Source: a virus. From it: a stretch of 62,754 nucleotides of DNA. Under the pieces are notes generated by a model that was given only the letters and a program-made list of their open reading frames with translations, made no database searches and was not told where the DNA came from. The DNA lies in the IMG/VR virus record IMGVR_UViG_3300025324_000001, positions 1-62,754 of that record. One strand, given 5' to 3'. This document shows positions 1 through 62,754 of the stretch, one piece after another (positions within the stretch are counted from its first letter, which is position 1; each line of letters begins with the position of its first letter). A program made the position numbers and the translations under genes.

Positions 1-99
1 CATCTGGCATCCTCCCGATTGCAGTTCTCCACCCTGTAGGTGGCTGTGGTGCGGCCGTAAGAAAGTTGCCGATGCCTTCTGCCACCAAAATGTCCTTGA
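1..99. repeat. Terminal 99-bp exact direct repeat, copy 1 (identical to 62656..62754); probably a circular-assembly overlap
   Basis: nt 1-99 (catctggcat...tgtccttga) recur verbatim as the last 99 nt. The N-terminus of ORF 62327..62743 lies inside the repeat. Confidence 0.9.
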
Positions 100-117
100 T
101 AGCTTGTGCTGGATCTT

Positions 118-579
118 TCATCCTAGCACCATCGCGTAGTCGACTGCAAGTGAAGTAAGAAAACTATCCAGTTCCTCCTCGAGTGCAGCCTGAAGGTACT
201 TCGCACGAGTAGGAGGCTCGTGGTTGAGCCACACGTACTCGTGTACGAGAGCTGCGTACCACGACTTCGCGTCCCCGAATGTGATTGTACCCTCCACGTC
301 GCCGGGAGTTCCAGTTACTTCGAGTTTGCCTGAAGCTGCAAGAGCTCCAGTCTTCTTAGGCACGTACTCTAGAGCCTTCTGAAAAACTGGCTCGAGAGCG
401 TTGCGCACTATATCGGGTGTAGCACTTTCAAGGTTCCGAATTAGGAGCTCGTACCTTCGGACGATACCAGCCATCGAGCCACGAGCTGATACTGTTGCTT
501 GCTTCCGAAAGTAAGCGTGCGATCCCTGCCTCGTACGGCCTGGAAGCCTCTGGCCAAGATTGGCGGTGAACGTAGGCAT
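118..579 (-). CDS. Neck / tail-completion protein (HK97 gp10-like), putative
   Basis: 153-aa ORF, third of four small genes between the capsid and major tail genes on the circle. Size and position fit. Its start abuts the stop of 579..920. Confidence 0.4.
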   Translation of the reverse strand: MPTFTANLGQRLPGRTRQGSHAYFRKQATVSARGSMAGIVRRYELLIRNLESATPDIVRNALEPVFQKALEYVPKKTGALAASGKLEVTGTPGDVEGTITFGDAKSWYAALVHEYVWLNHEPPTRAKYLQAALEEELDSFLTSLAVDYAMVLG

Positions 580-920
580 TAGAGCACCACCCTTCTCACT
601 GCGTCGAGGTTACGCAGATCAGGGATCTTGTCGTAGCGCTGGATCTTTAGCGCCCCAGCTACGGAAGTCGGATTCGACTGAGTAGTCTGATTGCCCCGAC
701 AGAGGTAGTCACCCACTGCTACATCTTGTTCGAGGAATACAACGGCTTTGGAGACTAGCTCCCTGCGGTCAAGAGCTCCATAGAACGTCTCTTGACGATC
801 TTCCCAGCGCGCACTCAAAAGTACTGGGGCGCTAAAGACGTCGCCACCAAAGCCATCTCCAGCAGTCGCAGGCCACCAGGTAACCGATTGAGAAATGAGT
901 TTCCCTGTCAAGAGGCTCAT
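579..920 (-). CDS. Head-closure / stopper protein (SPP1 gp16 / HK97 gp9-like), putative
   Basis: 113 aa. Overlapping start/stop with both neighbours. The position in the connector series fits. Confidence 0.4.
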   Translation of the reverse strand: MSLLTGKLISQSVTWWPATAGDGFGGDVFSAPVLLSARWEDRQETFYGALDRRELVSKAVVFLEQDVAVGDYLCRGNQTTQSNPTSVAGALKIQRYDKIPDLRNLDAVRRVVL

Positions 921-1330
921 GCTAGTGGCTCATCTTCTGATGCAGCGGGCTCGATCACTGAGAAGAGCGCCTGTCGGTTAGGCTGTTCAGCTTTTGCCGA
1001 TAGCTCAGCGAGTTTGCCCGAAGAGTCGAGCAGGATTGCCTGCTGGCCGAAACGCGAAGCATTCAGACCCTTCCCGTAGATGTCGTGATACCTCTCCTGA
1101 ACTTCGCCTATCCGGTTCGCAGCTAGAGGTCCTTTCTCTGCTGAAAGAACTGCGAAGTGGCAAGCTAAGTACAGCTCGATGTTCTTGAGTGTAGCCGCAG
1201 AATACCCGAGTGTAAGAAGATGCTCATCGACCAGAGTCGTCGCGACTACGATCGCAGCATCGATCGCTGCATTGTATACAGCGTCCAGCTGTGAGGTAGT
1301 ACGAACCTCTGTTTGTGTGACTCTGGCCAC
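917..1330 (-). CDS. Head-tail adaptor (gp6-like connector), putative
   Basis: 137 aa. First connector-sized gene after the capsid gene. The LYLACHF motif resembles adaptor families. Confidence 0.4.
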   Translation of the reverse strand: MARVTQTEVRTTSQLDAVYNAAIDAAIVVATTLVDEHLLTLGYSAATLKNIELYLACHFAVLSAEKGPLAANRIGEVQERYHDIYGKGLNASRFGQQAILLDSSGKLAELSAKAEQPNRQALFSVIEPAASEDEPLA

Positions 1331-1350
1331 GAATTATTCGCCTCGTTACG

Positions 1351-1596
1351 TTACTTCGGACTGAGTCTCGGCTGCACCTGCGGACGTCCGGGCTGTATCG
1401 CTGACCTGGTTGCTGCTACTGCTGCAGGCTCCTTCGTGACGGGTTCCGGTTCCTCCACGACGGGAATGAACTTGTTCGGAAAGCTTGCCGCTTCGGCTGC
1501 TGTCAGCTCGATCTCGTCGCCGGCGATGAACGTCTTCTCCGTACCGTCTTCCTGCCTCTGGTGGTGTTTACCTGCAACCACTCTGAACTTTGCCAT
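1351..1596 (-). CDS. Hypothetical protein (81 aa)
   Basis: ORF with RBS gaaggagatcagcATG directly after the capsid-gene hairpin. Confidence 0.5.
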   Translation of the reverse strand: MAKFRVVAGKHHQRQEDGTEKTFIAGDEIELTAAEAASFPNKFIPVVEEPEPVTKEPAAVAATRSAIQPGRPQVQPRLSPK

Positions 1597-1620
1597 GCTG
1601 ATCTCCTTCAGGTTAGTAAG

Positions 1621-1651
1621 AAGATGGTGGGAGGATCACTCCCACCATCTT
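1621..1651 (-). terminator. 13-bp-stem hairpin after the major capsid gene (attenuator/terminator)
   Basis: Minus strand reads aagatggtgggag-tgatc-ctcccaccatctt, followed by cttactaa. It lies 34 nt downstream of the capsid stop codon. Confidence 0.55.
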
Positions 1652-1684
1652 GATGTCTCGACATCTGTCCTGGAGCTGTGGAGG

Positions 1685-2686
1685 CTACGAGTAGTGCACC
1701 ACCCCGCTCCTGGTATCCGCATCGGCCTTGATTCGCGGAGCTCCGATCGACATCACCTTGAAGTTGATCATCATGCCGCCGTGGGTTTCCCACATGACGG
1801 TCGTCGGTTGGAGGCCGTCGAGCCAGTCGACTACGTCGGAGGTCATCTGCACCAACAGCACGACGTCTGCGGGTGTGATCTGCGTTGTCGGCCGCACTGC
1901 CGCAATTTGCGGTACTTCCAGAACGCGCTGGATGATGGACTTGTCGCTGGCGGCCTTGAAGTCGCCGAGCATGTGGACGAACGAGTCGGTACTCACGTAC
2001 AGGATGTACGGTCCGAACATGTTGTCCGTAACGGCCTTGGCGATCATCGCTTGTACATCGGCGAGGATCTGCTCGCCAGTAGCCGTGGCCCACGATGCTG
2101 TGGTCGAACCTGTGTTGCGGTTCGGATGGTTGAGATAGCCGTAGATCGTGCCGCCGCCCGCAGTGATCGCCACGCCGTTGAACAGCATACTCTCGAGAGC
2201 GTCCGCCACACGCCTGGCAGCAGTTGCCGCCATAGTGGTATCGAGCGGAGTACCGAGACGACGCCCGCTTTCGAGATTCCGCAAGGAGAGGTGGAAATCC
2301 TTGTGAGTGATTGGCAGCGGAACGTTCACCTGGCTGAACACCACGCGATCGCGCTGGGAATCCGCGACCCCGGACATGTTCGTCTCGGCCGGACCCATGT
2401 CGCTCACGGTCTCGTACTGGACGGCCGTGATACCCATCGCGTTCGTGATCGGAACGCGCAGGTTGCGTGACATCAGATCGCCGACGCCGATAAGCATCGG
2501 TCGTGCGACATCGAGCACGGTGCGATCGAACAGTAGCCACTCCTCCTTGCGGAGGACGTCGTTGGTGCGAAGGGCGTTGATGTTCAGCCCGTTGGCCAGA
2601 AGCCGGTGCGCAACGGAACCTGCCGGCACTCCGCCGGGGGCGGCGCCGTCCAGCACCAGGACATCGCCTTGTGGGATTTGATCCAT
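1685..2686 (-). CDS. Major capsid protein, HK97 fold (encapsulin/linocin-M18-like family)
   Basis: 333 aa. N-terminal LRKEEWLLFDRTV...VGDL pattern and length typical of encapsulin-like capsid proteins. It follows the protease/scaffold and decoration genes. Confidence 0.8.
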   Translation of the reverse strand: MDQIPQGDVLVLDGAAPGGVPAGSVAHRLLANGLNINALRTNDVLRKEEWLLFDRTVLDVARPMLIGVGDLMSRNLRVPITNAMGITAVQYETVSDMGPAETNMSGVADSQRDRVVFSQVNVPLPITHKDFHLSLRNLESGRRLGTPLDTTMAATAARRVADALESMLFNGVAITAGGGTIYGYLNHPNRNTGSTTASWATATGEQILADVQAMIAKAVTDNMFGPYILYVSTDSFVHMLGDFKAASDKSIIQRVLEVPQIAAVRPTTQITPADVVLLVQMTSDVVDWLDGLQPTTVMWETHGGMMINFKVMSIGAPRIKADADTRSGVVHYS

Positions 2687-2726
2687 GTGGTTTCCTTTCC
2701 TTTTCCTTTTTCCTGGTTGGACTGGA

Positions 2727-3617
2727 CTAGACGATTTCGACCTTGATACGGGCCGACGAGCCGCCGCCGGAGTTGTCGACTGCTTCGAGCGCGACTGCTA
2801 CGACACTCTCCTGCACGATCGCCGTCGGAGTGATCGTTACGACTGCGCCATCGACGAAGGTCGCGGTGGTGACATCGCTGCCATCCGTCATGTCGTCGGT
2901 ATTGGCCGTCCACGCGAGGTTGACTTTGGAGTTGATACGGATGTAGCCCAGCGAGACGTTGCCAGCGTCTACTGCTGGGAGAGCAGCGAGTGCCGCAGCT
3001 GCGGAAGCGTACACCTGGTCGGCCGACGGAGATTTCGTGGAGATCGTGCCCGCAGCGTTGATCTGGACGAGCCAGATGCCCCAGAACGTGCCCGCAGCGG
3101 CACCGACGTTGATCGTGTCGGCCGCTGAGAACGTGAGGTTGTCGGTTGCGACTTTGTTGTACTGCACCCCACCGATCTTGAAGTACGCCGTTGCAGTCGT
3201 CTTGAACTTCTCGGCCGTCGCGGAGATCGCGAGGTTGCCATCGATGTAGAGGCCGTTCTCTTCGGGCTGATCTTGGGGATCCTGCTTGCGAAGAGTACCG
3301 TCGCCGTTGCTCTCCAGCTTGTCGCCGATCACGACCGCCGCGGCAGCCGCCGGGACGAGAGCGTAGATTTCGGCGCCGGGCTGGGGCACGAGCGCTTGCA
3401 CCTGATCGTTCTGCACGTACGCGGTCGCGATGCCCTTGCCGACGAAATCCTGCTCCAGCGCGAACATACGAGGAGCTGCGTCGCCTCCTGCGGTAGCATG
3501 AACGACGAACTCGTTCGAGGCGTTCCGCTTGATGAGATGTCCGGGAGTCATCCCACCTCCCGCTTTGGCTTCCTTGACAAGCCCATCGCCTTTCAGCCAG
3601 ATGGTGTTGAGTGCCAT
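2727..3617 (-). CDS. Head decoration protein (DUF2190-like N-terminal domain plus ~180-aa extension)
   Basis: 296 aa. The first ~115 aa resemble the DUF2190 capsid cement/decoration family. It lies between the protease-scaffold and capsid genes. Confidence 0.55.
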   Translation of the reverse strand: MALNTIWLKGDGLVKEAKAGGGMTPGHLIKRNASNEFVVHATAGGDAAPRMFALEQDFVGKGIATAYVQNDQVQALVPQPGAEIYALVPAAAAAVVIGDKLESNGDGTLRKQDPQDQPEENGLYIDGNLAISATAEKFKTTATAYFKIGGVQYNKVATDNLTFSAADTINVGAAAGTFWGIWLVQINAAGTISTKSPSADQVYASAAAALAALPAVDAGNVSLGYIRINSKVNLAWTANTDDMTDGSDVTTATFVDGAVVTITPTAIVQESVVAVALEAVDNSGGGSSARIKVEIV

Positions 3618-3682
3618 GATAGTACCCTTTCAGTTGAAGAGTATCGTGTGCTGAACTATGTACGACTCTGCCCGCTAGGGCA

Positions 3683-5371
3683 CTACGCCACTTGCTTCTC
3701 GCCCGGCTTAACTTCCGGGAAGAGCGGAGTGACTGGAGTGTACTCGATCTTCGCGCTCCCCTCCGGACGATCCGCGTTCGTTTTCACCTGGCCGCCGCCG
3801 GCGCCCGAGAAATCGACCCCGCTCGGGATGAGGGACTTCGCCATGCGTTCGAGTTGCTGGAGGTCCATCTTCTTCAGCTCATCGTCCGACAGACCGGTTT
3901 TGCCGGATAGCGCTCTGGTAAGCGCGTTGCCGCGATCGATGTTGTTCTGCATGATCGACTTCAGCTGCTCCTTGGTACCGGAGTCCGCCATTTCCATCAG
4001 CTCGTCGAGTGTTTTTGCCTTCGCCGGAGCTTCGGCAGGAGCTGCCGAAGCTTGAGTCGGCGACGCGGGGGTCGCCGGAGTTTCGGCGGGGTTGGATTGC
4101 TTGTTCGGATCCATCAGGGTCTCCTTCGGAGTAGTTGCGGGGTCGGACTCGTTAGCGGTAACTGTCAGAGGTACGTACTGGGTCTCGGAGCGGACCTCGG
4201 TCACATCCGAGCTGATTGTGATCCCGCCGCCCTCTACGACGACATACCCGCGCTGGTACATCTTCCAGGCGTAGTTCGCGTCCATATGGGCGTAGATAAC
4301 CTTATCGCTGAAGAGTGCGACGACGTAACACCAGCCTTCCTCGTGAATTGAGTTCAGTGCAGTTTCGACAGCGACTCGCTTGTCGACGTCGGAGAGCTCG
4401 TTGTGCTTTACTCCGATCACATTCAGGAAACTCTCCAGAATCTTCTTTCCCTGCGACCGAAGCATCGAAGCGAAAGTCTTCTGCTCAGTTGGTTGGTCGC
4501 ACACATCGCAGGAAGAAGAGGCCTTCGGCGAGGCAGTTCCGGGCTGCGCCGTTGATGTTGGCATCAGAGACTCCTTGGTTGATCGAGCGTCGATATGCTG
4601 AGTCTGTTCGATCTGGTGGTTTTGGTTCGCGCGAGGAGCTCCGCATCCATCATCGATAGAGCAGGCTCCAGTTGATCCTTTAGGTAGGATCGCAAGATGA
4701 TCTGGCACAATATTACGCCAGATGACGTCGTAGCTACGGCCGTCAAACTCCCCAGGTTTCTCTTCTTCCAGCGCGTAGAGGCCAGTGGAAACTTCCATCG
4801 CCTCTCCGTTCTCGAAAGCCTGCAGAACTTCGTCAGGAGTGCGCTCCTTGTTGAGCCATACATATGTGCGGAGCTTCTTCTTGTCTTTCATCCCCGAGCC
4901 GAACAACTGGCCGATCACTTCACTCTCCCACAGATCGGGGGAGTTAGCACTCACCGCCTCACCGTTCCTCTTCGGATGACTGTAGACTACCGGTCGTCCG
5001 TCCCAGCTTGAAGGGAAGATCCCGAACTCCTCCGCTAGTGCAAGAGCCGGGTGCTCTGCATTCGAAGCATGAAGAACGCCCTCCACAAGGATAATGGAAG
5101 GAACTACTAGATGGTCAGCGCCGTTTAGCTGTTTGACTTCCAGCTCTCCGTCCCTCACCGCCTTCAGTTGTACGTACCTGCGATGCATCTTTGTCTCGTT
5201 CTGCCCTTCATTCGAGTGCTTCTTCTGTTTCACCTCTCCCCGATGAGTCTTTCCGTCAAGGGAGCAGTACCGCACGTATTCACCTTTCGAGAGCCCGTGC
5301 TTCTTGCTGGGACCACTTATAGTACGGACCTTTCCGCCCTGCTCTACGCAACGGTCGAAGTCAGTTGGCAT
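3683..5371 (-). CDS. Prohead protease / scaffolding fusion protein (DUF2213-like)
   Basis: 562 aa. The central PDHLAILPKGSTGAC region resembles DUF2213 prohead proteins. The C-terminal half is Ala/Pro/Glu-rich and helical, like a scaffold. Confidence 0.6.
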   Translation of the reverse strand: MPTDFDRCVEQGGKVRTISGPSKKHGLSKGEYVRYCSLDGKTHRGEVKQKKHSNEGQNETKMHRRYVQLKAVRDGELEVKQLNGADHLVVPSIILVEGVLHASNAEHPALALAEEFGIFPSSWDGRPVVYSHPKRNGEAVSANSPDLWESEVIGQLFGSGMKDKKKLRTYVWLNKERTPDEVLQAFENGEAMEVSTGLYALEEEKPGEFDGRSYDVIWRNIVPDHLAILPKGSTGACSIDDGCGAPRANQNHQIEQTQHIDARSTKESLMPTSTAQPGTASPKASSSCDVCDQPTEQKTFASMLRSQGKKILESFLNVIGVKHNELSDVDKRVAVETALNSIHEEGWCYVVALFSDKVIYAHMDANYAWKMYQRGYVVVEGGGITISSDVTEVRSETQYVPLTVTANESDPATTPKETLMDPNKQSNPAETPATPASPTQASAAPAEAPAKAKTLDELMEMADSGTKEQLKSIMQNNIDRGNALTRALSGKTGLSDDELKKMDLQQLERMAKSLIPSGVDFSGAGGGQVKTNADRPEGSAKIEYTPVTPLFPEVKPGEKQVA

Positions 5372-5392
5372 CTACGATCGTCCCATACCTAG

Positions 5393-5421
5393 ATTATAGT
5401 AGGTTCTTAAGGACTTATCAA
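5393..5421 (-). promoter_or_regulatory. Sigma70-like promoter P10 (TTGATA-17-TATAAT) upstream of protease/scaffold
   Basis: Minus strand reads cacaTTGATAagtccttaagaacctacTATAATctaggtatg. It shares the AGTCCTTAAG/ACTAC spacer and post -10 AGGT with other promoters here. Confidence 0.55.
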
Positions 5422-5454
5422 TGTGAAAATGGTGGTCCTTTAATGGTAATAGTA

Positions 5455-5664
5455 CTAGGCTACACGTTTACGCGTAAGTACTGGGAAATCGACGTTGAGC
5501 GCAATGACTTCTAAGTGGCAGAACCTGATCGGAAATTGTGCTCCATCGTCCCACATAACATGTGCGACGTCCCCGGAAGTTGTTCCGACGACTCCCTCTC
5601 TTCCAGTCTTAGTTCTTACTCTATTGCGAGGGTAGATTCTGATTAGCTTTCTGACTTGGAACAT
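5455..5664 (-). CDS. Hypothetical protein (69 aa)
   Basis: ORF only. Confidence 0.4.
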   Translation of the reverse strand: MFQVRKLIRIYPRNRVRTKTGREGVVGTTSGDVAHVMWDDGAQFPIRFCHLEVIALNVDFPVLTRKRVA

Positions 5665-5724
5665 ATAGCCTCGCTAAACGCGTTAATGGCGCTCCGAATC
5701 ATGTGTGTGTGTTCCCGGCCCGGC

Positions 5725-7644
5725 TCATAGCCTAAGCCTATTGATGGGAGCAAACATCTCAGTATTGTGCTCCAGTTGGGCAAGCCGCTTCTCGATTCGT
5801 CCTAGTCTCCCTTCACCATATACTATTTCGGACTGAGCTTCTACTTGAGACGTGGACTTGGAAATTGTAATTGCAGGTGCAACTAGACAACTCTTAGCTG
5901 CTGGCATCTCATCGGGTGAGAGGGGAGATAAAGTGAAAGCCGCTGCGATCCTAACAGTTCTGGACTCTGCTTGAGCGTAGGATCTGCTACGCGAAGAGGC
6001 TTGCCCCTCTGAGATTCTGACTTGCAGGCCTCCAGGAAGCTTGGTCTCTGCTGGTTTGGGGAGCTGCCACCAGTCAGTACTTGGAAGGAACGCTCGCCAA
6101 TCGAATGGTTTGCTTCTTCTACGGCGAACGGAACCCCCCTCAAGTTCTGGGACGCCGATAAAACCTGACGGAGTGAATGTTATTGTGCTTTGACCTATTA
6201 GAGCCCCATCACCTTCTAACACGGCAACTGGCGCAAACATTAGAATACTTGATCCCGCAATCGTCTCCGCTTCCGCTCCGGTCAGCGTTGCCGCGGGTGT
6301 GAATGTTATAGTAGATGTGCCGACTGCAGACGCGTTTCCTGTAGCTGTACTCGTGCTTGTGAAGCTCATCACTGAGCTACCACTTAGGACGCCAACGCCA
6401 AGCAGTATCGCTGTTGGCGAGAGCGTCAGCGCGACGTCCCCCGCCAATGCGCCGGTTCCTACCAGCGTAGCCACAGACGCGTTGGAGACGGTGCCGCTGC
6501 CCGCGAGCACGCCGTTGCCGGCCAGGGCCGCCGCGGGCACGAAGGATAGAGTGGAATTCCCCGTCAACACACCCACCCCCGCCAATGTCCCTGCGGGGGA
6601 GAAAGTTACTGTGCCGCTACCGGCCAATGCGCCCGCACCAATCAACGCCGCCGCTGGTGAAAGCGTCAGCGCAGCGTTCCCAGTCAGCGCCCCAGCTCCA
6701 ACCAGCGCTGCGGTTGGAGCAAACGCCAACGTTGAAGCGCCTTCCAGCGCCTCGCTCGCTACCGACTCCAGCGTGCCTGTGGGCGCGAAAGTGACGGTGC
6801 TGTTTCCACTCAGTGCGCCCGTGCCTCCAACTGCACCCGTCGGAGCGAACGTCACCGTACCTGTACCGCTGAGCGCGCCAGACCCCGCTATCGCTGCAGT
6901 CGGAGAAAACGCTACCGCGCCACTACCTGCCAGTGCTCCTGAACCCGTCAACGTACCCGTCGGAGCGAACGTCACCGTGGAAGTGCCTGCGATCTGGCTC
7001 AGTGTGAGCGCGGGCTTGAGCGCGATCGTGATGCCGTACCACGCGCCGGAGGCCCAAGTCGTCCAGCTCGGCGGATTGGTCGGCGCTGGTTCGACAACGG
7101 CCAGCGTCGCGCCTGCGGTGGTCAAGTCCGCGGCGTCGTTGCCATTATCTGTAATGTGATTCGAGTATCCGGATGGCGCGGTGATCGTTGCGTCGTTGAC
7201 CGCACTCGACGCCATCGCGACCACCCACGCATCGGCCGTCTGCGTGGTGATCGAAGCGCAGTCAGGGTTCGTGCTGGTCGTCGGGCCGGCGGTGGTTGTA
7301 GTCTGATCAAAGAAGTCCGCGTGCACACCCGAGAGCACCATCGAGCAGTAGGCGACGCCATCACTCGTGTGCCCGCCACCTGAGCAGACGACACTCGTGT
7401 CGGGTGTAGCGCCCATCCTCTTATGCCACGCGCCGCAGATCGGCGCGGTGCCAGTATGGATGCCGATCTCGATATATCCGCTCCCTGGGGCAGCAAGGGT
7501 CGTGGTGTTGACACCATGACCCCCGAAGACAATGACTTCATCATCCGTCTGCGGAGCTCCCGCACCTGTGGAAAAGGTGAGGGTTACATTGTCTCCGTTG
7601 GCCGCGGCTCCAGACTGGTTAGTGCCGCGGATCGCGATCGTCAT
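5725..7644 (-). CDS. Tandem-repeat protein (639 aa): ~210-aa N-terminal domain, 14 x ~20-aa repeats, basic/coiled C-terminus
   Basis: Long GC-rich ORF. Repeats have the form SGALAGSGTVTFAPTGTLTG. The ORF starts 7 nt after the stop of 7651..8136. Confidence 0.7.
   Translation of the reverse strand: MTIAIRGTNQSGAAANGDNVTLTFSTGAGAPQTDDEVIVFGGHGVNTTTLAAPGSGYIEIGIHTGTAPICGAWHKRMGATPDTSVVCSGGGHTSDGVAYCSMVLSGVHADFFDQTTTTAGPTTSTNPDCASITTQTADAWVVAMASSAVNDATITAPSGYSNHITDNGNDAADLTTAGATLAVVEPAPTNPPSWTTWASGAWYGITIALKPALTLSQIAGTSTVTFAPTGTLTGSGALAGSGAVAFSPTAAIAGSGALSGTGTVTFAPTGAVGGTGALSGNSTVTFAPTGTLESVASEALEGASTLAFAPTAALVGAGALTGNAALTLSPAAALIGAGALAGSGTVTFSPAGTLAGVGVLTGNSTLSFVPAAALAGNGVLAGSGTVSNASVATLVGTGALAGDVALTLSPTAILLGVGVLSGSSVMSFTSTSTATGNASAVGTSTITFTPAATLTGAEAETIAGSSILMFAPVAVLEGDGALIGQSTITFTPSGFIGVPELEGGSVRRRRSKPFDWRAFLPSTDWWQLPKPAETKLPGGLQVRISEGQASSRSRSYAQAESRTVRIAAAFTLSPLSPDEMPAAKSCLVAPAITISKSTSQVEAQSEIVYGEGRLGRIEKRLAQLEHNTEMFAPINRLRL
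6154..7002 (-). repeat. About 14 tandem 60-bp (20-aa) coding repeats inside 5725..7644
   Basis: Units read by eye, e.g. IAGTSTVTFAPTGTLTG / SGALAGSGAVAFSPTAAIAG / SGALSGTGTVTFAPTGAVGG ... DGALIGQSTITFTPSGFIG. Confidence 0.8.
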
Positions 7645-7650
7645 CCTCGC

Positions 7651-8136
7651 CTATCCTCGCGTCACCGACGGGTCACTCGCTGCCACGATCCGGCCCCAAT
7701 GCCGCCCAGTGTCTCCCGCACGCGCCTTGGACTCCTTCGCGCGCAGCCGAATCCACTGCGCGATCTGCAGCGCCGCCTTCCAGGGCAATCCCATCTCTGC
7801 GCCTTCGAACCGCAGTCGCACATCGCCGAAGTTCTGCTCGACCTCGATGCGCTCCAGCCTCAGCACGTCGCGCCTCACGATGCGGACTCCATTCGGCGTG
7901 AACGGCTGGCCCGCGTTCGGCCCCGCCAAGGCGTCGTGCAGCGTGCCCGTCGCGTACAACTTCGCGCGGTCTTTGTTCGCCCAGCGCTTCGCTTCGCGCG
8001 CCCGACGTTGCATCCAGTAGGCGAGCAGCAGCGCAGTCTCATAATGGAGCTGTCGTTGCCAGTTGCCGATCGCCAGCGTGACGTGCTCCCCGACACTCCC
8101 GATCTGCACGAGCTGTGGTGCTGCGAGCGCCATCAA
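7651..8136 (-). CDS. Hypothetical protein (161 aa), GC-rich head-module island
   Basis: ORF tightly packed with its neighbours (4-nt overlap with 8133..8363). Confidence 0.5.
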   Translation of the reverse strand: MMALAAPQLVQIGSVGEHVTLAIGNWQRQLHYETALLLAYWMQRRAREAKRWANKDRAKLYATGTLHDALAGPNAGQPFTPNGVRIVRRDVLRLERIEVEQNFGDVRLRFEGAEMGLPWKAALQIAQWIRLRAKESKARAGDTGRHWGRIVAASDPSVTRG

Positions 8137-8363
8137 ACTACCTTACCGATCCCGCGCTCGACCCACTTCGCCGCGCCGTCGTCCGTCATTGCGACGACAA
8201 GCCCCTTGCGGTACTCCACGTGGCCGCGCCTAGTGTCAGTGACCTTGAGGCGCGGATACTTCGGATCGCTCTTGCCGAGTCCGAACGCATCCGCCGCCGC
8301 ACGCGCCTTCGCGAGATCGCGCCCACCCTCCGCCACATCCACCAGCAGTTTCACCTTTTTCAT
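8133..8363 (-). CDS. Hypothetical protein (76 aa), GC-rich head-module island
   Basis: ORF starting MKKVKLLVDV. Confidence 0.45.
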   Translation of the reverse strand: MKKVKLLVDVAEGGRDLAKARAAADAFGLGKSDPKYPRLKVTDTRRGHVEYRKGLVVAMTDDGAAKWVERGIGKVV

Positions 8364-8381
8364 CTGCGTTCTCCTTTTCAG

Positions 8382-8825
8382 TTAAGCTAACACGATGTCG
8401 AGCGCGCCCGCGGCGAACGAGGGCGTGATCCCGGAGGACACCACCAGCGTCGCGGTCAGATCCCCGATGATCTGAAGGTTGCCTGCGCCACCGCTCGCAT
8501 CACCCAGTCCGAATCCGAAGATCGTCGCGCCAGTCACACCGCAGGTCGGGAAGCCTATCGCGTTGTCGTTGTCCGCCGTATCGTTGGTCACCGTCCACTG
8601 CGTCACGTTACGCGCCTCATCCTGCCGTGCGTAGTTGGTATACGCGGTTTCGTTGGTGGTCATGTCACCACCCTCGGTGTGCCCCGGCGAGACAGTCAGC
8701 GTGATCCAGAACACTCCCGCCGTGGCCGAAGCAAGAAGCCCCGCGGCGTCGCCGATGTTCGGGCAGTTCGCGTTAGTGACGATGAGACCGAGTAGATTGG
8801 TCTCCAATGCGTTTGATGCGCTCAT
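8382..8825 (-). CDS. Conserved phage protein, paralog B of 8906..9331 (GC-rich copy)
   Basis: 147 aa. Shares the pattern LL.LI....(slY/fWi)tL(h)T..Pg......E..Y..Y.R......W.....a.N...i.FP....g....hFg(l) with the adjacent gene. Confidence 0.55.
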   Translation of the reverse strand: MSASNALETNLLGLIVTNANCPNIGDAAGLLASATAGVFWITLTVSPGHTEGGDMTTNETAYTNYARQDEARNVTQWTVTNDTADNDNAIGFPTCGVTGATIFGFGLGDASGGAGNLQIIGDLTATLVVSSGITPSFAAGALDIVLA

Positions 8826-8905
8826 CTTGAAGCTCCTTTCGTGAAGTTTGTCTTACTCGCCTCTACTATCGTACGTTTCTCAACTCCGCGAGTGCCGCCT
8901 GACTG

Positions 8906-9331
8906 CTATCGGTCAGTAATTAGTTTGCTGCCCTTCTTGAGTCTAGGGATATACCCGTCCTCGATCTTGATTTCAGGGTCGATCTTACCCTTCCAGAAGA
9001 TTAAGCCTTCTCCTTGAGGACTTAGACCAAGAGTAAAGTGCGTAGCCCTCGACTTTTTACCTCCAACAACCTCCGGAAAGTCGACCGCGTTCGTTAGAAA
9101 GGCTGAATCATCCTCGATTGTTGTGCCTGTCAGACTTCGAGCGATTGCGGTACGACGATATCCCGGATAGTCCACTTCGCTCGAGGACTGCTTATTGTCC
9201 TCAGGAAGTTTGGTATGTAGTGAGAGGTACAAACTTGCCGAAGCTTGCTGTACGTTCGCGGCGACTCCTGGAATCGCATCTCCGTGAAGAATCAGTCGCA
9301 GTTGAGCGTTTGCAAAGCCGACACTTTTCAT
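8906..9331 (-). CDS. Conserved phage protein, paralog A of 8382..8825
   Basis: 141 aa. Same motif series (LYLSLHTKLPED...EVDYPGYRR...NAVDFPEV...THFTLGL). Its start overlaps the portal stop. Confidence 0.55.
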   Translation of the reverse strand: MKSVGFANAQLRLILHGDAIPGVAANVQQASASLYLSLHTKLPEDNKQSSSEVDYPGYRRTAIARSLTGTTIEDDSAFLTNAVDFPEVVGGKKSRATHFTLGLSPQGEGLIFWKGKIDPEIKIEDGYIPRLKKGSKLITDR

Positions 9332-10902
9332 GACTGTCTCCCTTCAGTAGGAGCAGATACTGATATGGGCAGTGGACGTTCGATATAACGGACGACATTC
9401 CCTTCGTCGTCCTTCTCGACGACACGTTCCATTGCGATGGGTGGCGGCAATTGGAGTACTATTGGACGACGCTCCGACGTCTGTGGCGAAGCGTCTACCG
9501 CTTGACGAGAGGGCTCGGGACGATCCTCTTGAGACGGGTTGATACCTCCATTGCCTTGAGAAGTAGTCTTCTCAGGAGCTTTCGGAAAGAGCTCGTTGTC
9601 CGGAATCTCCCGTTTAACTCCGATAATTTCGCGAGCTTCCTCGTCTGAAATGATCGGATTACCAAACTGGTTGCGGCGAGAAAGGTTCGAAACAGCTCGA
9701 CCTTTGGAGGCAAGAGCATTTGACTCTTCCAGAGGACTCATGTGAAAAGCTTCAGGCCATTCAAATACACTTTCCTTAGTGCCAAAACGCACTTTCTCAG
9801 TGGATCCCTCCGGCAAATACCCCAAATCCTCCAGCTTCTGAAGGGTTGGCTTGAGAATGTAAGGCTCACCAAATACGCGCCGACGGCGCTCGATATACTC
9901 CGACCAGTTCGCTCGATCTTGCTCCGAAGCGAGCTGGCCAGCTTCGGATCCTGTGAGAATTCGCTGCGGAATCGAGGTAGTTCCTGCTAAAGTGGCGATC
10001 AAAACCTCGAAAACGCCGCGGGGATCAGCAACTTCTGAGCCTAAAGGCGTCACTTTTACTCCTCGGGTACGGATATACCGGCGGAGTTCGTGCTGAAACT
10101 CGTCCAATTCGTCCTGAAGAGCCGCTGCATCACCCGGTGCGAGGTCCATACTCTTGTCGATATCGACTTGCATCCCCCGGTTAGCAGTGAGCCAATAGAG
10201 TTCTGCGCTACCTCCACCGACCTTCAGTAGGTCTTCGAGAACGTTGTACACTTGCTGTAGTCGAGGCTCGCCAAACATCAAGCCCTGCAGAGGACGGTCG
10301 ACGATATGAACGACTCTAGAGTGATGCACTTGAACTGTTTTTTGCTGACCTTGAGGTCCCACTTTGACCTCATAGAGAATAGGCTGTCCATATCTCGAGT
10401 CGTCCGTACGTTCCTCGTAAGTCTTGATCTTCACAGCATCGGCACCGTACGCCTGAAGATAGAAGATGTCGTCCAAACTCGAGACCTTCGGCGCTGGTTT
10501 CTCAGAAATGCCACGCATTCCGAGCCATAGAAGTGCAAAAGGCCCGAAAGCACAGAGCTTATCGACTTGAATCACACGTTCCCAGAAGTTGATCTTCGAG
10601 GTGAAGGCGTCCCACTTATCTTTCGCACCGCGAAGCTCCGTTAGAGTTGGAGGTCTCGACCACATCTCTTCTGGAGGCATATCGACGATTCTGCTCGTGA
10701 TATCTTGCCTCTGATACTTCGCAAGCATGTGCTCCGATGTCAGAATGCTTGGGTAGCCGAATACATCGTACAGTTTCCTCTTACCAGAGAACTGCAGACC
10801 TGCTCGTGTCGCGAGCATCATTCGGTCAAAGAGGTTACTCGCAGCGGCCTTGATTTTCTGCGGGACATCAACTCGAGCTGGTTTCTTCTCGATCGTCGCC
10901 AT
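9328..10902 (-). CDS. Portal protein (DUF1073 / HI1409-type)
   Basis: 524 aa. The N-terminal DRMMLATRAGLQFSGKRKLYDVFGYP pattern is typical of DUF1073 portals. It lies immediately downstream of TerL. Confidence 0.8.
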   Translation of the reverse strand: MATIEKKPARVDVPQKIKAAASNLFDRMMLATRAGLQFSGKRKLYDVFGYPSILTSEHMLAKYQRQDITSRIVDMPPEEMWSRPPTLTELRGAKDKWDAFTSKINFWERVIQVDKLCAFGPFALLWLGMRGISEKPAPKVSSLDDIFYLQAYGADAVKIKTYEERTDDSRYGQPILYEVKVGPQGQQKTVQVHHSRVVHIVDRPLQGLMFGEPRLQQVYNVLEDLLKVGGGSAELYWLTANRGMQVDIDKSMDLAPGDAAALQDELDEFQHELRRYIRTRGVKVTPLGSEVADPRGVFEVLIATLAGTTSIPQRILTGSEAGQLASEQDRANWSEYIERRRRVFGEPYILKPTLQKLEDLGYLPEGSTEKVRFGTKESVFEWPEAFHMSPLEESNALASKGRAVSNLSRRNQFGNPIISDEEAREIIGVKREIPDNELFPKAPEKTTSQGNGGINPSQEDRPEPSRQAVDASPQTSERRPIVLQLPPPIAMERVVEKDDEGNVVRYIERPLPISVSAPTEGRQS

Positions 10903-12485
10903 TACGAACTCCTCAAGTCAGATGAGCGGCCCCAAGTAACTCCGATGCGTTGTTGAGCTCCAATTCCGCGGATAGTCTGTGGATCGATCGATTCTCGTCC
11001 CCAAGTAGGGACGAGAATCTTAGTCTGATGCAAATAGTTGAACCCTTGACCAACGGAGTCAACAGTATCGTCGTGCCTTCCGGCGGGAAAATCTTTCAGC
11101 TCGTTCTTATGCGTTTCGTTCCAGGAGGCTTTAAGCAGCCGAATCCGCCCGTGAGAAACTGCGGCTACGTATGGCTGGTTGCGAATCCACTTATTCTCTC
11201 CGCCGGGGGAATTGATTATTACCCGGAAACCTCTGAGTACGTTCGTAGCAAAGTGCTCGGCTGCGATCTTTCCGGATGCTCCAGGCTCCTGCTCAATAAC
11301 AATCGGAACATCTATGCCGTCCGCTTCTGCAATTTTGCGAACTACATCTTCTAGATCGCCTGGCTTCCAGCGATCGCGCTGCATATCTGCAATGTAGGTG
11401 GCCGCAAAAGTTGATCCCGGACGACCATCCGCTCCTACGAGAGATCCCACAGACCAGTCGGACTTCTTCTTTTTTCTGTCACTAGCTGCAAAGTCCCAGG
11501 AACGTACCCAACGGAGGAGCTTTGGACTTGGAATTACATCGACCTCTTTGAGCATCTCGACGTTGGCTTTGGCGTCCCCTACCTTCTTCGGGTTTTGTTG
11601 GTACATAGCCGAGAAGATGAAGTCGCCCATGATAGATTCAATCGCTCGGAGCTTGCTAATGGGGTATCGATCCGCCCATAGAGGCTCACCGATCGGACGG
11701 TTGAGAAGGTCGTTCTCCTCTGCTATTGCAGGCAGTCGGATCACAGTCCACATGTTCTCTTTGTCCTGTTCAATCAGACGGCCGATTAAGTCATTGATTA
11801 CCCATCTAGTAGCGAGAATCACACAGGAGCCACCAGGTTCTAGACGCGTATACGCCGTGGTGATAAACCAGTTCCAGATCGACTCCAGCACCAGATCACT
11901 GCTGGCTTCAGCCCAATTCTTGATGTAGTCGTCGACCACGAGCAAATGAGCACCGCGCCCTGTGATGGGGCCTCCAATCCCAACTGAAGCCATACCTCCG
12001 CCTTCAGTTGTGAGGAATTGATCTGTTCGTTGTACATCGTCTCGAAGACGCGTCCTGAGGAACTGGCCGTCGTCAAGGAGAAAGGAGTCCCGAACACGAC
12101 GACCAAAACCAGTAGCCAAGTCAGCAGCGTATGTGGAGAGGATGACACTAGCCCAAGGAAAGTGTTCCAGGAACCAGATTGGCGTGTGGACACTGATAAG
12201 CTCCGATTTGCCGTGTCGAGGAGGGAACTCAACAATGATTCGTGCATCACCAATTGAAATCTCGTGAGCAAGAATGCTACTCACATATAGCAGGTGCTCA
12301 GCTGGATGCCAGCGTCCTCCTGTACGGTAGTGAGCCATTGTAGCTGGTGTGAGCTTGACCGCTTCCTGGAACTCCTTCGAGCGAGGGTCGAGAATACCCT
12401 CGACTGCAAGTTGTAGCTCCGAGTCCGGAGGTAACTCGTTCGGATCGAACGCAGGATTCTCAGGAAGTGTATTATTGATTAGCAC
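10902..12485 (-). CDS. terL: Terminase large subunit
   Basis: 527 aa. Walker A-like FPPRHGKSE, Walker B LLVVDDY, C-terminal nuclease-like half. Followed by the portal gene. Confidence 0.9.
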   Translation of the reverse strand: MLINNTLPENPAFDPNELPPDSELQLAVEGILDPRSKEFQEAVKLTPATMAHYRTGGRWHPAEHLLYVSSILAHEISIGDARIIVEFPPRHGKSELISVHTPIWFLEHFPWASVILSTYAADLATGFGRRVRDSFLLDDGQFLRTRLRDDVQRTDQFLTTEGGGMASVGIGGPITGRGAHLLVVDDYIKNWAEASSDLVLESIWNWFITTAYTRLEPGGSCVILATRWVINDLIGRLIEQDKENMWTVIRLPAIAEENDLLNRPIGEPLWADRYPISKLRAIESIMGDFIFSAMYQQNPKKVGDAKANVEMLKEVDVIPSPKLLRWVRSWDFAASDRKKKKSDWSVGSLVGADGRPGSTFAATYIADMQRDRWKPGDLEDVVRKIAEADGIDVPIVIEQEPGASGKIAAEHFATNVLRGFRVIINSPGGENKWIRNQPYVAAVSHGRIRLLKASWNETHKNELKDFPAGRHDDTVDSVGQGFNYLHQTKILVPTWGRESIDPQTIRGIGAQQRIGVTWGRSSDLRSS

Positions 12486-13591
12486 TAGCCAACCTTCTGT
12501 TGACCTTCCGGCTCGTCGGCACTATCCAGGTTCTCTCCGGGAGCTCCGGTAACATCGAAAGGGATTAAGTCCTCCCCGTTGATGATCTCGTTTGTACGCC
12601 CTCTTCCTTTGAACCTTCGAGCTGGCGCTCCTGCAAAAGGATTGTCCAGAGAGGATCCCTGTGTTTGAGTGCTCTTGGCGACGCGGATCACAAGCTCTTG
12701 CATTTGTTGAGCGGCCTCAGGGTCTGCTAATACGCGGGAGAGGATCTGGCGGCCTGCTACTTGACGGCCAGCCTCATCATAGGTGTTTCCTTGTCCCTGT
12801 CCAAGCTTAGAGCCCAACGTCCGGAGAATCATCTCGAACGTCATGTCTTCAGGGGTTTCTTTCTGGCTCAGAGGCCCAGCAGCTGGGAGGCCAACGCTTA
12901 CACGTTGTGCTGCGATGAGACGCGCAAGAAGGTCGACAGCAGTCTTCGCAGACATGTTATCGAAGAATGCCGGTGTCTCGAGAACCTTCTCCTTGAGATT
13001 CCTTAGCAGATTGCTAGCGAGTGTATAGTGCTCATCCTCGACGGTCATTTGTCTGCGAAGACGGAGGTGACGATAAGCAGCCTCCTTGTAGAGGTCGTGT
13101 GCTTTGGCTCTTGCGCGCCAGTAGTACAGGATGCTGAACTCATACAACTGTCGCCCGAGCTGAGTAGATGGGACTCTTTGACCTTCCGAGAGACCTTGAA
13201 CTTGACTGGCGATTCGGATGAGCTCTTCGTTCTGCGCAAGTTGCGTCAGTTCTCGCGGACCCTCGTTGAGGGAGTCGAGATAGATCTGAAATGCACCGTA
13301 CGCGAAGCCGGGTTCGAACTCGAGTTTATGCCAGAAAGGGCGACCATCTCCTAGTGTGGGGTACCCATGTTCGAAGCTCAGATCGACATACGCGCTGCGG
13401 AGACTATGTGCTTCTACTTCGGGTTTCTCGTATGTAGTGGGGAGAAGATCGACACGGTAGTACCCAACTGGGAGACCTTCAGCTGTGACGGGGATGTGGC
13501 CGAAGGCCCTTTGCAGTAGAATGGCTCTATAAGGAAGAGGAAAGCCTGAGGTGCTAGCTGGTGCCGTTGCTACTTGATCAGGAGCGCCCAT
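12485..13591 (-). CDS. Unknown 368-aa protein at the terminase small subunit position
   Basis: First gene of the packaging operon, with a 1-nt overlap with terL. I recognise no motif; the TerS assignment rests on position only. Confidence 0.3.
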   Translation of the reverse strand: MGAPDQVATAPASTSGFPLPYRAILLQRAFGHIPVTAEGLPVGYYRVDLLPTTYEKPEVEAHSLRSAYVDLSFEHGYPTLGDGRPFWHKLEFEPGFAYGAFQIYLDSLNEGPRELTQLAQNEELIRIASQVQGLSEGQRVPSTQLGRQLYEFSILYYWRARAKAHDLYKEAAYRHLRLRRQMTVEDEHYTLASNLLRNLKEKVLETPAFFDNMSAKTAVDLLARLIAAQRVSVGLPAAGPLSQKETPEDMTFEMILRTLGSKLGQGQGNTYDEAGRQVAGRQILSRVLADPEAAQQMQELVIRVAKSTQTQGSSLDNPFAGAPARRFKGRGRTNEIINGEDLIPFDVTGAPGENLDSADEPEGQQKVG

Positions 13592-13597
13592 GTCTCA

Positions 13598-13644
13598 ATT
13601 ATAAGTCACTTCTAAGGGATAGTCACTGGGAATTTGATGGTCTC
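13598..13644 (-). promoter_or_regulatory. Promoter P8 (GTGACT-17-TATAAT) with upstream GAGACCATCAAA box; the -10 ends 6 nt before the ATG (leaderless geometry)
   Basis: Minus strand reads GAGACCATCAAAttcccaGTGACTatcccttagaagtgactTATAATtgagacATG. Confidence 0.5.
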
Positions 13645-13780
13645 CTAATGGGCCTCGAAGGTTGTAAAGTGTTTGCCAAATTTTTACAGGGTCCTCAGGT
13701 TTGGTAACTTATCTTACGTTTGCGGAGCCCGTGCTGGCTAAGAGGATACACTACCATTATCCGTCGATAGGAAAGATGAG

Positions 13781-13809
13781 TTGCCATCCTATTAGGAGGG
13801 TGTTATAAT
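13781..13809 (+). promoter_or_regulatory. Sigma70-like promoter (TTGCCA-17-TATAAT) for the plus-strand module
   Basis: Reads gagTTGCCAtcctattaggagggtgtTATAATataggtatg, divergent from P8. Confidence 0.65.
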
Positions 13810-13815
13810 ATAGGT

Positions 13816-13851
13816 ATGATGAATAGTTCATCATCCTACTTGAATAGTAGG
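13816..13851 (+). promoter_or_regulatory. Two palindromes in the 5' leader (ATGATGAA-tag-TTCATCAT; CCTACT-tgaat-AGTAGG): operator or leader hairpins
   Basis: Perfect 8-bp and 6-bp inverted repeats between the -10 and the RBS of 13870..14085. Confidence 0.4.
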
Positions 13852-13869
13852 TAACGATTAGGAGGTTGT

Positions 13870-14085
13870 ATGAAGCAAGCTCAAGCTCAACCTACGACTC
13901 CTGCAAGTCAAGAGTTTGATGCAGCGAAGTTCGTACAAGAAGTAGGAACAAAGTCGGCTGCGATTCGCAGACTGACTGCAGAAGGAAAGACGAGGTCGGA
14001 AGTTGCAAAGATGCTCGGGATCAGGTACCAACACGTAAGGAATGTCCTGATCACTCCGATCAAGAAAGAAGCAGTCAAGAAGTAG
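13870..14085 (+). CDS. Small HTH DNA-binding protein, paralog 1 (71 aa)
   Basis: Strong RBS aggaggttgtATG. The HTH-like TRSEVAKMLGIRYQHVRNVL is shared with 15013..15378. Confidence 0.7.
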   Translation: MKQAQAQPTTPASQEFDAAKFVQEVGTKSAAIRRLTAEGKTRSEVAKMLGIRYQHVRNVLITPIKKEAVKK

Positions 14086-14091
14086 ATGGGT

Positions 14092-14119
14092 GGGGAGGTC
14101 GAGAGACCTCCCCTTTATC
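14092..14119 (+). terminator. Rho-independent terminator
   Basis: ggggaggtc-gaga-gacctcccc followed by tttatca, 7 nt after the stop codon. Confidence 0.7.
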
Positions 14120-14147
14120 AACGTAGCACAATAGAGGAGTAGTCACG

Positions 14148-14297
14148 ATGCTAGTCACACGTCAACCTCACCAACTCCACAATGCTCGGGCCTTGCTCGA
14201 GTGGAAGGGTCCTGGTGCAGCTGCGCGGTACATGAGGTTCTGCGGCTGGTCGCTGCAGGCAGCCTTGTGGTGGCTCCTAGGTGTAGGAGCTCGGTAG
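14148..14297 (+). CDS. Hypothetical small protein (49 aa)
   Basis: ORF below the track cut-off. RBS agaggagtagtcacgATG. Translation: MLVTRQPHQLHNARALLEWKGPGAAARYMRFCGWSLQAALWWLLGVGAR. Confidence 0.3.
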   Translation: MLVTRQPHQLHNARALLEWKGPGAAARYMRFCGWSLQAALWWLLGVGAR

Positions 14298-14376
14298 GAC
14301 GTAGCTAGAGCCTGGTGTGAGCAGGCTCCATGGTACGCTCTGCACACCGCAGATGCGACCGTACTAGGAGACTGAC

Positions 14377-14622
14377 ATGGAAGTACTTAGGCTCAGTATC
14401 AAAGACGCTCGGCTGGTGGAGAAGCTGGCGGATGGGACGTTGGAGATCGAGCTTCTCCACGTAACCCCGATTCGGATCCCTCCCGAGTTTTCGGAAGCCC
14501 TTCACAAGGACTTGACGGAACAGGGGGTCACCCATAAGAACGCGGACAGACTGGTGGACACAGCAATGGATGCGATCCACGAGGAGTCCGTAATCCAAGT
14601 TCTCCGGGATCGCACATCCTAG
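14377..14622 (+). CDS. Hypothetical protein (81 aa)
   Basis: RBS taggagactgacATG. Followed by a UUCG-loop hairpin. Confidence 0.55.
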   Translation: MEVLRLSIKDARLVEKLADGTLEIELLHVTPIRIPPEFSEALHKDLTEQGVTHKNADRLVDTAMDAIHEESVIQVLRDRTS

Positions 14623-14633
14623 GGAGGGATCAG

Positions 14634-14655
14634 AGAAAGGGCTTCGGCCCTTTCT
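14634..14655 (+). terminator. Stable UUCG-tetraloop hairpin (terminator-like; weak U tract)
   Basis: agaaagggc-ttcg-gccctttct, 12 nt after the stop of 14377..14622. Confidence 0.5.
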
Positions 14656-14876
14656 TGCTACTTCCGGGGGACCGGGCGGACCAGTCCGTCCAACCCACGA
14701 GTACTCCTTCGGAGGCCTGGTCCCCGCCCGAGCGCTATAAGCCTAGCCCTCGCGACCGCTGAAGCCAAGGGACCGGTCATGTATAAGATATAGGACTAGT
14801 CCGACCGAGCGCTCAGAGCCTAGCCCGTGCAAATCTCGGGACGGTAAAATCATATAGGCGCCCATATGATGACCTC

Positions 14877-14906
14877 TTGCTACCATACTATGGACTACTA
14901 TATAAT
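14877..14906 (+). promoter_or_regulatory. Sigma70-like promoter (TTGCTA-18-TATAAT) for HTH paralog 2
   Basis: Reads ctcTTGCTAccatactatggactactaTATAATataggtg. It has the same GGACTACTA-TATAAT-ATAGGT context as other promoters. Confidence 0.65.
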
Positions 14907-15012
14907 ATAGGTGTAAGCTGGTTGATTGTAGGGGTGGTGAAGTTGATCCGCCAGCTACCGCCGAGCATGTTGCTCGGTGACAAGCGCTCTTTAACATAGT
15001 CGGAGGTTTACC

Positions 15013-15378
15013 ATGGCGAAAACCGCCAAGCAACAGGCAGTGCAGAAGCAGGCCCCGCAACCGCAACCGGCCCCGGCAGTTCAGACGCCGCAGGTCGCGA
15101 CGGTCCCGATGGAAGCGCCCAAGATGGAGGGCGTAACCGCCGAGAACTTCACGACCCACAAGGCGGAAGACCTCATCAAAGGGTTCGGCAACAAGAGCAA
15201 CGCGATCCGCGGCCTCGCGGCGCTGGGCATCAAGCCCGGCCCGATCTCGAAGCACCTCGGCATTCGCTACCAGCACGCGAGGAACGTCCTCTCGCGACCG
15301 CTGAAGCGGGTGATCAAGGAGCAGCGCGACAACGCGAGCCAGGGCGCAGTGCCCGGAGTAGCCACCGTCCAGAAGTAA
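15013..15378 (+). CDS. Small HTH DNA-binding protein, paralog 2 (121 aa) with a PQ-rich N-terminal tail
   Basis: RBS cggaggtttaccATG. Contains PISKHLGIRYQHARNVL. The N-terminus reads QKQAPQPQPAPAVQTPQ. Confidence 0.7.
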   Translation: MAKTAKQQAVQKQAPQPQPAPAVQTPQVATVPMEAPKMEGVTAENFTTHKAEDLIKGFGNKSNAIRGLAALGIKPGPISKHLGIRYQHARNVLSRPLKRVIKEQRDNASQGAVPGVATVQK

Positions 15379-15387
15379 GGCGGTGGT

Positions 15388-15459
15388 ATGAAAGCTCTCG
15401 CATACGGAGCTTTCGTCGGAATCCTGATCGTAATGGCCATTATCTGGTACATACGATAG
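15388..15459 (+). CDS. Possible 23-aa hydrophobic micro-protein (MKALAYGAFVGILIVMAIIWYIR)
   Basis: ATG 10 nt after the HTH2 stop. One predicted TM helix. Followed by the hairpin at 15482..15503. No homology evidence. Confidence 0.25.
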   Translation: MKALAYGAFVGILIVMAIIWYIR

Positions 15460-15481
15460 CCAGGATCCGATGAGTTAGATG

Positions 15482-15503
15482 GGAGGAGGTTGCGGCCTCC
15501 TCC
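15482..15503 (+). terminator. 8-bp GC hairpin (ggaggagg-ttgcgg-cctcctcc), terminator/attenuator-like
   Basis: Perfect stem followed by agtttcc. It overlaps the far-upstream alternative start of the next ORF. Confidence 0.4.
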
Positions 15504-15538
15504 AGTTTCCAACCTGCAAGACGCAAAAGGAGCCTGCA

Positions 15539-15736
15539 ATGGCCAAGCAACAGTTCAGCGTCAAGATGCGACCGGATCGTACGACTCCGGGAACGTTTCT
15601 CTACGCGGTTCCGTCCGATCAACGGGCGGATGCCGCGGTGAAGAACGTGTACATCTCGAAGGATGCGTTCGGTGCGATGAGTGCCCCTCCTGGGGAGATC
15701 ACCATCACGGTCGCGTACGACGACGGCAAGAAGTAA
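15539..15736 (+). CDS. Hypothetical protein (65 aa)
   Basis: I prefer the internal start with RBS aaaaggagcctgcaATG over the track start at 15479, which lies in the hairpin. Confidence 0.55.
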   Translation: MAKQQFSVKMRPDRTTPGTFLYAVPSDQRADAAVKNVYISKDAFGAMSAPPGEITITVAYDDGKK

Positions 15737-15748
15737 GCCGGCGGCAGT

Positions 15749-15793
15749 GGAGCGGAACTCCTACGAGAGTGGGGTTCCGCTCCTCTTCTTTTT
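15749..15793 (+). terminator. Rho-independent terminator closing the plus-strand module
   Basis: ggagcggaac...gttccgctcc followed by tcttcttttt. Confidence 0.7.
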
Positions 15794-15920
15794 GCGGCTT
15801 AGGGACTGGTCAGTCCTACTATAGGGACCGGTCGCCCGCATCTCAGAGCTGCTCCCTAAGTCGGGCCCTCGATTGGCTTCCCGCAGTTTCCTAGTTGCTA
15901 CCATCAACTGACTACAAAAC

Positions 15921-16197
15921 GAAGTAACGAAGTCAACTCTTCCCGAAGTTCTAACTAGTTGATTTTTAACGGCTTTAGTAGTTTAGTAGTTTGGGTTCGT
16001 AATTACTCTAAGTGATCAAAAGTATTGGGGGGATTACCTTTAGGAATTTCGGTATATCAAACGGACTAATGTTGCCTATGTCCAATCCTTCCCCAACTTC
16101 TAACCACTTAAGAGATTAGGAAGTCAAACTACTAAACTACTAAATCCCTATAAAATCAACTAGTTACAACTGAGGGAGCAGTTTACTTCGTTACTTC
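15921..16197. repeat. 277-bp imperfect palindrome (arms 15921..16014 and 16105..16197) with TAGTAGTT doublets and AACTAGTT cores
   Basis: Arm segments are reverse complements by direct reading: gaagtaacgaagt/acttcgttacttc, ctaactagttgatttt/aaaatcaactagtta, tttagtagtttagtagtttg/caaactactaaactactaaa. Confidence 0.85.
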
Positions 16198-16331
16198 CTT
16201 TGATAGTCCGCATCATCCCCATTACTCCCTTCCTCACCCTCATCTTCTTGCTTTTGCTTCACTCTCAAACTTGGGTACTCTGGACAGAAGGTGTCGTACT
16301 TCCTAACAGGTTTCTCATCATCTGGAACCAC
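16191..16331 (-). CDS. Possible 46-aa acidic protein, last ORF of the minus-strand array
   Basis: GTG start after aaggtaag. Translation: VVPDDEKPVRKYDTFCPEYPSLRVKQKQEDEGEEGSNGDDADYQRK. Its stop lies inside the right palindrome arm. Confidence 0.25.
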   Translation of the reverse strand: MVPDDEKPVRKYDTFCPEYPSLRVKQKQEDEGEEGSNGDDADYQRK

Positions 16332-16454
16332 CTTACCTTATAACGACAAGGCTTACCTCATTGCTCTTTACTACTGATCCACCACATACAGCCACAGCAA
16401 TGAGGTTTAGACAACTTCATAATGCGGGTCTGCGGCGCAAATTCCGGATGACAA

Positions 16455-16503
16455 TCCGAAACCGAAAACCGAAAACCGAAGCCAAATCCGAACTGAAAAC
16501 CGG
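16455..16503. repeat. Degenerate heptamer A-tract array (CCGAAAA-like x ~6)
   Basis: Reads tccgaaaccgaaaaccgaaaaccgaagccaaatccgaactgaaaaccgg, immediately downstream (minus sense) of gene 16512..16736. Confidence 0.7.
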
Positions 16504-16511
16504 ACTCGAGG

Positions 16512-16736
16512 CTAGAAGGGATCATCCGACATTCTGCCGATAGGCTCATTCTCACCAGGAGGCACTTCAAAGTTCCGAACTGGACCAAAGGCTCCGCACT
16601 CGCTTCCGAGACAGAGGTAACCTTCTAACCCGCCACACTTGCTACCAGTCACCTCTCCGGAGGAATCAACATCGTGACGAGACATAAAGAGGCGGAACCC
16701 CACCGACTCACCGCAGTTTGGGCATTTGAGCTTCAT
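16512..16736 (-). CDS. Zinc-ribbon protein (74 aa)
   Basis: Start refined to MKLKCPNCGESV with RBS aaggagtaacATG. Has CPNC plus downstream Cys pairs. Confidence 0.55.
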   Translation of the reverse strand: MKLKCPNCGESVGFRLFMSRHDVDSSGEVTGSKCGGLEGYLCLGSECGAFGPVRNFEVPPGENEPIGRMSDDPF

Positions 16737-16737
16737 G

Positions 16738-17202
16738 TTACTCCTTCTTTCCTGGCAGATCGAACTTGACAGAACCTGCAAGAAACGCCACAAAGTCTTT
16801 GATCCGAGCTTGTGGCGTCATCTGGTTCCAAATGTCGGGACCTTCAAGACCTGGAATCGCTTCGAGATACTCCTCGAGCTTATCCCAGATTGCCATCGCC
16901 ATAGCGAACTGCGCATTTGCACCAGTCGCTACACCGGCAAAGTCCGCTCGGTCTTTTGGCAATCCACAAGTGTAGTAGATCCGTTCGGTTGAGGGGAGCT
17001 CTCTTGAGCCATTGAAGTAGTCCGTCGTGACAGCGTAGTGCGATTCCACCTCACCAAAAACCTCGTTACGCATGGACCTCCAGACAGCAGGTGTGCGATA
17101 GCCCACCCACCCCTGCTGCACAGCGCGATCTGGATCGTCCAGATCGATAAGCCGATGCTGGAAGCCGTTGGGCAGATTCCGTGTCTCGTGCTTGAGCCTC
17201 AT
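16738..17202 (-). CDS. Hypothetical protein (154 aa)
   Basis: Start refined to MRLKHETRN with RBS aggaggtaatATG. Confidence 0.55.
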   Translation of the reverse strand: MRLKHETRNLPNGFQHRLIDLDDPDRAVQQGWVGYRTPAVWRSMRNEVFGEVESHYAVTTDYFNGSRELPSTERIYYTCGLPKDRADFAGVATGANAQFAMAMAIWDKLEEYLEAIPGLEGPDIWNQMTPQARIKDFVAFLAGSVKFDLPGKKE

Positions 17203-17210
17203 ATTACCTC

Positions 17211-17426
17211 CTATTCGTCCTCTCCAAAGAATTTGTCCTGACACTTCTGGCACAGCCCAGAAATCCTGTACTCCTTCCGGGAAAGGACATCCCGAAACTC
17301 AATCGCAGGACCTCCACACCCGATCGGCTTGTCGATACAGCGATCGGAGTAGATCGCTTCTGATCGGTTGGACATCTTATTGAGTAGCCCAGCAATTGCT
17401 GGGCGCTTACTTGTTGGAACCGCCAT
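17211..17426 (-). CDS. Cys-rich hypothetical protein (71 aa)
   Basis: Start refined to MAVPTSKRP with RBS gggaggtaatATG. Contains CGGP...CQKC. Confidence 0.5.
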   Translation of the reverse strand: MAVPTSKRPAIAGLLNKMSNRSEAIYSDRCIDKPIGCGGPAIEFRDVLSRKEYRISGLCQKCQDKFFGEDE

Positions 17427-17427
17427 A

Positions 17428-17688
17428 TTACCTCCCGTCTGAAGGACGAAGTGTTTCGAAGACCCGGATGAGCTTATCGGTATAGCCAATGATCCCCTCA
17501 TACTCTAGCCATAGCCGAAGCACACGACGAGGAGTCATTCCTCGAATGCTCGTTCGGATCCTCTGCTTCTGTTCCTCCAAAAGATCCTCATGGTTCTTGT
17601 CGCCGATTGTCTCGTACAGAGCGGCAAGAACATCATTGTCGAGAACTAAGGGATCCACCCCAAGCTCGTCCCACCTATCTACTGACAT
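17428..17688 (-). CDS. Hypothetical acidic protein (86 aa)
   Basis: ORF only; tightly packed with its neighbours. Confidence 0.5.
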   Translation of the reverse strand: MSVDRWDELGVDPLVLDNDVLAALYETIGDKNHEDLLEEQKQRIRTSIRGMTPRRVLRLWLEYEGIIGYTDKLIRVFETLRPSDGR

Positions 17689-17918
17689 GCTATCCTCCAG
17701 TTTTCATCCGATCGACACTTCTGGATGTACCAGATCGTGATGTAGTAGCGCGTCCGCACACCGCGATAGTGGATGTACACTCCGAGGTGGCTATACCAAG
17801 GAATAAACAGATCGCAGTATAGCCCCGGACACGAGAAGCCGAGACACCCCAAATTGTTCCAGGGCATATGGAACTTGGTGAGAGTTAACCAAATCCAGAT
17901 CCGCCGTATGAGTCTCAT
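17679..17918 (-). CDS. Hypothetical Trp/Cys-rich protein (79 aa)
   Basis: Start refined to MRLIRRIW after gggagggagtATG. It conflicts with the overlapping ORF 17791..18045. Confidence 0.4.
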   Translation of the reverse strand: MRLIRRIWIWLTLTKFHMPWNNLGCLGFSCPGLYCDLFIPWYSHLGVYIHYRGVRTRYYITIWYIQKCRSDENWRIACQ

Positions 17919-18045
17919 ACTCCCTCCCATTGAAGCTCGTATATGACAAATACATCCTCACCATCGATTGGATCTGCCATCCAGAAGTGGGAGTCTCCAT
18001 CTCAAGACTCTTGCCATTCCAGCTCGCTCGCAGCATCCGAGCCAC
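17791..18045 (-). CDS. Alternative or overlapping hypothetical ORF (84 aa)
   Basis: The only same-strand ORF covering the 157-nt gap 17919..18075, but it overlaps the next gene by 128 nt in another frame. Confidence 0.25.
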   Translation of the reverse strand: MARMLRASWNGKSLEMETPTSGWQIQSMVRMYLSYTSFNGREYETHTADLDLVNSHQVPYALEQFGVSRLLVSGAILRSVYSLV

Positions 18046-18075
18046 AAATCTCGTTCCAGGCAGCTTGACTATGGC

Positions 18076-18261
18076 TCATAGAAAGACTCCCAAACCAAGT
18101 CTAGTTGCGAACTCACGAGTGCCCGTCCAAAGAAGCAGAAAGACAACAGCTGAAAAGCCTACACCTCCCAGGAAGCCAAGAAGGTAGAACCAAGCGCGCA
18201 TCCGAGCAATCTGCCAGACTGTGAAGTGCCGATAACCGTCTGCTCGGGACGGTCTACTCAC
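18076..18261 (-). CDS. Small membrane protein (61 aa)
   Basis: GTG start overlapping the upstream stop (GTGA), after ggagaaggagaa. One TM helix: AWFYLLGFLGGVGFSAVVFLLLW. Confidence 0.45.
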   Translation of the reverse strand: MSRPSRADGYRHFTVWQIARMRAWFYLLGFLGGVGFSAVVFLLLWTGTREFATRLGLGVFL

Positions 18262-18455
18262 GACTTCTCCTTCTCCATCTGCACGGCGCAACCCGGGTAG
18301 TAGGCATTTCTCAGCTGCTTGCGGCACTCCTCCAGTTCACCAGTGACTCTCGCCAAGCGCTCACGCATCCCCTTCCGGGTCTCTCCGTTTGCAGCCTTCA
18401 ACCTCTCGTGGAGCTCCTTGACTTCCTGCACCAGTTTCTTGCGTCTGACTTTCAT
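18258..18455 (-). CDS. Small coiled-coil protein (65 aa)
   Basis: ORF with a charged heptad-like sequence. Confidence 0.5.
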   Translation of the reverse strand: MKVRRKKLVQEVKELHERLKAANGETRKGMRERLARVTGELEECRKQLRNAYYPGCAVQMEKEKS

Positions 18456-18456
18456 A

Positions 18457-18669
18457 CTACTCCCTTCTAGTGATCGTGATATAAGGACCCTTCAGAGAAG
18501 AGTCCGAGCTTTCGCCCTCCTCGTAAAGGTTAAGACTCTCGCCAGGATCCAGCTCGACGATCGACACGATTTCATCGTCCGTAAAGTCTGTGACGTCGAG
18601 AGTGTCGTGAAGATTGAACTCATCTTCAGTTTCCTCCCTGTGGTCAATCAGTTTATACTTCCTGTCCAT
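18457..18669 (-). CDS. Highly acidic small protein (70 aa)
   Basis: ORF. D/E-rich (DHREETEDEFNLHDTLDVTDFTDDE), so a DNA-mimic-like composition. Confidence 0.5.
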   Translation of the reverse strand: MDRKYKLIDHREETEDEFNLHDTLDVTDFTDDEIVSIVELDPGESLNLYEEGESSDSSLKGPYITITRRE

Positions 18670-18689
18670 GTCGCCTCCAAGATCAAGAG

Positions 18690-18917
18690 TTAGACCAATA
18701 TTTGGATACCTGTGATCCGCCGTGTGAACTGGACGATAACCCGGGACGATCGAGCATCGTACACTGTGTACGAGTTGCCGAGCTCAAGCCAGTAGACAAG
18801 AACAAGAGCCTTGTCTACTGCTCGCCGAGCTGTCATGTAGCTCCTCCACGGCAGATCGCGTTTGGCCTTCTCATCGAAGACCCGGAAAGGTCGCTCCTCC
18901 TTCTTCGGGGAGGACAC
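18690..18917 (-). CDS. Hypothetical protein (75 aa)
   Basis: ORF only. Confidence 0.5.
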   Translation of the reverse strand: MSSPKKEERPFRVFDEKAKRDLPWRSYMTARRAVDKALVLVYWLELGNSYTVYDARSSRVIVQFTRRITGIQILV

Positions 18918-18918
18918 A

Positions 18919-19170
18919 TTACTCGACCGAGCTCAGTAGCTCGATCGCCTTTTCGAGAAGGATACGCGCGGACGCAACGTTGAGTCTCCCCTCGAAACTG
19001 TGAGGAGCGACCTTTCTCAACTCGGGGGTTCCTCCCTTCATTACTGGCGGAATCTGAAGGATTACCGGCGGCTCGAGTCCGAGCCTGAGCTTGGAGTTCC
19101 AGATGCGACGGGGCTTACGGTGTTTCTTGAACTTCGAGAAGGGCCCTGTACCCTTTTTACCTTGTGCCAT
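18919..19170 (-). CDS. Hypothetical basic protein (83 aa)
   Basis: RBS caaggaggccaattATG. First gene downstream of promoter P9. Confidence 0.55.
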   Translation of the reverse strand: MAQGKKGTGPFSKFKKHRKPRRIWNSKLRLGLEPPVILQIPPVMKGGTPELRKVAPHSFEGRLNVASARILLEKAIELLSSVE

Positions 19171-19187
19171 AATTGGCCTCCTTGTGT

Positions 19188-19206
19188 GCTAGCAACATGC
19201 TAGCAT
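19188..19206. promoter_or_regulatory. Twin TGCTAGCA palindromes (operator candidate) between the P9 -10 and the RBS
   Basis: Reads tgctagca-aca-tgctagca. Each octamer is self-complementary. Confidence 0.45.
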
Positions 19207-19212
19207 AAACCT

Positions 19213-19242
19213 ATTATATCGCGGTTCAAGCAATGGTATCAA
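19213..19242 (-). promoter_or_regulatory. Sigma70-like promoter P9 (TTGATA-18-TATAAT)
   Basis: Minus strand reads gccacTTGATAccattgcttgaaccgcgaTATAATaggttt. Confidence 0.55.
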
Positions 19243-19525
19243 GTGGCAAATTGAGGTCGTTCTTTTCCGACTCCCCTTTACTCTGATCAGGATCATTGAT
19301 CTGGACGAACAGAGTTCGATAAGCCCATCCAGGTTCACCAGCTTCCGACGAGATCTTTCCACAGAAGTTGCATGTCATGCTAGAGGCCCCACGATAGTGC
19401 CCGTACACTACTACAATAGCTTCGGGATTGTGGCCACAAGAACAAGAGTAGATACCGGTCTGCTTATAGACCCTTCCTTTCTCGAGACCTCGCCAGGACT
19501 TAATACAGAGGAGATAAATGGCCAT
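19226..19525 (-). CDS. Cys-rich hypothetical protein (99 aa)
   Basis: ORF with CSCGH...CNFCG. Confidence 0.5.
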   Translation of the reverse strand: MAIYLLCIKSWRGLEKGRVYKQTGIYSCSCGHNPEAIVVVYGHYRGASSMTCNFCGKISSEAGEPGWAYRTLFVQINDPDQSKGESEKNDLNLPLDTIA

Positions 19526-19534
19526 AATCAGTTT

Positions 19535-19825
19535 CTACCGGTAGCCGCGGAGGGACATACATTGAAAGATCAGATCTTCCTGCTGCTGAGCTCTCGACAT
19601 GTTCGCGATGATGTCGCCAGATTGAGGTACTGGAAGACTCCTCGTAGCATCGTAGGTGCACTCTCTCAGATCGCGGGATGCACGTTCGTCTCCCGAAATT
19701 CGGATCGAGCGAGGATACGCACTTGCCGTACCTCCCGGACCGGAATATACTCGAACAGGCATCTCGCCGCACGCTACGAACACCATCACAATTGCAATCG
19801 TCAGACCCAGCAGATGTAGACGCAT
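19535..19825 (-). CDS. Putative lipoprotein (96 aa)
   Basis: Signal peptide plus lipobox: MRLHLLGLTIAIVMVFVAC. Confidence 0.55.
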   Translation of the reverse strand: MRLHLLGLTIAIVMVFVACGEMPVRVYSGPGGTASAYPRSIRISGDERASRDLRECTYDATRSLPVPQSGDIIANMSRAQQQEDLIFQCMSLRGYR

Positions 19826-19839
19826 ACTACCTCCTTATA

Positions 19840-22152
19840 CTACAATTCACACACGCCCGAAGAACAGGCGAACTCTTTGGATCCCTGAGTTGAGTCCTCC
19901 TTCTCGTACGCAATGATACGAGCGTAGTCGATGTTCTCGAAGACCTTGCACATTTCCTCATATCGTTCTCGGGTAATAGCCTCGTACGGTGCAAGCTGGT
20001 ATACATGATCGTCGCGTGGTAAAAATGAAAGGCCGCCAACTATCTCCCAGTTCAACCAGAGCCAATGAGCAACGAGCACCCACTCGTCCTCTCTTACTGA
20101 GATCGTAGCCGAGGGATTGTGTTCGGTAAAGGTCGTCTTGACTCTTTTCCAGTACTCCAACTGATCGAGCGCTGAGAGATCCTCGCTATAGACCGAGCCT
20201 TCAGGGCTCTTGACAGGAAACTCAAGAACAAAGGTCGTAGCAGAATCGTACGTCTGCCCGACTTCTGGATAGAAAGGCAGCTTCTGATCACGCAACATGT
20301 GGAAGAGAGGATCCGTACCAGCAATGCGGATTCGTCGAATGTAGTACTCCGAATGCCGAGGATGCATCCCTGAAGACGCATCGACAAGCTGAGAAACTGT
20401 TCCTGAGGGCTTGCCACACGTTATAGCAGTAGAAGGATTGATCCCGAACCTATCTGCATACGCACGATTGGTATCGAGGGCTAAGTTCCACAGACTCTCC
20501 AATACTACGGGACTCCTTACAACTTCACAGTCCCACTGACCGGTAAGAGAAACACCGAGAAGGCGTTCCCGCTCGCAGTTGGTCTTCCACTCCTCGGACA
20601 AGTAGGGAAAGTCAGTAAGTTCCGACTGGTACGTTCCGAGGATCGTAGCAATTCGAACTTTCCGAGCCAGCGACTCTCTACTATCGTTTGGGCGGCAGAC
20701 CACTTCGGTCAGATTACAGAACTGTTTCGACAGAAGGTAGATCTCGCAGCAGGGATTTGCTCCTGGTTGACTCATCAATCTTCCTTGCACCACATGGCCG
20801 TGTGCTATCCAGTTCTCGAGCCGTCGCGCAGGAATCTGTTTAAGCAGGTCGCCTCGATTGAAGATTCCTCTCTCCCCTGACTTGCTCTGAACAAGAGCCA
20901 ACCACTCACGAAGGAACTGCTCCGAAGTAGGCTTCTCCCGGTAAACAGCAGAGTTGTTGGCTAGCTGACGCTGAGGGTTCGTCATAAAGAAGTGGCCTTC
21001 CTTCGCGTGACGGATCTCCTCATCGTCTAGATCAGACAGGGAAATAAGCGCTGATCTTCTTACGCCACCAGCAACAATACAGTCGCCGATCTTACAGATG
21101 ATGTCGTGCGCGTCCAAGTTGGAAAGCCTTCGCCCTTGACGATGCAAAATTTTCGACCGAACAAAAGCGAGAAGGTCGATAAGTGGCTTAGGCCCCGAGC
21201 TACGGCCTCCCATCGTCTTCAGCCTCGCGCCTTCTGGCCTAAGCAGGGAGAAATCGAACTTGAGATCCATTCCGTTGTACCAGGAGTACATCCCAGCAGC
21301 AAGAGCGTTGGCCCATCCCTCTTTCGAGTCGGCCACTTCATAGGTGAGAGGCTCTTCTCCAAGCTGCAGCGGAATAACAGGTAGTTGCTGAATGTTCTGG
21401 CTTTCCACCGAGAAGCCGACGCCTGAGCCACACGCGAGGATGTACAGAATCTCTGCAAAATCCTGTACATCTGTTGGTGCGGTGTAGGCACAGTTGAAAG
21501 CGGCAACGTTAGTTGCGCGAGCAGCAGCTCCTGCTGACCACATCAGACGCATAGAAGGCATCACCTCCATATGCAGGATCGCCTGATGTATCTCGTTATA
21601 CTCCTCCGTCGTCAGAAGAGTGGAGAGGTTCTCGCGCATGAAGTCCATGTAACGCCGAACAGTTTCGATCCACGTCTCTCGCCGGTTTTCGCTCTCGATC
21701 CACCGCGAGTAGGATCGATAGTAAACAAACTCAGCTAAGGGATTGGGAAAGAGCTCTCGGCTCTCATTAACAAGGCGCTGAACTCCCTCCGGAACTGCGA
21801 CTCTCTCTTGACGGAGCTTTGCTCTCTCCTGGCGGTAAAGAATGTAGTGCTTTGCAGTAGCTGTAAACCCCTGCAACATGAGCTCGCGTTCGACTGCGTC
21901 CTGGATTGCTTCGACAGTTGGAACGCTTTCAGTTTGCATAAGGGTGGCAGCCCGCTGAAACTGCGACTGCACATTCCGAGCCACAAACGTCGAGTCGCTA
22001 TCCGGATCCGGAGCTTCTACTGCTATATACATCGCTTTGCAGATTGCGGCCTCGATCTTTGAAAAGTTGTAAGGTACTACAGAGCCATCCCTTTTACGGA
22101 CGTGCTCGATCTTACGAAAGCTGCCGATGTTGTCGAATCCCGTCTCAGTCAT
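19840..22152 (-). CDS. nrdJ: Ribonucleotide reductase, class II (adenosylcobalamin-dependent, monomeric type)
   Basis: 770 aa. Has GGRSSGP, NPCCEI (NxCxE active site), FCNLTEV and a C-terminal CSSGVCEL redox pair. Confidence 0.8.
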   Translation of the reverse strand: MTETGFDNIGSFRKIEHVRKRDGSVVPYNFSKIEAAICKAMYIAVEAPDPDSDSTFVARNVQSQFQRAATLMQTESVPTVEAIQDAVERELMLQGFTATAKHYILYRQERAKLRQERVAVPEGVQRLVNESRELFPNPLAEFVYYRSYSRWIESENRRETWIETVRRYMDFMRENLSTLLTTEEYNEIHQAILHMEVMPSMRLMWSAGAAARATNVAAFNCAYTAPTDVQDFAEILYILACGSGVGFSVESQNIQQLPVIPLQLGEEPLTYEVADSKEGWANALAAGMYSWYNGMDLKFDFSLLRPEGARLKTMGGRSSGPKPLIDLLAFVRSKILHRQGRRLSNLDAHDIICKIGDCIVAGGVRRSALISLSDLDDEEIRHAKEGHFFMTNPQRQLANNSAVYREKPTSEQFLREWLALVQSKSGERGIFNRGDLLKQIPARRLENWIAHGHVVQGRLMSQPGANPCCEIYLLSKQFCNLTEVVCRPNDSRESLARKVRIATILGTYQSELTDFPYLSEEWKTNCERERLLGVSLTGQWDCEVVRSPVVLESLWNLALDTNRAYADRFGINPSTAITCGKPSGTVSQLVDASSGMHPRHSEYYIRRIRIAGTDPLFHMLRDQKLPFYPEVGQTYDSATTFVLEFPVKSPEGSVYSEDLSALDQLEYWKRVKTTFTEHNPSATISVREDEWVLVAHWLWLNWEIVGGLSFLPRDDHVYQLAPYEAITRERYEEMCKVFENIDYARIIAYEKEDSTQGSKEFACSSGVCEL

Positions 22153-22162
22153 TGAGTCCCTT

Positions 22163-22354
22163 TCAGTAAGTCCTCACGTAAGTAACTATACGCCGCATTC
22201 CGAGCTTTTGCAATATCTCACTGCTCGGCTCTGTTTTTGAGCCGTTCTGTAAACGGCTGAGGTAGCCGACGTCAATTTGGAGCTCTCTAGCCGCAGCTCG
22301 TAGTGAGCCGTGCTGTTTAGCTAACTCCTGGATACGAGCGCTAAGTCTATTCAC
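22163..22354 (-). CDS. XRE-type HTH protein (63 aa)
   Basis: Start refined to GTG (VNRLSARIQELA...). The HTH reads SLRAAARELQIDVGYLSRLQNG. Confidence 0.55.
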   Translation of the reverse strand: MNRLSARIQELAKQHGSLRAAARELQIDVGYLSRLQNGSKTEPSSEILQKLGMRRIVTYVRTY

Positions 22355-22592
22355 TTCCCCGCCTCTCCGCGTCGGCGTCGAGGGCGGCGTCGAGTGCTTC
22401 CATGTATACGCAAGGATGATTTTCTGGGCGCAGTAATCGTAGCCACCGATACCGCTCCGCATCCTTGCCGTCCCTCATCCCCCGCAGCGCGAGGTCGGCG
22501 ATTGCTCTGCGGAAGGCTGCGCTACTCATGCGAGCGGCATACAGCCCCGTGCGTGCATAGACCTCGATATCCTGCTCGGTTAGATTAGCCAT
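22347..22592 (-). CDS. Hypothetical protein (81 aa)
   Basis: ORF overlapping both neighbours. Confidence 0.5.
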   Translation of the reverse strand: MANLTEQDIEVYARTGLYAARMSSAAFRRAIADLALRGMRDGKDAERYRWLRLLRPENHPCVYMEALDAALDADAERRGSE

Positions 22593-22792
22593 GAATTAAC
22601 CTTTCCAAAAGTTTCTCGTTCTACATCTGTCAGCAAAGTGTGAGCGCGCCTGCATTCGGCGTCCTCGCATTCGGCATGGACAAAATCAGTCCCTGCACTT
22701 TGCTCTCCAGGCCAGCGAATAGGATGCGGAATTTTGTCAGCCCCAGGTAAACCACAGAAGCCGCAGATGTCCTGCTCGGTGAGGGAGGTCAT
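22580..22792 (-). CDS. Cys-rich hypothetical protein (70 aa)
   Basis: CGFCG ... HAECEDAEC. Confidence 0.5.
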   Translation of the reverse strand: MTSLTEQDICGFCGLPGADKIPHPIRWPGEQSAGTDFVHAECEDAECRRAHTLLTDVERETFGKVNSWLI

Positions 22793-22801
22793 TGAGGACG
22801 C

Positions 22802-23050
22802 TCAATTCAGTTTAATTGCCGCTCGTAGTGCTGAGCCGAAATCATGTGTTTCGTGATATTTCCCTTTGCATCCCGGTGGTGTTCCAGCGCAGTCCACACT
22901 GACAGACCCATTCCACTGCTCTTTATCAAGATGCCCCAATGCGCCACAGCCTGGACACTCCCACAGCCAGCCAGTATGATCATCAATATGTACGCCATCT
23001 AGGGTTACTGCACGAAAACGCCCTAGTGGTGTTGTGATGATTCTGCTCAT
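22802..23050 (-). CDS. Zinc-ribbon protein (82 aa)
   Basis: CPGCG ... CAGTPPGC. Confidence 0.5.
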   Translation of the reverse strand: MSRIITTPLGRFRAVTLDGVHIDDHTGWLWECPGCGALGHLDKEQWNGSVSVDCAGTPPGCKGKYHETHDFGSALRAAIKLN

Positions 23051-23148
23051 GCCTTTCTCCCATTCTCATCTTGAGAGGCCGTGGCCCGCTCGTTAGGCTC
23101 TTCCGTCCTGCCAACCTGCCCCGCCACGTTCGGTTGGTTGTCGCTCAT
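23047..23148 (-). CDS. Possible 33-aa hydrophilic protein, translationally coupled at both ends
   Basis: Translation: MSDNQPNVAGQVGRTEEPNERATASQDENGRKA. Its ATG overlaps the upstream stop (ATGA) and its TGA overlaps the next ATG. Confidence 0.4.
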   Translation of the reverse strand: MSDNQPNVAGQVGRTEEPNERATASQDENGRKA

Positions 23149-23426
23149 GGCTTGCGCTCCTTGCTAATCGTCATTGCAAGCTCTCCCTGAGTAATCCAAT
23201 CGCGCACCATTTTGACATGTTTGTCATCAGCTCCAGTCCCACGATACATCCCGGCAGGACAATCGCATTTGCCTCTGTTACGGGAGGGATCCCAGATGAC
23301 AGAATACACCGCGAGAGGCTGCTCACCTCCAGTCATAGAGTTGAACTTCGCCACCGCAAAAGTGATCTCACCTGTACGACGGATGTAGTACTCAGTGCTA
23401 ATACTAACGCTGGTACTCTTTGCCAT
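23145..23426 (-). CDS. Hypothetical protein (93 aa)
   Basis: Start refined to MAKSTSVS. Contains a CDCP motif. Confidence 0.45.
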   Translation of the reverse strand: MAKSTSVSISTEYYIRRTGEITFAVAKFNSMTGGEQPLAVYSVIWDPSRNRGKCDCPAGMYRGTGADDKHVKMVRDWITQGELAMTISKERKP

Positions 23427-23868
23427 TGCTAGTGCCTTCCAGAATGTGATAGGCTCCACGCTCGAACTCGACGTCACCGTTTGGCCAGACAATAGCGAGC
23501 GGCCTTTGAACGTTACGAGCGTACCTGATAGTAGCCCACGTACCTGATCGGAGCTCTTCGCTAAGGCTCCTCGGACAGGCTATCACTATCTCAGACTCGT
23601 CAACGATGCTACGGTTGCGAGCGAGATATTCCTGAGGTTCGCGGAATTCATGCGCATTGACGAAAGCGCGCTTACTCCTCTTAACAGGAGGATGGCATAC
23701 TATCTTATAGCAGAAGCCCCATGCAAGTTGAGCTACTTCTGCGTCTGCTCCTACACAGTCGCCATGATGGAGCTCACTCCCACTAGAAGGAGTAACAAGC
23801 AGTTCACGCAGCCTTTTAACCTGCAGCTGAGTCAAACCTTTTTGAGTTCCGGTAAAGCCGATCTTCAT
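23404..23868 (-). CDS. SLOG-superfamily Rossmann protein (DUF2493 / DprA-LOG-like), putative
   Basis: Start refined to MKIGFTGTQKGLT (ATGA overlap). The GFTGTQ...HHGDCVGAD pattern is typical of DUF2493. Confidence 0.5.
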   Translation of the reverse strand: MKIGFTGTQKGLTQLQVKRLRELLVTPSSGSELHHGDCVGADAEVAQLAWGFCYKIVCHPPVKRSKRAFVNAHEFREPQEYLARNRSIVDESEIVIACPRSLSEELRSGTWATIRYARNVQRPLAIVWPNGDVEFERGAYHILEGTSNGKEYQR

Positions 23869-24527
23869 TGACTCTTGACTCCCACACGCTGGACAGCTTC
23901 CGCAGATCCGCGCCAATACGTGTCGCCCGTTCTCATGTTAGCAACGGCACATCTTCCAGTACGGCTATCGTTGTAGAAGACTTCGCCGTAGTCAGCAAGG
24001 ACATAGCCTGCCAATCGAACTTTGGTAGCTATGTCTCCGAACAAACGAAGCTTCATGTGTATATCCTGGTTTTCGAACAACCGCACCCGAAACTTCTCGC
24101 CGGCTTTCAGAAGCCGAAGAGCCACTGGACGATACCAATCGAGGTTGTTAGACACTTCTCCTTGAGTCGAGGCAGTTTTTCCGGCACCACTAGAGACTGA
24201 GCCGAAAGCCTTGGCCCACAGCTCGTCGCTGATAAACCAGTCACTTGGCTGATCTGGACTCGATTTGCATGTGAACAGAGGCCCACAGCTGATATCGCCG
24301 TCACGAAGAGGCATTGAGCCAGCGTATCTCCGCCAGCGAAGTCCTCGGTTTATCGCCTCCGTGCGAAGCCAGAAGTAATCTTCCGTCCGCTGATCCTGAT
24401 TCGGTACTCGAGCCCACGGAGGGGTCCTCTCGATCCAGTTCAGGATATTGCAGAGGTGTTCGCTGGTAAGCTGGCAAATTGGAATCTGCCGACCGTTTGT
24501 CGTTTTCCAGATCCGGGAAGTACTCAT
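23865..24527 (-). CDS. Hypothetical protein (220 aa)
   Basis: First gene downstream of promoter P1. RBS ctggaggcgtATG. Confidence 0.55.
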   Translation of the reverse strand: MSTSRIWKTTNGRQIPICQLTSEHLCNILNWIERTPPWARVPNQDQRTEDYFWLRTEAINRGLRWRRYAGSMPLRDGDISCGPLFTCKSSPDQPSDWFISDELWAKAFGSVSSGAGKTASTQGEVSNNLDWYRPVALRLLKAGEKFRVRLFENQDIHMKLRLFGDIATKVRLAGYVLADYGEVFYNDSRTGRCAVANMRTGDTYWRGSAEAVQRVGVKSQ

Positions 24528-24559
24528 ACGCCTCCAGTAGATTACTCGCTATTACCACC

Positions 24560-24589
24560 ATTATATATGACCACAGCTAAAGGTAGCAA
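24560..24589 (-). promoter_or_regulatory. Sigma70-like promoter P1 (TTGCTA-18-TATAAT)
   Basis: Minus strand reads accatcataagccacTTGCTAcctttagctgtggtcataTATAATggtg. Near-duplicate of P2. Confidence 0.6.
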
Positions 24590-24594
24590 GTGGC

Positions 24595-24879
24595 TTATGA
24601 TGGTTTCTCCGGTTTTGAGATCGGATTAATTCTTACAGGCCCAGAAACATACTTTGCCATCTCCGTTCCTAGAGCACTGACGTCGCGCATATCCATGTCA
24701 AGCAACTGTTCGTATGTGATCGGAGCATCGTCGATGACGACCGCTCGAGTGATCATTACGAACATCAAGTCTTTGTCCCCTATAGGCTCTTTCATCATAA
24801 GGTAGTCTCTACCAGTAAGAGACCTTACCTTCGCAAAAGCTCCTGAGGGGAGTATAACCTCCCGATATTCAGTAGTCAC
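24595..24879 (-). CDS. Hypothetical protein (94 aa)
   Basis: Start refined to GTG after ctaggaggggta. Confidence 0.5.
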   Translation of the reverse strand: MTTEYREVILPSGAFAKVRSLTGRDYLMMKEPIGDKDLMFVMITRAVVIDDAPITYEQLLDMDMRDVSALGTEMAKYVSGPVRINPISKPEKPS

Positions 24880-24887
24880 TACCCCTC

Positions 24888-25622
24888 CTAGCTTAGATGC
24901 TTGCTCTGGTACTCTTGATCGAACAGCTTGTATGTTCTGGGAAAGTGCTGGGCAACAAGAACGCCTACAGCACAAGCAAACATACGGATCTCCAGCTGAG
25001 CTCCGGGGTCCATCCGTAGGGTCAGAAACGCGAGCCAGTTACGGAGACACGCTGACGCGCGCATTCTGCTGTAGCGTCCGACAGCAAGCGTAATTCGAGA
25101 GACTTCCTTTGGGACCCCCATCTCTAGACCATCCGCGTAGAGCTCCTGAATCATCCCATACATATGCTTCAAGCGAGCGCACCAAGTCTCCACCTCCGAG
25201 AGACTCGGCACTTTCAGAACCGCGCCTCGAGCCTGTTTGTTCTTTGTACTTGCAGCAGAGACAGCTCTCTCGTGAATATGCTCAGGTAACGGCAAGTAGT
25301 CGAGCTCAGGCAAAGGAGCATAGCGCGCCGACATCTCGTTGTAGCTCTGAGTCCGATGGCGATGCCATTCCCGGAAAACAAAGATTGGTGCCTGGACTTC
25401 GATTACCATCCCAGCGAACTCAAACGGGGTAGCATGTTTGGGATCGTTACAGTACAAGAAGCGGAGTAGCTTCTCATCGAGCTCCCACCCCCGAAACGAT
25501 CCCTGCGTCGACTGCCGGGCTGCCTCGATGATTCCTGCTTCGGGCTCGCCAGCATCGCCTTTCCCCCAGACCTCGACTAGGCGAACAAACCCGTGATCTA
25601 GGACGTTGATCTTAGCTTCCAT
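24888..25622 (-). CDS. thyX: FAD-dependent thymidylate synthase ThyX
   Basis: ThyX signature RHRTQSYNEMSARY. Start refined to MEAKINVLDHGF with RBS aggaggcaactATG. Confidence 0.85.
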   Translation of the reverse strand: MEAKINVLDHGFVRLVEVWGKGDAGEPEAGIIEAARQSTQGSFRGWELDEKLLRFLYCNDPKHATPFEFAGMVIEVQAPIFVFREWHRHRTQSYNEMSARYAPLPELDYLPLPEHIHERAVSAASTKNKQARGAVLKVPSLSEVETWCARLKHMYGMIQELYADGLEMGVPKEVSRITLAVGRYSRMRASACLRNWLAFLTLRMDPGAQLEIRMFACAVGVLVAQHFPRTYKLFDQEYQSKHLS

Positions 25623-25635
25623 AGTTGCCTCCTGC

Positions 25636-26274
25636 TCAGTTGTTCGGAATTTGCAAGTAGCGGATGCCTTTGCCAGCATCTTCGGCATACTGGATCTCGG
25701 AGTGAGTCGAGTCACCGACGTAGCCGTCAACATTTAGGACAAAGATCTCATCCGAGAGGTCTATCTTACGCTTATGCAGTTCGTCGAGCAGAGCCTTCTG
25801 CTCATTGTTGAGAGAAGGCCTCGTGACACCAGCTTCAGCGTGGTGCCAGAATCCTACGGTAAGTACGATGTTGCCCTTCATCGTCTCATCGTACTGAGCT
25901 TGGAGGAACTCCTCCTTGAATCTGGTCGAACCACATAGGCAAACGACCTTCGGAGGCAGTAAATCATTTAGAGCCCCCAGTTGGTCGATAGTCATCATTG
26001 CGAGTGCCGTAACGTCCCCCGCCTCGTAGAGACATTCCAGCATGTTCTCCAGAGTAACTTTATCCTCGGCGTTATTGGCAGCCTTCTGGAGCTCCCTGGC
26101 TTCTTCCGCAAGCTTCTCGTCCAGGAAACTGCCAGGGACTTTGTGCCAATCTCTCTGGCCTGAGGAGTCGAAGCCTCTCTCTGGCCACTTCAGCGCCTTA
26201 TAGCGGTTCTTGTGGATCTTTTGGCAAGCCGCAATCGCTACGGCTCGGAGCTTCTGCATAACTGGTATTGACAT
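25636..26274 (-). CDS. Two-domain protein: MazG-like all-alpha NTP pyrophosphohydrolase plus nucleoside 2-deoxyribosyltransferase-like Rossmann domain (putative)
   Basis: The N-terminal half has LAEEARELQKA...LYEAGDVTALAMM. The C-terminal half has VVCLCGSTRFKEEF...LDELHKRKIDLSDEIFVLN. Confidence 0.45.
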   Translation of the reverse strand: MSIPVMQKLRAVAIAACQKIHKNRYKALKWPERGFDSSGQRDWHKVPGSFLDEKLAEEARELQKAANNAEDKVTLENMLECLYEAGDVTALAMMTIDQLGALNDLLPPKVVCLCGSTRFKEEFLQAQYDETMKGNIVLTVGFWHHAEAGVTRPSLNNEQKALLDELHKRKIDLSDEIFVLNVDGYVGDSTHSEIQYAEDAGKGIRYLQIPNN

Positions 26275-26292
26275 GCCGCCTCCTTGACTGAA

Positions 26293-26673
26293 CTACCGCT
26301 TCACATCGTAGGGTCTACGTCCAGAACCTTCGTACCGAGCGTGGCGAGTTTGTTTCTCGACCTTCCGCTTCTGCCGATACTCCGAGCTGGACAGTGAACT
26401 CCGCTGGACGATTTCCGGCTCTTCTCTTGCTAGTTGCCACCATTTTCCTTGGATACCGCAGAGGGCTTTAGTTCCCCGTACGATCGAGATAGAACGAGGG
26501 TAGACGCCATCAAAGCGCTTGACAAGAGCTCCAGGCGAACAGCAGTACAAGCGAACTTCAGAACCGAGCTTGAGCTCCTGAGGAGTTGGAATAAGAGTCC
26601 AGCTCCAGTCACATTTGGAGCAAGACCTGTCTTGGCGGGGTAGAGCCGCAACCAGCGGGGGAACCTTGTCCAT
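26293..26673 (-). CDS. Hypothetical protein (126 aa)
   Basis: Start refined to MDKVPPLV, 1 nt after the upstream stop. Confidence 0.45.
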   Translation of the reverse strand: MDKVPPLVAALPRQDRSCSKCDWSWTLIPTPQELKLGSEVRLYCCSPGALVKRFDGVYPRSISIVRGTKALCGIQGKWWQLAREEPEIVQRSSLSSSEYRQKRKVEKQTRHARYEGSGRRPYDVKR

Positions 26674-26674
26674 C

Positions 26675-27100
26675 TTATCCTGCTGCGCCAGGAGTCTGAG
26701 CGATTGGAACGATCTTGAGCTGCAAAACTTCCGTTGTCTTGCAGTGCTCGCCGTACCACTTGTCGCCCATATCGCGCTTGACGGAGTCGCGGTCGATATC
26801 CGAGCGTACCATCTTGACATAGTGTGCTTCGAACTTTCTGCCAAGAGTAACAGTCTCGGTGCCTGGATCGGCAGGAACAGGAAGTGTCTGCTTCAGCACT
26901 CCCTTCGCAGCTTCGTGCCACTTCCCCAGCACTTTGAGCTGGGAATCGACTTGAGCTGCAAGATCGATCAAGTCGCCTCGATCCATATCGGAAAATTTCC
27001 AACCAAGGACCTCGAGCGACGACTTGACTTGAACTGTTGAGGGATCGATGCCGGGCGCACAGACTACAAACAACTGGACTGCTGAAGTGGGCTTGTTCAC
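26675..27100 (-). CDS. Hypothetical protein (141 aa)
   Basis: Start refined to GTG after gaaaggagaccttt. First gene downstream of P3. Confidence 0.5.
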   Translation of the reverse strand: MNKPTSAVQLFVVCAPGIDPSTVQVKSSLEVLGWKFSDMDRGDLIDLAAQVDSQLKVLGKWHEAAKGVLKQTLPVPADPGTETVTLGRKFEAHYVKMVRSDIDRDSVKRDMGDKWYGEHCKTTEVLQLKIVPIAQTPGAAG

Positions 27101-27128
27101 AAAGGTCTCCTTTCTCAAGCCTGATACA

Positions 27129-27176
27129 ATTATACAGAACCACAATAGGTGGTCACAAGAGGTCTTTGATGGTCTC
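27129..27176 (-). promoter_or_regulatory. Sigma70-like promoter P3 (TTGTGA-18-TATAAT) with upstream GAGACCATCAAA box
   Basis: Minus strand reads GAGACCATCAAAgacctcTTGTGAccacctattgtggttctgTATAATtgt. Confidence 0.6.
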
Positions 27177-27708
27177 ACGTCCTCTTGATCGAAACTGACT
27201 TTGGCCTTCCAGGAGCGCCTCCGTGGCCATTTGCGCAACTGACTCCAGAAGGGGTATCGAACTGAATGCCACCACAGACGGAGCACTCAGTCTCTAGCAG
27301 ATTAAATCCCCGCCTCTCTAAGTCCCGGTCATAAGCCTCACGCTCCGAGACAGTAATCTGATACACTGAATCGTCCCAGTCAGGCTCTGCTGGCTCGTTC
27401 CAGAGAGGCTTCGCTCCGCTTCCAGATGGCCACATGACCCTAGTAGGATTCTCAATCTCGTACTTTCTGCAGATCATACCTACTAGAGCGCTTAGCGCTC
27501 GCCCGAAACCCTCGGGAAGTTCGACTAATATCGGGAACTCGATCTCAATCCGCCTGATTTTGCTCATATCACCTCGCTGACGTCTTGCTGGGATCGACCA
27601 GAGGGAGCTCCGGCCATACAAGCCTATACATTTGGCTACCTCGCGTAATGTACACGAGAGGCAACTCTTCGATTCTCCCCACTGTACCAAGATGGAGTTC
27701 GTCTCCAC
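27175..27708 (-). CDS. Hypothetical protein (177 aa; alternative start at 27567)
   Basis: GTG start 12 nt after gggaggagg. An internal ATG (MSKIRRIEIEF) with RBS gcgaggtgat is also possible. C-terminal CSVCGG...C..H. Confidence 0.45.
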   Translation of the reverse strand: METNSILVQWGESKSCLSCTLREVAKCIGLYGRSSLWSIPARRQRGDMSKIRRIEIEFPILVELPEGFGRALSALVGMICRKYEIENPTRVMWPSGSGAKPLWNEPAEPDWDDSVYQITVSEREAYDRDLERRGFNLLETECSVCGGIQFDTPSGVSCANGHGGAPGRPKSVSIKRT

Positions 27709-27738
27709 GGCAACAAGTAACCTCCTCCCAACAAGAGT

Positions 27739-28692
27739 TCACATATCCTCCCGTGAACGGAGGCCTACGAAGATTGGTTGCCGCGGCTTATCTTTCGTGC
27801 CGTACGGCTTGTACTTGTACTTAGCCAGCGACCCTTTGTACTGCGTGTCGAAGTTCTCGAGGGCGTGCTTACGGAACGTATGATCCATTTGTCCTGAGAG
27901 ACTGAAAGACTCTGCAAACTTAGGATCCTTGACAATAAAGTTGCCGAGCATTCCGGACGGACGCAGATTAGCCTGATGCGTGGACCTCCTCGTGAGGCCA
28001 CGCGCGTCGATCTCTGCTGGATTGTCATTGTGCATCATCTCCTCGAAGCCGATAATCTCGGCCTCGCTGGTGAGCCAACGTGCAAACTTCATCAGGTAAC
28101 CCTGATTAAAAGTCGAGCGGCCATACTTGTAGGGAGCGTTCGGGCGTCTTAGCACAAGACCTTCATACCCGAGATCGAGAGCCTGACGCTCGTACTCGAG
28201 GATCTCTTCCACTGTCCGAACAAAACGCTGTTCGAGAAGCCTCACTCCCTTGGATAGGTATCTTGGATCAGATACCTCTTCTGCAAGTTTCTCAAGCCGA
28301 GTGCAATAGTCGAACTCGTCGTATACGCAGTCGAATACGTGGAAGTCAAGAGGCTCCTCGGAGCCGTGCGTCATTACAGCGGAATAGGTTGCGCTGTAGA
28401 CAGTATTGTCTGCTGGAACCTTTCGGGCGATCAGCTCACCGTCGTAGCCCTCTGTAAAGCGTTGAGCGAACTGTTGAGCGAACTTGGATGGAATTGGTTT
28501 CAACGTGCGCGAGACGAGAACTCCCTCTCGGGCTATAGCTCGAATGCCGTCGAGCTTATATGAGGCGTAGAGAGGTAGATGAGGTTGGAAGACTCTCATC
28601 CGGATGAGCAGTTCTTCGCGAGAGGTATTCTCGATCATCTGGAGTTGCTCCGGCGTTTCAGCTGCGAGCAACGGTCTAAAGGGCTTGTTCAT
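27739..28692 (-). CDS. lig: ATP-dependent DNA ligase
   Basis: Adenylation motif SYKLDGIRAI. 317 aa. Start refined to MNKPFRP with RBS ggaggctgtATG. Confidence 0.8.
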   Translation of the reverse strand: MNKPFRPLLAAETPEQLQMIENTSREELLIRMRVFQPHLPLYASYKLDGIRAIAREGVLVSRTLKPIPSKFAQQFAQRFTEGYDGELIARKVPADNTVYSATYSAVMTHGSEEPLDFHVFDCVYDEFDYCTRLEKLAEEVSDPRYLSKGVRLLEQRFVRTVEEILEYERQALDLGYEGLVLRRPNAPYKYGRSTFNQGYLMKFARWLTSEAEIIGFEEMMHNDNPAEIDARGLTRRSTHQANLRPSGMLGNFIVKDPKFAESFSLSGQMDHTFRKHALENFDTQYKGSLAKYKYKPYGTKDKPRQPIFVGLRSREDM

Positions 28693-28896
28693 ACAGCCTC
28701 CGAATCCGAATCGTTCGCAGCGGGGAGATCCTTCCTCATCGAGCTCCACAGTATAGCCTCGAAAGGTGGTGCCCCGATCGTGAATGCAAGGACTCCTAGC
28801 TCGCGATTCAGCTCGAATACAGGTCTGACTTGATCGAGGAGAGTAGGCTCTTCTCTGTTACTCACGTTGTCTCCAGCTTATTTGCAGCATATCACC

Positions 28897-28926
28897 ATTA
28901 TATATGACCACCAAATACGGTAGCAA
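28897..28926 (-). promoter_or_regulatory. Sigma70-like promoter P2 (TTGCTA-18-TATAAT)
   Basis: Minus strand reads accatcataagccacTTGCTAccgtatttggtggtcataTATAATggtg. Confidence 0.6.
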
Positions 28927-28951
28927 GTGGCTTATGATGGTGATATCAGCA

Positions 28952-29185
28952 CTAACCGATCATCTCCTGCGGTTCTTCCTGACGACGAACGATATCCTGA
29001 AGGAGCGAGAGAGCTCTTCTCCCCAACAGCCTTCCCGTATGGTACTTAAGAGCACCCTCCCTCACTTCGCGGAGTATCTTGATTGCTCGCTCAACTGACA
29101 TCCTATTGCGGACTGCTTCCCGATGGTTATGCCAGCACTTGCACACCAAGAAGTATTGCGTCGCCAACTGCTCGAGTTTTTCCAC
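28952..29185 (-). CDS. Hypothetical protein (77 aa)
   Basis: ORF downstream of polA. Confidence 0.5.
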   Translation of the reverse strand: MEKLEQLATQYFLVCKCWHNHREAVRNRMSVERAIKILREVREGALKYHTGRLLGRRALSLLQDIVRRQEEPQEMIG

Positions 29186-29201
29186 CTTTTGCCCTTTCCT
29201 G

Positions 29202-31697
29202 TTAAAGTTGGCTACTATGCAGCTTTAACCACTTGTCGTACGATGTTGCTAGCCCCCAGTGAGTCCCGATCTTGACGTCTACAACGAACTTAATCGGAGT
29301 ACTAATCCACTTAGTAGGCACCTCCTCCATAGTTTCCTTGATGATGCCTGAAACTTGCTGGATCCTGTTGTGCGAATCAGCAGGACACTCTGTAAGTGTT
29401 GAGTCGTGGATCAGGTTAACGAGGTAGGCACCTTCCTTCTTGAGCTTGGGGGCCATCTCCATACCAGAGTGAATGGTAAAGTCAGAAACTGGACTCTGCA
29501 TATGGAAGTTGGCAAACTCGTTCTGAATCCCTTTCAACCGTTCTGCCCCAACGACTCCTGGCCGGCGCTTACGTCCGAAGACTGTTACTAACGTCCGACC
29601 TTCGCGAGGTGCTCTCCGACAGTTTGCAATGAACTTTGCAGCACCCGGAGCTCGCGCAAACCATGCATCAATCAATCTTTGTGCTTCCTGCCCGGGAATA
29701 TCGTGCTCTTCCGCTACGGAGAACGCTTCACGACCATACGGTATACCAAAGTTGATCGCCTTAGCACGGATCCTCTGATGCATGTCAAAGTTCGGGCCGT
29801 ACATTGCTACTGACACTTCATCGTGCAAGTTCCGTTTGCCGTCTAGAAAAACGCTAGTAAGAAATTCGTCCTGCGACAGAGCTCCGAGCATTCGGAGTTC
29901 CGCCATGTTATAGTCGCCTTCGATCAGAACGCTTCCAGGCCTAGCACGGTACATTCGACGGAATCTCGGCTCTCGAGGAATGTTCTGAATGTTAGGCTCT
30001 GAGCTCGATAACCTTCCAGTGGGAGTAACATGTAGTTTGAACGTTGTATGTATACGATCGCCGACGGCTAGCTTCTCGATGGCCGCTACATAAGTCGACA
30101 GCATCTTCGTAACAGATCTATACTTCCGGATAAGCTTTACTGCTGGATGCGCAGGTAGCTTATCTAGAGTCTCCTTCCGGGTATCCGTTGGTCTCTTACC
30201 TTTGATCCTTAAACCATACCCGTCGTAGAGTAATGCAGCTACTTCGCCGGGGCTGTTCGGGTTGATCTTATAGCCTACCAACTTAGTAAGCTGTTCCTCG
30301 ATCTGAACGAGCTCCTGTTCTAAGCCGATTTCACTTTCGAGAGATGTCACTAGTCCTTTAGCTACATCATCAGGAGTAGCACCTGATCTATTGATCCTCA
30401 CATAGTCCCAGTCTATATGGATGCCGTACATCTCAATGCCAGCCAGGAGATGAGACGCCGGAATAAGAGTCTTAGAGTAGAGCAGCTCAAGTTTTGGATC
30501 TGCGGCTATTAGAGGCCTCTTGTGGCGATGAACGAGATAAGTCTTCTTCAAGTCCTTCGCCAAGTAGTCGAAAAGTACCGGCTCAGGGACGTTAGCGTAG
30601 GAGTCGGACTTTTTCGGAGCCCACTTCTTGAGCATATGCTTGTGCTCAGGGATCCCTAGATCATTCTTGGCTTGCTCATCGAGATCGTGGTCCTTTGTCG
30701 CTTCCGACAGGGCGTAGCTCTCTAATCCTGTGTCCTCGTAGTTGGCACATTCACCTTTCCGTAAGATGCCAGCTTGAGTGAGGAACTTCTCATCAAACTT
30801 ACCGAACTGCCAAACGAAACGGAGACCGGCAGAAAGCAGAAACCGGCGAAGATAGTGTCTGTACGCTCCATCAAGTGACCTTCCAGGAACTATAGCCGCG
30901 CAGTCGCCCTTATCCCGGATATAGAATCCTATACACAGGATCCTATCCGTCAGATAGTTGAACCCTGATGTCTCAATATCAGCGGCTACCTCAACTGGAG
31001 CCAATTTCCTAACCTTCTTCGCGTACTTGACGAAGTCCTCGAGACGTTCTAGTACGACGTTGTCAGGATCTTCCCATAGATGGTCTCTGACTGTGATCTC
31101 CTTGCCGAACGCGAGATCAATTGCTAGAGATAGGTCGTCTCGGAACACTTTAGGATTGCCTGACCCACGAAGCAGATAGGCAGGATGAACGCTCGGCACC
31201 ACTGTTACTTCAGCTCCAGTCTCCGGATCGGATATAGCATAGACCTCACCGCGCCTTTGCGTTATCTTGTAGTTATAGTCCATTGTAAGGACTGAGTTCG
31301 ACCAAGCTCCTAGAGCTAGAACGCATTTGCGTGGATGTGAAAATATCTGTCCTAGAACTCTCTGCCGACACGCAGAACAGGCTCTAGCCTTGTACTCCTT
31401 ATCCCGCTGTTGGTTAGCAGTCTTTGGCGGACGACACTGCATCGCATTGATAATATACGCGTCGTCGAAGTCAAACCAGTCAGGAACGCATTTGTCCAGG
31501 AGGTCCCCGCTAGGTCCACAGATAGGAGCCCCGTACTTTAGCTCCTCAGAGCCTGGCGCCTCTAGGATGATAACAAGGGGACTCTTCGGGTCTCCTCTCG
31601 CTCCAACCCGACGAGAGCCAAACATTGGACATGCTGGGCACGGCTCAGGAGGAAACTTCTTATGAGGAAGCGGAAGGAGGCGATTAAACTGTGTCAC
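29202..31697 (-). CDS. polA: DNA polymerase I family (3'-5' exo plus PolA) with an N-terminal family-4 uracil-DNA glycosylase-like domain
   Basis: UDG-like: CPACPMFG, ILEAPGSEE...GPSGDLL, VHPAYLLR. Pol motifs: DYNMAELRML, KAINFGIPYG, LIHDS. Confidence 0.8.
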   Translation of the reverse strand: MTQFNRLLPLPHKKFPPEPCPACPMFGSRRVGARGDPKSPLVIILEAPGSEELKYGAPICGPSGDLLDKCVPDWFDFDDAYIINAMQCRPPKTANQQRDKEYKARACSACRQRVLGQIFSHPRKCVLALGAWSNSVLTMDYNYKITQRRGEVYAISDPETGAEVTVVPSVHPAYLLRGSGNPKVFRDDLSLAIDLAFGKEITVRDHLWEDPDNVVLERLEDFVKYAKKVRKLAPVEVAADIETSGFNYLTDRILCIGFYIRDKGDCAAIVPGRSLDGAYRHYLRRFLLSAGLRFVWQFGKFDEKFLTQAGILRKGECANYEDTGLESYALSEATKDHDLDEQAKNDLGIPEHKHMLKKWAPKKSDSYANVPEPVLFDYLAKDLKKTYLVHRHKRPLIAADPKLELLYSKTLIPASHLLAGIEMYGIHIDWDYVRINRSGATPDDVAKGLVTSLESEIGLEQELVQIEEQLTKLVGYKINPNSPGEVAALLYDGYGLRIKGKRPTDTRKETLDKLPAHPAVKLIRKYRSVTKMLSTYVAAIEKLAVGDRIHTTFKLHVTPTGRLSSSEPNIQNIPREPRFRRMYRARPGSVLIEGDYNMAELRMLGALSQDEFLTSVFLDGKRNLHDEVSVAMYGPNFDMHQRIRAKAINFGIPYGREAFSVAEEHDIPGQEAQRLIDAWFARAPGAAKFIANCRRAPREGRTLVTVFGRKRRPGVVGAERLKGIQNEFANFHMQSPVSDFTIHSGMEMAPKLKKEGAYLVNLIHDSTLTECPADSHNRIQQVSGIIKETMEEVPTKWISTPIKFVVDVKIGTHWGLATSYDKWLKLHSSQL

Positions 31698-31711
31698 AGC
31701 AGTTTCGTCAG

Positions 31712-32560
31712 TTACCGCCAGATGAGTTGGCGAAACTCAGTCATATTACGCTGTATCGCGCCCCTTCGGCTATGCCAGAGGTCATCGAGTGGAGTGTTCC
31801 AGAAATCGCCTCTCGGCCCTACCCTCTCCGACCACTGTTTGTCATGTAGATCAAGAGTGTATCCTTTCAAGCCGGCTCTTATCGGAACGTTGGAGTCGAT
31901 GCCTTGAACAAACGGCATACGAGCGCAGCTCACATCGTCGAGTACATCATCGGAGAACCCAAGCAGGTGAACTCCTTTGAAAGGCTGCCAAACATTTCCT
32001 CCGCTTAGATGGTACATGATAGATGCGATGCAGCAGAGAACGTCCATCCGAGAGCCGTGTTGCTTGACTAGAACGCGAGGTATCCCGATATACTCCACCA
32101 TCGGCAGCGTGTAGTATAGCGCAATTGATTCCATGGCACTTTCGATGGTGTCCCCCTGAACTACTCCCATCAGAGCAGGAGCCCCTGTCAAACCTCCATA
32201 CCACATCTCATCGTGCCGAAACTGTGCGTATTCGCGGGCAAACTTGATCGCCATTTTGCGCGTCTCAAGACCGTCGCCCATCTTGTCGGGTATGACGATG
32301 CAATCAGGGCGTACGATTGCTGCTGCTGCTGTCAAGCTATCGAGACCCATTGGATAGCCGAGCTCGACTATAGAGTTGTCCAAGATTATAAATGTGTCCC
32401 CCCGGAGCGAACGGACTCGAGAGTACGTTCTTCGGTACTCCTCAGGGTAGGTGAGAATGTCGTGCGCTAATAGCAGATGGTAACTTCCAAGGTAGTCGAG
32501 CTTGCCTACCTGAAGAGCCTCTGCCATATGAATTGGAACTACCGGAGCAAATCTTGACAC
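31712..32560 (-). CDS. dpdA: DpdA-like DNA (7-deazaguanine) transglycosylase, TGT-fold
   Basis: 282 aa. TGT-like motifs ILDNS, LMGVVQGD, VHLLGFS. Adjacent to the preQ0 synthesis genes. Confidence 0.65.
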   Translation of the reverse strand: MSRFAPVVPIHMAEALQVGKLDYLGSYHLLLAHDILTYPEEYRRTYSRVRSLRGDTFIILDNSIVELGYPMGLDSLTAAAAIVRPDCIVIPDKMGDGLETRKMAIKFAREYAQFRHDEMWYGGLTGAPALMGVVQGDTIESAMESIALYYTLPMVEYIGIPRVLVKQHGSRMDVLCCIASIMYHLSGGNVWQPFKGVHLLGFSDDVLDDVSCARMPFVQGIDSNVPIRAGLKGYTLDLHDKQWSERVGPRGDFWNTPLDDLWHSRRGAIQRNMTEFRQLIWR

Positions 32561-32610
32561 TGTGGCCCCCTGTCTGCACCTATCAAGCGAAAATCCATCC
32601 GATAAACGAT

Positions 32611-32640
32611 ATTATAAAGTAGTCCTTATAGTGGTCTCAA
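32611..32640 (-). promoter_or_regulatory. Sigma70-like promoter P7 (TTGAGA-18-TATAAT) upstream of dpdA-polA
   Basis: Minus strand reads gacTTGAGAccactataaggactacttTATAATatcg. Confidence 0.55.
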
Positions 32641-32659
32641 GTCTCCGCCCACAAATTGA

Positions 32660-33289
32660 CTATGTCTTGCTTTCCAGTCTCACAAGCTGGAAGAATTCGT
32701 CCTTTGCTGCTGGAACATCCCGGAAGAGACCTCTGAGAGTCGAAGTGGACGTCGGAGTGTCATGCACTTGTACTCCGCGCCCCGTCATGCAGCCATGATC
32801 GGCTTTGATCACCACCATTACACCTTTTGCTCTGAGCCGACTCATCAGAATGTCAGCAACGAGGTCTGTACACGTTTCCTGCATCCGAGGCATCTCGTGG
32901 CCGACAGCTGCAACGATTCGGGTGAGCTTCGAGATTCCCACGAGTCTCTCTGTAGGAATATAACCAATATGGCATATTCCTAGAACTGGCAAGAGATGGT
33001 GAGGACAGATCGTACGAAAGGGAATATTACTCTGGACCACCATCCCCTTGTAGCCCTGCTCAGAGTGAGTTGATGTGAAGTCGACCTTCAGAACCTCCCT
33101 CTCGTCGTATGGTCTGAGGTACTCTCGAAGGTACTTGACAAACCTCTCCGGAGTACCGTTGAAATTCTCGTCCATCAGATCAAACCCGAGAGTCTCGAGA
33201 ACCGCCGCCATCAAATTGGAGGCCTCTAGAATCGGACTTCCTTTTTTGCGCCTTGCCATTTGTTTCCCCTGCCTAATTGGTTTGGCCAT
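32660..33289 (-). CDS. folE: GTP cyclohydrolase I
   Basis: ICPHHLLPVLG and VVIKADHGCMTGRGV motifs. Confidence 0.85.
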   Translation of the reverse strand: MAKPIRQGKQMARRKKGSPILEASNLMAAVLETLGFDLMDENFNGTPERFVKYLREYLRPYDEREVLKVDFTSTHSEQGYKGMVVQSNIPFRTICPHHLLPVLGICHIGYIPTERLVGISKLTRIVAAVGHEMPRMQETCTDLVADILMSRLRAKGVMVVIKADHGCMTGRGVQVHDTPTSTSTLRGLFRDVPAAKDEFFQLVRLESKT

Positions 33290-34092
33290 TATGGTAGCCT
33301 TAAGAACTTGTGCAGTTGTAGACTAACACGGTAATTGTACTTCATCGCGAGTACTCCGCACAGCTGAATGTTACGCTGGGAGCGCTCTTCATCCCTTACT
33401 TGCTTAGTAAACTTCTGGTCGGACATCTCGTCCAGACTCAAAGCAAAGGCAGCAGGAATGTGAACAATGTTCTTGTACTCTTCACATGGCTGAAGCCATA
33501 TAGTGTTGTGGCTATATATTTCTGGCCGATAGAGCTTCAGCTTCTTTCCAGGCTCTTGAGTGCTCATAATCGGAAGACCATCGACTGGTGACACCTCCCC
33601 TTCCCGGATAAGATACTTCCAGTTCCAACAGTGCTGGGCAATCTTCTCGTGCACCTTTCCTGTCTTAGGGCTGCACACAATTGTCAAAGCGTCGATACCT
33701 ATGTAATCTTCTAGTCCTGGTACCCAAACAGTACCAGCCGTTTCGATCTGGATTCTGAACCCGAGGTCGCTCAACTTGTCACAGAGGAAAACAATGTTCT
33801 GAAGAAGTGGTTCTCCTCCAGTAACAACTACTAAGTCCGTCTCTGTAATCTTGTCCGTAGCAGCGTGTTCCTGAATTTCGCGGACGATAGAGTCGACGTT
33901 CATCGCTTTCTTGCGGCTCTCGAAGTCCGTATCGCAGAAGTGACATCGAAGGTTGCATCCTGCAAGCCGTAGGAAAACTGCAGGCTGACCAGTAAAAGGG
34001 CCTTCGCCTTGGATGGTGGAGAAGATACTCTGAACCTCCAGCTCGAGACCAGTACCGAGATGCTGTCTTCTAATTGGGTTCTTGCCGAACAC
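33289..34092 (-). CDS. queE: 7-carboxy-7-deazaguanine synthase (radical SAM)
   Basis: GEGPFTGQPAVFLRLAGCNLRCHFCDT. Confidence 0.85.
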   Translation of the reverse strand: MFGKNPIRRQHLGTGLELEVQSIFSTIQGEGPFTGQPAVFLRLAGCNLRCHFCDTDFESRKKAMNVDSIVREIQEHAATDKITETDLVVVTGGEPLLQNIVFLCDKLSDLGFRIQIETAGTVWVPGLEDYIGIDALTIVCSPKTGKVHEKIAQHCWNWKYLIREGEVSPVDGLPIMSTQEPGKKLKLYRPEIYSHNTIWLQPCEEYKNIVHIPAAFALSLDEMSDQKFTKQVRDEERSQRNIQLCGVLAMKYNYRVSLQLHKFLRLP

Positions 34093-34562
34093 TACAGCCC
34101 CCTCTCAAAGCGCCTCTTCACCAGCTCATCGATTAGAACGTCAGGAAGATTACTTGCTGAGGCAGAACACTTACGAGTCTCCTCCACCGACACTTTGATC
34201 AGAGCAACTCCTGTCCCTTCGAGCAGTTGAGGCCCCATAATCCGGAGAAGAAAATCTGCCATCTTCTCCGCGGTAGGATTAAAAGGTAGAATGACAACAG
34301 TTCCATCCAACGCCCGCAAAGGCTCTGCTAGAGGATCCTCTTGCCAGATAAGGAACTTATGATCCCAGTTATTCTCGAGCCACATACAGAGCCGGCTCTT
34401 GATCACTGAGAAGTCGAGTACTCGGCCAACAGTATCGAGCTCTGGGGAAGCACAAACGAAGTGAACTCGGTAGTTATGTCCGTGGAGATGTGCACATTTT
34501 GACTCGTGTCCAAACACACGGTGACCACACGAGATATCGTGATACCGCTCAGCGGTGATCAT
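34092..34562 (-). CDS. queD: 6-carboxy-5,6,7,8-tetrahydropterin synthase
   Basis: CAHLHGHNYRVHF motif; 156 aa. Confidence 0.8.
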   Translation of the reverse strand: MITAERYHDISCGHRVFGHESKCAHLHGHNYRVHFVCASPELDTVGRVLDFSVIKSRLCMWLENNWDHKFLIWQEDPLAEPLRALDGTVVILPFNPTAEKMADFLLRIMGPQLLEGTGVALIKVSVEETRKCSASASNLPDVLIDELVKRRFERGL

Positions 34563-34627
34563 TTTCTTTCCTCGGATAGTAGAGAGACCAGAGCATAAGC
34601 GCCAACCTAACCGCTGAAGCGAGCGGC

Positions 34628-35368
34628 TTAAGCTGCGGAGTAGACGGTGGGATCGACGACACCGGCCTTTGTAAAACCCGCCTTACGCGCACGACACGTT
34701 GGACACGTACCACAGTGCACCTCCCCACCTTTGTAACAACTCCACGTTAGATGCCAAGGCACACCAAGCTTCTGCCCTAGCTCCACAATCTCGTTCTTGT
34801 ACATCTCGATCAGAGGCGCTTTGAGCCGGATAGAGTGGTAAGTACCGATATAGACAGCCGCTGCCATTGCCCCGACGAAGTCGAGCCTGCAGTCCGGATA
34901 GGCGTCGCCAGCTGCATCTTCAGCATGTGCCCCGAAGTAGATCCGACCTTCCCACTTGGCGCCTGCGCCTACCACACTGGCAGCTCTTTTCGCAATCGCG
35001 ATGTTTCTGTTTATCTGCTCGATGCTATGAGCTGCAATCCCGGCGATCCGCGAAATGAGCTGACCGTTTCTGAATGGCACATACGTCGGACTCACTCCCT
35101 GGATCTCCTGATAGGAGATGTTCGGGACTTCAGCTGAAGGATCGGTAAGCATCACCTTCGGGATGCCAATAATCGGATGAATCTCGTGTACAACTGACAT
35201 GTAGTCGCACACCCTCTTTGCCATCTCCATCTCCTTCCGGTGCCGCTGACCGTAGTCGATCGAGATAGCGAGAACATTCTCGCGGCCGTAATCGCGAACT
35301 GCAACTGCTAAACAAGTCGAACTGTCGATACCCCCCGACAAGAGTACAAAGCCTTGAACTAAGTTCAC
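34628..35368 (-). CDS. queC: 7-cyano-7-deazaguanine (preQ0) synthase
   Basis: VLLSGGIDSSTC PP-loop and the C-terminal CYKGGEVHCGTCPTCRARK zinc motif. Confidence 0.85.
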   Translation of the reverse strand: MNLVQGFVLLSGGIDSSTCLAVAVRDYGRENVLAISIDYGQRHRKEMEMAKRVCDYMSVVHEIHPIIGIPKVMLTDPSAEVPNISYQEIQGVSPTYVPFRNGQLISRIAGIAAHSIEQINRNIAIAKRAASVVGAGAKWEGRIYFGAHAEDAAGDAYPDCRLDFVGAMAAAVYIGTYHSIRLKAPLIEMYKNEIVELGQKLGVPWHLTWSCYKGGEVHCGTCPTCRARKAGFTKAGVVDPTVYSAA

Positions 35369-35518
35369 ATCGCCTCCGCTCTACCATCAGAAGAGAAACC
35401 ACATCTCGCCTGGAATCTGAACTCCGCCGGAGTCACGCTCATTTCCAGGCCCACTCCGATCGTATTAGCCGATATTCTGGTTATCCGAGACGTGGGACAT
35501 TGCACACCGTTCCAGGCG

Positions 35519-36049
35519 CTAGGTCTGGAGGAACGAGCCGCCGGCACCTTCGTCGGGCGGGAGCACGTCGCGTACATTGTTGCGCGGCTTGCCCTCGTAC
35601 GGCTTGATATCGAGACGGACACGAACCGGCTTGCCGACCAGCACACCCGAATTGGCGATCTCCTCTGGCTTGAACGGCCCATTGAGCAGTTCAGGAGCGA
35701 CCCGCGAGATGACCTTCTTGACCCGCGGCATCATCTGCTCCACGAACGGGGTGTGGAAAAACAGCTTCCTCCCCGACCATTCGCCGGCTTGATCGGTCAG
35801 CTCGAACTTCCACGTCCACATCGGATTGCCGGATGCTTGGCTGAATCCGAAGGTGAGGTCGTCGACGAGCGCCGGATAGATCCCTCTCGGGATCACCGGC
35901 AATTCCACCTCGTCCGGAACTCCGGACAGATCGATCACGAGAGCGCCATTGCCCCCTTCCGTACCGGCTGCTTCTTCGGCGGGAACGGGTTGCTGCGGTG
36001 CTGCTGGCGCGGCTGATTCCTGCGCCTTTTGCGGATTGGCTTTCGCCAT
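35519..36049 (-). CDS. DUF669-family protein (phage ssDNA-binding/recombination accessory, putative)
   Basis: 176 aa. The GIYPALVDDLTFGFSQASGNPMWTWKFEL pattern, next to the AAA_24 ATPase and Cas4-like nuclease, is a typical trio. Confidence 0.6.
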   Translation of the reverse strand: MAKANPQKAQESAAPAAPQQPVPAEEAAGTEGGNGALVIDLSGVPDEVELPVIPRGIYPALVDDLTFGFSQASGNPMWTWKFELTDQAGEWSGRKLFFHTPFVEQMMPRVKKVISRVAPELLNGPFKPEEIANSGVLVGKPVRVRLDIKPYEGKPRNNVRDVLPPDEGAGGSFLQT

Positions 36050-36087
36050 AGCGTTTCCTTTCTGTGGTGTGGTGTATTGACCGGGAT

Positions 36088-36501
36088 TTACCTACTCCAG
36101 AAACTCCCAGGAGCCCGATCTACTCCTAGGTAATCTCTCCACTCGGTTGGCAACTTAACGTTTGAAGGCGCAAGAGCAAATATTGGAGCCACCTCTTCGT
36201 TCTTGTAGCCGGCGCGTCCGCAGCCAATCCGCGTGACCTTGAAAGTTTGCTCAGGATGCTGTTCAGCAAAACTAATGAACTCCTGAACAAACATACGAAT
36301 TTGATCCAGCTTGAGCGGAGTAGCAACGTCCCAGTCTTTGGTAGGAATCGCATAACTCCTACCCTGTAGTCCGAACCCGTTGCCGTATTGAGCTCCGTAT
36401 AACCTCCTCGCGGTTAACGCTGCTCCAGCTCCATGAATTCCAGCCTTATTGGAGCCGAATACAAAGATGTAGTCCGACTCCAGAGCTTTGCCGAGTAACA
36501 C
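36088..36501 (-). CDS. Conserved phage protein with YIFVFGSN-AGIHGAGAA motif (137 aa), function unknown
   Basis: GTG start after gaggaagaac. I recognise the motif pattern from many phage genomes but cannot name the family. Confidence 0.5.
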   Translation of the reverse strand: MLLGKALESDYIFVFGSNKAGIHGAGAALTARRLYGAQYGNGFGLQGRSYAIPTKDWDVATPLKLDQIRMFVQEFISFAEQHPEQTFKVTRIGCGRAGYKNEEVAPIFALAPSNVKLPTEWRDYLGVDRAPGSFWSR

Positions 36502-36512
36502 GTTCTTCCTCG

Positions 36513-37580
36513 TCAGCTCTTGATGATCCCTCTCTCTAGCAGGCCGACACTCTCGAGAATAGTCTTCATCGTAGGTCCGACCCATCCCATGTTCTTGAAG
36601 TTCGAAAACCGGCACTTCGCGTTGATCCTCGGCGACGGTTGCACTTGCATATTGTGGGCCTTGGTATTGTTCTCGCCCTGCGTGACATACATATAGCCGA
36701 CGATGTCCATAAAGCCCTGGCACTGTCTCGCCAACTTTCCGGTGAGAGCCGGCATCCAGATCATCCGCTTAGCGTCATCTTGGACGTAGGCAGCAGCGCA
36801 CGTCATCAGAACATGCATTGGCAAATCACGGTATCCTCGAATTGCTCGGAGTACCTGAGAGTGGTTCCGCTTGAACTCTGTCCACTCAGGATTTGCCAAC
36901 TCTTCATCGATGCGCGTGCGATCGTTCACGCCAAGAAGCTGGTACATCGAGTAAGCTTCGACCTCACTGAGAGAGTCCGTGATCACCGTCCGGAACCTCT
37001 TCGGAGGTGCATCGGGATCGTACTGGTCCTCCGGGATAAGTCTCTTCTCCAACTCCTTGAGTTTGGTGTCCGCCTCTGGAGTATTCTGATCGCGAAGTGC
37101 ACAGTGAAGCTTGAGGTACTCCTGCACTCGCGCATAGACCCTGAAGTCCCTGACGCGCACGACCGTGAAGTGCTGCTTGAAAGCGATAAGCGCCTCGTCC
37201 GTGACAATCGTCAAATCTCCTGCTTCCGCGTCGATGAAGAAGATGTCCCGCATCTCCGGTACGAGAACAGACGAGCCGAGTAACCGCGTTTTACCAGCAC
37301 CATAGTCGCCATAGGCGATCATCTTGAGCCAGCGACTATACTCTTCTAGCCCATGCATCTGGAAAGGAGGACCTGCTGGAACAACAGGCTTTTGTGCCGC
37401 CGCAGCTGGCTGAATAGGGACTTGAGCTTGAACTACGCCAGTCCGATTTCCTCCAGGAACACCTGCTCCGGCGGTAGATGAGTTTCCTGCTCCTCCAGTA
37501 GCTGACCGAGTAACTGTTGGTACTGGACTCCTTCCGGCGGTAGCTGGACTTCCCGCGGCTCTGGTAGGTGCGTTCGCCAT
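36513..37580 (-). CDS. RecA-like ATPase (AAA_24 / Sak4-like)
   Basis: Walker A YGDYGAGKT. Strong RBS gagaaggagcaaatgaaATG. The low-complexity N-terminus overlaps the upstream gene by 148 nt. Confidence 0.65.
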   Translation of the reverse strand: MANAPTRAAGSPATAGRSPVPTVTRSATGGAGNSSTAGAGVPGGNRTGVVQAQVPIQPAAAAQKPVVPAGPPFQMHGLEEYSRWLKMIAYGDYGAGKTRLLGSSVLVPEMRDIFFIDAEAGDLTIVTDEALIAFKQHFTVVRVRDFRVYARVQEYLKLHCALRDQNTPEADTKLKELEKRLIPEDQYDPDAPPKRFRTVITDSLSEVEAYSMYQLLGVNDRTRIDEELANPEWTEFKRNHSQVLRAIRGYRDLPMHVLMTCAAAYVQDDAKRMIWMPALTGKLARQCQGFMDIVGYMYVTQGENNTKAHNMQVQPSPRINAKCRFSNFKNMGWVGPTMKTILESVGLLERGIIKS

Positions 37581-38695
37581 TTCATTTGCTCCTTCTCTCG
37601 TTGCGTCAGGCCATCAGTTGAAGGCCTGCTATATGTATTGAGGATTCCTTCCCAGTCTGAGCCATCGTCCATTGCGACACATGCTGCCTGCATTGGGCAC
37701 ATGTAGTCGCAGTCTTTGGTGGCATTTGAATAGAGCGGCAGATCGGGATTTGCGATGTCTTCCAGCTCGAGAATGACCTTCTGTTCAAATGCCTCGAGCT
37801 GTTTCTGATTGCGTTCGATCCGGTGGCGGACAACAAACTTGTCCTGGTCTTCGTCTTCCACCTGCCGAAACTTGTTCAGAGTAATGATGTTTGCCTTCGG
37901 TGCGAGTTCGACGACGCCATACATGTCGCGGAGCATCTTAGCATATAGCGACGCGGATGTCGACTGCCTCGTATCAGTCGACACGAGACCTGAGGTAAGA
38001 ATCTTAGGGAGAGTAGGAATATTCTTACGGAATTGCTGGTAGACTACACCAGCAACTATCACACCGTATAGTCTCCAAGCAGCCCAGCAGTAGGCTGTAA
38101 TCTGCTCGTCGACGTCGAAGTGATAGATACGAATCTGTTTGGCGGTCTTGTACTCGACGATCCAGAGCCGATCCCAATCGTCGACTACTACTCGGTCTAA
38201 AGTGAAGCCATATAGAACTCGCCGGTCGTCTGGAGTGCGAACCCCAAGATCGATTGAGCCGTTAACTTCGACTTGCGGAATGCCGTCTACTTCGTATGTC
38301 GTCAAAGGTGGACGGCACGAGAGCCATTCGTCGGCGTAGTACGACATGATCGCGATACCGAGATTCAAATGTTCCTGCCAAGTTCCTGGCAGCATCTCAG
38401 CTCGTTTGCTCGCCTCAACAAAAGCGACAAAGGCCTTAGCTGGATGCCCGTAGAGGTTGAGACCATGAAAGTCTTCGAGAGCGAAGTGAATACCCGTTCC
38501 GAACCATAGGTAATCTGCTTGCTCTCGGATTGAGCGTCCTTGACGGAGATGAGACATCCACCCCCACAGACGACGACAGCGCTTGAAAAGAATCCTGTCG
38601 CTCGTTCGAAGAATGAACGGTGACTTGTCCTCACGTAAGTAGGATCGGAGGTGCTCCAGACTAACTGTCTGGACGGGGACTTTCTGGACTTGCAC
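37433..38695 (-). CDS. PD-(D/E)XK exonuclease (Cas4/RecB-like) with a C-terminal Cys cluster
   Basis: DRLWIVEYKTAKQ nuclease motif and CDYMCPMQAAC. GTG start after aaggggg. Confidence 0.7.
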   Translation of the reverse strand: MQVQKVPVQTVSLEHLRSYLREDKSPFILRTSDRILFKRCRRLWGWMSHLRQGRSIREQADYLWFGTGIHFALEDFHGLNLYGHPAKAFVAFVEASKRAEMLPGTWQEHLNLGIAIMSYYADEWLSCRPPLTTYEVDGIPQVEVNGSIDLGVRTPDDRRVLYGFTLDRVVVDDWDRLWIVEYKTAKQIRIYHFDVDEQITAYCWAAWRLYGVIVAGVVYQQFRKNIPTLPKILTSGLVSTDTRQSTSASLYAKMLRDMYGVVELAPKANIITLNKFRQVEDEDQDKFVVRHRIERNQKQLEAFEQKVILELEDIANPDLPLYSNATKDCDYMCPMQAACVAMDDGSDWEGILNTYSRPSTDGLTQREKEQMKWRTHLPEPREVQLPPEGVQYQQLLGQLLEEQETHLPPEQVFLEEIGLA

Positions 38696-38768
38696 TTAAC
38701 CCCCTTGTGTTGTTTGCCTTAAGAGGCGCGGCGAGCTGACTCGAACCGCTTTACTATTCAATGATCCT

Positions 38769-38814
38769 ATTATATAGGCAACAAAAGACTGGTCACAAGT
38801 AGGAGACCATCAAA
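38769..38814 (-). promoter_or_regulatory. Sigma70-like promoter P4 (TTGTGA-18-TATAAT) with an inverted TTTGATGGTCTC box upstream
   Basis: Minus strand reads TTTGATGGTCTCctacTTGTGAccagtcttttgttgcctaTATAATaggatcattgaatagta. Confidence 0.6.
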
Positions 38815-38836
38815 TTCCTGGCAAAACAGTAACTAG

Positions 38837-39196
38837 TTAGGATAGTTCGACAACTTCCACGTCGGCTCCACTGGAGAGCCACATACCAGCTACGTGACGA
38901 TGACAAAAGCTACCGGGAGAGCAGTAACAGAGAAGTACAGCTCGATCCGGAAGTGCATCCACTACTTGCTGAGGAGACTTGTTACGCTCCTTAAGCAACT
39001 GTAAATAAGCTTCAGTATACTGCGCTGAAGTTATCCGTCCAGACTTAACAGCTCGTACGATACCCCAGACAGGAGCAAGATCCTTGCAGTGTAGCATCTT
39101 CGGAGCCCACGCAGGACGCGCTACCGTAATCGCAACTGCAAGTGGATGTCTGGCATACCTAGCAAAGTACGAAGTGAAGAGTTGTTTTCTAGCCAC
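38837..39196 (-). CDS. DUF488-family protein
   Basis: LFTSYFARY...LAP...LLCYC...FCHRHVAG pattern. GTG start 2 nt after the helicase stop. Confidence 0.6.
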   Translation of the reverse strand: MARKQLFTSYFARYARHPLAVAITVARPAWAPKMLHCKDLAPVWGIVRAVKSGRITSAQYTEAYLQLLKERNKSPQQVVDALPDRAVLLCYCSPGSFCHRHVAGMWLSSGADVEVVELS

Positions 39197-39197
39197 G

Positions 39198-40631
39198 CTA
39201 AACCTCGAACGAACGCTTTGGTACGATGGTCTCATAGTCCTTTCCGTAGCCTATGAGAAACTGACTAACGTCTGCAATCTTACCTTCTACTACATGCTCC
39301 ACATCATTATAGCGAGAGCCTTCCGGCACGATGTATCTGACAAGACACGGATCCTGAACTATCGAGTCCATTCTGCGCAGACGGCCTTCTGCTTGGTAGT
39401 TATTGTTCGGATCCCAATCGAAGCCGAGCATATATGCGGTTTCGGTTGTATCTAGCTCAAACGCCTGAGCAAACTGAATCGTGCAGAGACAGACGCCCTG
39501 GCTCTTCTTCCATGCCTCGATAATCCGATTGATCTCTTCAGGTTGTGTCCCTCCTTTCAGAATGAAAACCTTACCAGTAGGGTATCCGTCTTTGATGAGT
39601 GCATCTCGTACGACAGTAAGACCTTCACGGAAAGGGCAGAATACTACTGTGTGCGGATCGTCTGAAATCTTGTCGACTAACCAGTCAACAACCGCACCAG
39701 GCTCTGCGCCAGGCAACAGGATGCGAGGCGAAACGGCCATCTGAAGTTGCCGAGTAAGCAATGCTAGAGAGTTAGGAGTTACGACTCTCTGATCGCCAAG
39801 CTCAGCAATCATGTGACGATCTAGATCCTCAATGAGCTTGGTCTGTTGTTTGGACATCGGAACGCGCTCCGCACGCCGGATCACAGGATCTTTATCAGCA
39901 TTCGGGCCTTCACGAAACTGGTTGCCGACCTGCTTCCAAGTTCTAGCCCTGTAATAGCGTTGAAAGAGCATTGCACGGAGTTGTTCTGCATTTTTAACCC
40001 CAAATATCTCCGTACCGAAAGATGTCTGTTCGACATGGCACCAAGTATTGACGAAACGCCAATAACTGGAGAAGGTCTGGTGGTTCACAAGATTAAGCAC
40101 GGGAAAGCAATCTTGGGGGCCTCTGCTAGCCCAGGTAGCGGAGAGTCCGAGGTAGTGGTCGAAGTCCAGCCGCTTAAACGCCTTCCATGTCTGATTACGA
40201 GTTCGCATCACACGATGCAGCTCGTCGTTGATCAGTAGATCGAACCGGGGCTTTCCCCTCTCTACCTGGCGCATACAGTAGAGAAAACTCTGGTTGGTCA
40301 TCATATATACGCCAGTACGAGCTCCAAGAGCCTGCTTCCAAAGAGGATCTGACATTCCTTGAACAAAGTTTGGCACTACACCGGCCCATTTGCTTAGTAG
40401 TCGGATCCATACCGAGAGGCTAGCAAGAGTCCCAGTGATGAGAGCCTTCTGAGCATTGGGCCACATCGACCAAGCTAGCATCGAGATAAACGTCTTGCCC
40501 AGACCAGTCTTATGACCTAGTACTACCGAGTTGTTCGCTACCGCAAAGTTGGCGTCTTCAATCTGAAAGGCCTTAGCAACGTCCCAAGCCTTCTGGATGT
40601 CAGGTAGGAAAGGATTTACGGGACCAGTCAT
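39198..40631 (-). CDS. SNF2/DEAD-like (SF2) helicase
   Basis: GHKTGLGKT (motif I), LINDELH (motif II) and a C-terminal helicase domain. Confidence 0.75.
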   Translation of the reverse strand: MTGPVNPFLPDIQKAWDVAKAFQIEDANFAVANNSVVLGHKTGLGKTFISMLAWSMWPNAQKALITGTLASLSVWIRLLSKWAGVVPNFVQGMSDPLWKQALGARTGVYMMTNQSFLYCMRQVERGKPRFDLLINDELHRVMRTRNQTWKAFKRLDFDHYLGLSATWASRGPQDCFPVLNLVNHQTFSSYWRFVNTWCHVEQTSFGTEIFGVKNAEQLRAMLFQRYYRARTWKQVGNQFREGPNADKDPVIRRAERVPMSKQQTKLIEDLDRHMIAELGDQRVVTPNSLALLTRQLQMAVSPRILLPGAEPGAVVDWLVDKISDDPHTVVFCPFREGLTVVRDALIKDGYPTGKVFILKGGTQPEEINRIIEAWKKSQGVCLCTIQFAQAFELDTTETAYMLGFDWDPNNNYQAEGRLRRMDSIVQDPCLVRYIVPEGSRYNDVEHVVEGKIADVSQFLIGYGKDYETIVPKRSFEV

Positions 40632-40766
40632 TGAACTCCTTCAAGAGCTTACTCCAACGCCATATTGTTACCAAGTTGTTGTAGTTCCATCGGCATCTGA
40701 GTTGACGACGGATCCACCAGTGTAGCTTTCTAGGTAGTAAAACTCGTCGTATCTTGGTGCGTCGGA

Positions 40767-41411
40767 CTACGTGAGACCTTTTGCCGTTGGCCATTTATCT
40801 TCTCTGACGTATTTCGACCGCATCTTCTGGTAAGAACCTCCAAAGAACTCATCTGCTACCTGCGCCGCCGGGACGAGCTCCCCCGTCGTTGGATGCGGGA
40901 GGTAGATCGAGTTCCTCTTGTTGCGGGCCTGATGTTGCGACGTTGCCCATCTGACGTTACTCGGCTCGTAGTTGCCGTTCGAGTTCTTACGATCGAGCGA
41001 ATAGTCCTTAGACGGACGCTTGCCAACGTCCGTGAGAAATTGTCCGAAGCCTGTTTTTGGATCTGACCACTGCGGACAGACTTTGATACCGCGTCCACCA
41101 TAGTGCGGATAACCGACATGACTTTGCACGGTGCATCTCCGCAGCATGGAGTTCCAGATGTGATACTCCTCGGAGTGAAGAGTAGGCAACCCACGATTCT
41201 TGCATCCGCAGTGTCTCTTCGGGTTGTTCGTATGTAAGAGGTAGTCATGCCGGATTCCTATCTCGGTACCGCACGAGCACTTGCAGAGCCACATACGCTT
41301 CTTGCCGTGGCGATAGGGCAGGATTCTGAGAACGGTCAATTCCCCGAAGACCTGACCCTTGAGATTGAACATCCCACCATGGCCCTTAAGTCTCTCGAGA
41401 CGTGTGCTCAT
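40767..41411 (-). CDS. Zn-ribbon plus YGGRGI...LDR..SNGNYEPSNVRWAT module protein (AP2/HNH-associated DNA-binding family), possibly a free-standing mobile gene
   Basis: Contains GQVFGELTVL...WLCKCSCG...HCGC, then YHIWNSMLRRC...YGGRGIKVCPQW. Flanked by 135-nt and 60-nt spacers. Confidence 0.5.
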   Translation of the reverse strand: MSTRLERLKGHGGMFNLKGQVFGELTVLRILPYRHGKKRMWLCKCSCGTEIGIRHDYLLHTNNPKRHCGCKNRGLPTLHSEEYHIWNSMLRRCTVQSHVGYPHYGGRGIKVCPQWSDPKTGFGQFLTDVGKRPSKDYSLDRKNSNGNYEPSNVRWATSQHQARNKRNSIYLPHPTTGELVPAAQVADEFFGGSYQKMRSKYVREDKWPTAKGLT

Positions 41412-41471
41412 AACGGAGCCTCAACTCCTACGTGTTCTTTCCGGCCTGCACTATAGCCGTTAATGTCAGCG

Positions 41472-41987
41472 TCAGCGTGAGTGCGAAGCCCTTCGGCGCC
41501 GTTGGCTGTGCGCTCCATCATATGCATCATAGATGGTGTATTGCTTCGGAGTCTCCTTGCGGAACATCTCTTGGAGACCCTTCACTATCTTAGGTACCTC
41601 AACATCCAGGTAGTGCTCGATACTTGGATTCTTGCCTCGCGGAGGCCGATCATCCACTAGGACGCCGTAATGCGCAGCGTCGATGATAATGCCAGCACAA
41701 CAACGGATATAGCCCATATGAGCTACCCGCGTCTTGCTATCTTGGTTGTCGCCAGCAAGAAACTTGAAGAGGTGGCGATAGATTGCAGCGAGGTAAACGC
41801 TTGCCTTTACCCGCTTCATACGCCAGTTGTACCGGCCGTACTTCTGCGCACCTTCATACCATGCAAGAGCCTCCTCGATGACTGCCGTCTCAGGGATCAA
41901 CGATGCGTCCAGCTTTAATTGTGCGAGGAGATCCTTCGGGTTGACGAGGTTGAAGTACGGATCCTTCGGACGATGTGTTTTGCTCAT
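41472..41987 (-). CDS. DUF5664-like protein (dATP/dGTP diphosphohydrolase N-terminal-domain family, putative)
   Basis: Start refined to MSKTHRPKDP (ATGA overlap with ruvC). Contains GAQKYGRYNW...AAIYRHL. Confidence 0.45.
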   Translation of the reverse strand: MSKTHRPKDPYFNLVNPKDLLAQLKLDASLIPETAVIEEALAWYEGAQKYGRYNWRMKRVKASVYLAAIYRHLFKFLAGDNQDSKTRVAHMGYIRCCAGIIIDAAHYGVLVDDRPPRGKNPSIEHYLDVEVPKIVKGLQEMFRKETPKQYTIYDAYDGAHSQRRRRASHSR

Positions 41988-42481
41988 GACCTTCCCCTTG
42001 GTTGGTGAACCTTCGCTACACTGAACAGAAGGTAGTAGCATGCATGCCGAATTGCATCACGCGCATGCTTCTGACCCTCCTGGTAGACGCCCCACGAACG
42101 AAGCTTGTCGTCCGTGCAAAATCCCTTAGCTTGTTGCGCCATCTGCTTGACTAGAGACACCTCGTTCAACTGGTAGTAGCAGATATACTCTGTAGCTCCA
42201 ATCAGTCTGGGAGTATGTAAACCTGCCCATGCATGATCCTTCGCCTTCCAGCTGTACACCCGATAGTCTTCAATGACTACCACCAAATCCGGAGTGCGAT
42301 AAGTTCGGATGTACTTCCAGACTTCCCAAGCAGCTTGAGGCATCAAACCCGTCGTAAGCTGCCGCGCATCAAGGAGGTCAGGACCTTCGAATACACAGGC
42401 TCCAGTAGTTTCACCTGGATCGAGCGCAAGAACTCGCTGCTTCGAGTCCTTGAGAGCCTCCCTAAGGAGGTTGCTGGACAT
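41984..42481 (-). CDS. ruvC: RuvC-like Holliday junction resolvase
   Basis: VLALDPGETTGA catalytic motif; 165 aa. Confidence 0.7.
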   Translation of the reverse strand: MSSNLLREALKDSKQRVLALDPGETTGACVFEGPDLLDARQLTTGLMPQAAWEVWKYIRTYRTPDLVVVIEDYRVYSWKAKDHAWAGLHTPRLIGATEYICYYQLNEVSLVKQMAQQAKGFCTDDKLRSWGVYQEGQKHARDAIRHACYYLLFSVAKVHQPRGRS

Positions 42482-42523
42482 AAAAAGCGTAGAGCGTCTA
42501 GGAGATCATCCTAGACGCTCTAC
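42482..42523 (-). terminator. Strong rho-independent terminator (14-bp stem plus T5) ending exactly at the ruvC ATG
   Basis: Minus strand reads gtagagcgtctagg-atgatct-cctagacgctctac-gctttttATG. Confidence 0.8.
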
Positions 42524-42583
42524 GGAGATCGAGCACCGTGCAGGGGGTGACGGCGCTCGGTCGGAGGCAATTCGCGCCTGGAG

Positions 42584-42832
42584 TTACTTCGCCGGCGCAA
42601 CAGCGGGGGCTGCTTCCTTCTTCGGCTTGGTTGCCGCGAAGACGATCTGGTACGGAACGCCGAGTTCTTTGGCGATCTCGCCCCGCTTCGCGCCTTCCGC
42701 GTAGCGCCTCTTGATGTAGTCGACGCGGCGTTCGCCGGAATCGAGCACGATCGCTGCGCCGATCTTCTTCGCGGCGGGCTGGGGCTGGACTTGCGGCTTC
42801 TGGGGCTGGACTTGCGGTTTCTGTGCGGCCAT
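42584..42832 (-). CDS. Small HTH DNA-binding protein, paralog 3 (82 aa) with PQ-repeat and AKP-rich tails
   Basis: RBS aaaggagacagtcATG. Contains KPQVQPQKPQVQPQP, GEIAKELGVPYQIVFAAT and a C-terminal KKEAAPAVAPAK. Confidence 0.65.
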   Translation of the reverse strand: MAAQKPQVQPQKPQVQPQPAAKKIGAAIVLDSGERRVDYIKRRYAEGAKRGEIAKELGVPYQIVFAATKPKKEAAPAVAPAK

Positions 42833-42864
42833 GACTGTCTCCTTTACTGGTTGAAGTTGTGACA

Positions 42865-42887
42865 ATCGTCGCTAGCTTAGCAACGAT
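42865..42887. promoter_or_regulatory. Near-perfect 10-bp inverted repeat containing GCTAGC (operator candidate) in the P5 leader
   Basis: atcgtcgcta-gct-tagcaacgat (one mismatch), between the -10 and the RBS of HTH paralog 3. Confidence 0.4.
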
Positions 42888-42893
42888 ATCCGA

Positions 42894-42940
42894 ATTATAG
42901 AGCATTTTTCAGACCCTTTCAACGGGTTTTTGATGGTCTC
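42894..42940 (-). promoter_or_regulatory. Sigma70-like promoter P5 (TTGAAA-17-TATAAT) with upstream GAGACCATCAAA box
   Basis: Minus strand reads GAGACCATCAAAaacccgTTGAAAgggtctgaaaaatgctcTATAATtcgg. Confidence 0.6.
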
Positions 42941-45437
42941 AGCTGTTGAGTTTGATGTGCATAAGACGGTACGCGTCTCTATTACCGTACTTCGTTGGTA
43001 CCTCTACAAACCCAGCAACGCTTTCTACCATGTACTTATGACTTTTGACGTAGCGGCTGAGTTTCCGAGCATTCGTGAGAATGGTATTGTCGAGAAAGTC
43101 GTCCTTCGATTGCGACCATGCAGCAACATCGTGTAAGGTGAAGATCTTTTTCGGGTTGTTCTGAAAGAAGGCAAGATTCTCGATATTGAAGTCCTTGAGG
43201 CCCTCCATAGTCCAGTCATACTCGCTGACTTGAGCTTCTGCAACGCCCGCTAAAGTAGCTCCGACCAACTCAGCGTCAGGTACGCCAGTAATCGACCCAA
43301 TGAGTCTGAACATCTGCTCAAAATGAGCGAGGCGGTGTCCGCTCTTATAGTTCGGATTCCAGGCTCCCTGGCTAGCGCGCCGGAAGAACATGTGGAGTAC
43401 TGCCAAGTGATGAGCTAGCCACCCTATACGGCCCCCAAAAGCTTTCAGGGCAGCTCCTGCCCAATCCGAGCTATGGTCCTTGCCAATTGCCTGTACCTCG
43501 ACAATTAGACTCCGTTGGAGTATATCGGCGTTAAGAAATGGCTGCTGAATCGCAGTCATTGCGAATACATTCCGAACGGGGATTCTGTAATTGTCCGAAG
43601 TGGTAAAGAGCTTCCGCATCTCGATAAAGGGTGTAGGCTCTGTCACAATGCGACAGATTTCATCACTTAGTCGTTGTCGGAGTTCCTTGTTCACCATGTG
43701 AACGTTGTCCACTACGTGAAGGCCGTCTGCCGACGTAATAGACGCGTACCAATCTCGGACGTCGGTTGGCTGGTTGCGAAGAGCTGGTCTTCCATTGAGC
43801 ACCTGAAGCCTAAGGGAATATAGAGATGACTTTCCTGAACCAGGCTCTCCGACCATCAGTTCGACTGGAAGTTGTGCGCCATTCCATCTTAAGAGCCACG
43901 GGCTCATGTAATGTAGACATGACAGTACCTTCGCATCGTTTTCTCGGGTGAATTTCATCTGGCTTAGAACTTTAGGCCAGTACAACTCCTCGAACTTAGG
44001 TTTTCGCTCCAGCCATGCAATCTGCCTCTTAACCTCGTCCCTCAAAGCTTTATGATCGATTGGTTCGACCTGATCAGCACGAAATAGAAGGCCCTCGGTA
44101 CCGTTCTCGCAGACGATAAAGGGCAGCTTCGGATCTGCCGATATAATGGCAAAATGACCGTCGTCGAGCTGGAATGCCAGCCTATTGTTAGGCAAGAGAG
44201 CCAACGTACTACGAGGCTCAACAAACGAGACTGGTTCCTCTCCTGTGAAGCCAGCAGCAATCCACTGAGTGATCTTGAGATCAGCCTGTCCTACGTCGTA
44301 GTTCTTGTACAGATACTGTCCAAATTTAGACTCATGCAGAGGCTCGCTATGGTGCTGTAAGAGATTGACGGGCATTAGAACCTTCGACCGAGAGTCGAAG
44401 TAATAGGGAGTACCAGAACTCTTTTCGACCATCCGTGCGCCGTGACGATCCATATCCGTGAGGATCATCAGGCTAAGCTCTTTAGCCTCCGTACGGGACA
44501 TCATCCCAGTAATACGCTTATTGACAAGGCTCTTTAAGTTTGGGTGCGCTGGGAACGCAGTCTTCGCGGATACAACCTGCTCGAGTAATGCATCGAGCGC
44601 CTCAGCTCCAGCCGAGCCGAGAAAATCGTCGAGGCCGATCTTATTGCCGGGATTGGCAGGAAGATGAAGCTGTCTAATCCTACTAGTAGACACTCCTTGG
44701 ATCCTAAACTCGAACGCCAACTCAGCAGCAGCAGCTTCCACCTCGTTGTTGGCTGGATTGTCAGAATCGAACACAATAACGACCTGTAGGCCATTCTGCA
44801 GGATGAACCTCATCAAACCTTCAAGACCATTAGCTAAGAAAGCCCTCCTGTCAGAAGTTGGCGTGACAGTAGTTCCAGACTCCATCTTAGCAATGATCTG
44901 ATTGTCGCGGTTTTTCAGGAGTTGTGTACCCTCTGGCAGAATAACTGTACGACTTCTCCAGTTATATACACCTCCAACGGCGCAAGTCGGGAATCCGTTC
45001 AGGCACCCCGAGGCTGCTTTCTTTTCTCCCTCGGTTAGTATAATGACACCGGGATATCCATTGACTTTCGCCCGTGTTTTACCTTGGACAGTAGCTCTTG
45101 CCAAGCCTGCAAACGTTCTGGGAAAATATATCCAAGTGCCAGAGTTTTGTGGCTGCAGATACCGCGCGCCTCTAGGTAGTGGATGAAATAGCCTAACGCG
45201 ATAGAACGGAGCCCGATGCCCGTTGATATCGTAGTACGGAATCACATAGCCCGGAGTCCCTACATTAGGGCTATTGAGATAGAGGTGAGGTCTAATGCCG
45301 ACTGCTGCTAGTTCAGTCTCCTGAGCTAGATGTGCATCTAGGTCCGAGGCTTTGAGCCCGCTCTTCTTCAGATCCTCTTGCAGGAGCTGATCTGCGGATA
45401 CTGCGACTAGTTGCTGCTGCTGCACGCAATCCCCCAC
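42939..45437 (-). CDS. Bifunctional DNA primase/helicase (TOPRIM plus P-loop NTPase)
   Basis: TOPRIM: VIILTEGEKKA...VVIVFDSD. Walker A: GEPGSGKSS. 832 aa. The exact start is uncertain (GTG, weak RBS). Confidence 0.7.
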   Translation of the reverse strand: MGDCVQQQQLVAVSADQLLQEDLKKSGLKASDLDAHLAQETELAAVGIRPHLYLNSPNVGTPGYVIPYYDINGHRAPFYRVRLFHPLPRGARYLQPQNSGTWIYFPRTFAGLARATVQGKTRAKVNGYPGVIILTEGEKKAASGCLNGFPTCAVGGVYNWRSRTVILPEGTQLLKNRDNQIIAKMESGTTVTPTSDRRAFLANGLEGLMRFILQNGLQVVIVFDSDNPANNEVEAAAAELAFEFRIQGVSTSRIRQLHLPANPGNKIGLDDFLGSAGAEALDALLEQVVSAKTAFPAHPNLKSLVNKRITGMMSRTEAKELSLMILTDMDRHGARMVEKSSGTPYYFDSRSKVLMPVNLLQHHSEPLHESKFGQYLYKNYDVGQADLKITQWIAAGFTGEEPVSFVEPRSTLALLPNNRLAFQLDDGHFAIISADPKLPFIVCENGTEGLLFRADQVEPIDHKALRDEVKRQIAWLERKPKFEELYWPKVLSQMKFTRENDAKVLSCLHYMSPWLLRWNGAQLPVELMVGEPGSGKSSLYSLRLQVLNGRPALRNQPTDVRDWYASITSADGLHVVDNVHMVNKELRQRLSDEICRIVTEPTPFIEMRKLFTTSDNYRIPVRNVFAMTAIQQPFLNADILQRSLIVEVQAIGKDHSSDWAGAALKAFGGRIGWLAHHLAVLHMFFRRASQGAWNPNYKSGHRLAHFEQMFRLIGSITGVPDAELVGATLAGVAEAQVSEYDWTMEGLKDFNIENLAFFQNNPKKIFTLHDVAAWSQSKDDFLDNTILTNARKLSRYVKSHKYMVESVAGFVEVPTKYGNRDAYRLMHIKLNS

Positions 45438-45500
45438 TGCGCTGTACTACCGTTATAGCCAATCGATTACCGGCATAACATAAACGGCTAGTACTTGTCA

Positions 45501-45530
45501 ATTATATAGTAGTCCCTTAAGGAACTACAA
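45501..45530 (-). promoter_or_regulatory. Sigma70-like promoter P6 (TTGTAG-18-TATAAT) upstream of primase/helicase
   Basis: Minus strand reads ccgTTGTAGttccttaagggactactaTATAATtgac. Confidence 0.5.
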
Positions 45531-45555
45531 CGGGAATTCGATGTGACGATCCAAC

Positions 45556-46206
45556 CTATCCTTCAACCGGAACTACCCCTAGAACCTTCCTTGCAGTCTG
45601 CCAGAGATGCATCCTATCATCGAATCCTCTCAGCGCGCGGTTGATCTTTCTGGTGAGATGCCTAAAGTCTATCGGGTTATCACCATCTGCTAAGGAGTTG
45701 AGCTCATTCTCGTCCCAGTAGTCGCACGAAGTACGGACTGCCCATTCCGGTTGGAGAATGAGATCCGGTTCGCTCAGGAAGTAGTTAGCATTCTGCACGA
45801 GTCTCTTTCCGCGCATTAGGTAATTGCGCTGGAGAGTAACCTGGATGAGGCCACGGCCACGATACTTCCAACCATCGCCCGAAGCCTCGTCTCCGTTCCC
45901 TCCTTTGTTGGCGTAAACCCGATTTGCGATCCGCTGAGGCTTATAGGCGAATTCCTTTGCACTCTCCGAGGAGAAGTAGTCCGGGAAGGTGCGCATGAGT
46001 CCATTCGCAGAGTAGTTCAGATTCTCCTCGATGCGGGTGAGTCTTGTGCTCTCGTGCCCAATCTGAGCAACGAACGGTGCTTGTCGTACAGGAGTATTGA
46101 TCTCGAACCTCTCAAACGCCTCGTTCATAAACTCGAGGTACTTATCGACTACATGCGCACACTCCGGCATGATCTGAATCATCTGCTCTTTTGTAACTGT
46201 GTTCAT
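45556..46206 (-). CDS. Endolysin, glycoside hydrolase family 19 (chitinase-like)
   Basis: AQIGHESTRLTRIEENLNYS and YRGRGLIQVT motifs. Confidence 0.75.
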   Translation of the reverse strand: MNTVTKEQMIQIMPECAHVVDKYLEFMNEAFERFEINTPVRQAPFVAQIGHESTRLTRIEENLNYSANGLMRTFPDYFSSESAKEFAYKPQRIANRVYANKGGNGDEASGDGWKYRGRGLIQVTLQRNYLMRGKRLVQNANYFLSEPDLILQPEWAVRTSCDYWDENELNSLADGDNPIDFRHLTRKINRALRGFDDRMHLWQTARKVLGVVPVEG

Positions 46207-46580
46207 ACTACCTCCTTCTGCTCTGGACTCGAACTCGAACTTTCAGGATACTCCAGTAAATCGACCGTCTTACCTCTCAATGCATGAAGTGAGTCCCCGC
46301 AGAACTCAATTCTTCCCCTACGAATGAAGTAGTGGCAGGTTGTGATCTCTGGACCTTCCGGAATCCAACTCGTACCAACCCACTTACCGCGAGTTGTGTA
46401 GCAGCGGATGCTCGGACTGAAAGTGGGAGAGGTCTGATCTCCATCGAACGCCCAACGAGCCTTTGTACTGGGATGAGGCTGCTCAACAAAGATGCTGTGA
46501 GGTCCTCCACAACCAGAACACCAGTGCATCCAGCCCATAGGCTTACCGTCCTTATCGACGATCTGTTGGAGTTTAGCCAT
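46203..46580 (-). CDS. Cys/His-rich conserved phage protein (DUF6527-like; family name recalled with uncertainty)
   Basis: WCSGCGGPH...PTFSPSI...CHYFIRRGRIEFCGDSLHAL. Confidence 0.45.
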   Translation of the reverse strand: MAKLQQIVDKDGKPMGWMHWCSGCGGPHSIFVEQPHPSTKARWAFDGDQTSPTFSPSIRCYTTRGKWVGTSWIPEGPEITTCHYFIRRGRIEFCGDSLHALRGKTVDLLEYPESSSSSPEQKEVV

Positions 46581-46583
46581 ATG

Positions 46584-47147
46584 TCACTCAGGTGGCTTGT
46601 CTGCTTTCGCCTTTGCCTCCTGTTCTATTGCCCAGGCTGCGCAGGTGTCGAACCCAACAATGGCACTTGCGCCTCTTTGAACGCTTGCTCCATATCGCTG
46701 AGCAAATCGCTGAAAGCCTGTGCTGATTGCGTCACGTAGTCGGTTCCGGGAGAAGCAGACAATGCCACCGTCCCCCGCGCTTGCTCCACCACTTTCGGGA
46801 GCGGGGGAAACCCCGGACAGGAGGTCGCGACCGCTAATGTTCCGCAGCTGCTCGTTGAGAGTAGTAACGGCAGAATCCAACTTCTGTACCTTTTTGTCAT
46901 GTTCATCATCCTTTCGCTTGGTGATCGTCTGCTGATCCGTGACTCTCTGTTTGACCCATGCTTCTCGAATCCTGGCTTGTGCTTCGATCTGAGCCTCGAG
47001 CGTGTGCAACTGTGCTAGCCCAAGACGGAGCCCAAACATAAACACTGCGAAGACAGCCACCGCTATTGCGAGTAGCACCCATGGGTTGGCGAAGAGTCCA
47101 AGAGCCGATGGAAGGCCTGGAAGAAAACGGGCTACTGTCTTGAACAT
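46584..47147 (-). CDS. Rz: i-spanin (Rz-like)
   Basis: N-terminal TM helix (WVLLAIAVAVFAVFMF), a coiled-coil periplasmic region, and a position in the lysis cassette. Confidence 0.6.
   Translation of the reverse strand: MFKTVARFLPGLPSALGLFANPWVLLAIAVAVFAVFMFGLRLGLAQLHTLEAQIEAQARIREAWVKQRVTDQQTITKRKDDEHDKKVQKLDSAVTTLNEQLRNISGRDLLSGVSPAPESGGASAGDGGIVCFSRNRLRDAISTGFQRFAQRYGASVQRGASAIVGFDTCAAWAIEQEAKAKADKPPE
46625..46909 (-). CDS. Rz1: o-spanin (Rz1-like lipoprotein) embedded out of frame in Rz
   Basis: MTKRYRSWILPLLLSTSSC signal/lipobox-like sequence, then Pro-rich CPGFPPLP. Lies entirely within 46584..47147. Confidence 0.45.
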   Translation of the reverse strand: MMNMTKRYRSWILPLLLSTSSCGTLAVATSCPGFPPLPKVVEQARGTVALSASPGTDYVTQSAQAFSDLLSDMEQAFKEAQVPLLGSTPAQPGQ

Positions 47148-47159
47148 GAGGCCTCCTAG

Positions 47160-47657
47160 TTAGTCAGGAAGAACGAGGCACTCTAGAGAGCCTCTTGCTT
47201 TCATACTCAACACAACTTCATCCGGCGTAGCTCCTGGAGGAAGTTCAATTCCTGACCGTTGCGCTAGTATCCAGTAAAACTCGGCACACTGCCAGATCTC
47301 GTCCTTACCTACATCCAGCTTGCCAATACCAGCGAGTACAGCTTGCCATTCGGAGTAGTCCTTTCCAACTTGAGACATCGCCCATGCCTCGAGCTCCTTT
47401 GCCCATTCCATCTTAGCAGGGAGCCAATAGAAAGGCAGAAGAAGTGAAAGAGGAAAGATCCTCACACCCTTCCTTACTGCCTCAAGAACGAGAACTCTTC
47501 CTCCGAAAGCCCAAGCAGCACCGACGTGGCAGTACTCACTCCGTCGGAAGATGCGGACAGCTTGAGCCTTGACATCGTACCAGCTTCCCCAGCCGCGATG
47601 GCTCCAGGCGAGTAGATCGCCCGAGTGGATCCTTGAACGAGCTTCAGCGTATCTCAC
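47160..47657 (-). CDS. Permuted papain-fold (NlpC/P60-YiiX-like) peptidoglycan amidase/peptidase, putative second lysin
   Basis: GTG start after gaggagacgata. Contains SGDLLAW...YCHVGAA...LEAV...WQCAEF. Confidence 0.5.
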   Translation of the reverse strand: MRYAEARSRIHSGDLLAWSHRGWGSWYDVKAQAVRIFRRSEYCHVGAAWAFGGRVLVLEAVRKGVRIFPLSLLLPFYWLPAKMEWAKELEAWAMSQVGKDYSEWQAVLAGIGKLDVGKDEIWQCAEFYWILAQRSGIELPPGATPDEVVLSMKARGSLECLVLPD

Positions 47658-48099
47658 TATCGTCTCCTCTTGACACTGGAAGTGATGTATGAGCCTTCCG
47701 CTCATCCTCCGTCCAGACAGCACGTTTGGCCTTGTTCACGAGAGCATCGATCGCGAATCCGGTAGTGAGGCCAAGGTTCACCACTATACTCCAGCCGGCG
47801 CCATCGAGTGAAGTGACAGCTGTAAAGAGAGCGTAGGCCGTGAAAACTGCAAAAGCTGACGCCGTTCGCTTCGGGTAATGACGGAACAAATAGTCGAACA
47901 GACTGCCTTCGATCTGATCGAACATCCACTTGGCAAGCCAGTTGGCTATGATACCGATTAAGCCGAAGAGCATGAGAACTCCGAACTGCGTCAGAGCCTT
48001 CGAGCGGAGTACAGCACGTATGTACTCCCCGAAAGTGCCCTGATCCTGGATTGTTTGCTGCACCATCTGGACTCCACCTGCCAGCACCTCGGTGATCAT
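47644..48099 (-). CDS. Holin-like membrane protein (3 TM segments)
   Basis: Hydrophobic helices FGVLMLFGLIGIIANWL, AFAVFTAYALFTAV and WSIVVNLGLTTGFAI, followed by a charged C-terminus. Confidence 0.55.
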   Translation of the reverse strand: MITEVLAGGVQMVQQTIQDQGTFGEYIRAVLRSKALTQFGVLMLFGLIGIIANWLAKWMFDQIEGSLFDYLFRHYPKRTASAFAVFTAYALFTAVTSLDGAGWSIVVNLGLTTGFAIDALVNKAKRAVWTEDERKAHTSLPVSRGDDSEIR

Positions 48100-48446
48100 G
48101 GTTTACTCCTTCCTTGGCTCGGTAGTTTCTCTAGTACTCCGACTCTATCCTGGAGAGCCTTAACTTGTTCCTGGCGCTCGGTTATTGCTCTGGCCGCTCG
48201 AACGTCCCCTTCTCCTAATCTGCGGGCATGCTCCTGGATTGAAAGCTCGTGCCGTGTGAGGGTTTCCCGAAGGTAGCCAATCTCGCGTTCGAGTACCTTT
48301 GTAGTCACGTAAGTAGTAACCCCTGCAGTGAGTGAAGAGGTGATAACTGCAACCACCAACGCTTCTACAAGCCGATCGGAGGAGATATGATCCTTCACCA
48401 TTCCTATTAGGAACGCCCCTACTACCGTGCCTTTGATTTCTATCAT
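48096..48446 (-). CDS. Membrane/coiled-coil protein (holin or lysis regulator candidate)
   Basis: Two hydrophobic segments, then a coiled coil. Precedes the holin with a 4-nt overlap. Confidence 0.45.
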   Translation of the reverse strand: MIEIKGTVVGAFLIGMVKDHISSDRLVEALVVAVITSSLTAGVTTYVTTKVLEREIGYLRETLTRHELSIQEHARRLGEGDVRAARAITERQEQVKALQDRVGVLEKLPSQGRSKP

Positions 48447-48465
48447 TTGACTTCCTTAACCGTGT

Positions 48466-48684
48466 TTATGGCACGCTTCTCGGTTCCGCCCGCCAGTCAT
48501 AGAGGCTTAATCCTCGACAGACAAACAGACGCTCATTCACTTTCGAGTTGGCTACCTTCCATCCGAATTGCACTCGTTCTGGCATGGAAACAAAAGCAAA
48601 CCACGAGCCATCCGCCTGCTGCGCGACGTAGTTGACCGCGTCGGGCAACCTGTAAGTCAAGCCGTCGATGACGATATATTTCAC
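48466..48684 (-). CDS. Hypothetical protein (72 aa)
   Basis: GTG start overlapping the upstream stop (GTGA). Confidence 0.45.
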   Translation of the reverse strand: MKYIVIDGLTYRLPDAVNYVAQQADGSWFAFVSMPERVQFGWKVANSKVNERLFVCRGLSLYDWRAEPRSVP

Positions 48685-48950
48685 GCAGGCTTGACCCAGA
48701 CAACTGGAGGCTTGGTTCCTTGCTTCTGCTCCAGCCACGCAGTCGCTTTTTCTTTTGTGTCAAATCCAACTACTTGCGACCATGCGGCCATACCTGCGCT
48801 GCCGTCCGGAAACACGGTCACGTTGACGAGGTAGACGTTCCCGAGATCAGGATCACTGTCTATTGCATGGACTCTCGTCACAATAGCTGGGTGCTCCATC
48901 GAGCCGTTGTGGTGGTGGTTGCCGAAGATTACTATGTCGCCTCGCTTCAT
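48681..48950 (-). CDS. Hypothetical protein (89 aa)
   Basis: ORF only. Confidence 0.5.
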   Translation of the reverse strand: MKRGDIVIFGNHHHNGSMEHPAIVTRVHAIDSDPDLGNVYLVNVTVFPDGSAGMAAWSQVVGFDTKEKATAWLEQKQGTKPPVVWVKPA

Positions 48951-48961
48951 ACTACCTCCTC

Positions 48962-49240
48962 TTAATTAAGAATCTTTCCGGAGATTGTGATCTCAGTACC
49001 GTCCTCGAAACGCACGTCGCAGCACCAACGTGGGTCGTCAGGCCCTTCCGCGACGTTACCGTACACACGAACCACTTTGCCGACGTGGTTGCCGAGTGCG
49101 ATAGCGTCGTTAGCTTTCCACGGACAGCATTCGTGCGCAGAGTCCCCAAGTGCAATAGCCCCCTTATTTTCGAAATCGCTATACTTCGCTCGCCACTCAG
49201 TGAGTAGCCGAAAGTATTGAGCCTTTGCGCTTTCGCTCAT
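48962..49240 (-). CDS. Hypothetical protein (92 aa)
   Basis: Start refined to MSESAKAQY (ATGA overlap with 49237..50250). Confidence 0.5.
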   Translation of the reverse strand: MSESAKAQYFRLLTEWRAKYSDFENKGAIALGDSAHECCPWKANDAIALGNHVGKVVRVYGNVAEGPDDPRWCCDVRFEDGTEITISGKILN

Positions 49241-50250
49241 GATGCCTCCGTTCCCCATTCAACTAGACAAACTCCGGGCGAGCCGTTTCCACCACGTCCT
49301 GTGACAGTCGTCTGACCGGAGCCACCATCAATATCTACCGTGGCCCCACCGCTTCCTGCGCCACCAGATCCATAACCAGCCGCGTCACCACCACGGCCGG
49401 ATGTTGCAATATCTGCCGTTGTTGAATCTTTCACAACAGCACCGCCACTGCCAGCACCGGACCCGCCAGAGTCACGAGAAGTTCCCCCTAGCCCATCTCC
49501 TCCTGGAGAACTGGTCGCGTTTGTATCGGTGAGCGATACCCCCACGGACCCAACCCCACCGACAGCTCCACCAGATCCGTCAGCACCATCGGCACCAGCA
49601 CCAGCCTCCCAACCGACGCTGGGAGTCGCGGAATCCGAACCTATGATTCCATCCCCACTCTCTCCAGCACCAGACCCACCACCGCCACCCCCAGACGCGA
49701 CACTACTCGCACCTGTAGAACCACCAGAGTCCCCTCCTTTGCCTCCAGTTCGATTGATGTCGCCGCCGGTGGCGGTGCCACCACTACCGCCGATACTACC
49801 TACAGTCCCCCCTGAAGTGTCTCCTCTTCCCTTGAGACCTTTGATCCCTCCGTTGGCGGTGATAATACCACCGAACGTTGTGAGTCCCCCATCATTGCCA
49901 TCGTTGCCGTTGCGCTGTCCACCACCGCTCGTGAGACCTGTAGCCCCAGTTCCCAAAGCTCCTATAGTGACCGATACTTGCTCGTTGGCAACAAGCGTCA
50001 AAACCTTCTGCGCGAAGCCACCACCACCACCACCAGAACCTCCGGTAGTATCGAACCCGCCGCCCGTAGAAACCGAACCTCCGCCGCATCCAGCCCCGGC
50101 ACCTGCTCCGATGACAGAACTCCGATGGCGTCCTGAGACCTGAGCCGTGAAGGTTCCTGACGCAGTGATCGTCTGAGAGTTCGTCCATGAGAACTCGGGC
50201 ACCGGGAAGATGCCCCGCCTCTGTGGGAAACTGAAAAGGCCCCGGTTCAC
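49237..50250 (-). CDS. Glycine-rich tail-fibre-associated protein
   Basis: 337 aa, GGxGG-rich throughout. It belongs to the glycine-rich-domain type commonly found at fibre loci. Confidence 0.6.
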   Translation of the reverse strand: MNRGLFSFPQRRGIFPVPEFSWTNSQTITASGTFTAQVSGRHRSSVIGAGAGAGCGGGSVSTGGGFDTTGGSGGGGGGFAQKVLTLVANEQVSVTIGALGTGATGLTSGGGQRNGNDGNDGGLTTFGGIITANGGIKGLKGRGDTSGGTVGSIGGSGGTATGGDINRTGGKGGDSGGSTGASSVASGGGGGGSGAGESGDGIIGSDSATPSVGWEAGAGADGADGSGGAVGGVGSVGVSLTDTNATSSPGGDGLGGTSRDSGGSGAGSGGAVVKDSTTADIATSGRGGDAAGYGSGGAGSGGATVDIDGGSGQTTVTGRGGNGSPGVCLVEWGTEAS

Positions 50251-50630
50251 AGATCGCCTCCGTAGACGAGCAGATCAAATTGTTCAGCGTTGTGTGGGCC
50301 GCCACGAATAGTCCAGCCGGGCGGCAAAAAGTAAGGGGGGTCATACACCGATTCACCCTCCCATGTCTTGACGCTCGCCGTCGGAGTGATCGCGCTTACG
50401 ACGATTTCTTTCCAGAGACGGAAGTTCACTCCGTCGTGCAAGTAGAAGCGTACCATTCCAGCAGTCGTCGTACCTGTTGCTTTCGCTTGAAGCCGTTCGA
50501 TCATCGCACCGTTGGCTCCCGGAGTGAAGATCGTCGAAAGAGCACCCGTACCATCACGGTTTGTGTTTGCAGTGCTCGTGCGAGCCTGTCCGATGTTGGG
50601 GGTTGAAGCGTATGACGGTGAGGCGGACAT
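50247..50630 (-). CDS. Hypothetical fibre-locus protein (127 aa)
   Basis: ORF between the fibre and the Gly-rich protein, with overlapping stops/starts. Confidence 0.5.
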   Translation of the reverse strand: MSASPSYASTPNIGQARTSTANTNRDGTGALSTIFTPGANGAMIERLQAKATGTTTAGMVRFYLHDGVNFRLWKEIVVSAITPTASVKTWEGESVYDPPYFLPPGWTIRGGPHNAEQFDLLVYGGDL

Positions 50631-50654
50631 TGAGTAATCTCCTGTGTCAGATGA

Positions 50655-51530
50655 TTAAACGATACCGAACCCGAGCAGAACCATGTCAATGTTCGGAGGA
50701 GTTGATGCCATAACACCTACTGTATACCACGTTGTGTCGGAAGCACGATATACAGCTTCAATCAACTGCCCATTTGCTATTGCCCCCGACGTAAAGTCTT
50801 GGCCGCTTGGATGTTTCAATGCTCGTGTAGTGCCGCCATCTACTGCGAGCGTAACTGCTCCTGTATTCTGCGCTGGAGCGTGGTACTGCACTCGCATTCC
50901 ATCAGTATATACCCCTCCAGTTCCTAGCGTTAATGTGAGAGTATGCGCGTTAGCACTTCCCCCCGGAGTTCCAGTGTGCGCGGCCTCCTGCTGATCCTGC
51001 GCCTTGGTATAAGCGTCGGTGATTCCGAAGCCTCCCAAGGTTGTTGGGTTTGTACCTGCGGAGACACGCCCCTTCACGTCTACCGTGACAGATTTGTACG
51101 TTCCCGCACCTACTCCAGTAGCTAGCAATTGTGCATCGGCTACAACACCAGAGCCGTCTAAGACGAGAAGGTTGTTCGCGGAGTTGTCGGCGTGCTTACC
51201 ATCTACCATGTCCGCGTTCAAGTTAGTATTCGCCGTGCCGTTGCTAACCGGAATGTTACCGCTAGCGTTTCCCGATACTTTTTGATTCAGCAAAGCCGCG
51301 CTGATGTCATAGTCGGTGGTCGCCTTGTCCACCAACTGATCCCATGATACGCCGTTGTAATTTTCCCACCGCTTAGTGGTGCGGTTGAACCGCACCATAT
51401 CAGCAACAGGATTGGTGGGTGGAGCAAGAGTCGGATCGAGCCCCTTCGCCAGATCCAGGTCACGACTCTTGACCTCTGTTACGAAGTCCGTATAAAGGCT
51501 GGTAGTTGTTGGATTATTCCAGTTAGCCAT
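50655..51530 (-). CDS. Tail fibre protein
   Basis: The N-terminal MANWNNPTTTSLYTDFVTEVKSRD and NADMVDGKHA motifs are common in phage fibres. Directly downstream of the J-like protein. Confidence 0.65.
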   Translation of the reverse strand: MANWNNPTTTSLYTDFVTEVKSRDLDLAKGLDPTLAPPTNPVADMVRFNRTTKRWENYNGVSWDQLVDKATTDYDISAALLNQKVSGNASGNIPVSNGTANTNLNADMVDGKHADNSANNLLVLDGSGVVADAQLLATGVGAGTYKSVTVDVKGRVSAGTNPTTLGGFGITDAYTKAQDQQEAAHTGTPGGSANAHTLTLTLGTGGVYTDGMRVQYHAPAQNTGAVTLAVDGGTTRALKHPSGQDFTSGAIANGQLIEAVYRASDTTWYTVGVMASTPPNIDMVLLGFGIV

Positions 51531-51531
51531 T

Positions 51532-54500
51532 TCAGACTCCTTTTGCTGACCAGCTTACGTCCTTCGTAATGCGGCCACCTGCAGCGTCCCATACGAAGAC
51601 CTTAAAGCTCGTCGGGTTTGGTACATCAGTGAAATCATACGTCGCGTGTGCAGCTGTTGTACTGAGAGGCGTCACAGTAATTGACTGCACATCCAGAAAA
51701 GCGACGTTGAAGTTTACTACAGTTCCACCAGTATCTGCCGAGTCTGCCGTAGCAACCCCCGCATCGTTCCGCAACTTGACGTTGATCTTCATATTTAACA
51801 CTGTCATCTCGATCAGATCGTCGCCGCCAACAGAAGCGAAATCTAGAGTCACTTTCACGTAGCGGAAGTCAGTAGCATAAGCCGTCCATACACCAGGAAA
51901 ATCAGTCCACGGATCTGTTGCAAGTTTACGAACGCTAATTTTCGGTGTTACTGTCACAGTACCAAAGAGTATTGCTGAAGTAAGATTGACAGTAATCTGA
52001 GTACTTGCTACCACTGCGCCTAAATCCCACTCCCGTACATAGCTTCCGGTTGTGAGACTTGGCATAAAGTAGTTAGGGTAACCTGCATCGATCTGGTCCT
52101 GAATTGTGTTCCACGTACGAGCGGTAAAGTGCCCAGCCCACGTTTCTACCTCATCGATACAGGCATGAAACTTGTTGAGAGGAGTAATCCAAACGTTTGT
52201 CCTCGCACCTGAGCCATCATCGTAGTTATCAGCGTAGAGCACAAAATCAGGAGGCTGCGATACCTGCACAGTTACTGAGCTTGGAGTGCCTTCGTTATTA
52301 GCAGAGTCGATACCTGCGATCCAATAAGTATAGCTTCCGGCCGCTTCCTCGAAGACAGTAGCAAAACGACTATCGATACGGCCGATGAGCGTACCGCCTG
52401 CCCAAGTTACGCCTTTGCGAATCTCGTACTGAAGTACAGGTAGAGTCTGGGTACCATCAGTCCACCTAAGCAAGACAAAATTGTCGATTACTTGAGGAGT
52501 GATAATCACAGCACCAGGTACAGTGACAGTAACTTGTAAGCCTCCAGCAGTACCGTGAAATCCTGCTGTGTTATGTGCTGCAACCCACCACTGTCTAGAG
52601 CCACTCCAGTCAACTTTGTACTGGAGAGTTGTCGTATCAACATCGCCGACATTTACCCCAGCCTCGAACGAAGCGCCGTATCTAATGTGGTAGTGAATAA
52701 CCGGTACGTCGCTAGCAGGAGTATTCCAACTGAAAACGGCGTGGTCCCCAACAATTGCAGTCTGTAAAGTCGGAGCGCTAGGTGCGTTGACAACAGCACC
52801 TGTGCTAGCAGCTGACCCTGTATTGCCAGCCCAGTCGGTTGCTGCCACCCAGAAAGTTCGGCTTCCATTCCAGTTCGCGAAAACTGAGTACGAAGTACCC
52901 TTCGTAGACGCGATTAGCGTTCCGGATGCCCAGCTTGCGCCATAGCGAAGTTCGTAGTGATCTGTTGTAAAGGAGCCTTCGGAGACAGACCACGAAAGCA
53001 CGACGTTCTGCCCTGAAATCACCCAGGTAAACCCGATAGTACCAGGTGTTACTACATTGAGAGATGAAGTCGCATCCCCTACTGAATAATTCCCTGAAAG
53101 ATCCTTTGCTCGGGCCCAGTAATTATGCGTTCCGCCGGCGAGCGCTTCGGTTAGAACGACTGAGTTTGAGCTTCCGGAGTAGATTGGAGTACCAAGAGCC
53201 CAGCTTGCGCCGCGACGAACCTCGTAGTTCGAGAAGTCGAGATCCGTGACACGGTTCCAAGCTAAACGCTGACCGTTCTGAAAGAGAGACGCAGTAAGTC
53301 CAGTAACATTGGCTGGCGCTGCCGCTCGCCCTACCACTATATGCTGGATTGTAAGGCTTATGCCCTTAATAGCTCCCAGAGGAGTGACTTCGATATCCAG
53401 GACTTGCCCGTCGTAAGCTTCAAAGTCAGTTGAGGAAGTTGATCCGGCTACTGGGACGTTTAGTTGAGGTCCTCCATTAACAGACACCTTAACAGCGGCC
53501 AGAAACGCGTTTCGCATCTCCCAAGTGATTGTGCATTTAGTAAGTTGAGGTGTCTTCATTACTAGCTGCTCCGTAACCTTAATACTGGTTACGGTCGGAG
53601 CAGCTGCAAAAGTCACGGGAGTCGTATAGTCGTACGGATTACCTTCGTAATCGTAGTACCCAGTCTCTTCATCGGTACTAATGATCCTCAGATAGTGCTC
53701 ATCAAGAGGCTCGATTCCGATGATCTTGACCTTTTTGCCTGGTGTGATTCGGGGCCCAAACTGGTACACCCACTCTCTACCATCTGCAGGAAAAGGAGAC
53801 GGCCAGTCGTTAAGCGTCCCTTGCAAATTGATGATGTCTGTTGTACCGGTATCAGCATTGCAAAGGTAGGTGTTGAGAGTTCCGTTAGGGGAACGGATCG
53901 TAATATAGTCCGACAAGCCACTTCGAGGGACAGCTCGATCGAGCTTCATCTGACCGGTAGAGTTGAACGTGACTACACGACCTCCGTAGTCCCACGTTGT
54001 GAGATCGTGAGAAAGTGCAACTACGTCGCCCTTCATACTGACAAAGCCCTCAAGATCAGTCTCGAAAGCTACTCTTCTGCGGCGGTAGTACTGATTAGCA
54101 GCAAGCAGATTAGCTTCCTTACCTGCTTGATCCTTATTAGTACAGCCCATGAAGTCAACATTCGTTGTACTAACAGGGTTAGTAACTCCGGGAACTTTAG
54201 CTCTTACGATATCCCGTTGCCAGTCTAAATCGGGATTGGTGAAACTAACCGCGATTTCATCGGCAAGATTCTCTGTTGTGTACTCAACGTGGAAAGATCC
54301 TGCGCGGATATTAGCAGGACCGTAGATAGCCGTGACGGGTAGGTTAGCAGCATCCCAAACCACTCCTAGCTTACCGGTAGCTCGCGATACAGTAGCTCGG
54401 CCGCATCTAGCAATTAAGGAAAGAGCCTCACCTACTGACATCTGCTGATCGATCACGACACTAACGGTTAGGCTATTATCCGAGCAATAGGACCCCCAAG

Positions 54501-56223
54501 ACTTAATAGCGTCCAGATCAAGCTTGGCGTCAGTAAGACCACCCCCGTAAAGGATTCTTCCACTAGTATCAGTCTTACCTAGTGCAAACCAACGGAACCA
54601 CCACGCTGGATTTTGACTAATTTGATTTGGAACCCAAGAACCTCCGGTCCAGACTTCGCATTTAGCTGAGACTAGAACGTTGAGAGCAGCAAGAGCTCCT
54701 TGAAGCTGCCCAGATGCTTTGACCCTAATTCCTAGTCTTCTCTGCCCGGCGTAAGAGGTGGTATCTGCTTGAAAGGTACGAAGCTGAGTCCAGGAAAATG
54801 TAGAGTAGTAGGTGGGGCCAGTTCCGTCAGTATATAGCTTCTTAAGCCTGACGTCATAAGCGGAGGTTCCTGGTAATCCGGACACCCGGTAAGTCTTGCG
54901 TACCGGCGTCCTCGAAGCTGAGTTGATCTCTACATAAGTCAGAGCGCCTACTATTGGATGCCAAACACCAGCTCCTGACACGGAATACTCCATATCGATC
55001 CGAACAGGCTGATTCGACAACTCGCCTGAAGTGGCGTCTACACTAAATAGCGATCCGACTATGTCGACCTCAAAAGCAGTAGCGTCCTGGCTAGTAGTCC
55101 GAGTAAAAGCCGTGTTATAAGTCAGATCAGTTCCAGCAAGTGTATCTACATTCGAATGCATTAAGGTCAAAGCACCGTCGGTGTTAGTCACTGTACAAGT
55201 CCATACAGCACCCGCCACCCACGCTATTGTCCCGTTTGTAATGCGGAAGGAGATCTGATTGTCAAAATTGTTGCCAGTCGTATAGTTGCTGCCCACTTGT
55301 GTACCGAGAGGATCCCGAACTGTCCACAAGTTAGAGCCGTTGTAGGTGATCGTGTAGTCTCCCATCTGCACACCAAATCCAGTGCGGATGGTAATGACTC
55401 CGTTTCCAGTACCTGTCTTGACTGCAGCAACTCGCCCGGGATCCTGCCTAGTTACCCCAGCAAAAGCACTAATAGATGTTGTGCCAATCCTGTAGTCGGA
55501 CAGATCAAGATCGGTTTGCATCCCAAAGTGAAGGATCTGATACAAATACTGATCTTCCCCTATAAATCCGTTATAGGGTTTTGCTCCAAGATCAGGAAAG
55601 AAACGGTGGATTCCCATCACAAGTGGCAGTGGCTCAAAGAAACGAGCCCGGTTCTGTCCACCAGTGAGGGAGTAAGTAGATGAAGTTTCTGGATTCGCTG
55701 CCCCGCCACCTGCCTGAGACAATTGAGGACGAGGAGCTGGTAGAAGTGTACTAATAAGCAACCCGCCCACAACATTTATAACTGCAGTCCCGATTGTCCC
55801 GAATGTTACTGCTGTACTACCAATCGTGAATGCTGTTGCCCCGAATTGAGACCCCAGAACTCCTGCAGCAATCTGAGGGGCTACAATCATTAGAGCGATC
55901 GAAGCAACTACTGCTACTGGGTTACTTCCTCTACCGCCTCCGCCTGATACCACAAGTCGGAGAGTGATCAGATCGTCTTCTCTTGGATATACAGTATTCC
56001 AGCTCTCGCAAGGGACTGGAATCCCGTTCAGAGTGAGGATTGCTGGAATGCTCTTGGGATGGACTTCTGCCCTCTCCAAGTACTCCGACAACGTTTCGCC
56101 TCCAATGAAAGGCACAAACACTAGTTTACGGTCCGCTGCTGCCAACAGAGGGTGCGGAGAGTAAACAAGATTAGGCATCCGTTGCAGTTGCCGATGCTGA
56201 AGCGTAGGAGTAATCAGAGCCAC
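51532..56223 (-). CDS. Central tail tip / host-specificity protein: gpI-like N-terminus fused to a gpJ-like body with FN3-like repeats (1563 aa)
   Basis: The N-terminus has GGGGRGSNP plus a hydrophobic stretch (lambda I-like). It is followed by SLTGGQNRARFFEPLPLVMG (J N-terminal motif) and then 4 x Y(E/H)xR(R/Y/K)G(A/V)(S/T)(W/F) repeats. Confidence 0.75.
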   Translation of the reverse strand: MALITPTLQHRQLQRMPNLVYSPHPLLAAADRKLVFVPFIGGETLSEYLERAEVHPKSIPAILTLNGIPVPCESWNTVYPREDDLITLRLVVSGGGGRGSNPVAVVASIALMIVAPQIAAGVLGSQFGATAFTIGSTAVTFGTIGTAVINVVGGLLISTLLPAPRPQLSQAGGGAANPETSSTYSLTGGQNRARFFEPLPLVMGIHRFFPDLGAKPYNGFIGEDQYLYQILHFGMQTDLDLSDYRIGTTSISAFAGVTRQDPGRVAAVKTGTGNGVITIRTGFGVQMGDYTITYNGSNLWTVRDPLGTQVGSNYTTGNNFDNQISFRITNGTIAWVAGAVWTCTVTNTDGALTLMHSNVDTLAGTDLTYNTAFTRTTSQDATAFEVDIVGSLFSVDATSGELSNQPVRIDMEYSVSGAGVWHPIVGALTYVEINSASRTPVRKTYRVSGLPGTSAYDVRLKKLYTDGTGPTYYSTFSWTQLRTFQADTTSYAGQRRLGIRVKASGQLQGALAALNVLVSAKCEVWTGGSWVPNQISQNPAWWFRWFALGKTDTSGRILYGGGLTDAKLDLDAIKSWGSYCSDNSLTVSVVIDQQMSVGEALSLIARCGRATVSRATGKLGVVWDAANLPVTAIYGPANIRAGSFHVEYTTENLADEIAVSFTNPDLDWQRDIVRAKVPGVTNPVSTTNVDFMGCTNKDQAGKEANLLAANQYYRRRRVAFETDLEGFVSMKGDVVALSHDLTTWDYGGRVVTFNSTGQMKLDRAVPRSGLSDYITIRSPNGTLNTYLCNADTGTTDIINLQGTLNDWPSPFPADGREWVYQFGPRITPGKKVKIIGIEPLDEHYLRIISTDEETGYYDYEGNPYDYTTPVTFAAAPTVTSIKVTEQLVMKTPQLTKCTITWEMRNAFLAAVKVSVNGGPQLNVPVAGSTSSTDFEAYDGQVLDIEVTPLGAIKGISLTIQHIVVGRAAAPANVTGLTASLFQNGQRLAWNRVTDLDFSNYEVRRGASWALGTPIYSGSSNSVVLTEALAGGTHNYWARAKDLSGNYSVGDATSSLNVVTPGTIGFTWVISGQNVVLSWSVSEGSFTTDHYELRYGASWASGTLIASTKGTSYSVFANWNGSRTFWVAATDWAGNTGSAASTGAVVNAPSAPTLQTAIVGDHAVFSWNTPASDVPVIHYHIRYGASFEAGVNVGDVDTTTLQYKVDWSGSRQWWVAAHNTAGFHGTAGGLQVTVTVPGAVIITPQVIDNFVLLRWTDGTQTLPVLQYEIRKGVTWAGGTLIGRIDSRFATVFEEAAGSYTYWIAGIDSANNEGTPSSVTVQVSQPPDFVLYADNYDDGSGARTNVWITPLNKFHACIDEVETWAGHFTARTWNTIQDQIDAGYPNYFMPSLTTGSYVREWDLGAVVASTQITVNLTSAILFGTVTVTPKISVRKLATDPWTDFPGVWTAYATDFRYVKVTLDFASVGGDDLIEMTVLNMKINVKLRNDAGVATADSADTGGTVVNFNVAFLDVQSITVTPLSTTAAHATYDFTDVPNPTSFKVFVWDAAGGRITKDVSWSAKGV
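52200..53350 (-). repeat. About four tandem ~90-aa FN3-like coding repeats in the J-like gene (approximate borders)
   Basis: NYEVRRGASW (~53.2 kb), HYELRYGASW (~52.95 kb), HYHIRYGASF (~52.7 kb), QYEIRKGVTW (~52.4 kb). Confidence 0.6.
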
Positions 56224-56618
56224 TGATAGAACCCTTCGATTTTATACCCAAACCTTCCAAGATCCCGCAATCGGTGGCGTACTACCTGTCCTGCATTGGC
56301 AAGAGCGTGTAAAACCCACGGTTCAGTTGGATACACGCAGAAGATCCCTATATGCCACAAAGGGCCATACCTCATTAGAACGAGACTGCCATCTTGCGGG
56401 GTCTCTACTCTGCAGGCGATGTCAGAATTGATCAGATCCTCGACTTGTCTCTGTCCTGCAAGAACACCTTCTGCAAGAGCTTGAGGAAGACAAACAGGAT
56501 GATTGAAGACCTCTTTAGAGACCTTCATTGCCAAAAAGCCGCAGTAACTCGATCCCGGAGGATAAGCTAACCCCACATAGCTGTCAGACCAGTGGAAACT
56601 AGAGATAGTTGGCATCAA
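56214..56618 (-). CDS. Tail tip protein K-like (NlpC/P60 domain only)
   Basis: 134 aa with C...H pattern (SSYCGFLA...LWHIGIF...VLHA). Sits between the L-like and I-J genes. Confidence 0.55.
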   Translation of the reverse strand: MMPTISSFHWSDSYVGLAYPPGSSYCGFLAMKVSKEVFNHPVCLPQALAEGVLAGQRQVEDLINSDIACRVETPQDGSLVLMRYGPLWHIGIFCVYPTEPWVLHALANAGQVVRHRLRDLGRFGYKIEGFYQWL

Positions 56619-57097
56619 AAGAGCCCCGGCGCTACATCAGGCCTGTAGAACACCGCACTGGCCGGTTTTGAAAGAAGATCCTCATAACCTAGATCTCCTG
56701 TAACCTCCGTTGCAGTGATTTGGACATTAGTAAGGTCGAAAGTTGTCTCCCACTCTATAAACGTCGGAGCACTTCGAAGGACCTGCATCATCCGGACTTT
56801 TGCTCCTCTGCCTCCCTGACTCAGCTCGAGCCAACCAACAAGCTCCTTGCCGACGTTATCGATTCTAAGACGTGCTCTTGGCAACTCCTTATCGAAATCG
56901 TCAGGTAGAGATGCACGAAAAGCGAGAGCAATATAGTCGTTACCTCCAGGACCTCCTACCAAGTCCTGATTGTCGTTGATTACTCTAACTGGCTGAGCCA
57001 GTTCGGAATGAGTAATCTCTAGCAACACGAACGGAACTTCAGCAGTACCAGTCGCGTTGACCTTAGTTTTCCACGACGAGGATAATGTCTTAGGCAT
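56615..57097 (-). CDS. Minor tail protein L-like (DUF1833)
   Basis: 160 aa. PFVLLEITHS...RIDNVG pattern and a lambda-like position. Confidence 0.6.
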   Translation of the reverse strand: MPKTLSSSWKTKVNATGTAEVPFVLLEITHSELAQPVRVINDNQDLVGGPGGNDYIALAFRASLPDDFDKELPRARLRIDNVGKELVGWLELSQGGRGAKVRMMQVLRSAPTFIEWETTFDLTNVQITATEVTGDLGYEDLLSKPASAVFYRPDVAPGLF

Positions 57098-57105
57098 GAC
57101 CGAAG

Positions 57106-57471
57106 TTAAGAGTCCCAGACCTCGAGTGAGAAGGTAATTTTCCAGATTTTGCTTGGTTGGCTGGAATCTAACGGAGAAGCCTTAATCACCCCTCCTACGA
57201 TCCGAGCCTGCTTTACAACCGAATCTATCGGATCGGTCCAGTCAAACCAAAGAGCTCCTCTCCCGATGGTTCCGCGGAACCAAGTCATAAAGCTCTGAAG
57301 GTCCGTAAGAGTATTCACTTTATAAACAACAGGTCTGGTGATCATTACCTTACTAAGAATCTGCGCCTGTTTCGGAATGCCACCCTCCATTTCTGTTCTC
57401 AAAACAGCCGGAGACGGAGACTCTTCAAAATCACCTACCATTTGCTTTGCATACGAAGGGAATGTTGGCAT
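57106..57471 (-). CDS. Minor tail protein M-like (distal tail)
   Basis: 121 aa, immediately after the tape measure. Contains FMTWFRGTIGRGALWFDWTDP. Confidence 0.5.
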   Translation of the reverse strand: MPTFPSYAKQMVGDFEESPSPAVLRTEMEGGIPKQAQILSKVMITRPVVYKVNTLTDLQSFMTWFRGTIGRGALWFDWTDPIDSVVKQARIVGGVIKASPLDSSQPSKIWKITFSLEVWDS

Positions 57472-60400
57472 TTAACTTGTCCTATGTCTCATTCCTCGAG
57501 CTTCGAGTGCCTGAGCCGTAGGTCCTCCGCGGCGAATGTCATCGAGAATGATACTAATAACCGCTCTATCCACACTGAAAGAAGGCTGTGCACTTCTTAC
57601 TGCTAGAGGGGTACCACTCTCGTTACTAATCGACACGTGGATCGATTGACTAACAGTACTAGGCGAAACTGAGACCTTTTCGCCGGGGGTAGCCATAAAT
57701 TGCACTAGCTGGCTATCAGCTCCTCCCGAACCTCCTACTACGAAACTGCCACCATGCTGAAACTGGCCAATAAGTGAGGAGCCCCCCAAATTAGCAGTTG
57801 CCGCAGACGTAGGAGCTGTCAAAAGTTTTCCCATCATACCCTCGAGGAGTCCTGTACCTACGTCAACATTCCTTCCAGTATACAGTCCACCAAAGAGGAA
57901 CTTCATTGTCGGTTGAATGATCATCAACTTGGCAACAAAGTCAAATACTGTTCTTTCCATTGATAGGAAGAGTCTCTTCCAACCGCCTTCTACTCCGTGC
58001 GTCAGATCGTAAAAGGCATCGAGAGATCCTTTTTCCAAATCCCTGAACATGTCCCGTACACTCTTTCCGAATAACGTTGTGCGGTCGAGCATCTTACGGT
58101 AGGTATCGTCATTGATCGTCTCGATCATCTTAGACGCCTCAGCGTGTGATAAGACGTTCAATCTGACCGCCTCATTGATCTTTTCGACTCGCTTAGTAGC
58201 GTCGTAGATGGCTTTTTCGCCTGTATCTCCGATGGCGCTCCGGATACTCTCGATCTCCCGCTTAACGTCTTTGAGCTTCTCCTTATGAGCTTCGATTCCC
58301 GTAACCTCCTGCCACCGGCGCGAGTACTCGGCAGTTAGGAAGTTGATCTGCTCCTGATCGAGTCTCATATCAGTCAGAAAGTCTCGAAGTTTCTCGAGGC
58401 TCTTCTCCAACTGCTCCTGCTGTTTGACCTTTCCGGGATCAGCAGCTTCTGCTCCCTTGCGGTGGGCCTCCAGCTCATCGAACATTTCGCCCATCTTCAA
58501 GCCAGCTGCTGCCATCTTCTTCGGAAGCTGCTCCAGCTCTTTAACGGTCTCCTTCCGTTGATCGATCGCAAGGAACATTCTCTGGAGTTGCTCCGTCAGG
58601 TTCTTACCTTCGAAACCCGCTTCACGGAGCGACCTTCCAATAGCTCCTAAGCCCCCGCGCTTCTTCTCCGGCATAGAAGCCATCAAGTCCATAGCCTTGT
58701 TTAAGGCCTCGACCTCCTGCATTGCGGTAGTGCCAAACTCACCAGCTTTGATTTGATCGTTAAGACTTTGAGCCTCACGAAGGCGCTCTTCGATTCGCTT
58801 GACCCACCCCTTGTAAGCGTCTCCTGCTTCTCCTGCTGTGGACTTGCCAAGTTCGGGCGCTAACTTGAGATTTTGCAGCTCAGACATTTGAGCTTCGAGA
58901 GCTGCACTAATCCCCTTGACCTTATTGAGGCGCTCTGTCAGAGCTTTGACAGTAGGATCTTCTTCGACCGGTGGAGGCGGCAATAGCACCATCTTGCCGG
59001 CTCTCGTCATTGTCATTCGAGCAGGAGCTGTAGTCGCTTTGCCTTCAGCTTGTGCGATTTGAACTGCGATCTGAGCTTCGATGGCAGCGATTTCAGAGTA
59101 CACGCCTCTCAAGCGGGTTGCCGTACCCTGCTTCATCTGCTCAGTAGTCTGACGGTGAGCCTCACCTACCTGCTTTTGAATATTGATCCACTCACCCGTC
59201 CTGTCGAGCCAGTCCTTTGTTTTGTCCGAAGCAGTCTCAGTCGCTCTCGCGAGAAGCGCGTATCCAACTGCTGCGCCTCCTAAGAGAAGACCCATCCGAA
59301 GTAGAAACAGAAGAACCGTAGAGGATTCAAGCGCTGCTGTTGCTGTACCTACCCCGAGAATAGCAGCACGAAGAGCGATCAGGCCTGCTGTGACGGCAGC
59401 TACAGCTGCTGGTAACCTGAGAAGCAAGGAATACAGAAGCATACCGGCTCCTGCTCCAGCAACTGCCGAGAATACCTGCCCTACTCGCTGCATATTCTGT
59501 GTAAGGTAGGTCAGTGATTCCCGAGTCATAACAACAGATTTGCGGAACAGCTCGGAGAACTTCGACATCTGGTCGAAAGCCTTTAGCACTTCGAAGGAAG
59601 AAGATCCGAGTCTAGCCATTTCAGCTTGCAGCGCGACGGATGCCTGCTGTGCACCAGGCCCGAACACGAGCATCCACTGTTGTGCGAGTTTAGGCAGGAG
59701 ATCTTTTGCAAGAACCTCTCCTTTCTTGATCATCTCGAACAGTTTAGTCTCGGTGACGCCCATTGCCCTTGCTGCAAGGGCCATCGAGCCAGGAAGCAGA
59801 TCGCCCAACTGACGACGCAACTCTTCCATTGAGACTGTGCCTTTCGATACCATTTGCTCGAGAGCAAGGAAGATGAGCCCCATACGCTCTTGACTAATGC
59901 GCATCGCCGTGCCGGCAGTTATTGCTGCTTCGAAGATGTAGCGCTGGTCGTTAAGAGACAAGTTCGAGAGTCTAGCAGCTGTAGTAAACTTGGCGTAGGG
60001 TTCTACGAGACCGCGTACATTCTGACCGAGTTTATTAGCGATCGCGGCAACGTAATTGTACTCATCGCCGGCGAGATTCGCGCTACCTGTCGAAGTAGCG
60101 AGCATAGCATCAAAGCGTTGCATGTCTATCACAGCTTTGATGCTCGAAGATGCTAGATAAGCTACCCCTGTAGTTACGCCGACGATACCAGCAATAAAGA
60201 GGGTTGCGTGGATGCTGGTGCTCTCGAACAGAGCTGACAAGACGGCGAGTCGAGCTCCCAGACCGCTCAGAGGTCCTACTGCAAGGATCGCCGCTCGTTC
60301 CAAATCACGGAATGTCCTCGCGAACTTGTCTCCCTCCTGGCCTGCTGCAAGACGATTTCCAGCAGCAAGAATTGCATTCATACCAACAGTACCACGAGCA

Positions 60401-60732
60401 ATCTCGTGGCGGCCAAGAGCAGAAGCCTGTCTGGTTAGAGTATCTGTAAGACGTCTGTAGGCCTGCTCGATCTTGTTGATCTCGGCAACTGCAACGCCAG
60501 ACTCCCGCATCCTCTGAGTCGTCGCAGTGACTCTTGCCTGGAGTGTCGAAAGGATCCGCTCAATTGAGGCGAACTTGCGATAGAGAGGATCTCCCCAGCC
60601 AGCAGAGCCCGCGATCTGATCGACTTGACGACCAAAAGCTTTGAGAGTCCGCAAGGACTGCTCAAGAGCCTTGGTATCAGGTACGAGACCGAACCCTACC
60701 GTGCCTAGATCGATCGTTCGTCTTGCCGCCAT
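57472..60732 (-). CDS. Tail tape measure protein (1086 aa)
   Basis: Tape-measure core LEQMVSKGTVSMEELRRQLGDLLPGS, TM-like central segments and a long coiled coil. Follows the G/GT genes. Confidence 0.85.
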   Translation of the reverse strand: MAARRTIDLGTVGFGLVPDTKALEQSLRTLKAFGRQVDQIAGSAGWGDPLYRKFASIERILSTLQARVTATTQRMRESGVAVAEINKIEQAYRRLTDTLTRQASALGRHEIARGTVGMNAILAAGNRLAAGQEGDKFARTFRDLERAAILAVGPLSGLGARLAVLSALFESTSIHATLFIAGIVGVTTGVAYLASSSIKAVIDMQRFDAMLATSTGSANLAGDEYNYVAAIANKLGQNVRGLVEPYAKFTTAARLSNLSLNDQRYIFEAAITAGTAMRISQERMGLIFLALEQMVSKGTVSMEELRRQLGDLLPGSMALAARAMGVTETKLFEMIKKGEVLAKDLLPKLAQQWMLVFGPGAQQASVALQAEMARLGSSSFEVLKAFDQMSKFSELFRKSVVMTRESLTYLTQNMQRVGQVFSAVAGAGAGMLLYSLLLRLPAAVAAVTAGLIALRAAILGVGTATAALESSTVLLFLLRMGLLLGGAAVGYALLARATETASDKTKDWLDRTGEWINIQKQVGEAHRQTTEQMKQGTATRLRGVYSEIAAIEAQIAVQIAQAEGKATTAPARMTMTRAGKMVLLPPPPVEEDPTVKALTERLNKVKGISAALEAQMSELQNLKLAPELGKSTAGEAGDAYKGWVKRIEERLREAQSLNDQIKAGEFGTTAMQEVEALNKAMDLMASMPEKKRGGLGAIGRSLREAGFEGKNLTEQLQRMFLAIDQRKETVKELEQLPKKMAAAGLKMGEMFDELEAHRKGAEAADPGKVKQQEQLEKSLEKLRDFLTDMRLDQEQINFLTAEYSRRWQEVTGIEAHKEKLKDVKREIESIRSAIGDTGEKAIYDATKRVEKINEAVRLNVLSHAEASKMIETINDDTYRKMLDRTTLFGKSVRDMFRDLEKGSLDAFYDLTHGVEGGWKRLFLSMERTVFDFVAKLMIIQPTMKFLFGGLYTGRNVDVGTGLLEGMMGKLLTAPTSAATANLGGSSLIGQFQHGGSFVVGGSGGADSQLVQFMATPGEKVSVSPSTVSQSIHVSISNESGTPLAVRSAQPSFSVDRAVISIILDDIRRGGPTAQALEARGMRHRTS

Positions 60733-61191
60733 CGGCGAATTTCCCTAGGAAGACAATCCAGCGAGCAAACTCTCCAGTACTGAGCTGTCTCACCTCCTCT
60801 TCCGTCATCCCGAGATGATAGCCTACGAGATGAACAAAAAACGAGTAGGTGCCCTCCCTTAGTCTTTTCCCGCTTCCTCCAGTGATGCCGGAAGCATCTT
60901 CTTGTTGATCGCGTCGATGAGCTTCTGATAGGTCCCACCCGAAGGCAGAGTCATCAGGACGTCGAAGTCGGCCTCCTCGAAGACCTTCTCGTCAGTGCTC
61001 GGAACGTAGCAGGTATCGATCAGTAGTCTCGCCATCCGCTTCTTGAGATCGGCCTCATTGACGGTGTCGAGCATCTGCCCTACCGAAGTCTGTCGGACCT
61101 CGATCTTCGTGCCGTCGTCTAACTCGATGACGGAGGACTCAAGCTTTTCCGACAGTACTCTGGTTCTGATCTGGTTTCGTACGTCGCTCAT
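60677..61191 (-). CDS. Tail assembly chaperone GT-like product via -1 frameshift (~171 aa)
   Basis: After the slip at G GGA AAA, the -1 frame is open for 64 codons (GKRLREGTYSFFVHLVGYHLGMTEEEVRQLSTGEFARWIVFLGKF...) up to the TGA at 60677. Confidence 0.55.
60859..61191 (-). CDS. Tail assembly chaperone (gpG-like, 110 aa)
   Basis: Start refined to MSDVRNQ with RBS caggagatagtcATG. Lies between the major tail and tape measure genes. Confidence 0.65.
   Translation of the reverse strand: MSDVRNQIRTRVLSEKLESSVIELDDGTKIEVRQTSVGQMLDTVNEADLKKRMARLLIDTCYVPSTDEKVFEEADFDVLMTLPSGGTYQKLIDAINKKMLPASLEEAGKD
60865..60871 (-). other. -1 programmed ribosomal frameshift heptamer G GGA AAA
   Basis: Canonical X XXY YYZ heptamer in the zero frame, 2 codons before the gpG stop. 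Confidence 0.6.
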
Positions 61192-61256
61192 GACTATCTC
61201 CTGTCTGTGTTCTGACTCTACCACATTGACTTCGCCTTTACTCCCGCTTGATCCTG

Positions 61257-62303
61257 TTAGATGATTGTCGGAGCGCCGCTCATTTGAACGTTCACTTGGA
61301 AGGTGTTCGGAGACTCCATTCCCCCTGCCAAGCTGAGACTCGTTAAAACGCCTGCTCCTTTCCATCCCGCTGCGCCGTCGTGCAGATACTCCGCGTAGAC
61401 CGGAGAGTCGGCCAGCCATTGTGTCAAGGCATTCTTGATGGCCGTTGGAATAGGGCTCCCCGCTGCGTGGAACCACCCGAAAGGTTTCGCGATCGTAGGC
61501 GCGACGTCATCCCATGGGACGTTCAGCTCGAACCGGAGGTTCTCTTCCTCGAGAGCGCCGACATTACCTGACTGACGCTGTGTCATCAGATGGAAGAAGC
61601 CTCTGGCGAGCGATCCCGAGAAGCCGGTGCCGTCGGGATTCACTTCGATGATGTACTCCGCTCGATCATCGAGCTTGTTTGGCCAGTCATCGGTGGCGTT
61701 GAATACCGTTGGCAGCTCGATGTTTACCGACTTCAGCCCGGGGGTGTGAGTGTGGTACCCGTTATTTGCTTGGAGAGCCGGCATATCCGAGTCACGAATT
61801 GCATCGGCTACCATATTGAGTGTATAGCCGGTGAACTTGGCGAGCGTTGCCGTAGGAAAGTAATTCGCCGTAACCGTTACCGGTCCCGCAACGACGTAGG
61901 ACGATTTGAACGTCACCTCACCGAAGAGCCAGTCGATATTGTCGACGTCTGCAGTGTGATCGACTGTGTTGTCCTCGACAACTATCGCTGCTGAGCGGTC
62001 CATCATCCTCTTTGCTGCGCTGGTAATCCGATAAGTTTTGCCTGAGACGAGCGTTGTTGCTTCGTCCGTCATCAATGTCGAAGCACCAGGCTTCAACAGT
62101 TTGGCGACGTACCCCGGATAGCCTTTGTAGATAGCGTTCGCAGAGACCGCCCAGTTGATAGGACCGACGGCTCCCGACTTGTATGTCTGGCCGAAGACGG
62201 TATCTTCGATCACTGCGCCTTCCCGACTGACCTCACCCGTTCCGCCTGGCAGCAAGTAGTAGGTGACATCATCTATCGAAAGTAACACTTGTTTCGCACC
62301 CAT
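61257..62303 (-). CDS. Major tail (tube) protein
   Basis: 348 aa. Lies between the tail-terminator-like gene and the chaperones. The assignment is positional. Confidence 0.6.
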   Translation of the reverse strand: MGAKQVLLSIDDVTYYLLPGGTGEVSREGAVIEDTVFGQTYKSGAVGPINWAVSANAIYKGYPGYVAKLLKPGASTLMTDEATTLVSGKTYRITSAAKRMMDRSAAIVVEDNTVDHTADVDNIDWLFGEVTFKSSYVVAGPVTVTANYFPTATLAKFTGYTLNMVADAIRDSDMPALQANNGYHTHTPGLKSVNIELPTVFNATDDWPNKLDDRAEYIIEVNPDGTGFSGSLARGFFHLMTQRQSGNVGALEEENLRFELNVPWDDVAPTIAKPFGWFHAAGSPIPTAIKNALTQWLADSPVYAEYLHDGAAGWKGAGVLTSLSLAGGMESPNTFQVNVQMSGAPTII

Positions 62304-62326
62304 GGCTTATCCTTTCCTTTACCGGG

Positions 62327-62743
62327 TTACGTGATTGGGACTCGATTTTCGCCGGCTTCCGCTGCCGGCAGTACTGTGAACCAGAAGTTGAGCGCGAACT
62401 GCGGCCGAGTAGTGTCGTCCTGTCCCAAATAAGCTACATCCCCCATCTGGTTACAGGAGCGATACATATCGCCCAACACTGTAGTGGACTCCATCCCCAA
62501 CAAAGCTGCTGCTACAGCAGCGGCTTTCAACCTTGCAGCCTCGTATCCACCTTTCGCGCCGCGCACGATAATGGAAACTGACGGCTCATTGTAGAGTAGG
62601 TGTGGAAAAGGATTCCTTCCGCCTGGGCTATTGATCAGGACGATCGTATCGGGTGCATCTGGCATCCTCCCGATTGCAGTTCTCCACCCTGTAGGTGGCT
62701 GTGGTGCGGCCGTAAGAAAGTTGCCGATGCCTTCTGCCACCAA
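62327..62743 (-). CDS. Tail terminator-like protein, putative
   Basis: 138 aa. Last neck-series gene before the major tail protein. Its start lies in the terminal repeat, so it follows 118..579 on the circle. Confidence 0.4.
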   Translation of the reverse strand: MVAEGIGNFLTAAPQPPTGWRTAIGRMPDAPDTIVLINSPGGRNPFPHLLYNEPSVSIIVRGAKGGYEAARLKAAAVAAALLGMESTTVLGDMYRSCNQMGDVAYLGQDDTTRPQFALNFWFTVLPAAEAGENRVPIT

Positions 62744-62754
62744 AATGTCCTTGA
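62656..62754. repeat. Terminal 99-bp exact direct repeat, copy 2 (identical to 1..99)
   Basis: Verbatim identity read base by base. Confidence 0.9.

Follow-up and report, generated by a model that had tools for sequence, protein, structure and literature searches.

The phage DNA analysed here, a window of 62,754 nucleotides, encodes a family of small helix-turn-helix (HTH) proteins. Sequence comparison shows HTH1 and HTH2 to be clear paralogues and HTH3 to be a distant third member, the common ground with the latter being limited to a 28-residue HTH core. HTH1 and HTH2 are shown to be small, and an HTH fold is predicted for each with confidence; both are encoded in a compact plus-strand module conserved across a clade of environmental phages. 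We tentatively propose, with a little less than even confidence, that these proteins are early sequence-specific regulators of phage promoters.

Layout of the plus-strand module

The module occupies 13.8-15.8 kb, exactly where the first-pass annotation had placed it, and its description as the sole plus-strand module is consistent with the ORF maps. Its transcription as an insulated unit, divergent from the packaging operon, is likewise supported. The packaging operon comprises the gene for a 368-aa protein, TerL and portal (the latter two assigned by PHROGs), with a minus-strand promoter at 13598-13641 (ACCATCAAA box 13633-13641, -35 GTGACT 13621-13626, -10 TATAAT 13598-13603). Both strong promoters claimed for the module are near-consensus sigma70-type sequences. 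P1 of HTH1 (13781-13809, plus strand) reads TTGCCA-17-TGtTATAAT, with an extended -10 (TG) and 11/12 matches. The upstream GACC box is missing from P1, and a near-palindrome, CCATCCTAtTAGGAGGG, perfect in locus L012, is located within its spacer at 13784-13800. P2 of HTH2 (14877-14906, plus strand) reads TTGCTA-18-TATAAT, with 10/12 matches. Immediately ahead of the P2 -35 lies the palindrome ATCATAT-N8-ATATGAT (14849-14870), one version of the upstream promoter element seen across the clade.

All four hairpins previously read as terminators are present on the plus strand, and three are convincing in that role: T1 (14092-14113; 9-bp GC-rich stem, -20 kcal/mol, z -3.8), T2 (14633-14656; 10-bp stem with UUCG loop, -22.7 kcal/mol, z -3.3) and T4 (15749-15783; strong stem followed by a T-run, -34.7 kcal/mol, z -4.6). 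The remaining hairpin T3, between TM23 and ORF65 (15482-15503; z -1.5, poor T tail), is weak as a terminator, yet relatives have a hairpin at the same position. The non-coding spacer between the cassettes (14678-14802) contains two GGACnnGTCC palindromes, a 26-nt direct repeat (copies at 14724/14801) and a degenerate promoter-like TATAAG at 14782. Rfam searches gave no match, either across the whole window at the gathering threshold or within 13.5-16.3 kb at E <= 1, and thus the GC-rich spacer matches no known RNA family; a tRNA scan found no tRNA.

The proposed gene content stands for HTH1 (13870-14085; 71 aa, a free-standing HTH domain, GTKSAAIRRLTAEGKTRSEVAKMLGIRYQHVRNVLITPIKK), ORF81 (14377-14622), HTH2 (15013-15378; 121 aa), TM23 (15388-15459) and ORF65 (15539-15736), all on the plus strand. 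ORF49 (14148-14297, plus strand), is by contrast an unsupported call and doubtful as a gene, its sole homologue lying in an identical phage fragment, L006. No function is assigned to the small protein ORF81, which is conserved in L009/L010 only (40% identity). The gene for TM23, a single-pass membrane peptide of 23 aa, begins 10 nt beyond the HTH2 stop, and the peptide pattern M(K/W)(A/G)L..G...G......W..R is kept in 9 related loci. The small, probably beta-rich ORF65 is found downstream of HTH2 in all close relatives. Both TM23 and ORF65 are conserved in position as well as sequence in related phages, while none of the module's non-HTH ORFs has a match in Pfam, PHROGs or NCBIfam.

The transcripts of both HTH genes start with structured leaders. 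That of HTH1 carries two 5' stem-loops (ATGATGAAtagTTCATCAT; CCTACTtgaatAGTAGG; 13816-13851, plus strand; z -2.8), present at the same place in relatives with different sequences. That of HTH2 (14907-15012, plus strand) is structured according to RNA folding and covariation, with compensatory changes in 7/20 predicted pairs among the 8 orthologous leaders compared. The TGCTAGCA and TGAATAGT elements, previously listed as possible protein sites, are in fact arms or loops of such 5' RNA stem-loops, conserved in structure rather than sequence. The post-promoter palindromes were rejected as HTH operators: their sequences differ among relatives though the recognition helix is invariant, G.U pairs are tolerated and compensatory changes are seen.

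Module order is conserved across the clade, and the synteny, divergent from the TerL operon, is kept in every locus examined. The clade consists of phages of about 60-70 kb that probably infect Alphaproteobacteria, the only isolated relatives being Brevundimonas phages MaInes and StAshley. No DNA similarity to known phages was found, and TerL reaches ~35% identity at most, to the Brevundimonas phages. The one paper found to name MaInes and StAshley does not treat the module genes.

Paralogy and fold of the HTH proteins

The three-member paralogy suggested by the first-pass annotation was borne out statistically by BLASTP, hhalign and a window-wide HMM search. HTH1 and HTH2 match in BLASTP at E 2e-14 and as family profiles in hhalign at 99.8% (E 1.6e-28). 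The corresponding profile comparisons with HTH3 gave 97% for HTH1 (E 1e-10, over 28 columns) and 90.8% for HTH2 (E 1.2e-6). A search of every six-frame ORF in the window with each family HMM recovered HTH1, HTH2 and HTH3 only (next best E > 1). Homologues number 55 for HTH2, >210 for HTH1 and 72 for HTH3, and 2,522 representative clusters, counted at 50% identity, match the family at E <= 1e-3. The recognition helix RYQH[V/A]RNVL of HTH1 and HTH2 is almost invariant, with polar residues R, Q, H, R and N. The equivalent helix of HTH3, PYQIVFAATK, differs and is less polar, and HTH3 may therefore do something else.

The HTH2 layout consists of a disordered A/P/Q N-tail, a five-helix core (residues 45-111; pLDDT 87-97 in the AF2 model) and a short disordered C-tail. 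HTH3 is predicted to fold as a beta-hairpin followed by a three-helix HTH; neither AF2 model contains a coiled-coil or oligomerisation core. The HTH3 gene (42584-42832, minus strand) encodes 82 aa, made up of A/P/Q/K tails and the core ERRVDYIKRRYAEGAKRGEIAKELGVPYQIVFAATK. Its minus-strand promoter (42894-42937) combines a ACCATCAAA box (42929-42937) with TTGAAA (42917-42922) and TATAAT (42894-42899), a layout that is the same in L020. Its terminator (42488-42524, minus strand; -29.4 kcal/mol, z -7.7) has a stem of 16 bp, not the 14 bp first reported. HTH3 always lies between a DUF3854 primase-helicase gene and a ~170-aa RuvC-like-looking gene.

No significant or curated match for the HTH family was found in Pfam, PHROGs, NCBIfam or the PDB, and the check for homology to a characterised regulator with a known operator logic, run with the first three and Foldseek, likewise returned nothing significant. 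The recurrent sub-threshold Pfam matches across the families are CENP-B_N, HTH_23, HTH_29 and HTH_7. HTH1 scores 18.2, 18.1 and 17.3 bits (cut-offs 24.6, 28.1 and 21.2) and HTH3 scores 18.4 and 16.7 bits (cut-offs 23.8 and 21.2), all below the gathering threshold, while HTH2 has no match among these four models. CENP-B_N recurs in 31/68 HTH1-family and 15/51 HTH3-family members. For the XRE/Cro-CI type model HTH_3, HTH1 scores 13.8 bits against a cut-off of 23. A protein encoded at 22163-22462 does pass this model (23.3 against 23), hence the earlier statement that the phage has no CI/Cro pair needs qualifying by the presence of this XRE-type protein. Foldseek searches with HTH2 and HTH3 against the PDB and BFVD gave generic HTH neighbours only, with nothing at E <= 0.001. 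The best of these neighbours, none of them significant, were DNA-bound HTH domains throughout (sigma region 4, Spo0J/KorB, IstA, Hin/Sin/gamma-delta and LuxR type). Furthermore, the HTH3 family profile matches the KorB operator-binding domain at E 0.004 over approximately residues 48-69. A match to the 'CAP repeat' of PDB 8VD6 (E 3.8e-16), a de novo designed repeat protein, was rejected as an artefact, since its score is the sum of five weak matches to a generic HTH-like repeat.

Candidate targets and proposed role

Two DNA elements can be considered as targets. The motif ACCATCA[AT]A is present in six genome copies, where motif size and genome length would predict about one, and all six abut the -35 of a strong promoter. 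When 54 promoters of 15 loci are numbered from the start of the -35, ACC/GAC shows peaks at -26, -16/-15, -5 and +5. Phased GAC(C) repeats beside the -35 of most phage promoters are thus candidate HTH targets. The window's only two GGACnnGTCC palindromes are located at 14678-14687 (GGACCAGTCC) and 14793-14802 (GGACTAGTCC). In total, 23 copies of this palindrome were found within plus-strand modules versus 0 in 131 kb outside, although it is missing in four related loci still carrying HTH genes (L016, L017, L023 and L024); it represents a second, module-restricted candidate. We infer the link of the HTH proteins to either element from co-occurrence. Both the recognition helix and the promoter element are conserved as far as Brevundimonas phage MaInes.

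We envisage the module as a conserved early regulatory block of the clade, with HTH1 and HTH2 presumably binding specific DNA sequences. HTH1 would be the first product, transcribed by the host RNA polymerase from a near-consensus, extended -10 promoter that would need no additional factor. Conserved sites at phage promoters could then be occupied by HTH1 and HTH2. These putative sites are the GAC(C) repeats, one helical turn apart and located beside or through the -35, including those of the packaging operon and HTH3, as well as the GGACnnGTCC palindromes between the module cassettes. Binding would govern when or how strongly middle and late genes are transcribed, and HTH1 and HTH2 may feed back on their own module. 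TM23 and ORF65, encoded after HTH2 in the same cassette, are possibly accessory early products. Early, independent expression is suggested by the strong promoters and terminators and by the lack, in P1, of the upstream box that others carry. As the box promoters have good -35 and -10 hexamers, activation is not obviously needed. Repression is equally possible. The phased element could alternatively be a site for host RNA polymerase (through alpha-CTD or sigma) or for a different phage protein, such as the XRE-type HTH at 22163-22462.

The closest cellular relatives of the family are antitoxins, hence a host-directed role has to be weighed. VapB-type antitoxins are autorepressors and specific operator binders. 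The motif IRYQHVRN was found at 132 bacterial loci, nearly all alphaproteobacterial, and a PIN-like (VapC) gene comes immediately after the HTH-AbrB/MazE gene in 64/79 bacterial loci, Pfam confirming the PIN and MazE domains. The N-terminus of these alphaproteobacterial proteins is the same domain as the phage HTH family, and the antitoxin HMM matches HTH1 at E 1.5e-21 (HMM positions 7-63). Tandem 2xHTH-MazE proteins also occur. The domain is also fused to HEPN_Swt1 and, by our reading of the sequences, to GIY-YIG-like domains, which places it among defence-type proteins. HTH1 and HTH2 could accordingly copy the VapB operator-binding domain and bind host DNA early, for takeover or counter-defence, with TM23 and ORF65 as further takeover factors; vapBC operators or other host promoters are examples of conceivable targets. 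The tiny genes, strong promoters and membrane peptide indeed resemble a host-takeover block. However, neither the AbrB domain nor the toxin-binding tail is present in the phage proteins, which thus cannot neutralise VapC directly. A profile HMM built from the C-terminal 32 residues of 40 homologues from bacteria found nothing in the phage families (best E 2.4), and the C-terminal helix of HTH2 was rejected as a mimic of that tail for want of a match. Repression of a TA operon would free the toxin, and how the phage would profit from this is not obvious. The k-mers that are enriched ahead of vapB genes in bacteria (TAGGTA, TAGTTA and ATAGTA) could not be transferred to the phage, as their 2-4 fold module enrichment is weak and confounded by AT-rich promoters and Shine-Dalgarno sites. 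On balance we consider a host-directed role rather unlikely. Slightly more speculative is a combined scheme, in which the family would read a clade-wide phage promoter code (phased GAC(C) and GGACnnGTCC) with what equals the operator-binding domain of a large, undescribed class of HTH-AbrB VapB antitoxins in host Alphaproteobacteria, coupling the phage's own temporal programme to interference with host TA operators.

Architectural, origin or packaging functions appear improbable. Directly after the module lies a large inverted repeat (15910-16208; 94-nt arms, 83% complementary, 111-nt spacer) carrying the tandem 8-mers AACGAAGT and TTTAGTAG and conserved in L007, L009, L011, L012 and L014. The proteins might bind this repeat with its 8-mer iterons, or a pac/ori near the packaging operon, with HTH3 aiding the primase-helicase in replication initiation. 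The constant position of HTH3, with its own promoter and terminator, beside that gene and its weak resemblance to the KorB/ParB operator-binding HTH are in keeping with such a role, as is the fact that no small terminase subunit was identified in this phage (a weak match to phrog_7067, E 0.011, being the only PHROG lead for the HTH proteins). In contrast, the more distant relatives L001, L017 and L018 keep HTH1/HTH2, yet the 3 kb that follow their HTH2 homologue contain no such palindrome, and no iteron-like copies of the palindrome motifs occur near HTH3. Furthermore, the HTH proteins do not obviously look like TerS, appearing too small and seeming to lack an oligomerisation domain; the module's HTH genes lie on the strand opposite to TerL. 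Binding to the adjacent inverted repeat is therefore possible but not favoured. Least probable of all is a histone-like coating or compaction of the phage DNA via the low-complexity tails. The genome does encode FolE, QueD, QueE-like and QueC proteins for deazaguanine synthesis, so that the DNA concerned would be 7-deazaguanine-modified, and the strong promoter and very strong terminator of HTH3 suggest high expression. The PQ repeats described earlier are present, that of HTH3 being a 21-nt tandem duplication, but the term 'histone-tail-like' overstates the case because the tails are about neutral. Family-wide, Ala, Pro, Gln, Val and Thr dominate the tails, which vary in sequence and in length (some 20 to 110 residues) and have a median net charge of 0 to +1. 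The HTH2 N-tail contains 9% Lys, with a net charge of +1 over 44 residues, and the only Lys-rich tail is the A/K/P-rich C-tail of HTH3, with 4 Lys in 14 residues (29%). The basic charge is located in the folded HTH core. In composition and charge the family thus lacks the long, strongly basic tail of histone H1-like or AKP-repeat nucleoid proteins, and this assignment was rejected; the Ala/Pro/Gln tails are presumably flexible linkers. The nearly invariant polar recognition helix, and the nature of the bacterial relatives as specific operator binders, also argue for specific rather than bulk binding.

The analysis defines a large protein family of ~2,500 clusters that is represented neither by a model in Pfam, PHROGs or NCBIfam nor by a solved structure. 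The family is a marker of the early module in a clade of environmental phages with only two isolated relatives, and is linked to the DNA-binding part of a VapB antitoxin type that is widespread in Alphaproteobacteria. The GAC(C) boxes, GGACnnGTCC palindromes and 5' RNA stem-loops are testable cis elements that offer an entry to the transcription programme of these phages. Should the proteins be ordinary early regulators, the main gain would be better annotation.

Comparison with known systems

The alphaproteobacterial VapB-type antitoxins, an uncharacterised subfamily, combine the HTH with a SpoVT/AbrB-MazE domain and a C-terminal tail and are encoded upstream of PIN/VapC. They share ~55-70% identity with HTH1 over 40-55 residues, the helix IRYQHVRNVL being identical. 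The phage proteins are by comparison free-standing, without AbrB/MazE domain, toxin-binding tail or a PIN partner in the module, and HTH2 has added its own N-terminal motif and C-terminal helix.

KorA and KorB of plasmid RK2 are small HTH global repressors with operators beside or near the -35 of many operons. The phage likewise combines small HTH proteins with genome-wide strong promoters bearing a conserved element beside the -35. HTH3 resembles KorB in structure only weakly and within the helix-turn-helix alone (Foldseek 39% identity, rmsd 1.1 A over 31 residues). Unlike KorB, the 82-aa HTH3 has no ParB/CTPase N-domain or dimerisation domain, no ParB-type domain being found in Pfam, and the phage element consists of phased direct repeats rather than the KorB palindrome. 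The best recurrent Pfam matches indicate a likeness to the three-helix domains of Psq/CENP-B_N, HTH_23/HTH_29 and HTH_7 (Hin/resolvase and IS630/IS21 transposase), and the structural neighbours ranking highest for the window's HTH proteins include IstA, Hin, Sin and gamma-delta. In contrast to these recombinases and transposases, the phage proteins have no attached catalytic domain, and their scores are 16.7-18.4 bits against 21.2-28.1.

T4 MotA, Mu Mor/C, lambda CII and PhoB/OmpR, the last with phased direct repeats, are regulators working beside or over the -35. The proposed phage scheme is similar in that a small early protein would read repeats beside the -35 of later promoters, and the one-turn GAC(C) spacing resembles pho-box-type arrays. 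However, no sequence or fold relation to any of these was detected, and the phage promoters keep good -35 hexamers. Bacillus phage SPO1 possesses a host-takeover module and TF1, and AlgP and Hc1 have H1-like AKP tails. The module resembles the SPO1 takeover region in its very small early genes, strong promoters and terminators, and in belonging to a modified-DNA phage. There is, however, no homology to any of these, the tails are neutral instead of lysine-rich, and the proteins are of the HTH rather than the HU type.

The plus-strand module and its phage genome

The plus-strand module at 13.8–15.8 kb is conserved in related phages. It has strong promoters and terminators, and two DNA elements are conserved as well. 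It encodes, in order, HTH1 (13870–14085), the doubtful ORF49, ORF81, HTH2 (15013–15378), a membrane peptide and ORF65. Two near-consensus promoters are located at 13781 (P1, upstream of HTH1) and 14877 (P2, upstream of HTH2), and hairpins at 14092–14113, 14633–14656 and 15749–15783 are much more stable when folded than shuffled controls. A fourth, at 15482–15503, makes a weak terminator; relatives have a hairpin at the same position. The module is real and was well described by the first-pass annotation. It is also the sole convincing plus-strand block, as the 17.5–19.2 kb gap in long minus-strand ORFs was found to consist of tiled small minus-strand genes.

Related loci contain HTH1-type genes in 1–3 copies, invariably upstream of HTH2. 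The membrane peptide gene (23–29 aa) begins 4–17 nt past the HTH2 stop codon in 9 of the 12 loci examined and encodes a conserved sequence pattern, and ORF65 is next in line in all close relatives. The ORF65 homologue of the related locus L001 is a plus-strand ORF (10390–10662), hidden by a public gene call on the wrong strand (10423–10767, minus). Among related loci, ORF81 homologues are confined to L009 and L010, and ORF49 is present in none of those compared. Locus L012 displays the same three-cassette layout, with other small genes in the middle cassette.

The complete phage genome (~62,655 bp) was assembled as a circle, window positions 1–99 being identical to 62656–62754. The minus strand carries nearly all genes, including those for ribonucleotide reductase, DNA polymerase, TerL (10902–12485) and the portal (9328–10902); a ligase, SNF2 helicase and DUF3854 primase-helicase are also encoded. 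DNA-level comparison with deposited phages gave no match, and the isolates nearest by TerL are the Brevundimonas phages vB_BpoS-MaInes and StAshley (~35% identity). In MaInes, whose listed host is B. pondensis LVF1, the module has a homologue in MAINES_00460. No small terminase subunit was identified in the genome. The 368-aa protein directly upstream of TerL (12485–13591, minus) is kept across the clade, without a family assignment. FolE (GTP cyclohydrolase I), a radical-SAM QueE-like protein, QueD (PTPS) and QueC are encoded in a row (window 32660–35368, 41472–42041, 24888–25733), as are a dATP/dGTP diphosphohydrolase-like protein and ThyX. A 7-deazaguanine derivative probably replaces G in the phage DNA; no DpdA/TGT was identified in the genome.

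A family of three HTH proteins

HTH1 and HTH2 are 49% identical over 49 residues (E 2e-14). Family profiles were built from 68 (HTH1), 57 (HTH2) and 51 (HTH3; 42584–42832, minus) homologues. Comparison of these profiles gave 99.8% for HTH1 and HTH2 (E 1.6e-28, 60 columns), 97% for HTH1 and HTH3 (E 1e-10, 28 columns) and 90.8% for HTH2 and HTH3. When each profile was searched against all six-frame ORFs in the window, it recovered these three proteins and no others. A fourth, unrelated HTH regulator is encoded at 22163–22462 (minus), a 99-aa XRE-type HTH_3 protein above the Pfam cut-off, and is overlooked in the earlier statement that no CI/Cro pair is present. It is absent from the family-profile matches, hence the family signal does not reflect generic HTH similarity. 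The profile scores and their in-genome specificity support the proposed three-member paralogy.

All three related proteins have a confidently predicted HTH fold. AlphaFold2 models based on the family alignment place a five-helix core at HTH2 residues 45–111 (pLDDT 87–97), flanked by disordered tails on both sides, while HTH3 is predicted to form a beta-hairpin followed by three helices. The family is found in none of Pfam, PHROGs and NCBIfam, which yielded sub-threshold generic HTH matches only, most commonly CENP-B_N across family members, then HTH_29, HTH_23 and HTH_7. Foldseek returned nothing significant, the top neighbours being DNA-bound HTH domains, and the HTH3 profile touched the KorB operator-binding domain (E 0.004). 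A PDB match to 8VD6, a designed repeat protein, was rejected as an artefact. A HMMER search of 1.84 billion representatives retrieved 2,522 clusters at E ≤ 1e-3 (946 at 1e-10), mostly of 60–130 aa, some combining a tandem duplication with a MazE/AbrB domain in one protein. The phage proteins belong to an abundant HTH family without a name, of which VapB-type antitoxins are also members.

The low-complexity regions are rich in Ala, Pro, Gln, Val and Thr and variable in length (N-tails of ~20–110 residues). They are near neutral, with a median net charge of 0 to +1, and the positive charge resides in the folded core. This composition contradicts the histone-like character originally ascribed to the tails, which are linkers and not H1-like. 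The N-terminal KPQVQPQ repeat of HTH3 (42779–42823) corresponds to a 21-nt tandem duplication (2.1 copies, 95% match).

Palindromes, stem-loops and promoters

The window has just two copies of the palindrome GGACnnGTCC, at 14678 and at 14793, each of them in the non-coding spacer of the module. Across 13 loci, 23 copies were located within plus-strand modules versus 0 in 131 kb outside; four related loci lack it. Where loci were inspected by eye, the palindrome lies ~10–25 nt past a terminator and some 70–125 nt ahead of the next cassette promoter. At window 14782–14802, a degenerate promoter-like TATAAGATATAGG adjoins GGACTAGTCC. At the equivalent position in L012 and L014, a full promoter drives a variable middle cassette, and the window sequence may therefore be the leftover of a lost cassette.

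The post-promoter stem-loops include TGCTAGCA and TGAATAGT, which had been listed as candidate protein sites. That assignment is not supported, as the sequence varies between relatives while pairing is conserved. G.U pairs and compensatory changes are seen, one class repeatedly has a UGU loop, and the stem-loops are best read as 5' RNA structures rather than protein operators. A GCUAGCA-UGU-UGCUAGC-type stem-loop is predicted to open transcripts from several promoters (window 19187–19205; L009 ~7700 and ~9980; L012 ~10680). Its UGU loop is conserved, with G.U and compensatory pairs between phages, and such hairpins probably serve for stabilisation or recognition at the 5' end.

About a dozen strong sigma70-type promoters are distributed over both strands of the genome, so that the module promoters do not form a special class by their hexamers. 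Near-consensus examples on the minus strand are found at 5421, 13626, 19242, 24589, 27158, 28926, 32640, 38798, 42922 and 45500. Common to the set are cTTGnnACC, TATATAAT and upstream GAC(C) repeats ~10–11 nt apart. Counted from the start of the −35, ACC/GAC shows peaks at −26, −16/−15, −5 and +5 in a set of 54 promoters drawn from 15 loci, and these positions are one helical turn apart. The motif ACCATCA[AT]A is present in six copies; given the lengths of motif and genome, approximately one would be expected. All six adjoin the −35 of a strong promoter, including those of the packaging operon and HTH3, and the copy at 38806 is inverted. The same upstream element occurs in relatives, including L018 (GTCGACCATCATTTTGACAC-TTGATT) and MaInes. 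P1 has no upstream element and P2 carries a palindromic variant of it.

Proposed role and bacterial relatives

Judged from sequence, the HTH proteins most likely perform ordinary early transcriptional control. The earliest product would be HTH1, expressed from a factor-independent promoter. The phased GAC(C) boxes, the GGACnnGTCC palindromes or both could next be bound by HTH1 and HTH2, whose common recognition helix is nearly invariant; the two elements would have a GGACC-like half-site in common. In this way the proteins would adjust later promoters as well as their own module, by either activation or repression. The recognition helix of HTH3 differs, and its gene is always located between those for the primase-helicase and a RuvC-like protein of ~170 aa; HTH3 may serve another function, perhaps one connected with replication.

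A rival target for the HTH proteins is the neighbouring 300-bp inverted repeat (15910–16208). The repeat is conserved in L007, L009, L011, L012 and L014; in L001, L017 and L018, none was seen in the 3 kb that follow the HTH2 homologue. It has 94-nt arms (83% complementary) around a 111-nt spacer, each arm carrying tandem 8-mers AACGAAGT and TTTAGTAG, and is located where plus- and minus-strand transcription converge, and could be an origin, packaging site or terminator element. Bulk coating of DNA is the weakest of the rivals to transcriptional control. A host-directed role is suggested by kinship with antitoxins.

Scanning one genome per species for IRYQHVRN identified 132 loci, nearly all in Alphaproteobacteria, which points to putative alphaproteobacterial hosts for the phage clade. 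The bacterial proteins, mostly of 143–218 aa, begin with the same HTH; they also have a SpoVT/AbrB-MazE domain and end in a tail, VSLVDELIAERRREA, that is conserved. A PIN-domain gene directly follows the HTH-AbrB gene in 64 of 79 loci, identifying these proteins as VapB-type antitoxins that carry an additional HTH at the N-terminus. In Hoeflea, Aurantimonas and Glycocaulis (L043, L079 and L087), the HTH-AbrB gene (together with the PIN gene, in genomes that have one) seemingly occupies the same chromosomal place, next to what we take by eye to be isovaleryl-CoA dehydrogenase and methylcrotonyl-CoA carboxylase genes. One homologue has the HTH fused to a Swt1-like HEPN domain (L027 3416–4156, Pfam E 1.9e-28), and two (L049 and L060) to a presumably GIY-YIG-like domain, recognised by eye; Pfam assigned no family, hence no GIY-YIG match, to L060, the one of the two tested. 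These fusions hint at use in defence-type proteins.

An HMM built from 40 of the VapB-type antitoxins matches window HTH1 in the HTH region only (E 1.5e-21), and this comparison found no counterpart of the toxin-binding tail in the phage proteins. The HTH domain, used in bacteria where operator binding is expected, is common to the VapB-type antitoxins and the phage proteins.

Follow-up and report, generated by a model that had tools for sequence, protein, structure and literature searches.

A conserved palindromic element with paired IHF-consensus sites in a family of tailed phages, a candidate replication origin

Described palindromic and repeat-bearing control sites

To our knowledge, replication origins and other cis-acting sites are undefined for almost all uncultivated phages, and they can rarely be predicted from sequence. 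In the HSV-1 origins oriS and oriL and in the SV40 core origin, inverted short recognition words flank a central spacer across which complexes face each other head to head, and oriL is, over its full length, a palindrome that can fold into a hairpin. These origins belong to eukaryotic viruses, use the initiators UL9 and large T antigen, respectively, and have no IHF-type sites. Twofold-symmetric origins are unusual among tailed phages. Iteron origins (R6K gamma ori, pSC101, lambda ori) consist of AT-rich non-coding DNA with repeated short words and IHF-type sites, the bends of which fold the origin into a compact complex. They carry 4-7 direct iterons of 17-22 bp in one orientation, usually lie by or inside the initiator gene and often include DnaA boxes. 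In the packaging sites P1 pac and lambda cosB, a central region is flanked on either side by clustered short repeats, and an IHF site provides the bend that joins the terminase-binding repeats; the cut site is defined, and the location is within the small-terminase gene or next to it. The telRL sites of N15 and PY54 are large palindromes of siphovirus genomes, perfect through the centre and with the protelomerase gene adjoining. The iss region of T5 is a large non-coding region (1.2-1.7 kb, within the terminal repeat) with many inverted repeats and 8 DnaA boxes, which is conserved unlike the neighbouring genes and was proposed to stop DNA injection, a function that is debated (bioRxiv 10.1101/866236).

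The element described here, of about 300 bp, belongs to none of these families and is undescribed. By analogy, it would work most like the dyad origins of HSV and SV40 and the IHF-assisted origins R6K gamma and pSC101. With the former it shares inverted short words around a central spacer and, possibly, complexes placed head to head, but no homologue of UL9 or large T antigen was found here, IHF-type sites are present and the centre is not clearly AT-rich. With the latter it shares AT-rich non-coding DNA, repeated short words and matches to the IHF consensus; it differs in having mirrored doublets with 8-bp units only (no set of at least three direct repeats of ~17-22 bp), no DnaA boxes and no recognised initiator. 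The repeat clusters on both sides of a centre and the IHF-type sites are also found in P1 pac and lambda cosB; however, our element lies 2.3-5.5 kb from the small-terminase gene rather than in it or immediately beside it, conservation is lowest in its centre, and it is crossed by assemblies. Like telRL, it is a large palindrome in a siphovirus genome, but it is variable and not palindromic in the centre, and the scanned ORFs revealed no protelomerase. A protelomerase target was rejected on these two grounds, and a parS-type centromere because neither ParA nor ParB was found among the same ORFs. The T5 region is several times longer, contains DnaA boxes that the element lacks and shows no sequence similarity to it.

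Genomic setting and anatomy of the element

The DNA analysed (the window, 62,754 nucleotides) is a circular assembly whose first and last 99 bases are identical (end overlap), giving a genome of ~62.65 kb with 53% G+C from what looks like a lytic siphovirus. Nearly all genes are on the minus strand. Their order starts with the small terminase, the large terminase (Terminase_6 type), the portal and the head genes, and continues over the circular junction to the tape measure and a gpJ-like tail protein. Replication and recombination genes come next (DUF3854 primase-helicase, SNF2 helicase, PD-(D/E)XK exonuclease, Sak4-like protein), then queuosine-type genes, PolA fused to a UDG-like domain, ligase, thymidylate synthase and ribonucleotide reductase, and small genes close the array, the last of them ending at 16512. 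The phage codes for its own replisome, with the DUF3854 primase-helicase, PolA, the SNF2 helicase and the ligase. The plus strand carries a sole small cluster (13870-15736), which codes for two paralogous HTH proteins (71 and 121 aa). Among the larger ORFs of the window, our scans revealed no integrase, recombinase, ParA/ParB, protelomerase, dedicated resolvase or recognisable, Rep-type replication initiator, and no plasmid or lysogeny genes. Rfam and tRNA scans of the window were empty, and a nucleotide search of isolate phages with the window region gave no match.

An earlier note on this DNA had reported a large palindrome in the largest non-coding stretch of the genome, and the element indeed lies within the longest run without an ORF of at least 75 aa (15895-16357; the second longest is 353 nt). 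Its placement between the terminator of the plus-strand cluster and the end of the minus-strand array also stands, with the extent of that array amended, since it crosses the circular junction and reaches the small-terminase gene at 13591 (Table 1).

Table 1. Positions of the element, its modules and the neighbouring features in the window
Feature	Position	Strand	Basis or remark
Small terminase gene	13591-12485	-	First in gene order, before large terminase, portal and head genes
71-aa paralogue of the GIRYQH(V/A)RNVL HTH family	13870-14085	+	Paralogy
121-aa HTH protein, motif GIRYQHARNVL	15013-15378	+	Candidate binder; nearest conserved neighbour in most relatives
Intrinsic terminator of plus-strand cluster	15746-15790	+	Inverted-repeat search; outside the element
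Left arm of inverted repeat	15910-16003		Repeat search (94 nt); self reverse-complement alignment
Module A, left: GAAGTAACGAAGT, two GAAGT units 8 bp apart	15921-15933	+	GTAACGAAGT found only in the element within the window
Module B, left: TAACTAGTTGATTTT; minus strand AATCAACTAGTTA; contains palindrome AACTAGTT	15952-15966	-	IHF-consensus match
Module C, left: TTTAGTAGTTTAGTAGTTTG (TAGTAGTT doublet, 8-bp period)	15974-15993	+	Repeat search
Inner left modules: CTCTAAGTG (16006-16014), TTGGGGGGATT (16025-16035)	16006-16035		Position check
Variable centre, weakly symmetric	16036-16083		Sequence and length differ among relatives
Inner right modules: AATCCTTCCCCA (16084-16095), CACTTAAGAG (16105-16114)	16084-16114		Position check
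Right arm of inverted repeat	16115-16208		Repeat search; self reverse-complement alignment
Module C, right: CAAACTACTAAACTACTAAA	16125-16144	-	Repeat search
Module B, right: AAAATCAACTAGTTA; IHF-consensus match at 16154-16166	16152-16166	+	Pairs with left copy
Module A, right: ACTTCGTTACTTC on top strand	16185-16197	-	Pairs with left copy
Terminator-like hairpin at end of minus-strand array	16482-16509	-	Outside the element

The palindrome is real and far beyond chance. Its two 94-nt arms are 83% complementary and separated by 111 nt; they are the same repeat as that delimited before (arms of ~94 nt at 15921-16014 and 16105-16197), with slightly shifted limits, and all the matching segments quoted at that time were found in place. 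The gapped alignment of the region with its own reverse complement spans 15910-16208 and scores 196, against 23 +/- 4 (maximum 40) in 200 shuffled sequences (z ~44). DNA folding, proposed as a check, predicted one long hairpin for the top strand of the element (-70.5 kcal/mol, z = -12). Weak symmetry does continue into the centre, as claimed, whereas the special AT-richness attributed to that part does not hold (60% A+T, versus 63% for the whole element). Across relatives, the whole element has 61-72% A+T and the surrounding loci 46-53%, and the centre is not consistently the most AT-rich part (47% A+T in L171).

Alignments revealed the same order of modules in each arm, which is, from outside to inside, A (GAAGTAACGAAGT), B (TAACT.GTTGATTTT), C (TTAGTAGTT.AGTAGTTTGAC) and the inner words. 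Modules A and C each consist of (A/T)AGTA-type words arranged as a tandem doublet with a period of 8 bp; the tandem doublet and the self-complementary word noticed before in each arm correspond to the TAGTAGTT doublet of module C and to the palindrome AACTAGTT in module B. Words of the form (A/T)AGT(A/C/T) are enriched about 10-fold and their strand polarity is mirrored: the left half has 10 on its top strand and the right half has 9 on its bottom strand, compared with ~0.9 expected. Within the window, GTAACGAAGT and AACTNGTTGAT are confined to the element, which also holds 4 of the 12 copies of TAGTAGT. The string AGTAAC.AAGT of module A is invariant in 11 relatives, and module C is kept as AGTAGTT or AGTACTT, the changes being mirrored between the arms. 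In the subgroup formed by L011, L018 and L023, the polarity of the (A/T)AGTA-type words is reversed, yet still mirrored. The inner words end in GGGGA on the left and in TCCCCAA on the right, the latter being nearly invariant in the right arm of relatives.

Measured in the window from the centre of module B, module A is placed 31 bp further out and module C 26 bp further in. Hardly any gap interrupts the alignment of the arms between module A and the inner modules, the A-to-B spacer being 18-19 nt in all the relatives checked (read from alignments), and large indels are found in the centre. From centre to centre, the two B sites are 164-260 bp apart among relatives, with no significant helical phasing (Rayleigh p ~0.2). 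The element shows a clear internal grammar, in which bend sites and tandem words keep a fixed spacing around a centre that is free to vary.

The other strand of module B (AAAATCAAC.AGTTA) matches the IHF consensus WATCAANNNNTTR perfectly and has an A-tract next to it. There are 3 perfect matches to WATCAANNNNTTR in the 62.7-kb window (1.09 expected), and two of the three are the B sites (15952-15964 on the minus strand, 16154-16166 on the plus strand). The columns that are invariant across relatives (TAAC..TTGA) coincide with the bases of the IHF consensus. The B site is present in all relatives, including MaInes, and the B pair is the one feature retained even in MaInes, L006, L023 and L087. 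In the classic lambda H' site, an A/T-rich tract lies about one helical turn from the consensus. The geometry here is different, since AAAA(A) directly precedes ATCAAC on its 5' side in both arms, and in relatives. The conserved C.AG bases and the AAC..GTT palindrome leave room for another reading of module B, in which a phage protein may take the place of the host IHF.

Conservation and co-variation among relatives

Using the neighbouring HTH protein as a query, we identified 55 metagenomic homologues. Their contigs share a layout in which the portal, TerL and TerS genes are on one strand and the HTH cluster on the opposite strand, followed by a gap, and a homologous palindrome occupies that gap in L006, L007, L009, L011, L014, L016 and L018. 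A DNA-pattern scan of viral contigs (IMG/VR) with the pair of B sites gave ~140 matches, of which ~135 were discarded as chance, leaving L023, L063 and L087 as real; a match in L090 proved to be an unrelated repeat array. Similar scans of metagenomes added L159, L161, L163, L171, L173 and L176. In total, the element was found in ~18 distinct relatives, with one copy per genome. Among them are the cultured phages MaInes (16460-16690) and StAshley, both of which have Brevundimonas as host. The only paper mentioning these two phages (PMC10070969) does not discuss the region.

The comparisons delimit a sharply bounded island of conservation. The 299-bp core matches more than 20 loci, and the flanks of the window (15737-15909 and 16209-16520) match none of the relatives. 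In a strain that is 99.8% identical over 8.7 kb, the element is unchanged and six SNPs are found at 16245-16273, just to its right.

The long terminal inverted symmetry and the varying position relative to neighbouring genes could suggest a mobile miniature inverted-repeat element, and the conserved non-coding region of T5, full of inverted repeats, provides a precedent for a proposed injection-stop signal. We consider both readings highly improbable. The element is present in a single copy per genome, within a constant genome neighbourhood. A pattern across modules A and B (GTAACRAAGT ... TAACTNGTTGAT) matched 185,579 bacterial and archaeal genomes only four times, each time as a single arm with no second arm, as expected by chance, and no prophage or MITE copy of the element was found in this set. 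No transposase was found, inspection of the ends revealed no target-site duplication, and the DnaA boxes of the kind proposed for T5 are missing. A MITE or IS remnant was rejected because of the single copy, the lack of copies in the bacterial and archaeal genomes scanned and the restriction of the words to the element within the window.

Arm co-variation in relatives had been proposed as a test of the palindrome, and the result was strongly positive. In 11 complete elements (60 pairs of positions), 90.7% of the pair cells are complementary and double changes occur in 25 of the 60 pairs, which none of 500 shuffles reached. When the partner was slid by 1-3 columns as a control, pairing fell to 23-47%. 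Double changes are found inside the words (e.g., AGTAG/CTACT versus AGTAC/GTACT) and also in the non-conserved A-B spacer. The element is therefore functional and not a chance palindrome. Of the 78 non-Watson-Crick cells, 17 are G:T, 7 are A:C and 54 are other combinations. As these mismatches are mostly not of the wobble type and there was no match in Rfam, the symmetry is at the level of DNA rather than of an RNA hairpin, and a structured RNA was rejected on the same evidence.

These observations bear on the possibility that the DNA hairpin or cruciform is itself functional, as a structure-specific priming or nicking site or as a nuclease-processed junction, the extruded arms being recognised instead of sites in the duplex. 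In the window and most of its relatives, the sequence has a strong tendency to fold as a hairpin (z from -4 to -17), the co-variation reaches the non-conserved A-B spacer with up to four pair types per position, and the differences between tandem copies are mirrored position by position between the arms. In MaInes and StAshley, a gene for endonuclease VII lies ~0.9 kb upstream. Nevertheless, particular words are conserved beyond what pairing would demand, the hairpin potential is weak in L018, L087 and MaInes, and neither a protelomerase nor a dedicated resolvase is among the ORFs scanned. Template-switch correction at quasi-palindromes could also yield mirrored changes without selection. In addition, the arms of close relatives are at least as similar to the orthologous arm (0.68-0.77) as to their own partner (0.58-0.70). 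This also indicates that rapid homogenisation of the arms is not the main force, while in distant subgroups both arms of one element have changed in parallel. Overall, a role for the extruded structure alone appears improbable. We are instead largely confident that the element is a cis-acting, dyad-symmetric site for the assembly of protein-DNA complexes, with IHF-type bend sites and tandem recognition words.

Gene context and candidate functions

The neighbourhood of the element varies among relatives. In the window and in L007, L014, L016 and L018, it follows the HTH gene and a 65-aa gene; two further genes intervene in L011, and in L009 its place is upstream of the HTH gene and within the plus-strand cluster. 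In L006, MaInes and StAshley, it lies between genes of the same strand, with a strong promoter just beyond, and in the latter two phages the divergence point of the replication operon and the early genes is ~1.5 kb away. Variable genes separate the element from the small-terminase gene, which is 2.3 kb away in the window, 3.7 kb away in L011 and ~5.5 kb away in MaInes.

The earlier note had stressed the convergence of the two transcription directions and listed a bidirectional terminator among the possible roles, in agreement with the position of the element between convergent gene arrays in the window. However, outside the element each array has a terminator of its own, with a GC-rich hairpin and a T-run after it, whereas the element is AT-rich, ~300 bp long, with arms of 94 nt and without T-runs, and its neighbours are on the same strand in L009, L006, MaInes and StAshley. 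This varying context and the separate terminators rule out a bidirectional terminator, a reading to which we give next to no credence, and make the convergence incidental. The word GGACTACT does abut the -10 of three promoters, as noted before, but the idea that it is a recognition word shared with the element found no support, as the two do not co-vary in relatives: L005 and L007 have GGACCGCT in the promoter, yet keep AGTAGTT in the element.

Metagenomic contigs stop within or close to the element unusually often. The ends fall in the centre for L005 and L175, in the left module C for L015 and in the right arm for L008 and L162, and they lie ~20, 44 and 247 nt past it for L063, L160 and L007, respectively. 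Such ends could point to a packaging site (pac- or cos-like, or part of a terminal repeat), where terminase, helped by IHF-type bending, would act on the words of both arms and cut at or close to the centre. For most relatives, the element is found on the side of the small terminase, in the large non-coding gap where a linear map would start, and the repeat clusters flanking a centre, together with the IHF-type sites, recall P1 pac and lambda cosB. We nonetheless regard packaging as an unlikely role. The contig ends are scattered, with no single terminus, and long contigs as well as the circular window read through the element. The region that would be cut is the least conserved part, and the intervening genes separating the element from the small-terminase gene amount to a whole gene array in MaInes. 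Large terminases of the Terminase_6 type, to which that of the window belongs, usually perform headful packaging from a pac inside or beside the small-terminase gene. Finally, MaInes and StAshley share 99% identity as far as the centre of the element, beyond which their sequences part, and strain-level mosaic junctions of this kind in the centre are sufficient to explain the assembly breaks.

The HTH proteins encoded nearby are the likeliest binders. Their family, defined by the motif GIRYQH(A/V)RNVL, has 2-3 paralogues per genome, usually at 0.2-1.3 kb from the element (~1.1 kb for the nearest gene in MaInes). AlphaFold predicts for the 121-aa protein a confident helical domain of DNA-binding type (residues 45-105), whose recognition helix has four invariant residues (Q87, H88, R90 and N91). 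Searches of Pfam and NCBIfam, a PDB sequence profile and a Foldseek search of the PDB with the AlphaFold model gave only generic HTH matches, and the model only weakly resembles the HTH domains of Spo0J or KorB (E > 1). The promoter of the HTH gene carries a different, conserved 20-bp palindrome (14850-14869), which is likely to be its operator.

The element could accordingly be a platform for these paralogues that is neither origin nor pac. As a "super-operator" with a regulatory or architectural role, or as a site akin to a centromere, it could titrate or position the proteins for the timing of expression or the organisation of the genome. The expansion of the family, the usual distance of ~1 kb or less between the element and one of its genes, the persistence of this proximity in L009, where the element is upstream instead of downstream of the HTH gene, and the parallel between an invariant recognition helix and invariant DNA words are in line with this. 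On the other hand, the element of the window lies between two terminators, away from any promoter, and the HTH gene promoter has its own likely operator. The phage looks lytic and no ParA, plasmid or lysogeny genes were found, so there is no evident need for partition, and the link with the HTH gene is loose in MaInes. Such a platform is a reading we find rather doubtful.

Among the roles proposed before (replication origin or cruciform, packaging site, array for the HTH proteins), circumstantial evidence favours an origin, and we tentatively propose that the element is the bidirectional replication origin of the phage; the function, the binding proteins and the bending are what we infer here. 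An origin is favoured because the element is autonomous, independent of the transcription context, AT-rich, single-copy and strongly constrained, because bend sites and repeated words occur together in it, as is the case in origins, and because it lies near replication and early genes in the cultured relatives. Moreover, a phage that codes for its own replisome and has no recognised initiator is expected to carry an unrecognised pair of origin and initiator. Other observations weaken this proposal. GC and AT skews (window, L006 and MaInes) track the gene strand, the flip of GC skew in MaInes being at 15.0 kb and the element at 16.5 kb; the skew flips with the gene strand and not at the element, and for this reason GC skew cannot locate the origin. 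There is no evident classic unwinding element in the centre, whose AT-richness is inconsistent. Only 4 near-matches to DnaA boxes were found in 18 elements (2.3 +/- 1.5 in shuffles), none of them in the window, so that DnaA boxes are not above chance, and 8-bp doublets replace the iterons of 17-22 bp. Finally, no initiator was recognised, the HTH fold is generic and the HTH gene of MaInes is rather distant.

If the element is an origin, a host IHF-like protein would sharply bend the DNA at each B site, and the bend would presumably set modules A and C of one arm side by side. Phage DNA-binding proteins, most probably the 2-3 nearby HTH paralogues, could then bridge A and C. Two mirror-image folded complexes would face each other over the variable centre of 50-110 bp and might melt or expose the DNA, allowing the replisome with the phage primase-helicase and PolA to load in both directions. 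Pairing of the arms within each strand, as a hairpin or cruciform, may aid the opening. In its boldest form, this proposal would have a family of tailed phages, including the cultured Brevundimonas phages, start replication at a palindromic origin similar to those of eukaryotic viruses, where replisomes are loaded head to head by two mirror complexes, folded by IHF-type bends and built from small HTH proteins of an undescribed family, with transient extrusion of the 95-nt arms as cruciform or hairpin taking part in the opening. We think it unlikely that all of this holds together.

The element family spans from metagenomes to two cultured Brevundimonas phages, which makes these hypotheses directly testable, and it is at the element that mosaic junctions and assembly breaks concentrate. 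Should it prove to be a packaging or regulatory site instead, it would still be a key control region of these genomes. If the origin reading is true, it would represent a rare case of a twofold-symmetric origin in a tailed phage and would assign a role to the small HTH proteins, an expanded family that currently has no known function.

Promoter words and the HTH family

Three window promoters share the layout TTGnnA-N10-GGACTACT-(A/T)TATAAT, and one of them belongs to a 121-amino-acid member of the HTH family, the small paralogous DNA-binding-type proteins carrying the motif GIRYQH(A/V)RNVL. In two metagenomic relatives (L005 and L007) the promoter word is GGACCGCT, yet AGTAGTT is retained in their elements (the AT-rich, mirror-symmetric inverted repeats), indicating that the promoter word does not covary with the palindrome. 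A separate 20-bp perfect palindrome, TCATATAGGCGCCCATATGA, occupies window positions 14850 to 14869, 7 bp upstream of the −35 box (14877 to 14882) of the 121-amino-acid HTH gene promoter, and is kept in L005, L007, and a third relative, L014. It is probably the operator of this promoter. The window also holds two copies of TTGCTACCAT followed 5 to 6 nt later by GACTAC, one at the HTH gene promoter (14877 to 14886) and one at the left edge of the element (15895 to 15904); the latter copy is not followed by a −10 box and was not observed in relatives.

All the related genomes encode two to three paralogs of the HTH family, for which no named homolog was found in Pfam, NCBIfam, PHROGs, or PDB.

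Coordinates of promoters and genes in the window and in two cultured Brevundimonas phages
Feature	Location	Strand	Remark
Promoter with GGACTACT layout	window 14877-14906	+	121-aa HTH gene
Promoter with GGACTACT layout	window about 32590-32640	-	
Promoter with GGACTACT layout	window about 45480-45530	-	
HTH family member	window 13870-14085		
HTH family member	window 15013-15378	+	121 aa
HTH family member	window 42641-42715		possible member
GTP cyclohydrolase I	window 32660-33289		
Radical-SAM QueE-like	window 33289-34092		
QueC	window 34628-35368		
dATP/dGTP diphosphohydrolase-like	window 41472-42041		
Recombination endonuclease VII	L020:117-557		MaInes
Recombination endonuclease VII	L186:238-678		StAshley
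Recombination endonuclease VII	MaInes 26489-26899		second copy

Variation and mosaicism around the element

In a comparison with a strain of 99.8% identity (IMG/VR contig 3300025165_000133), 6 of the 16 differences cluster in 29 bases (window 16245 to 16273) immediately to the right of the element, and none lies inside it. The MaInes and StAshley loci (L020:1400-1790 and L186:1521-1915) are 99% identical until the element center and diverge beyond it, which places a mosaic recombination junction in the center. The right B site of StAshley departs from the IHF consensus at one position. Both phages carry, ~0.9 kb upstream of the element, a gene for recombination endonuclease VII, which cuts junctions and cruciforms.

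By chance, we found dense TGTCAACCAGTTGACA-type repeat arrays in both orientations in an unrelated viral contig (L090:600-980; IMGVR_UViG_3300035183_000174). The arrangement resembles that of iterons or of a centromere.

Assembly form, gene content, and DNA modification

The two window ends share 99 identical bases (1 to 99 and 62656 to 62754), a k-mer overlap of the kind that marks an assembly as circular, so the minus-strand gene array continues across the ends. The family A DNA polymerase (29202 to 31697) has a uracil-DNA-glycosylase-like domain fused N-terminally to its exonuclease and polymerase domains. Two neighboring paralogous genes (8382 to 8825 and 8906 to 9331) have Pfam matches to Gp80 (podophage GP4 fiber protein) in a genome of otherwise siphovirus-like appearance.

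The genes for GTP cyclohydrolase I, QueE-like, QueC, and dATP/dGTP diphosphohydrolase-like proteins indicate that the DNA of the window phage is probably modified with a 7-deazaguanine derivative. In a winter "ssDNA" virome treated with dsDNase, all 17 contigs aligned to the relatives MaInes and StAshley (PMC10070969). Nuclease-resistant modified DNA would fit the presence of these contigs in such a virome.
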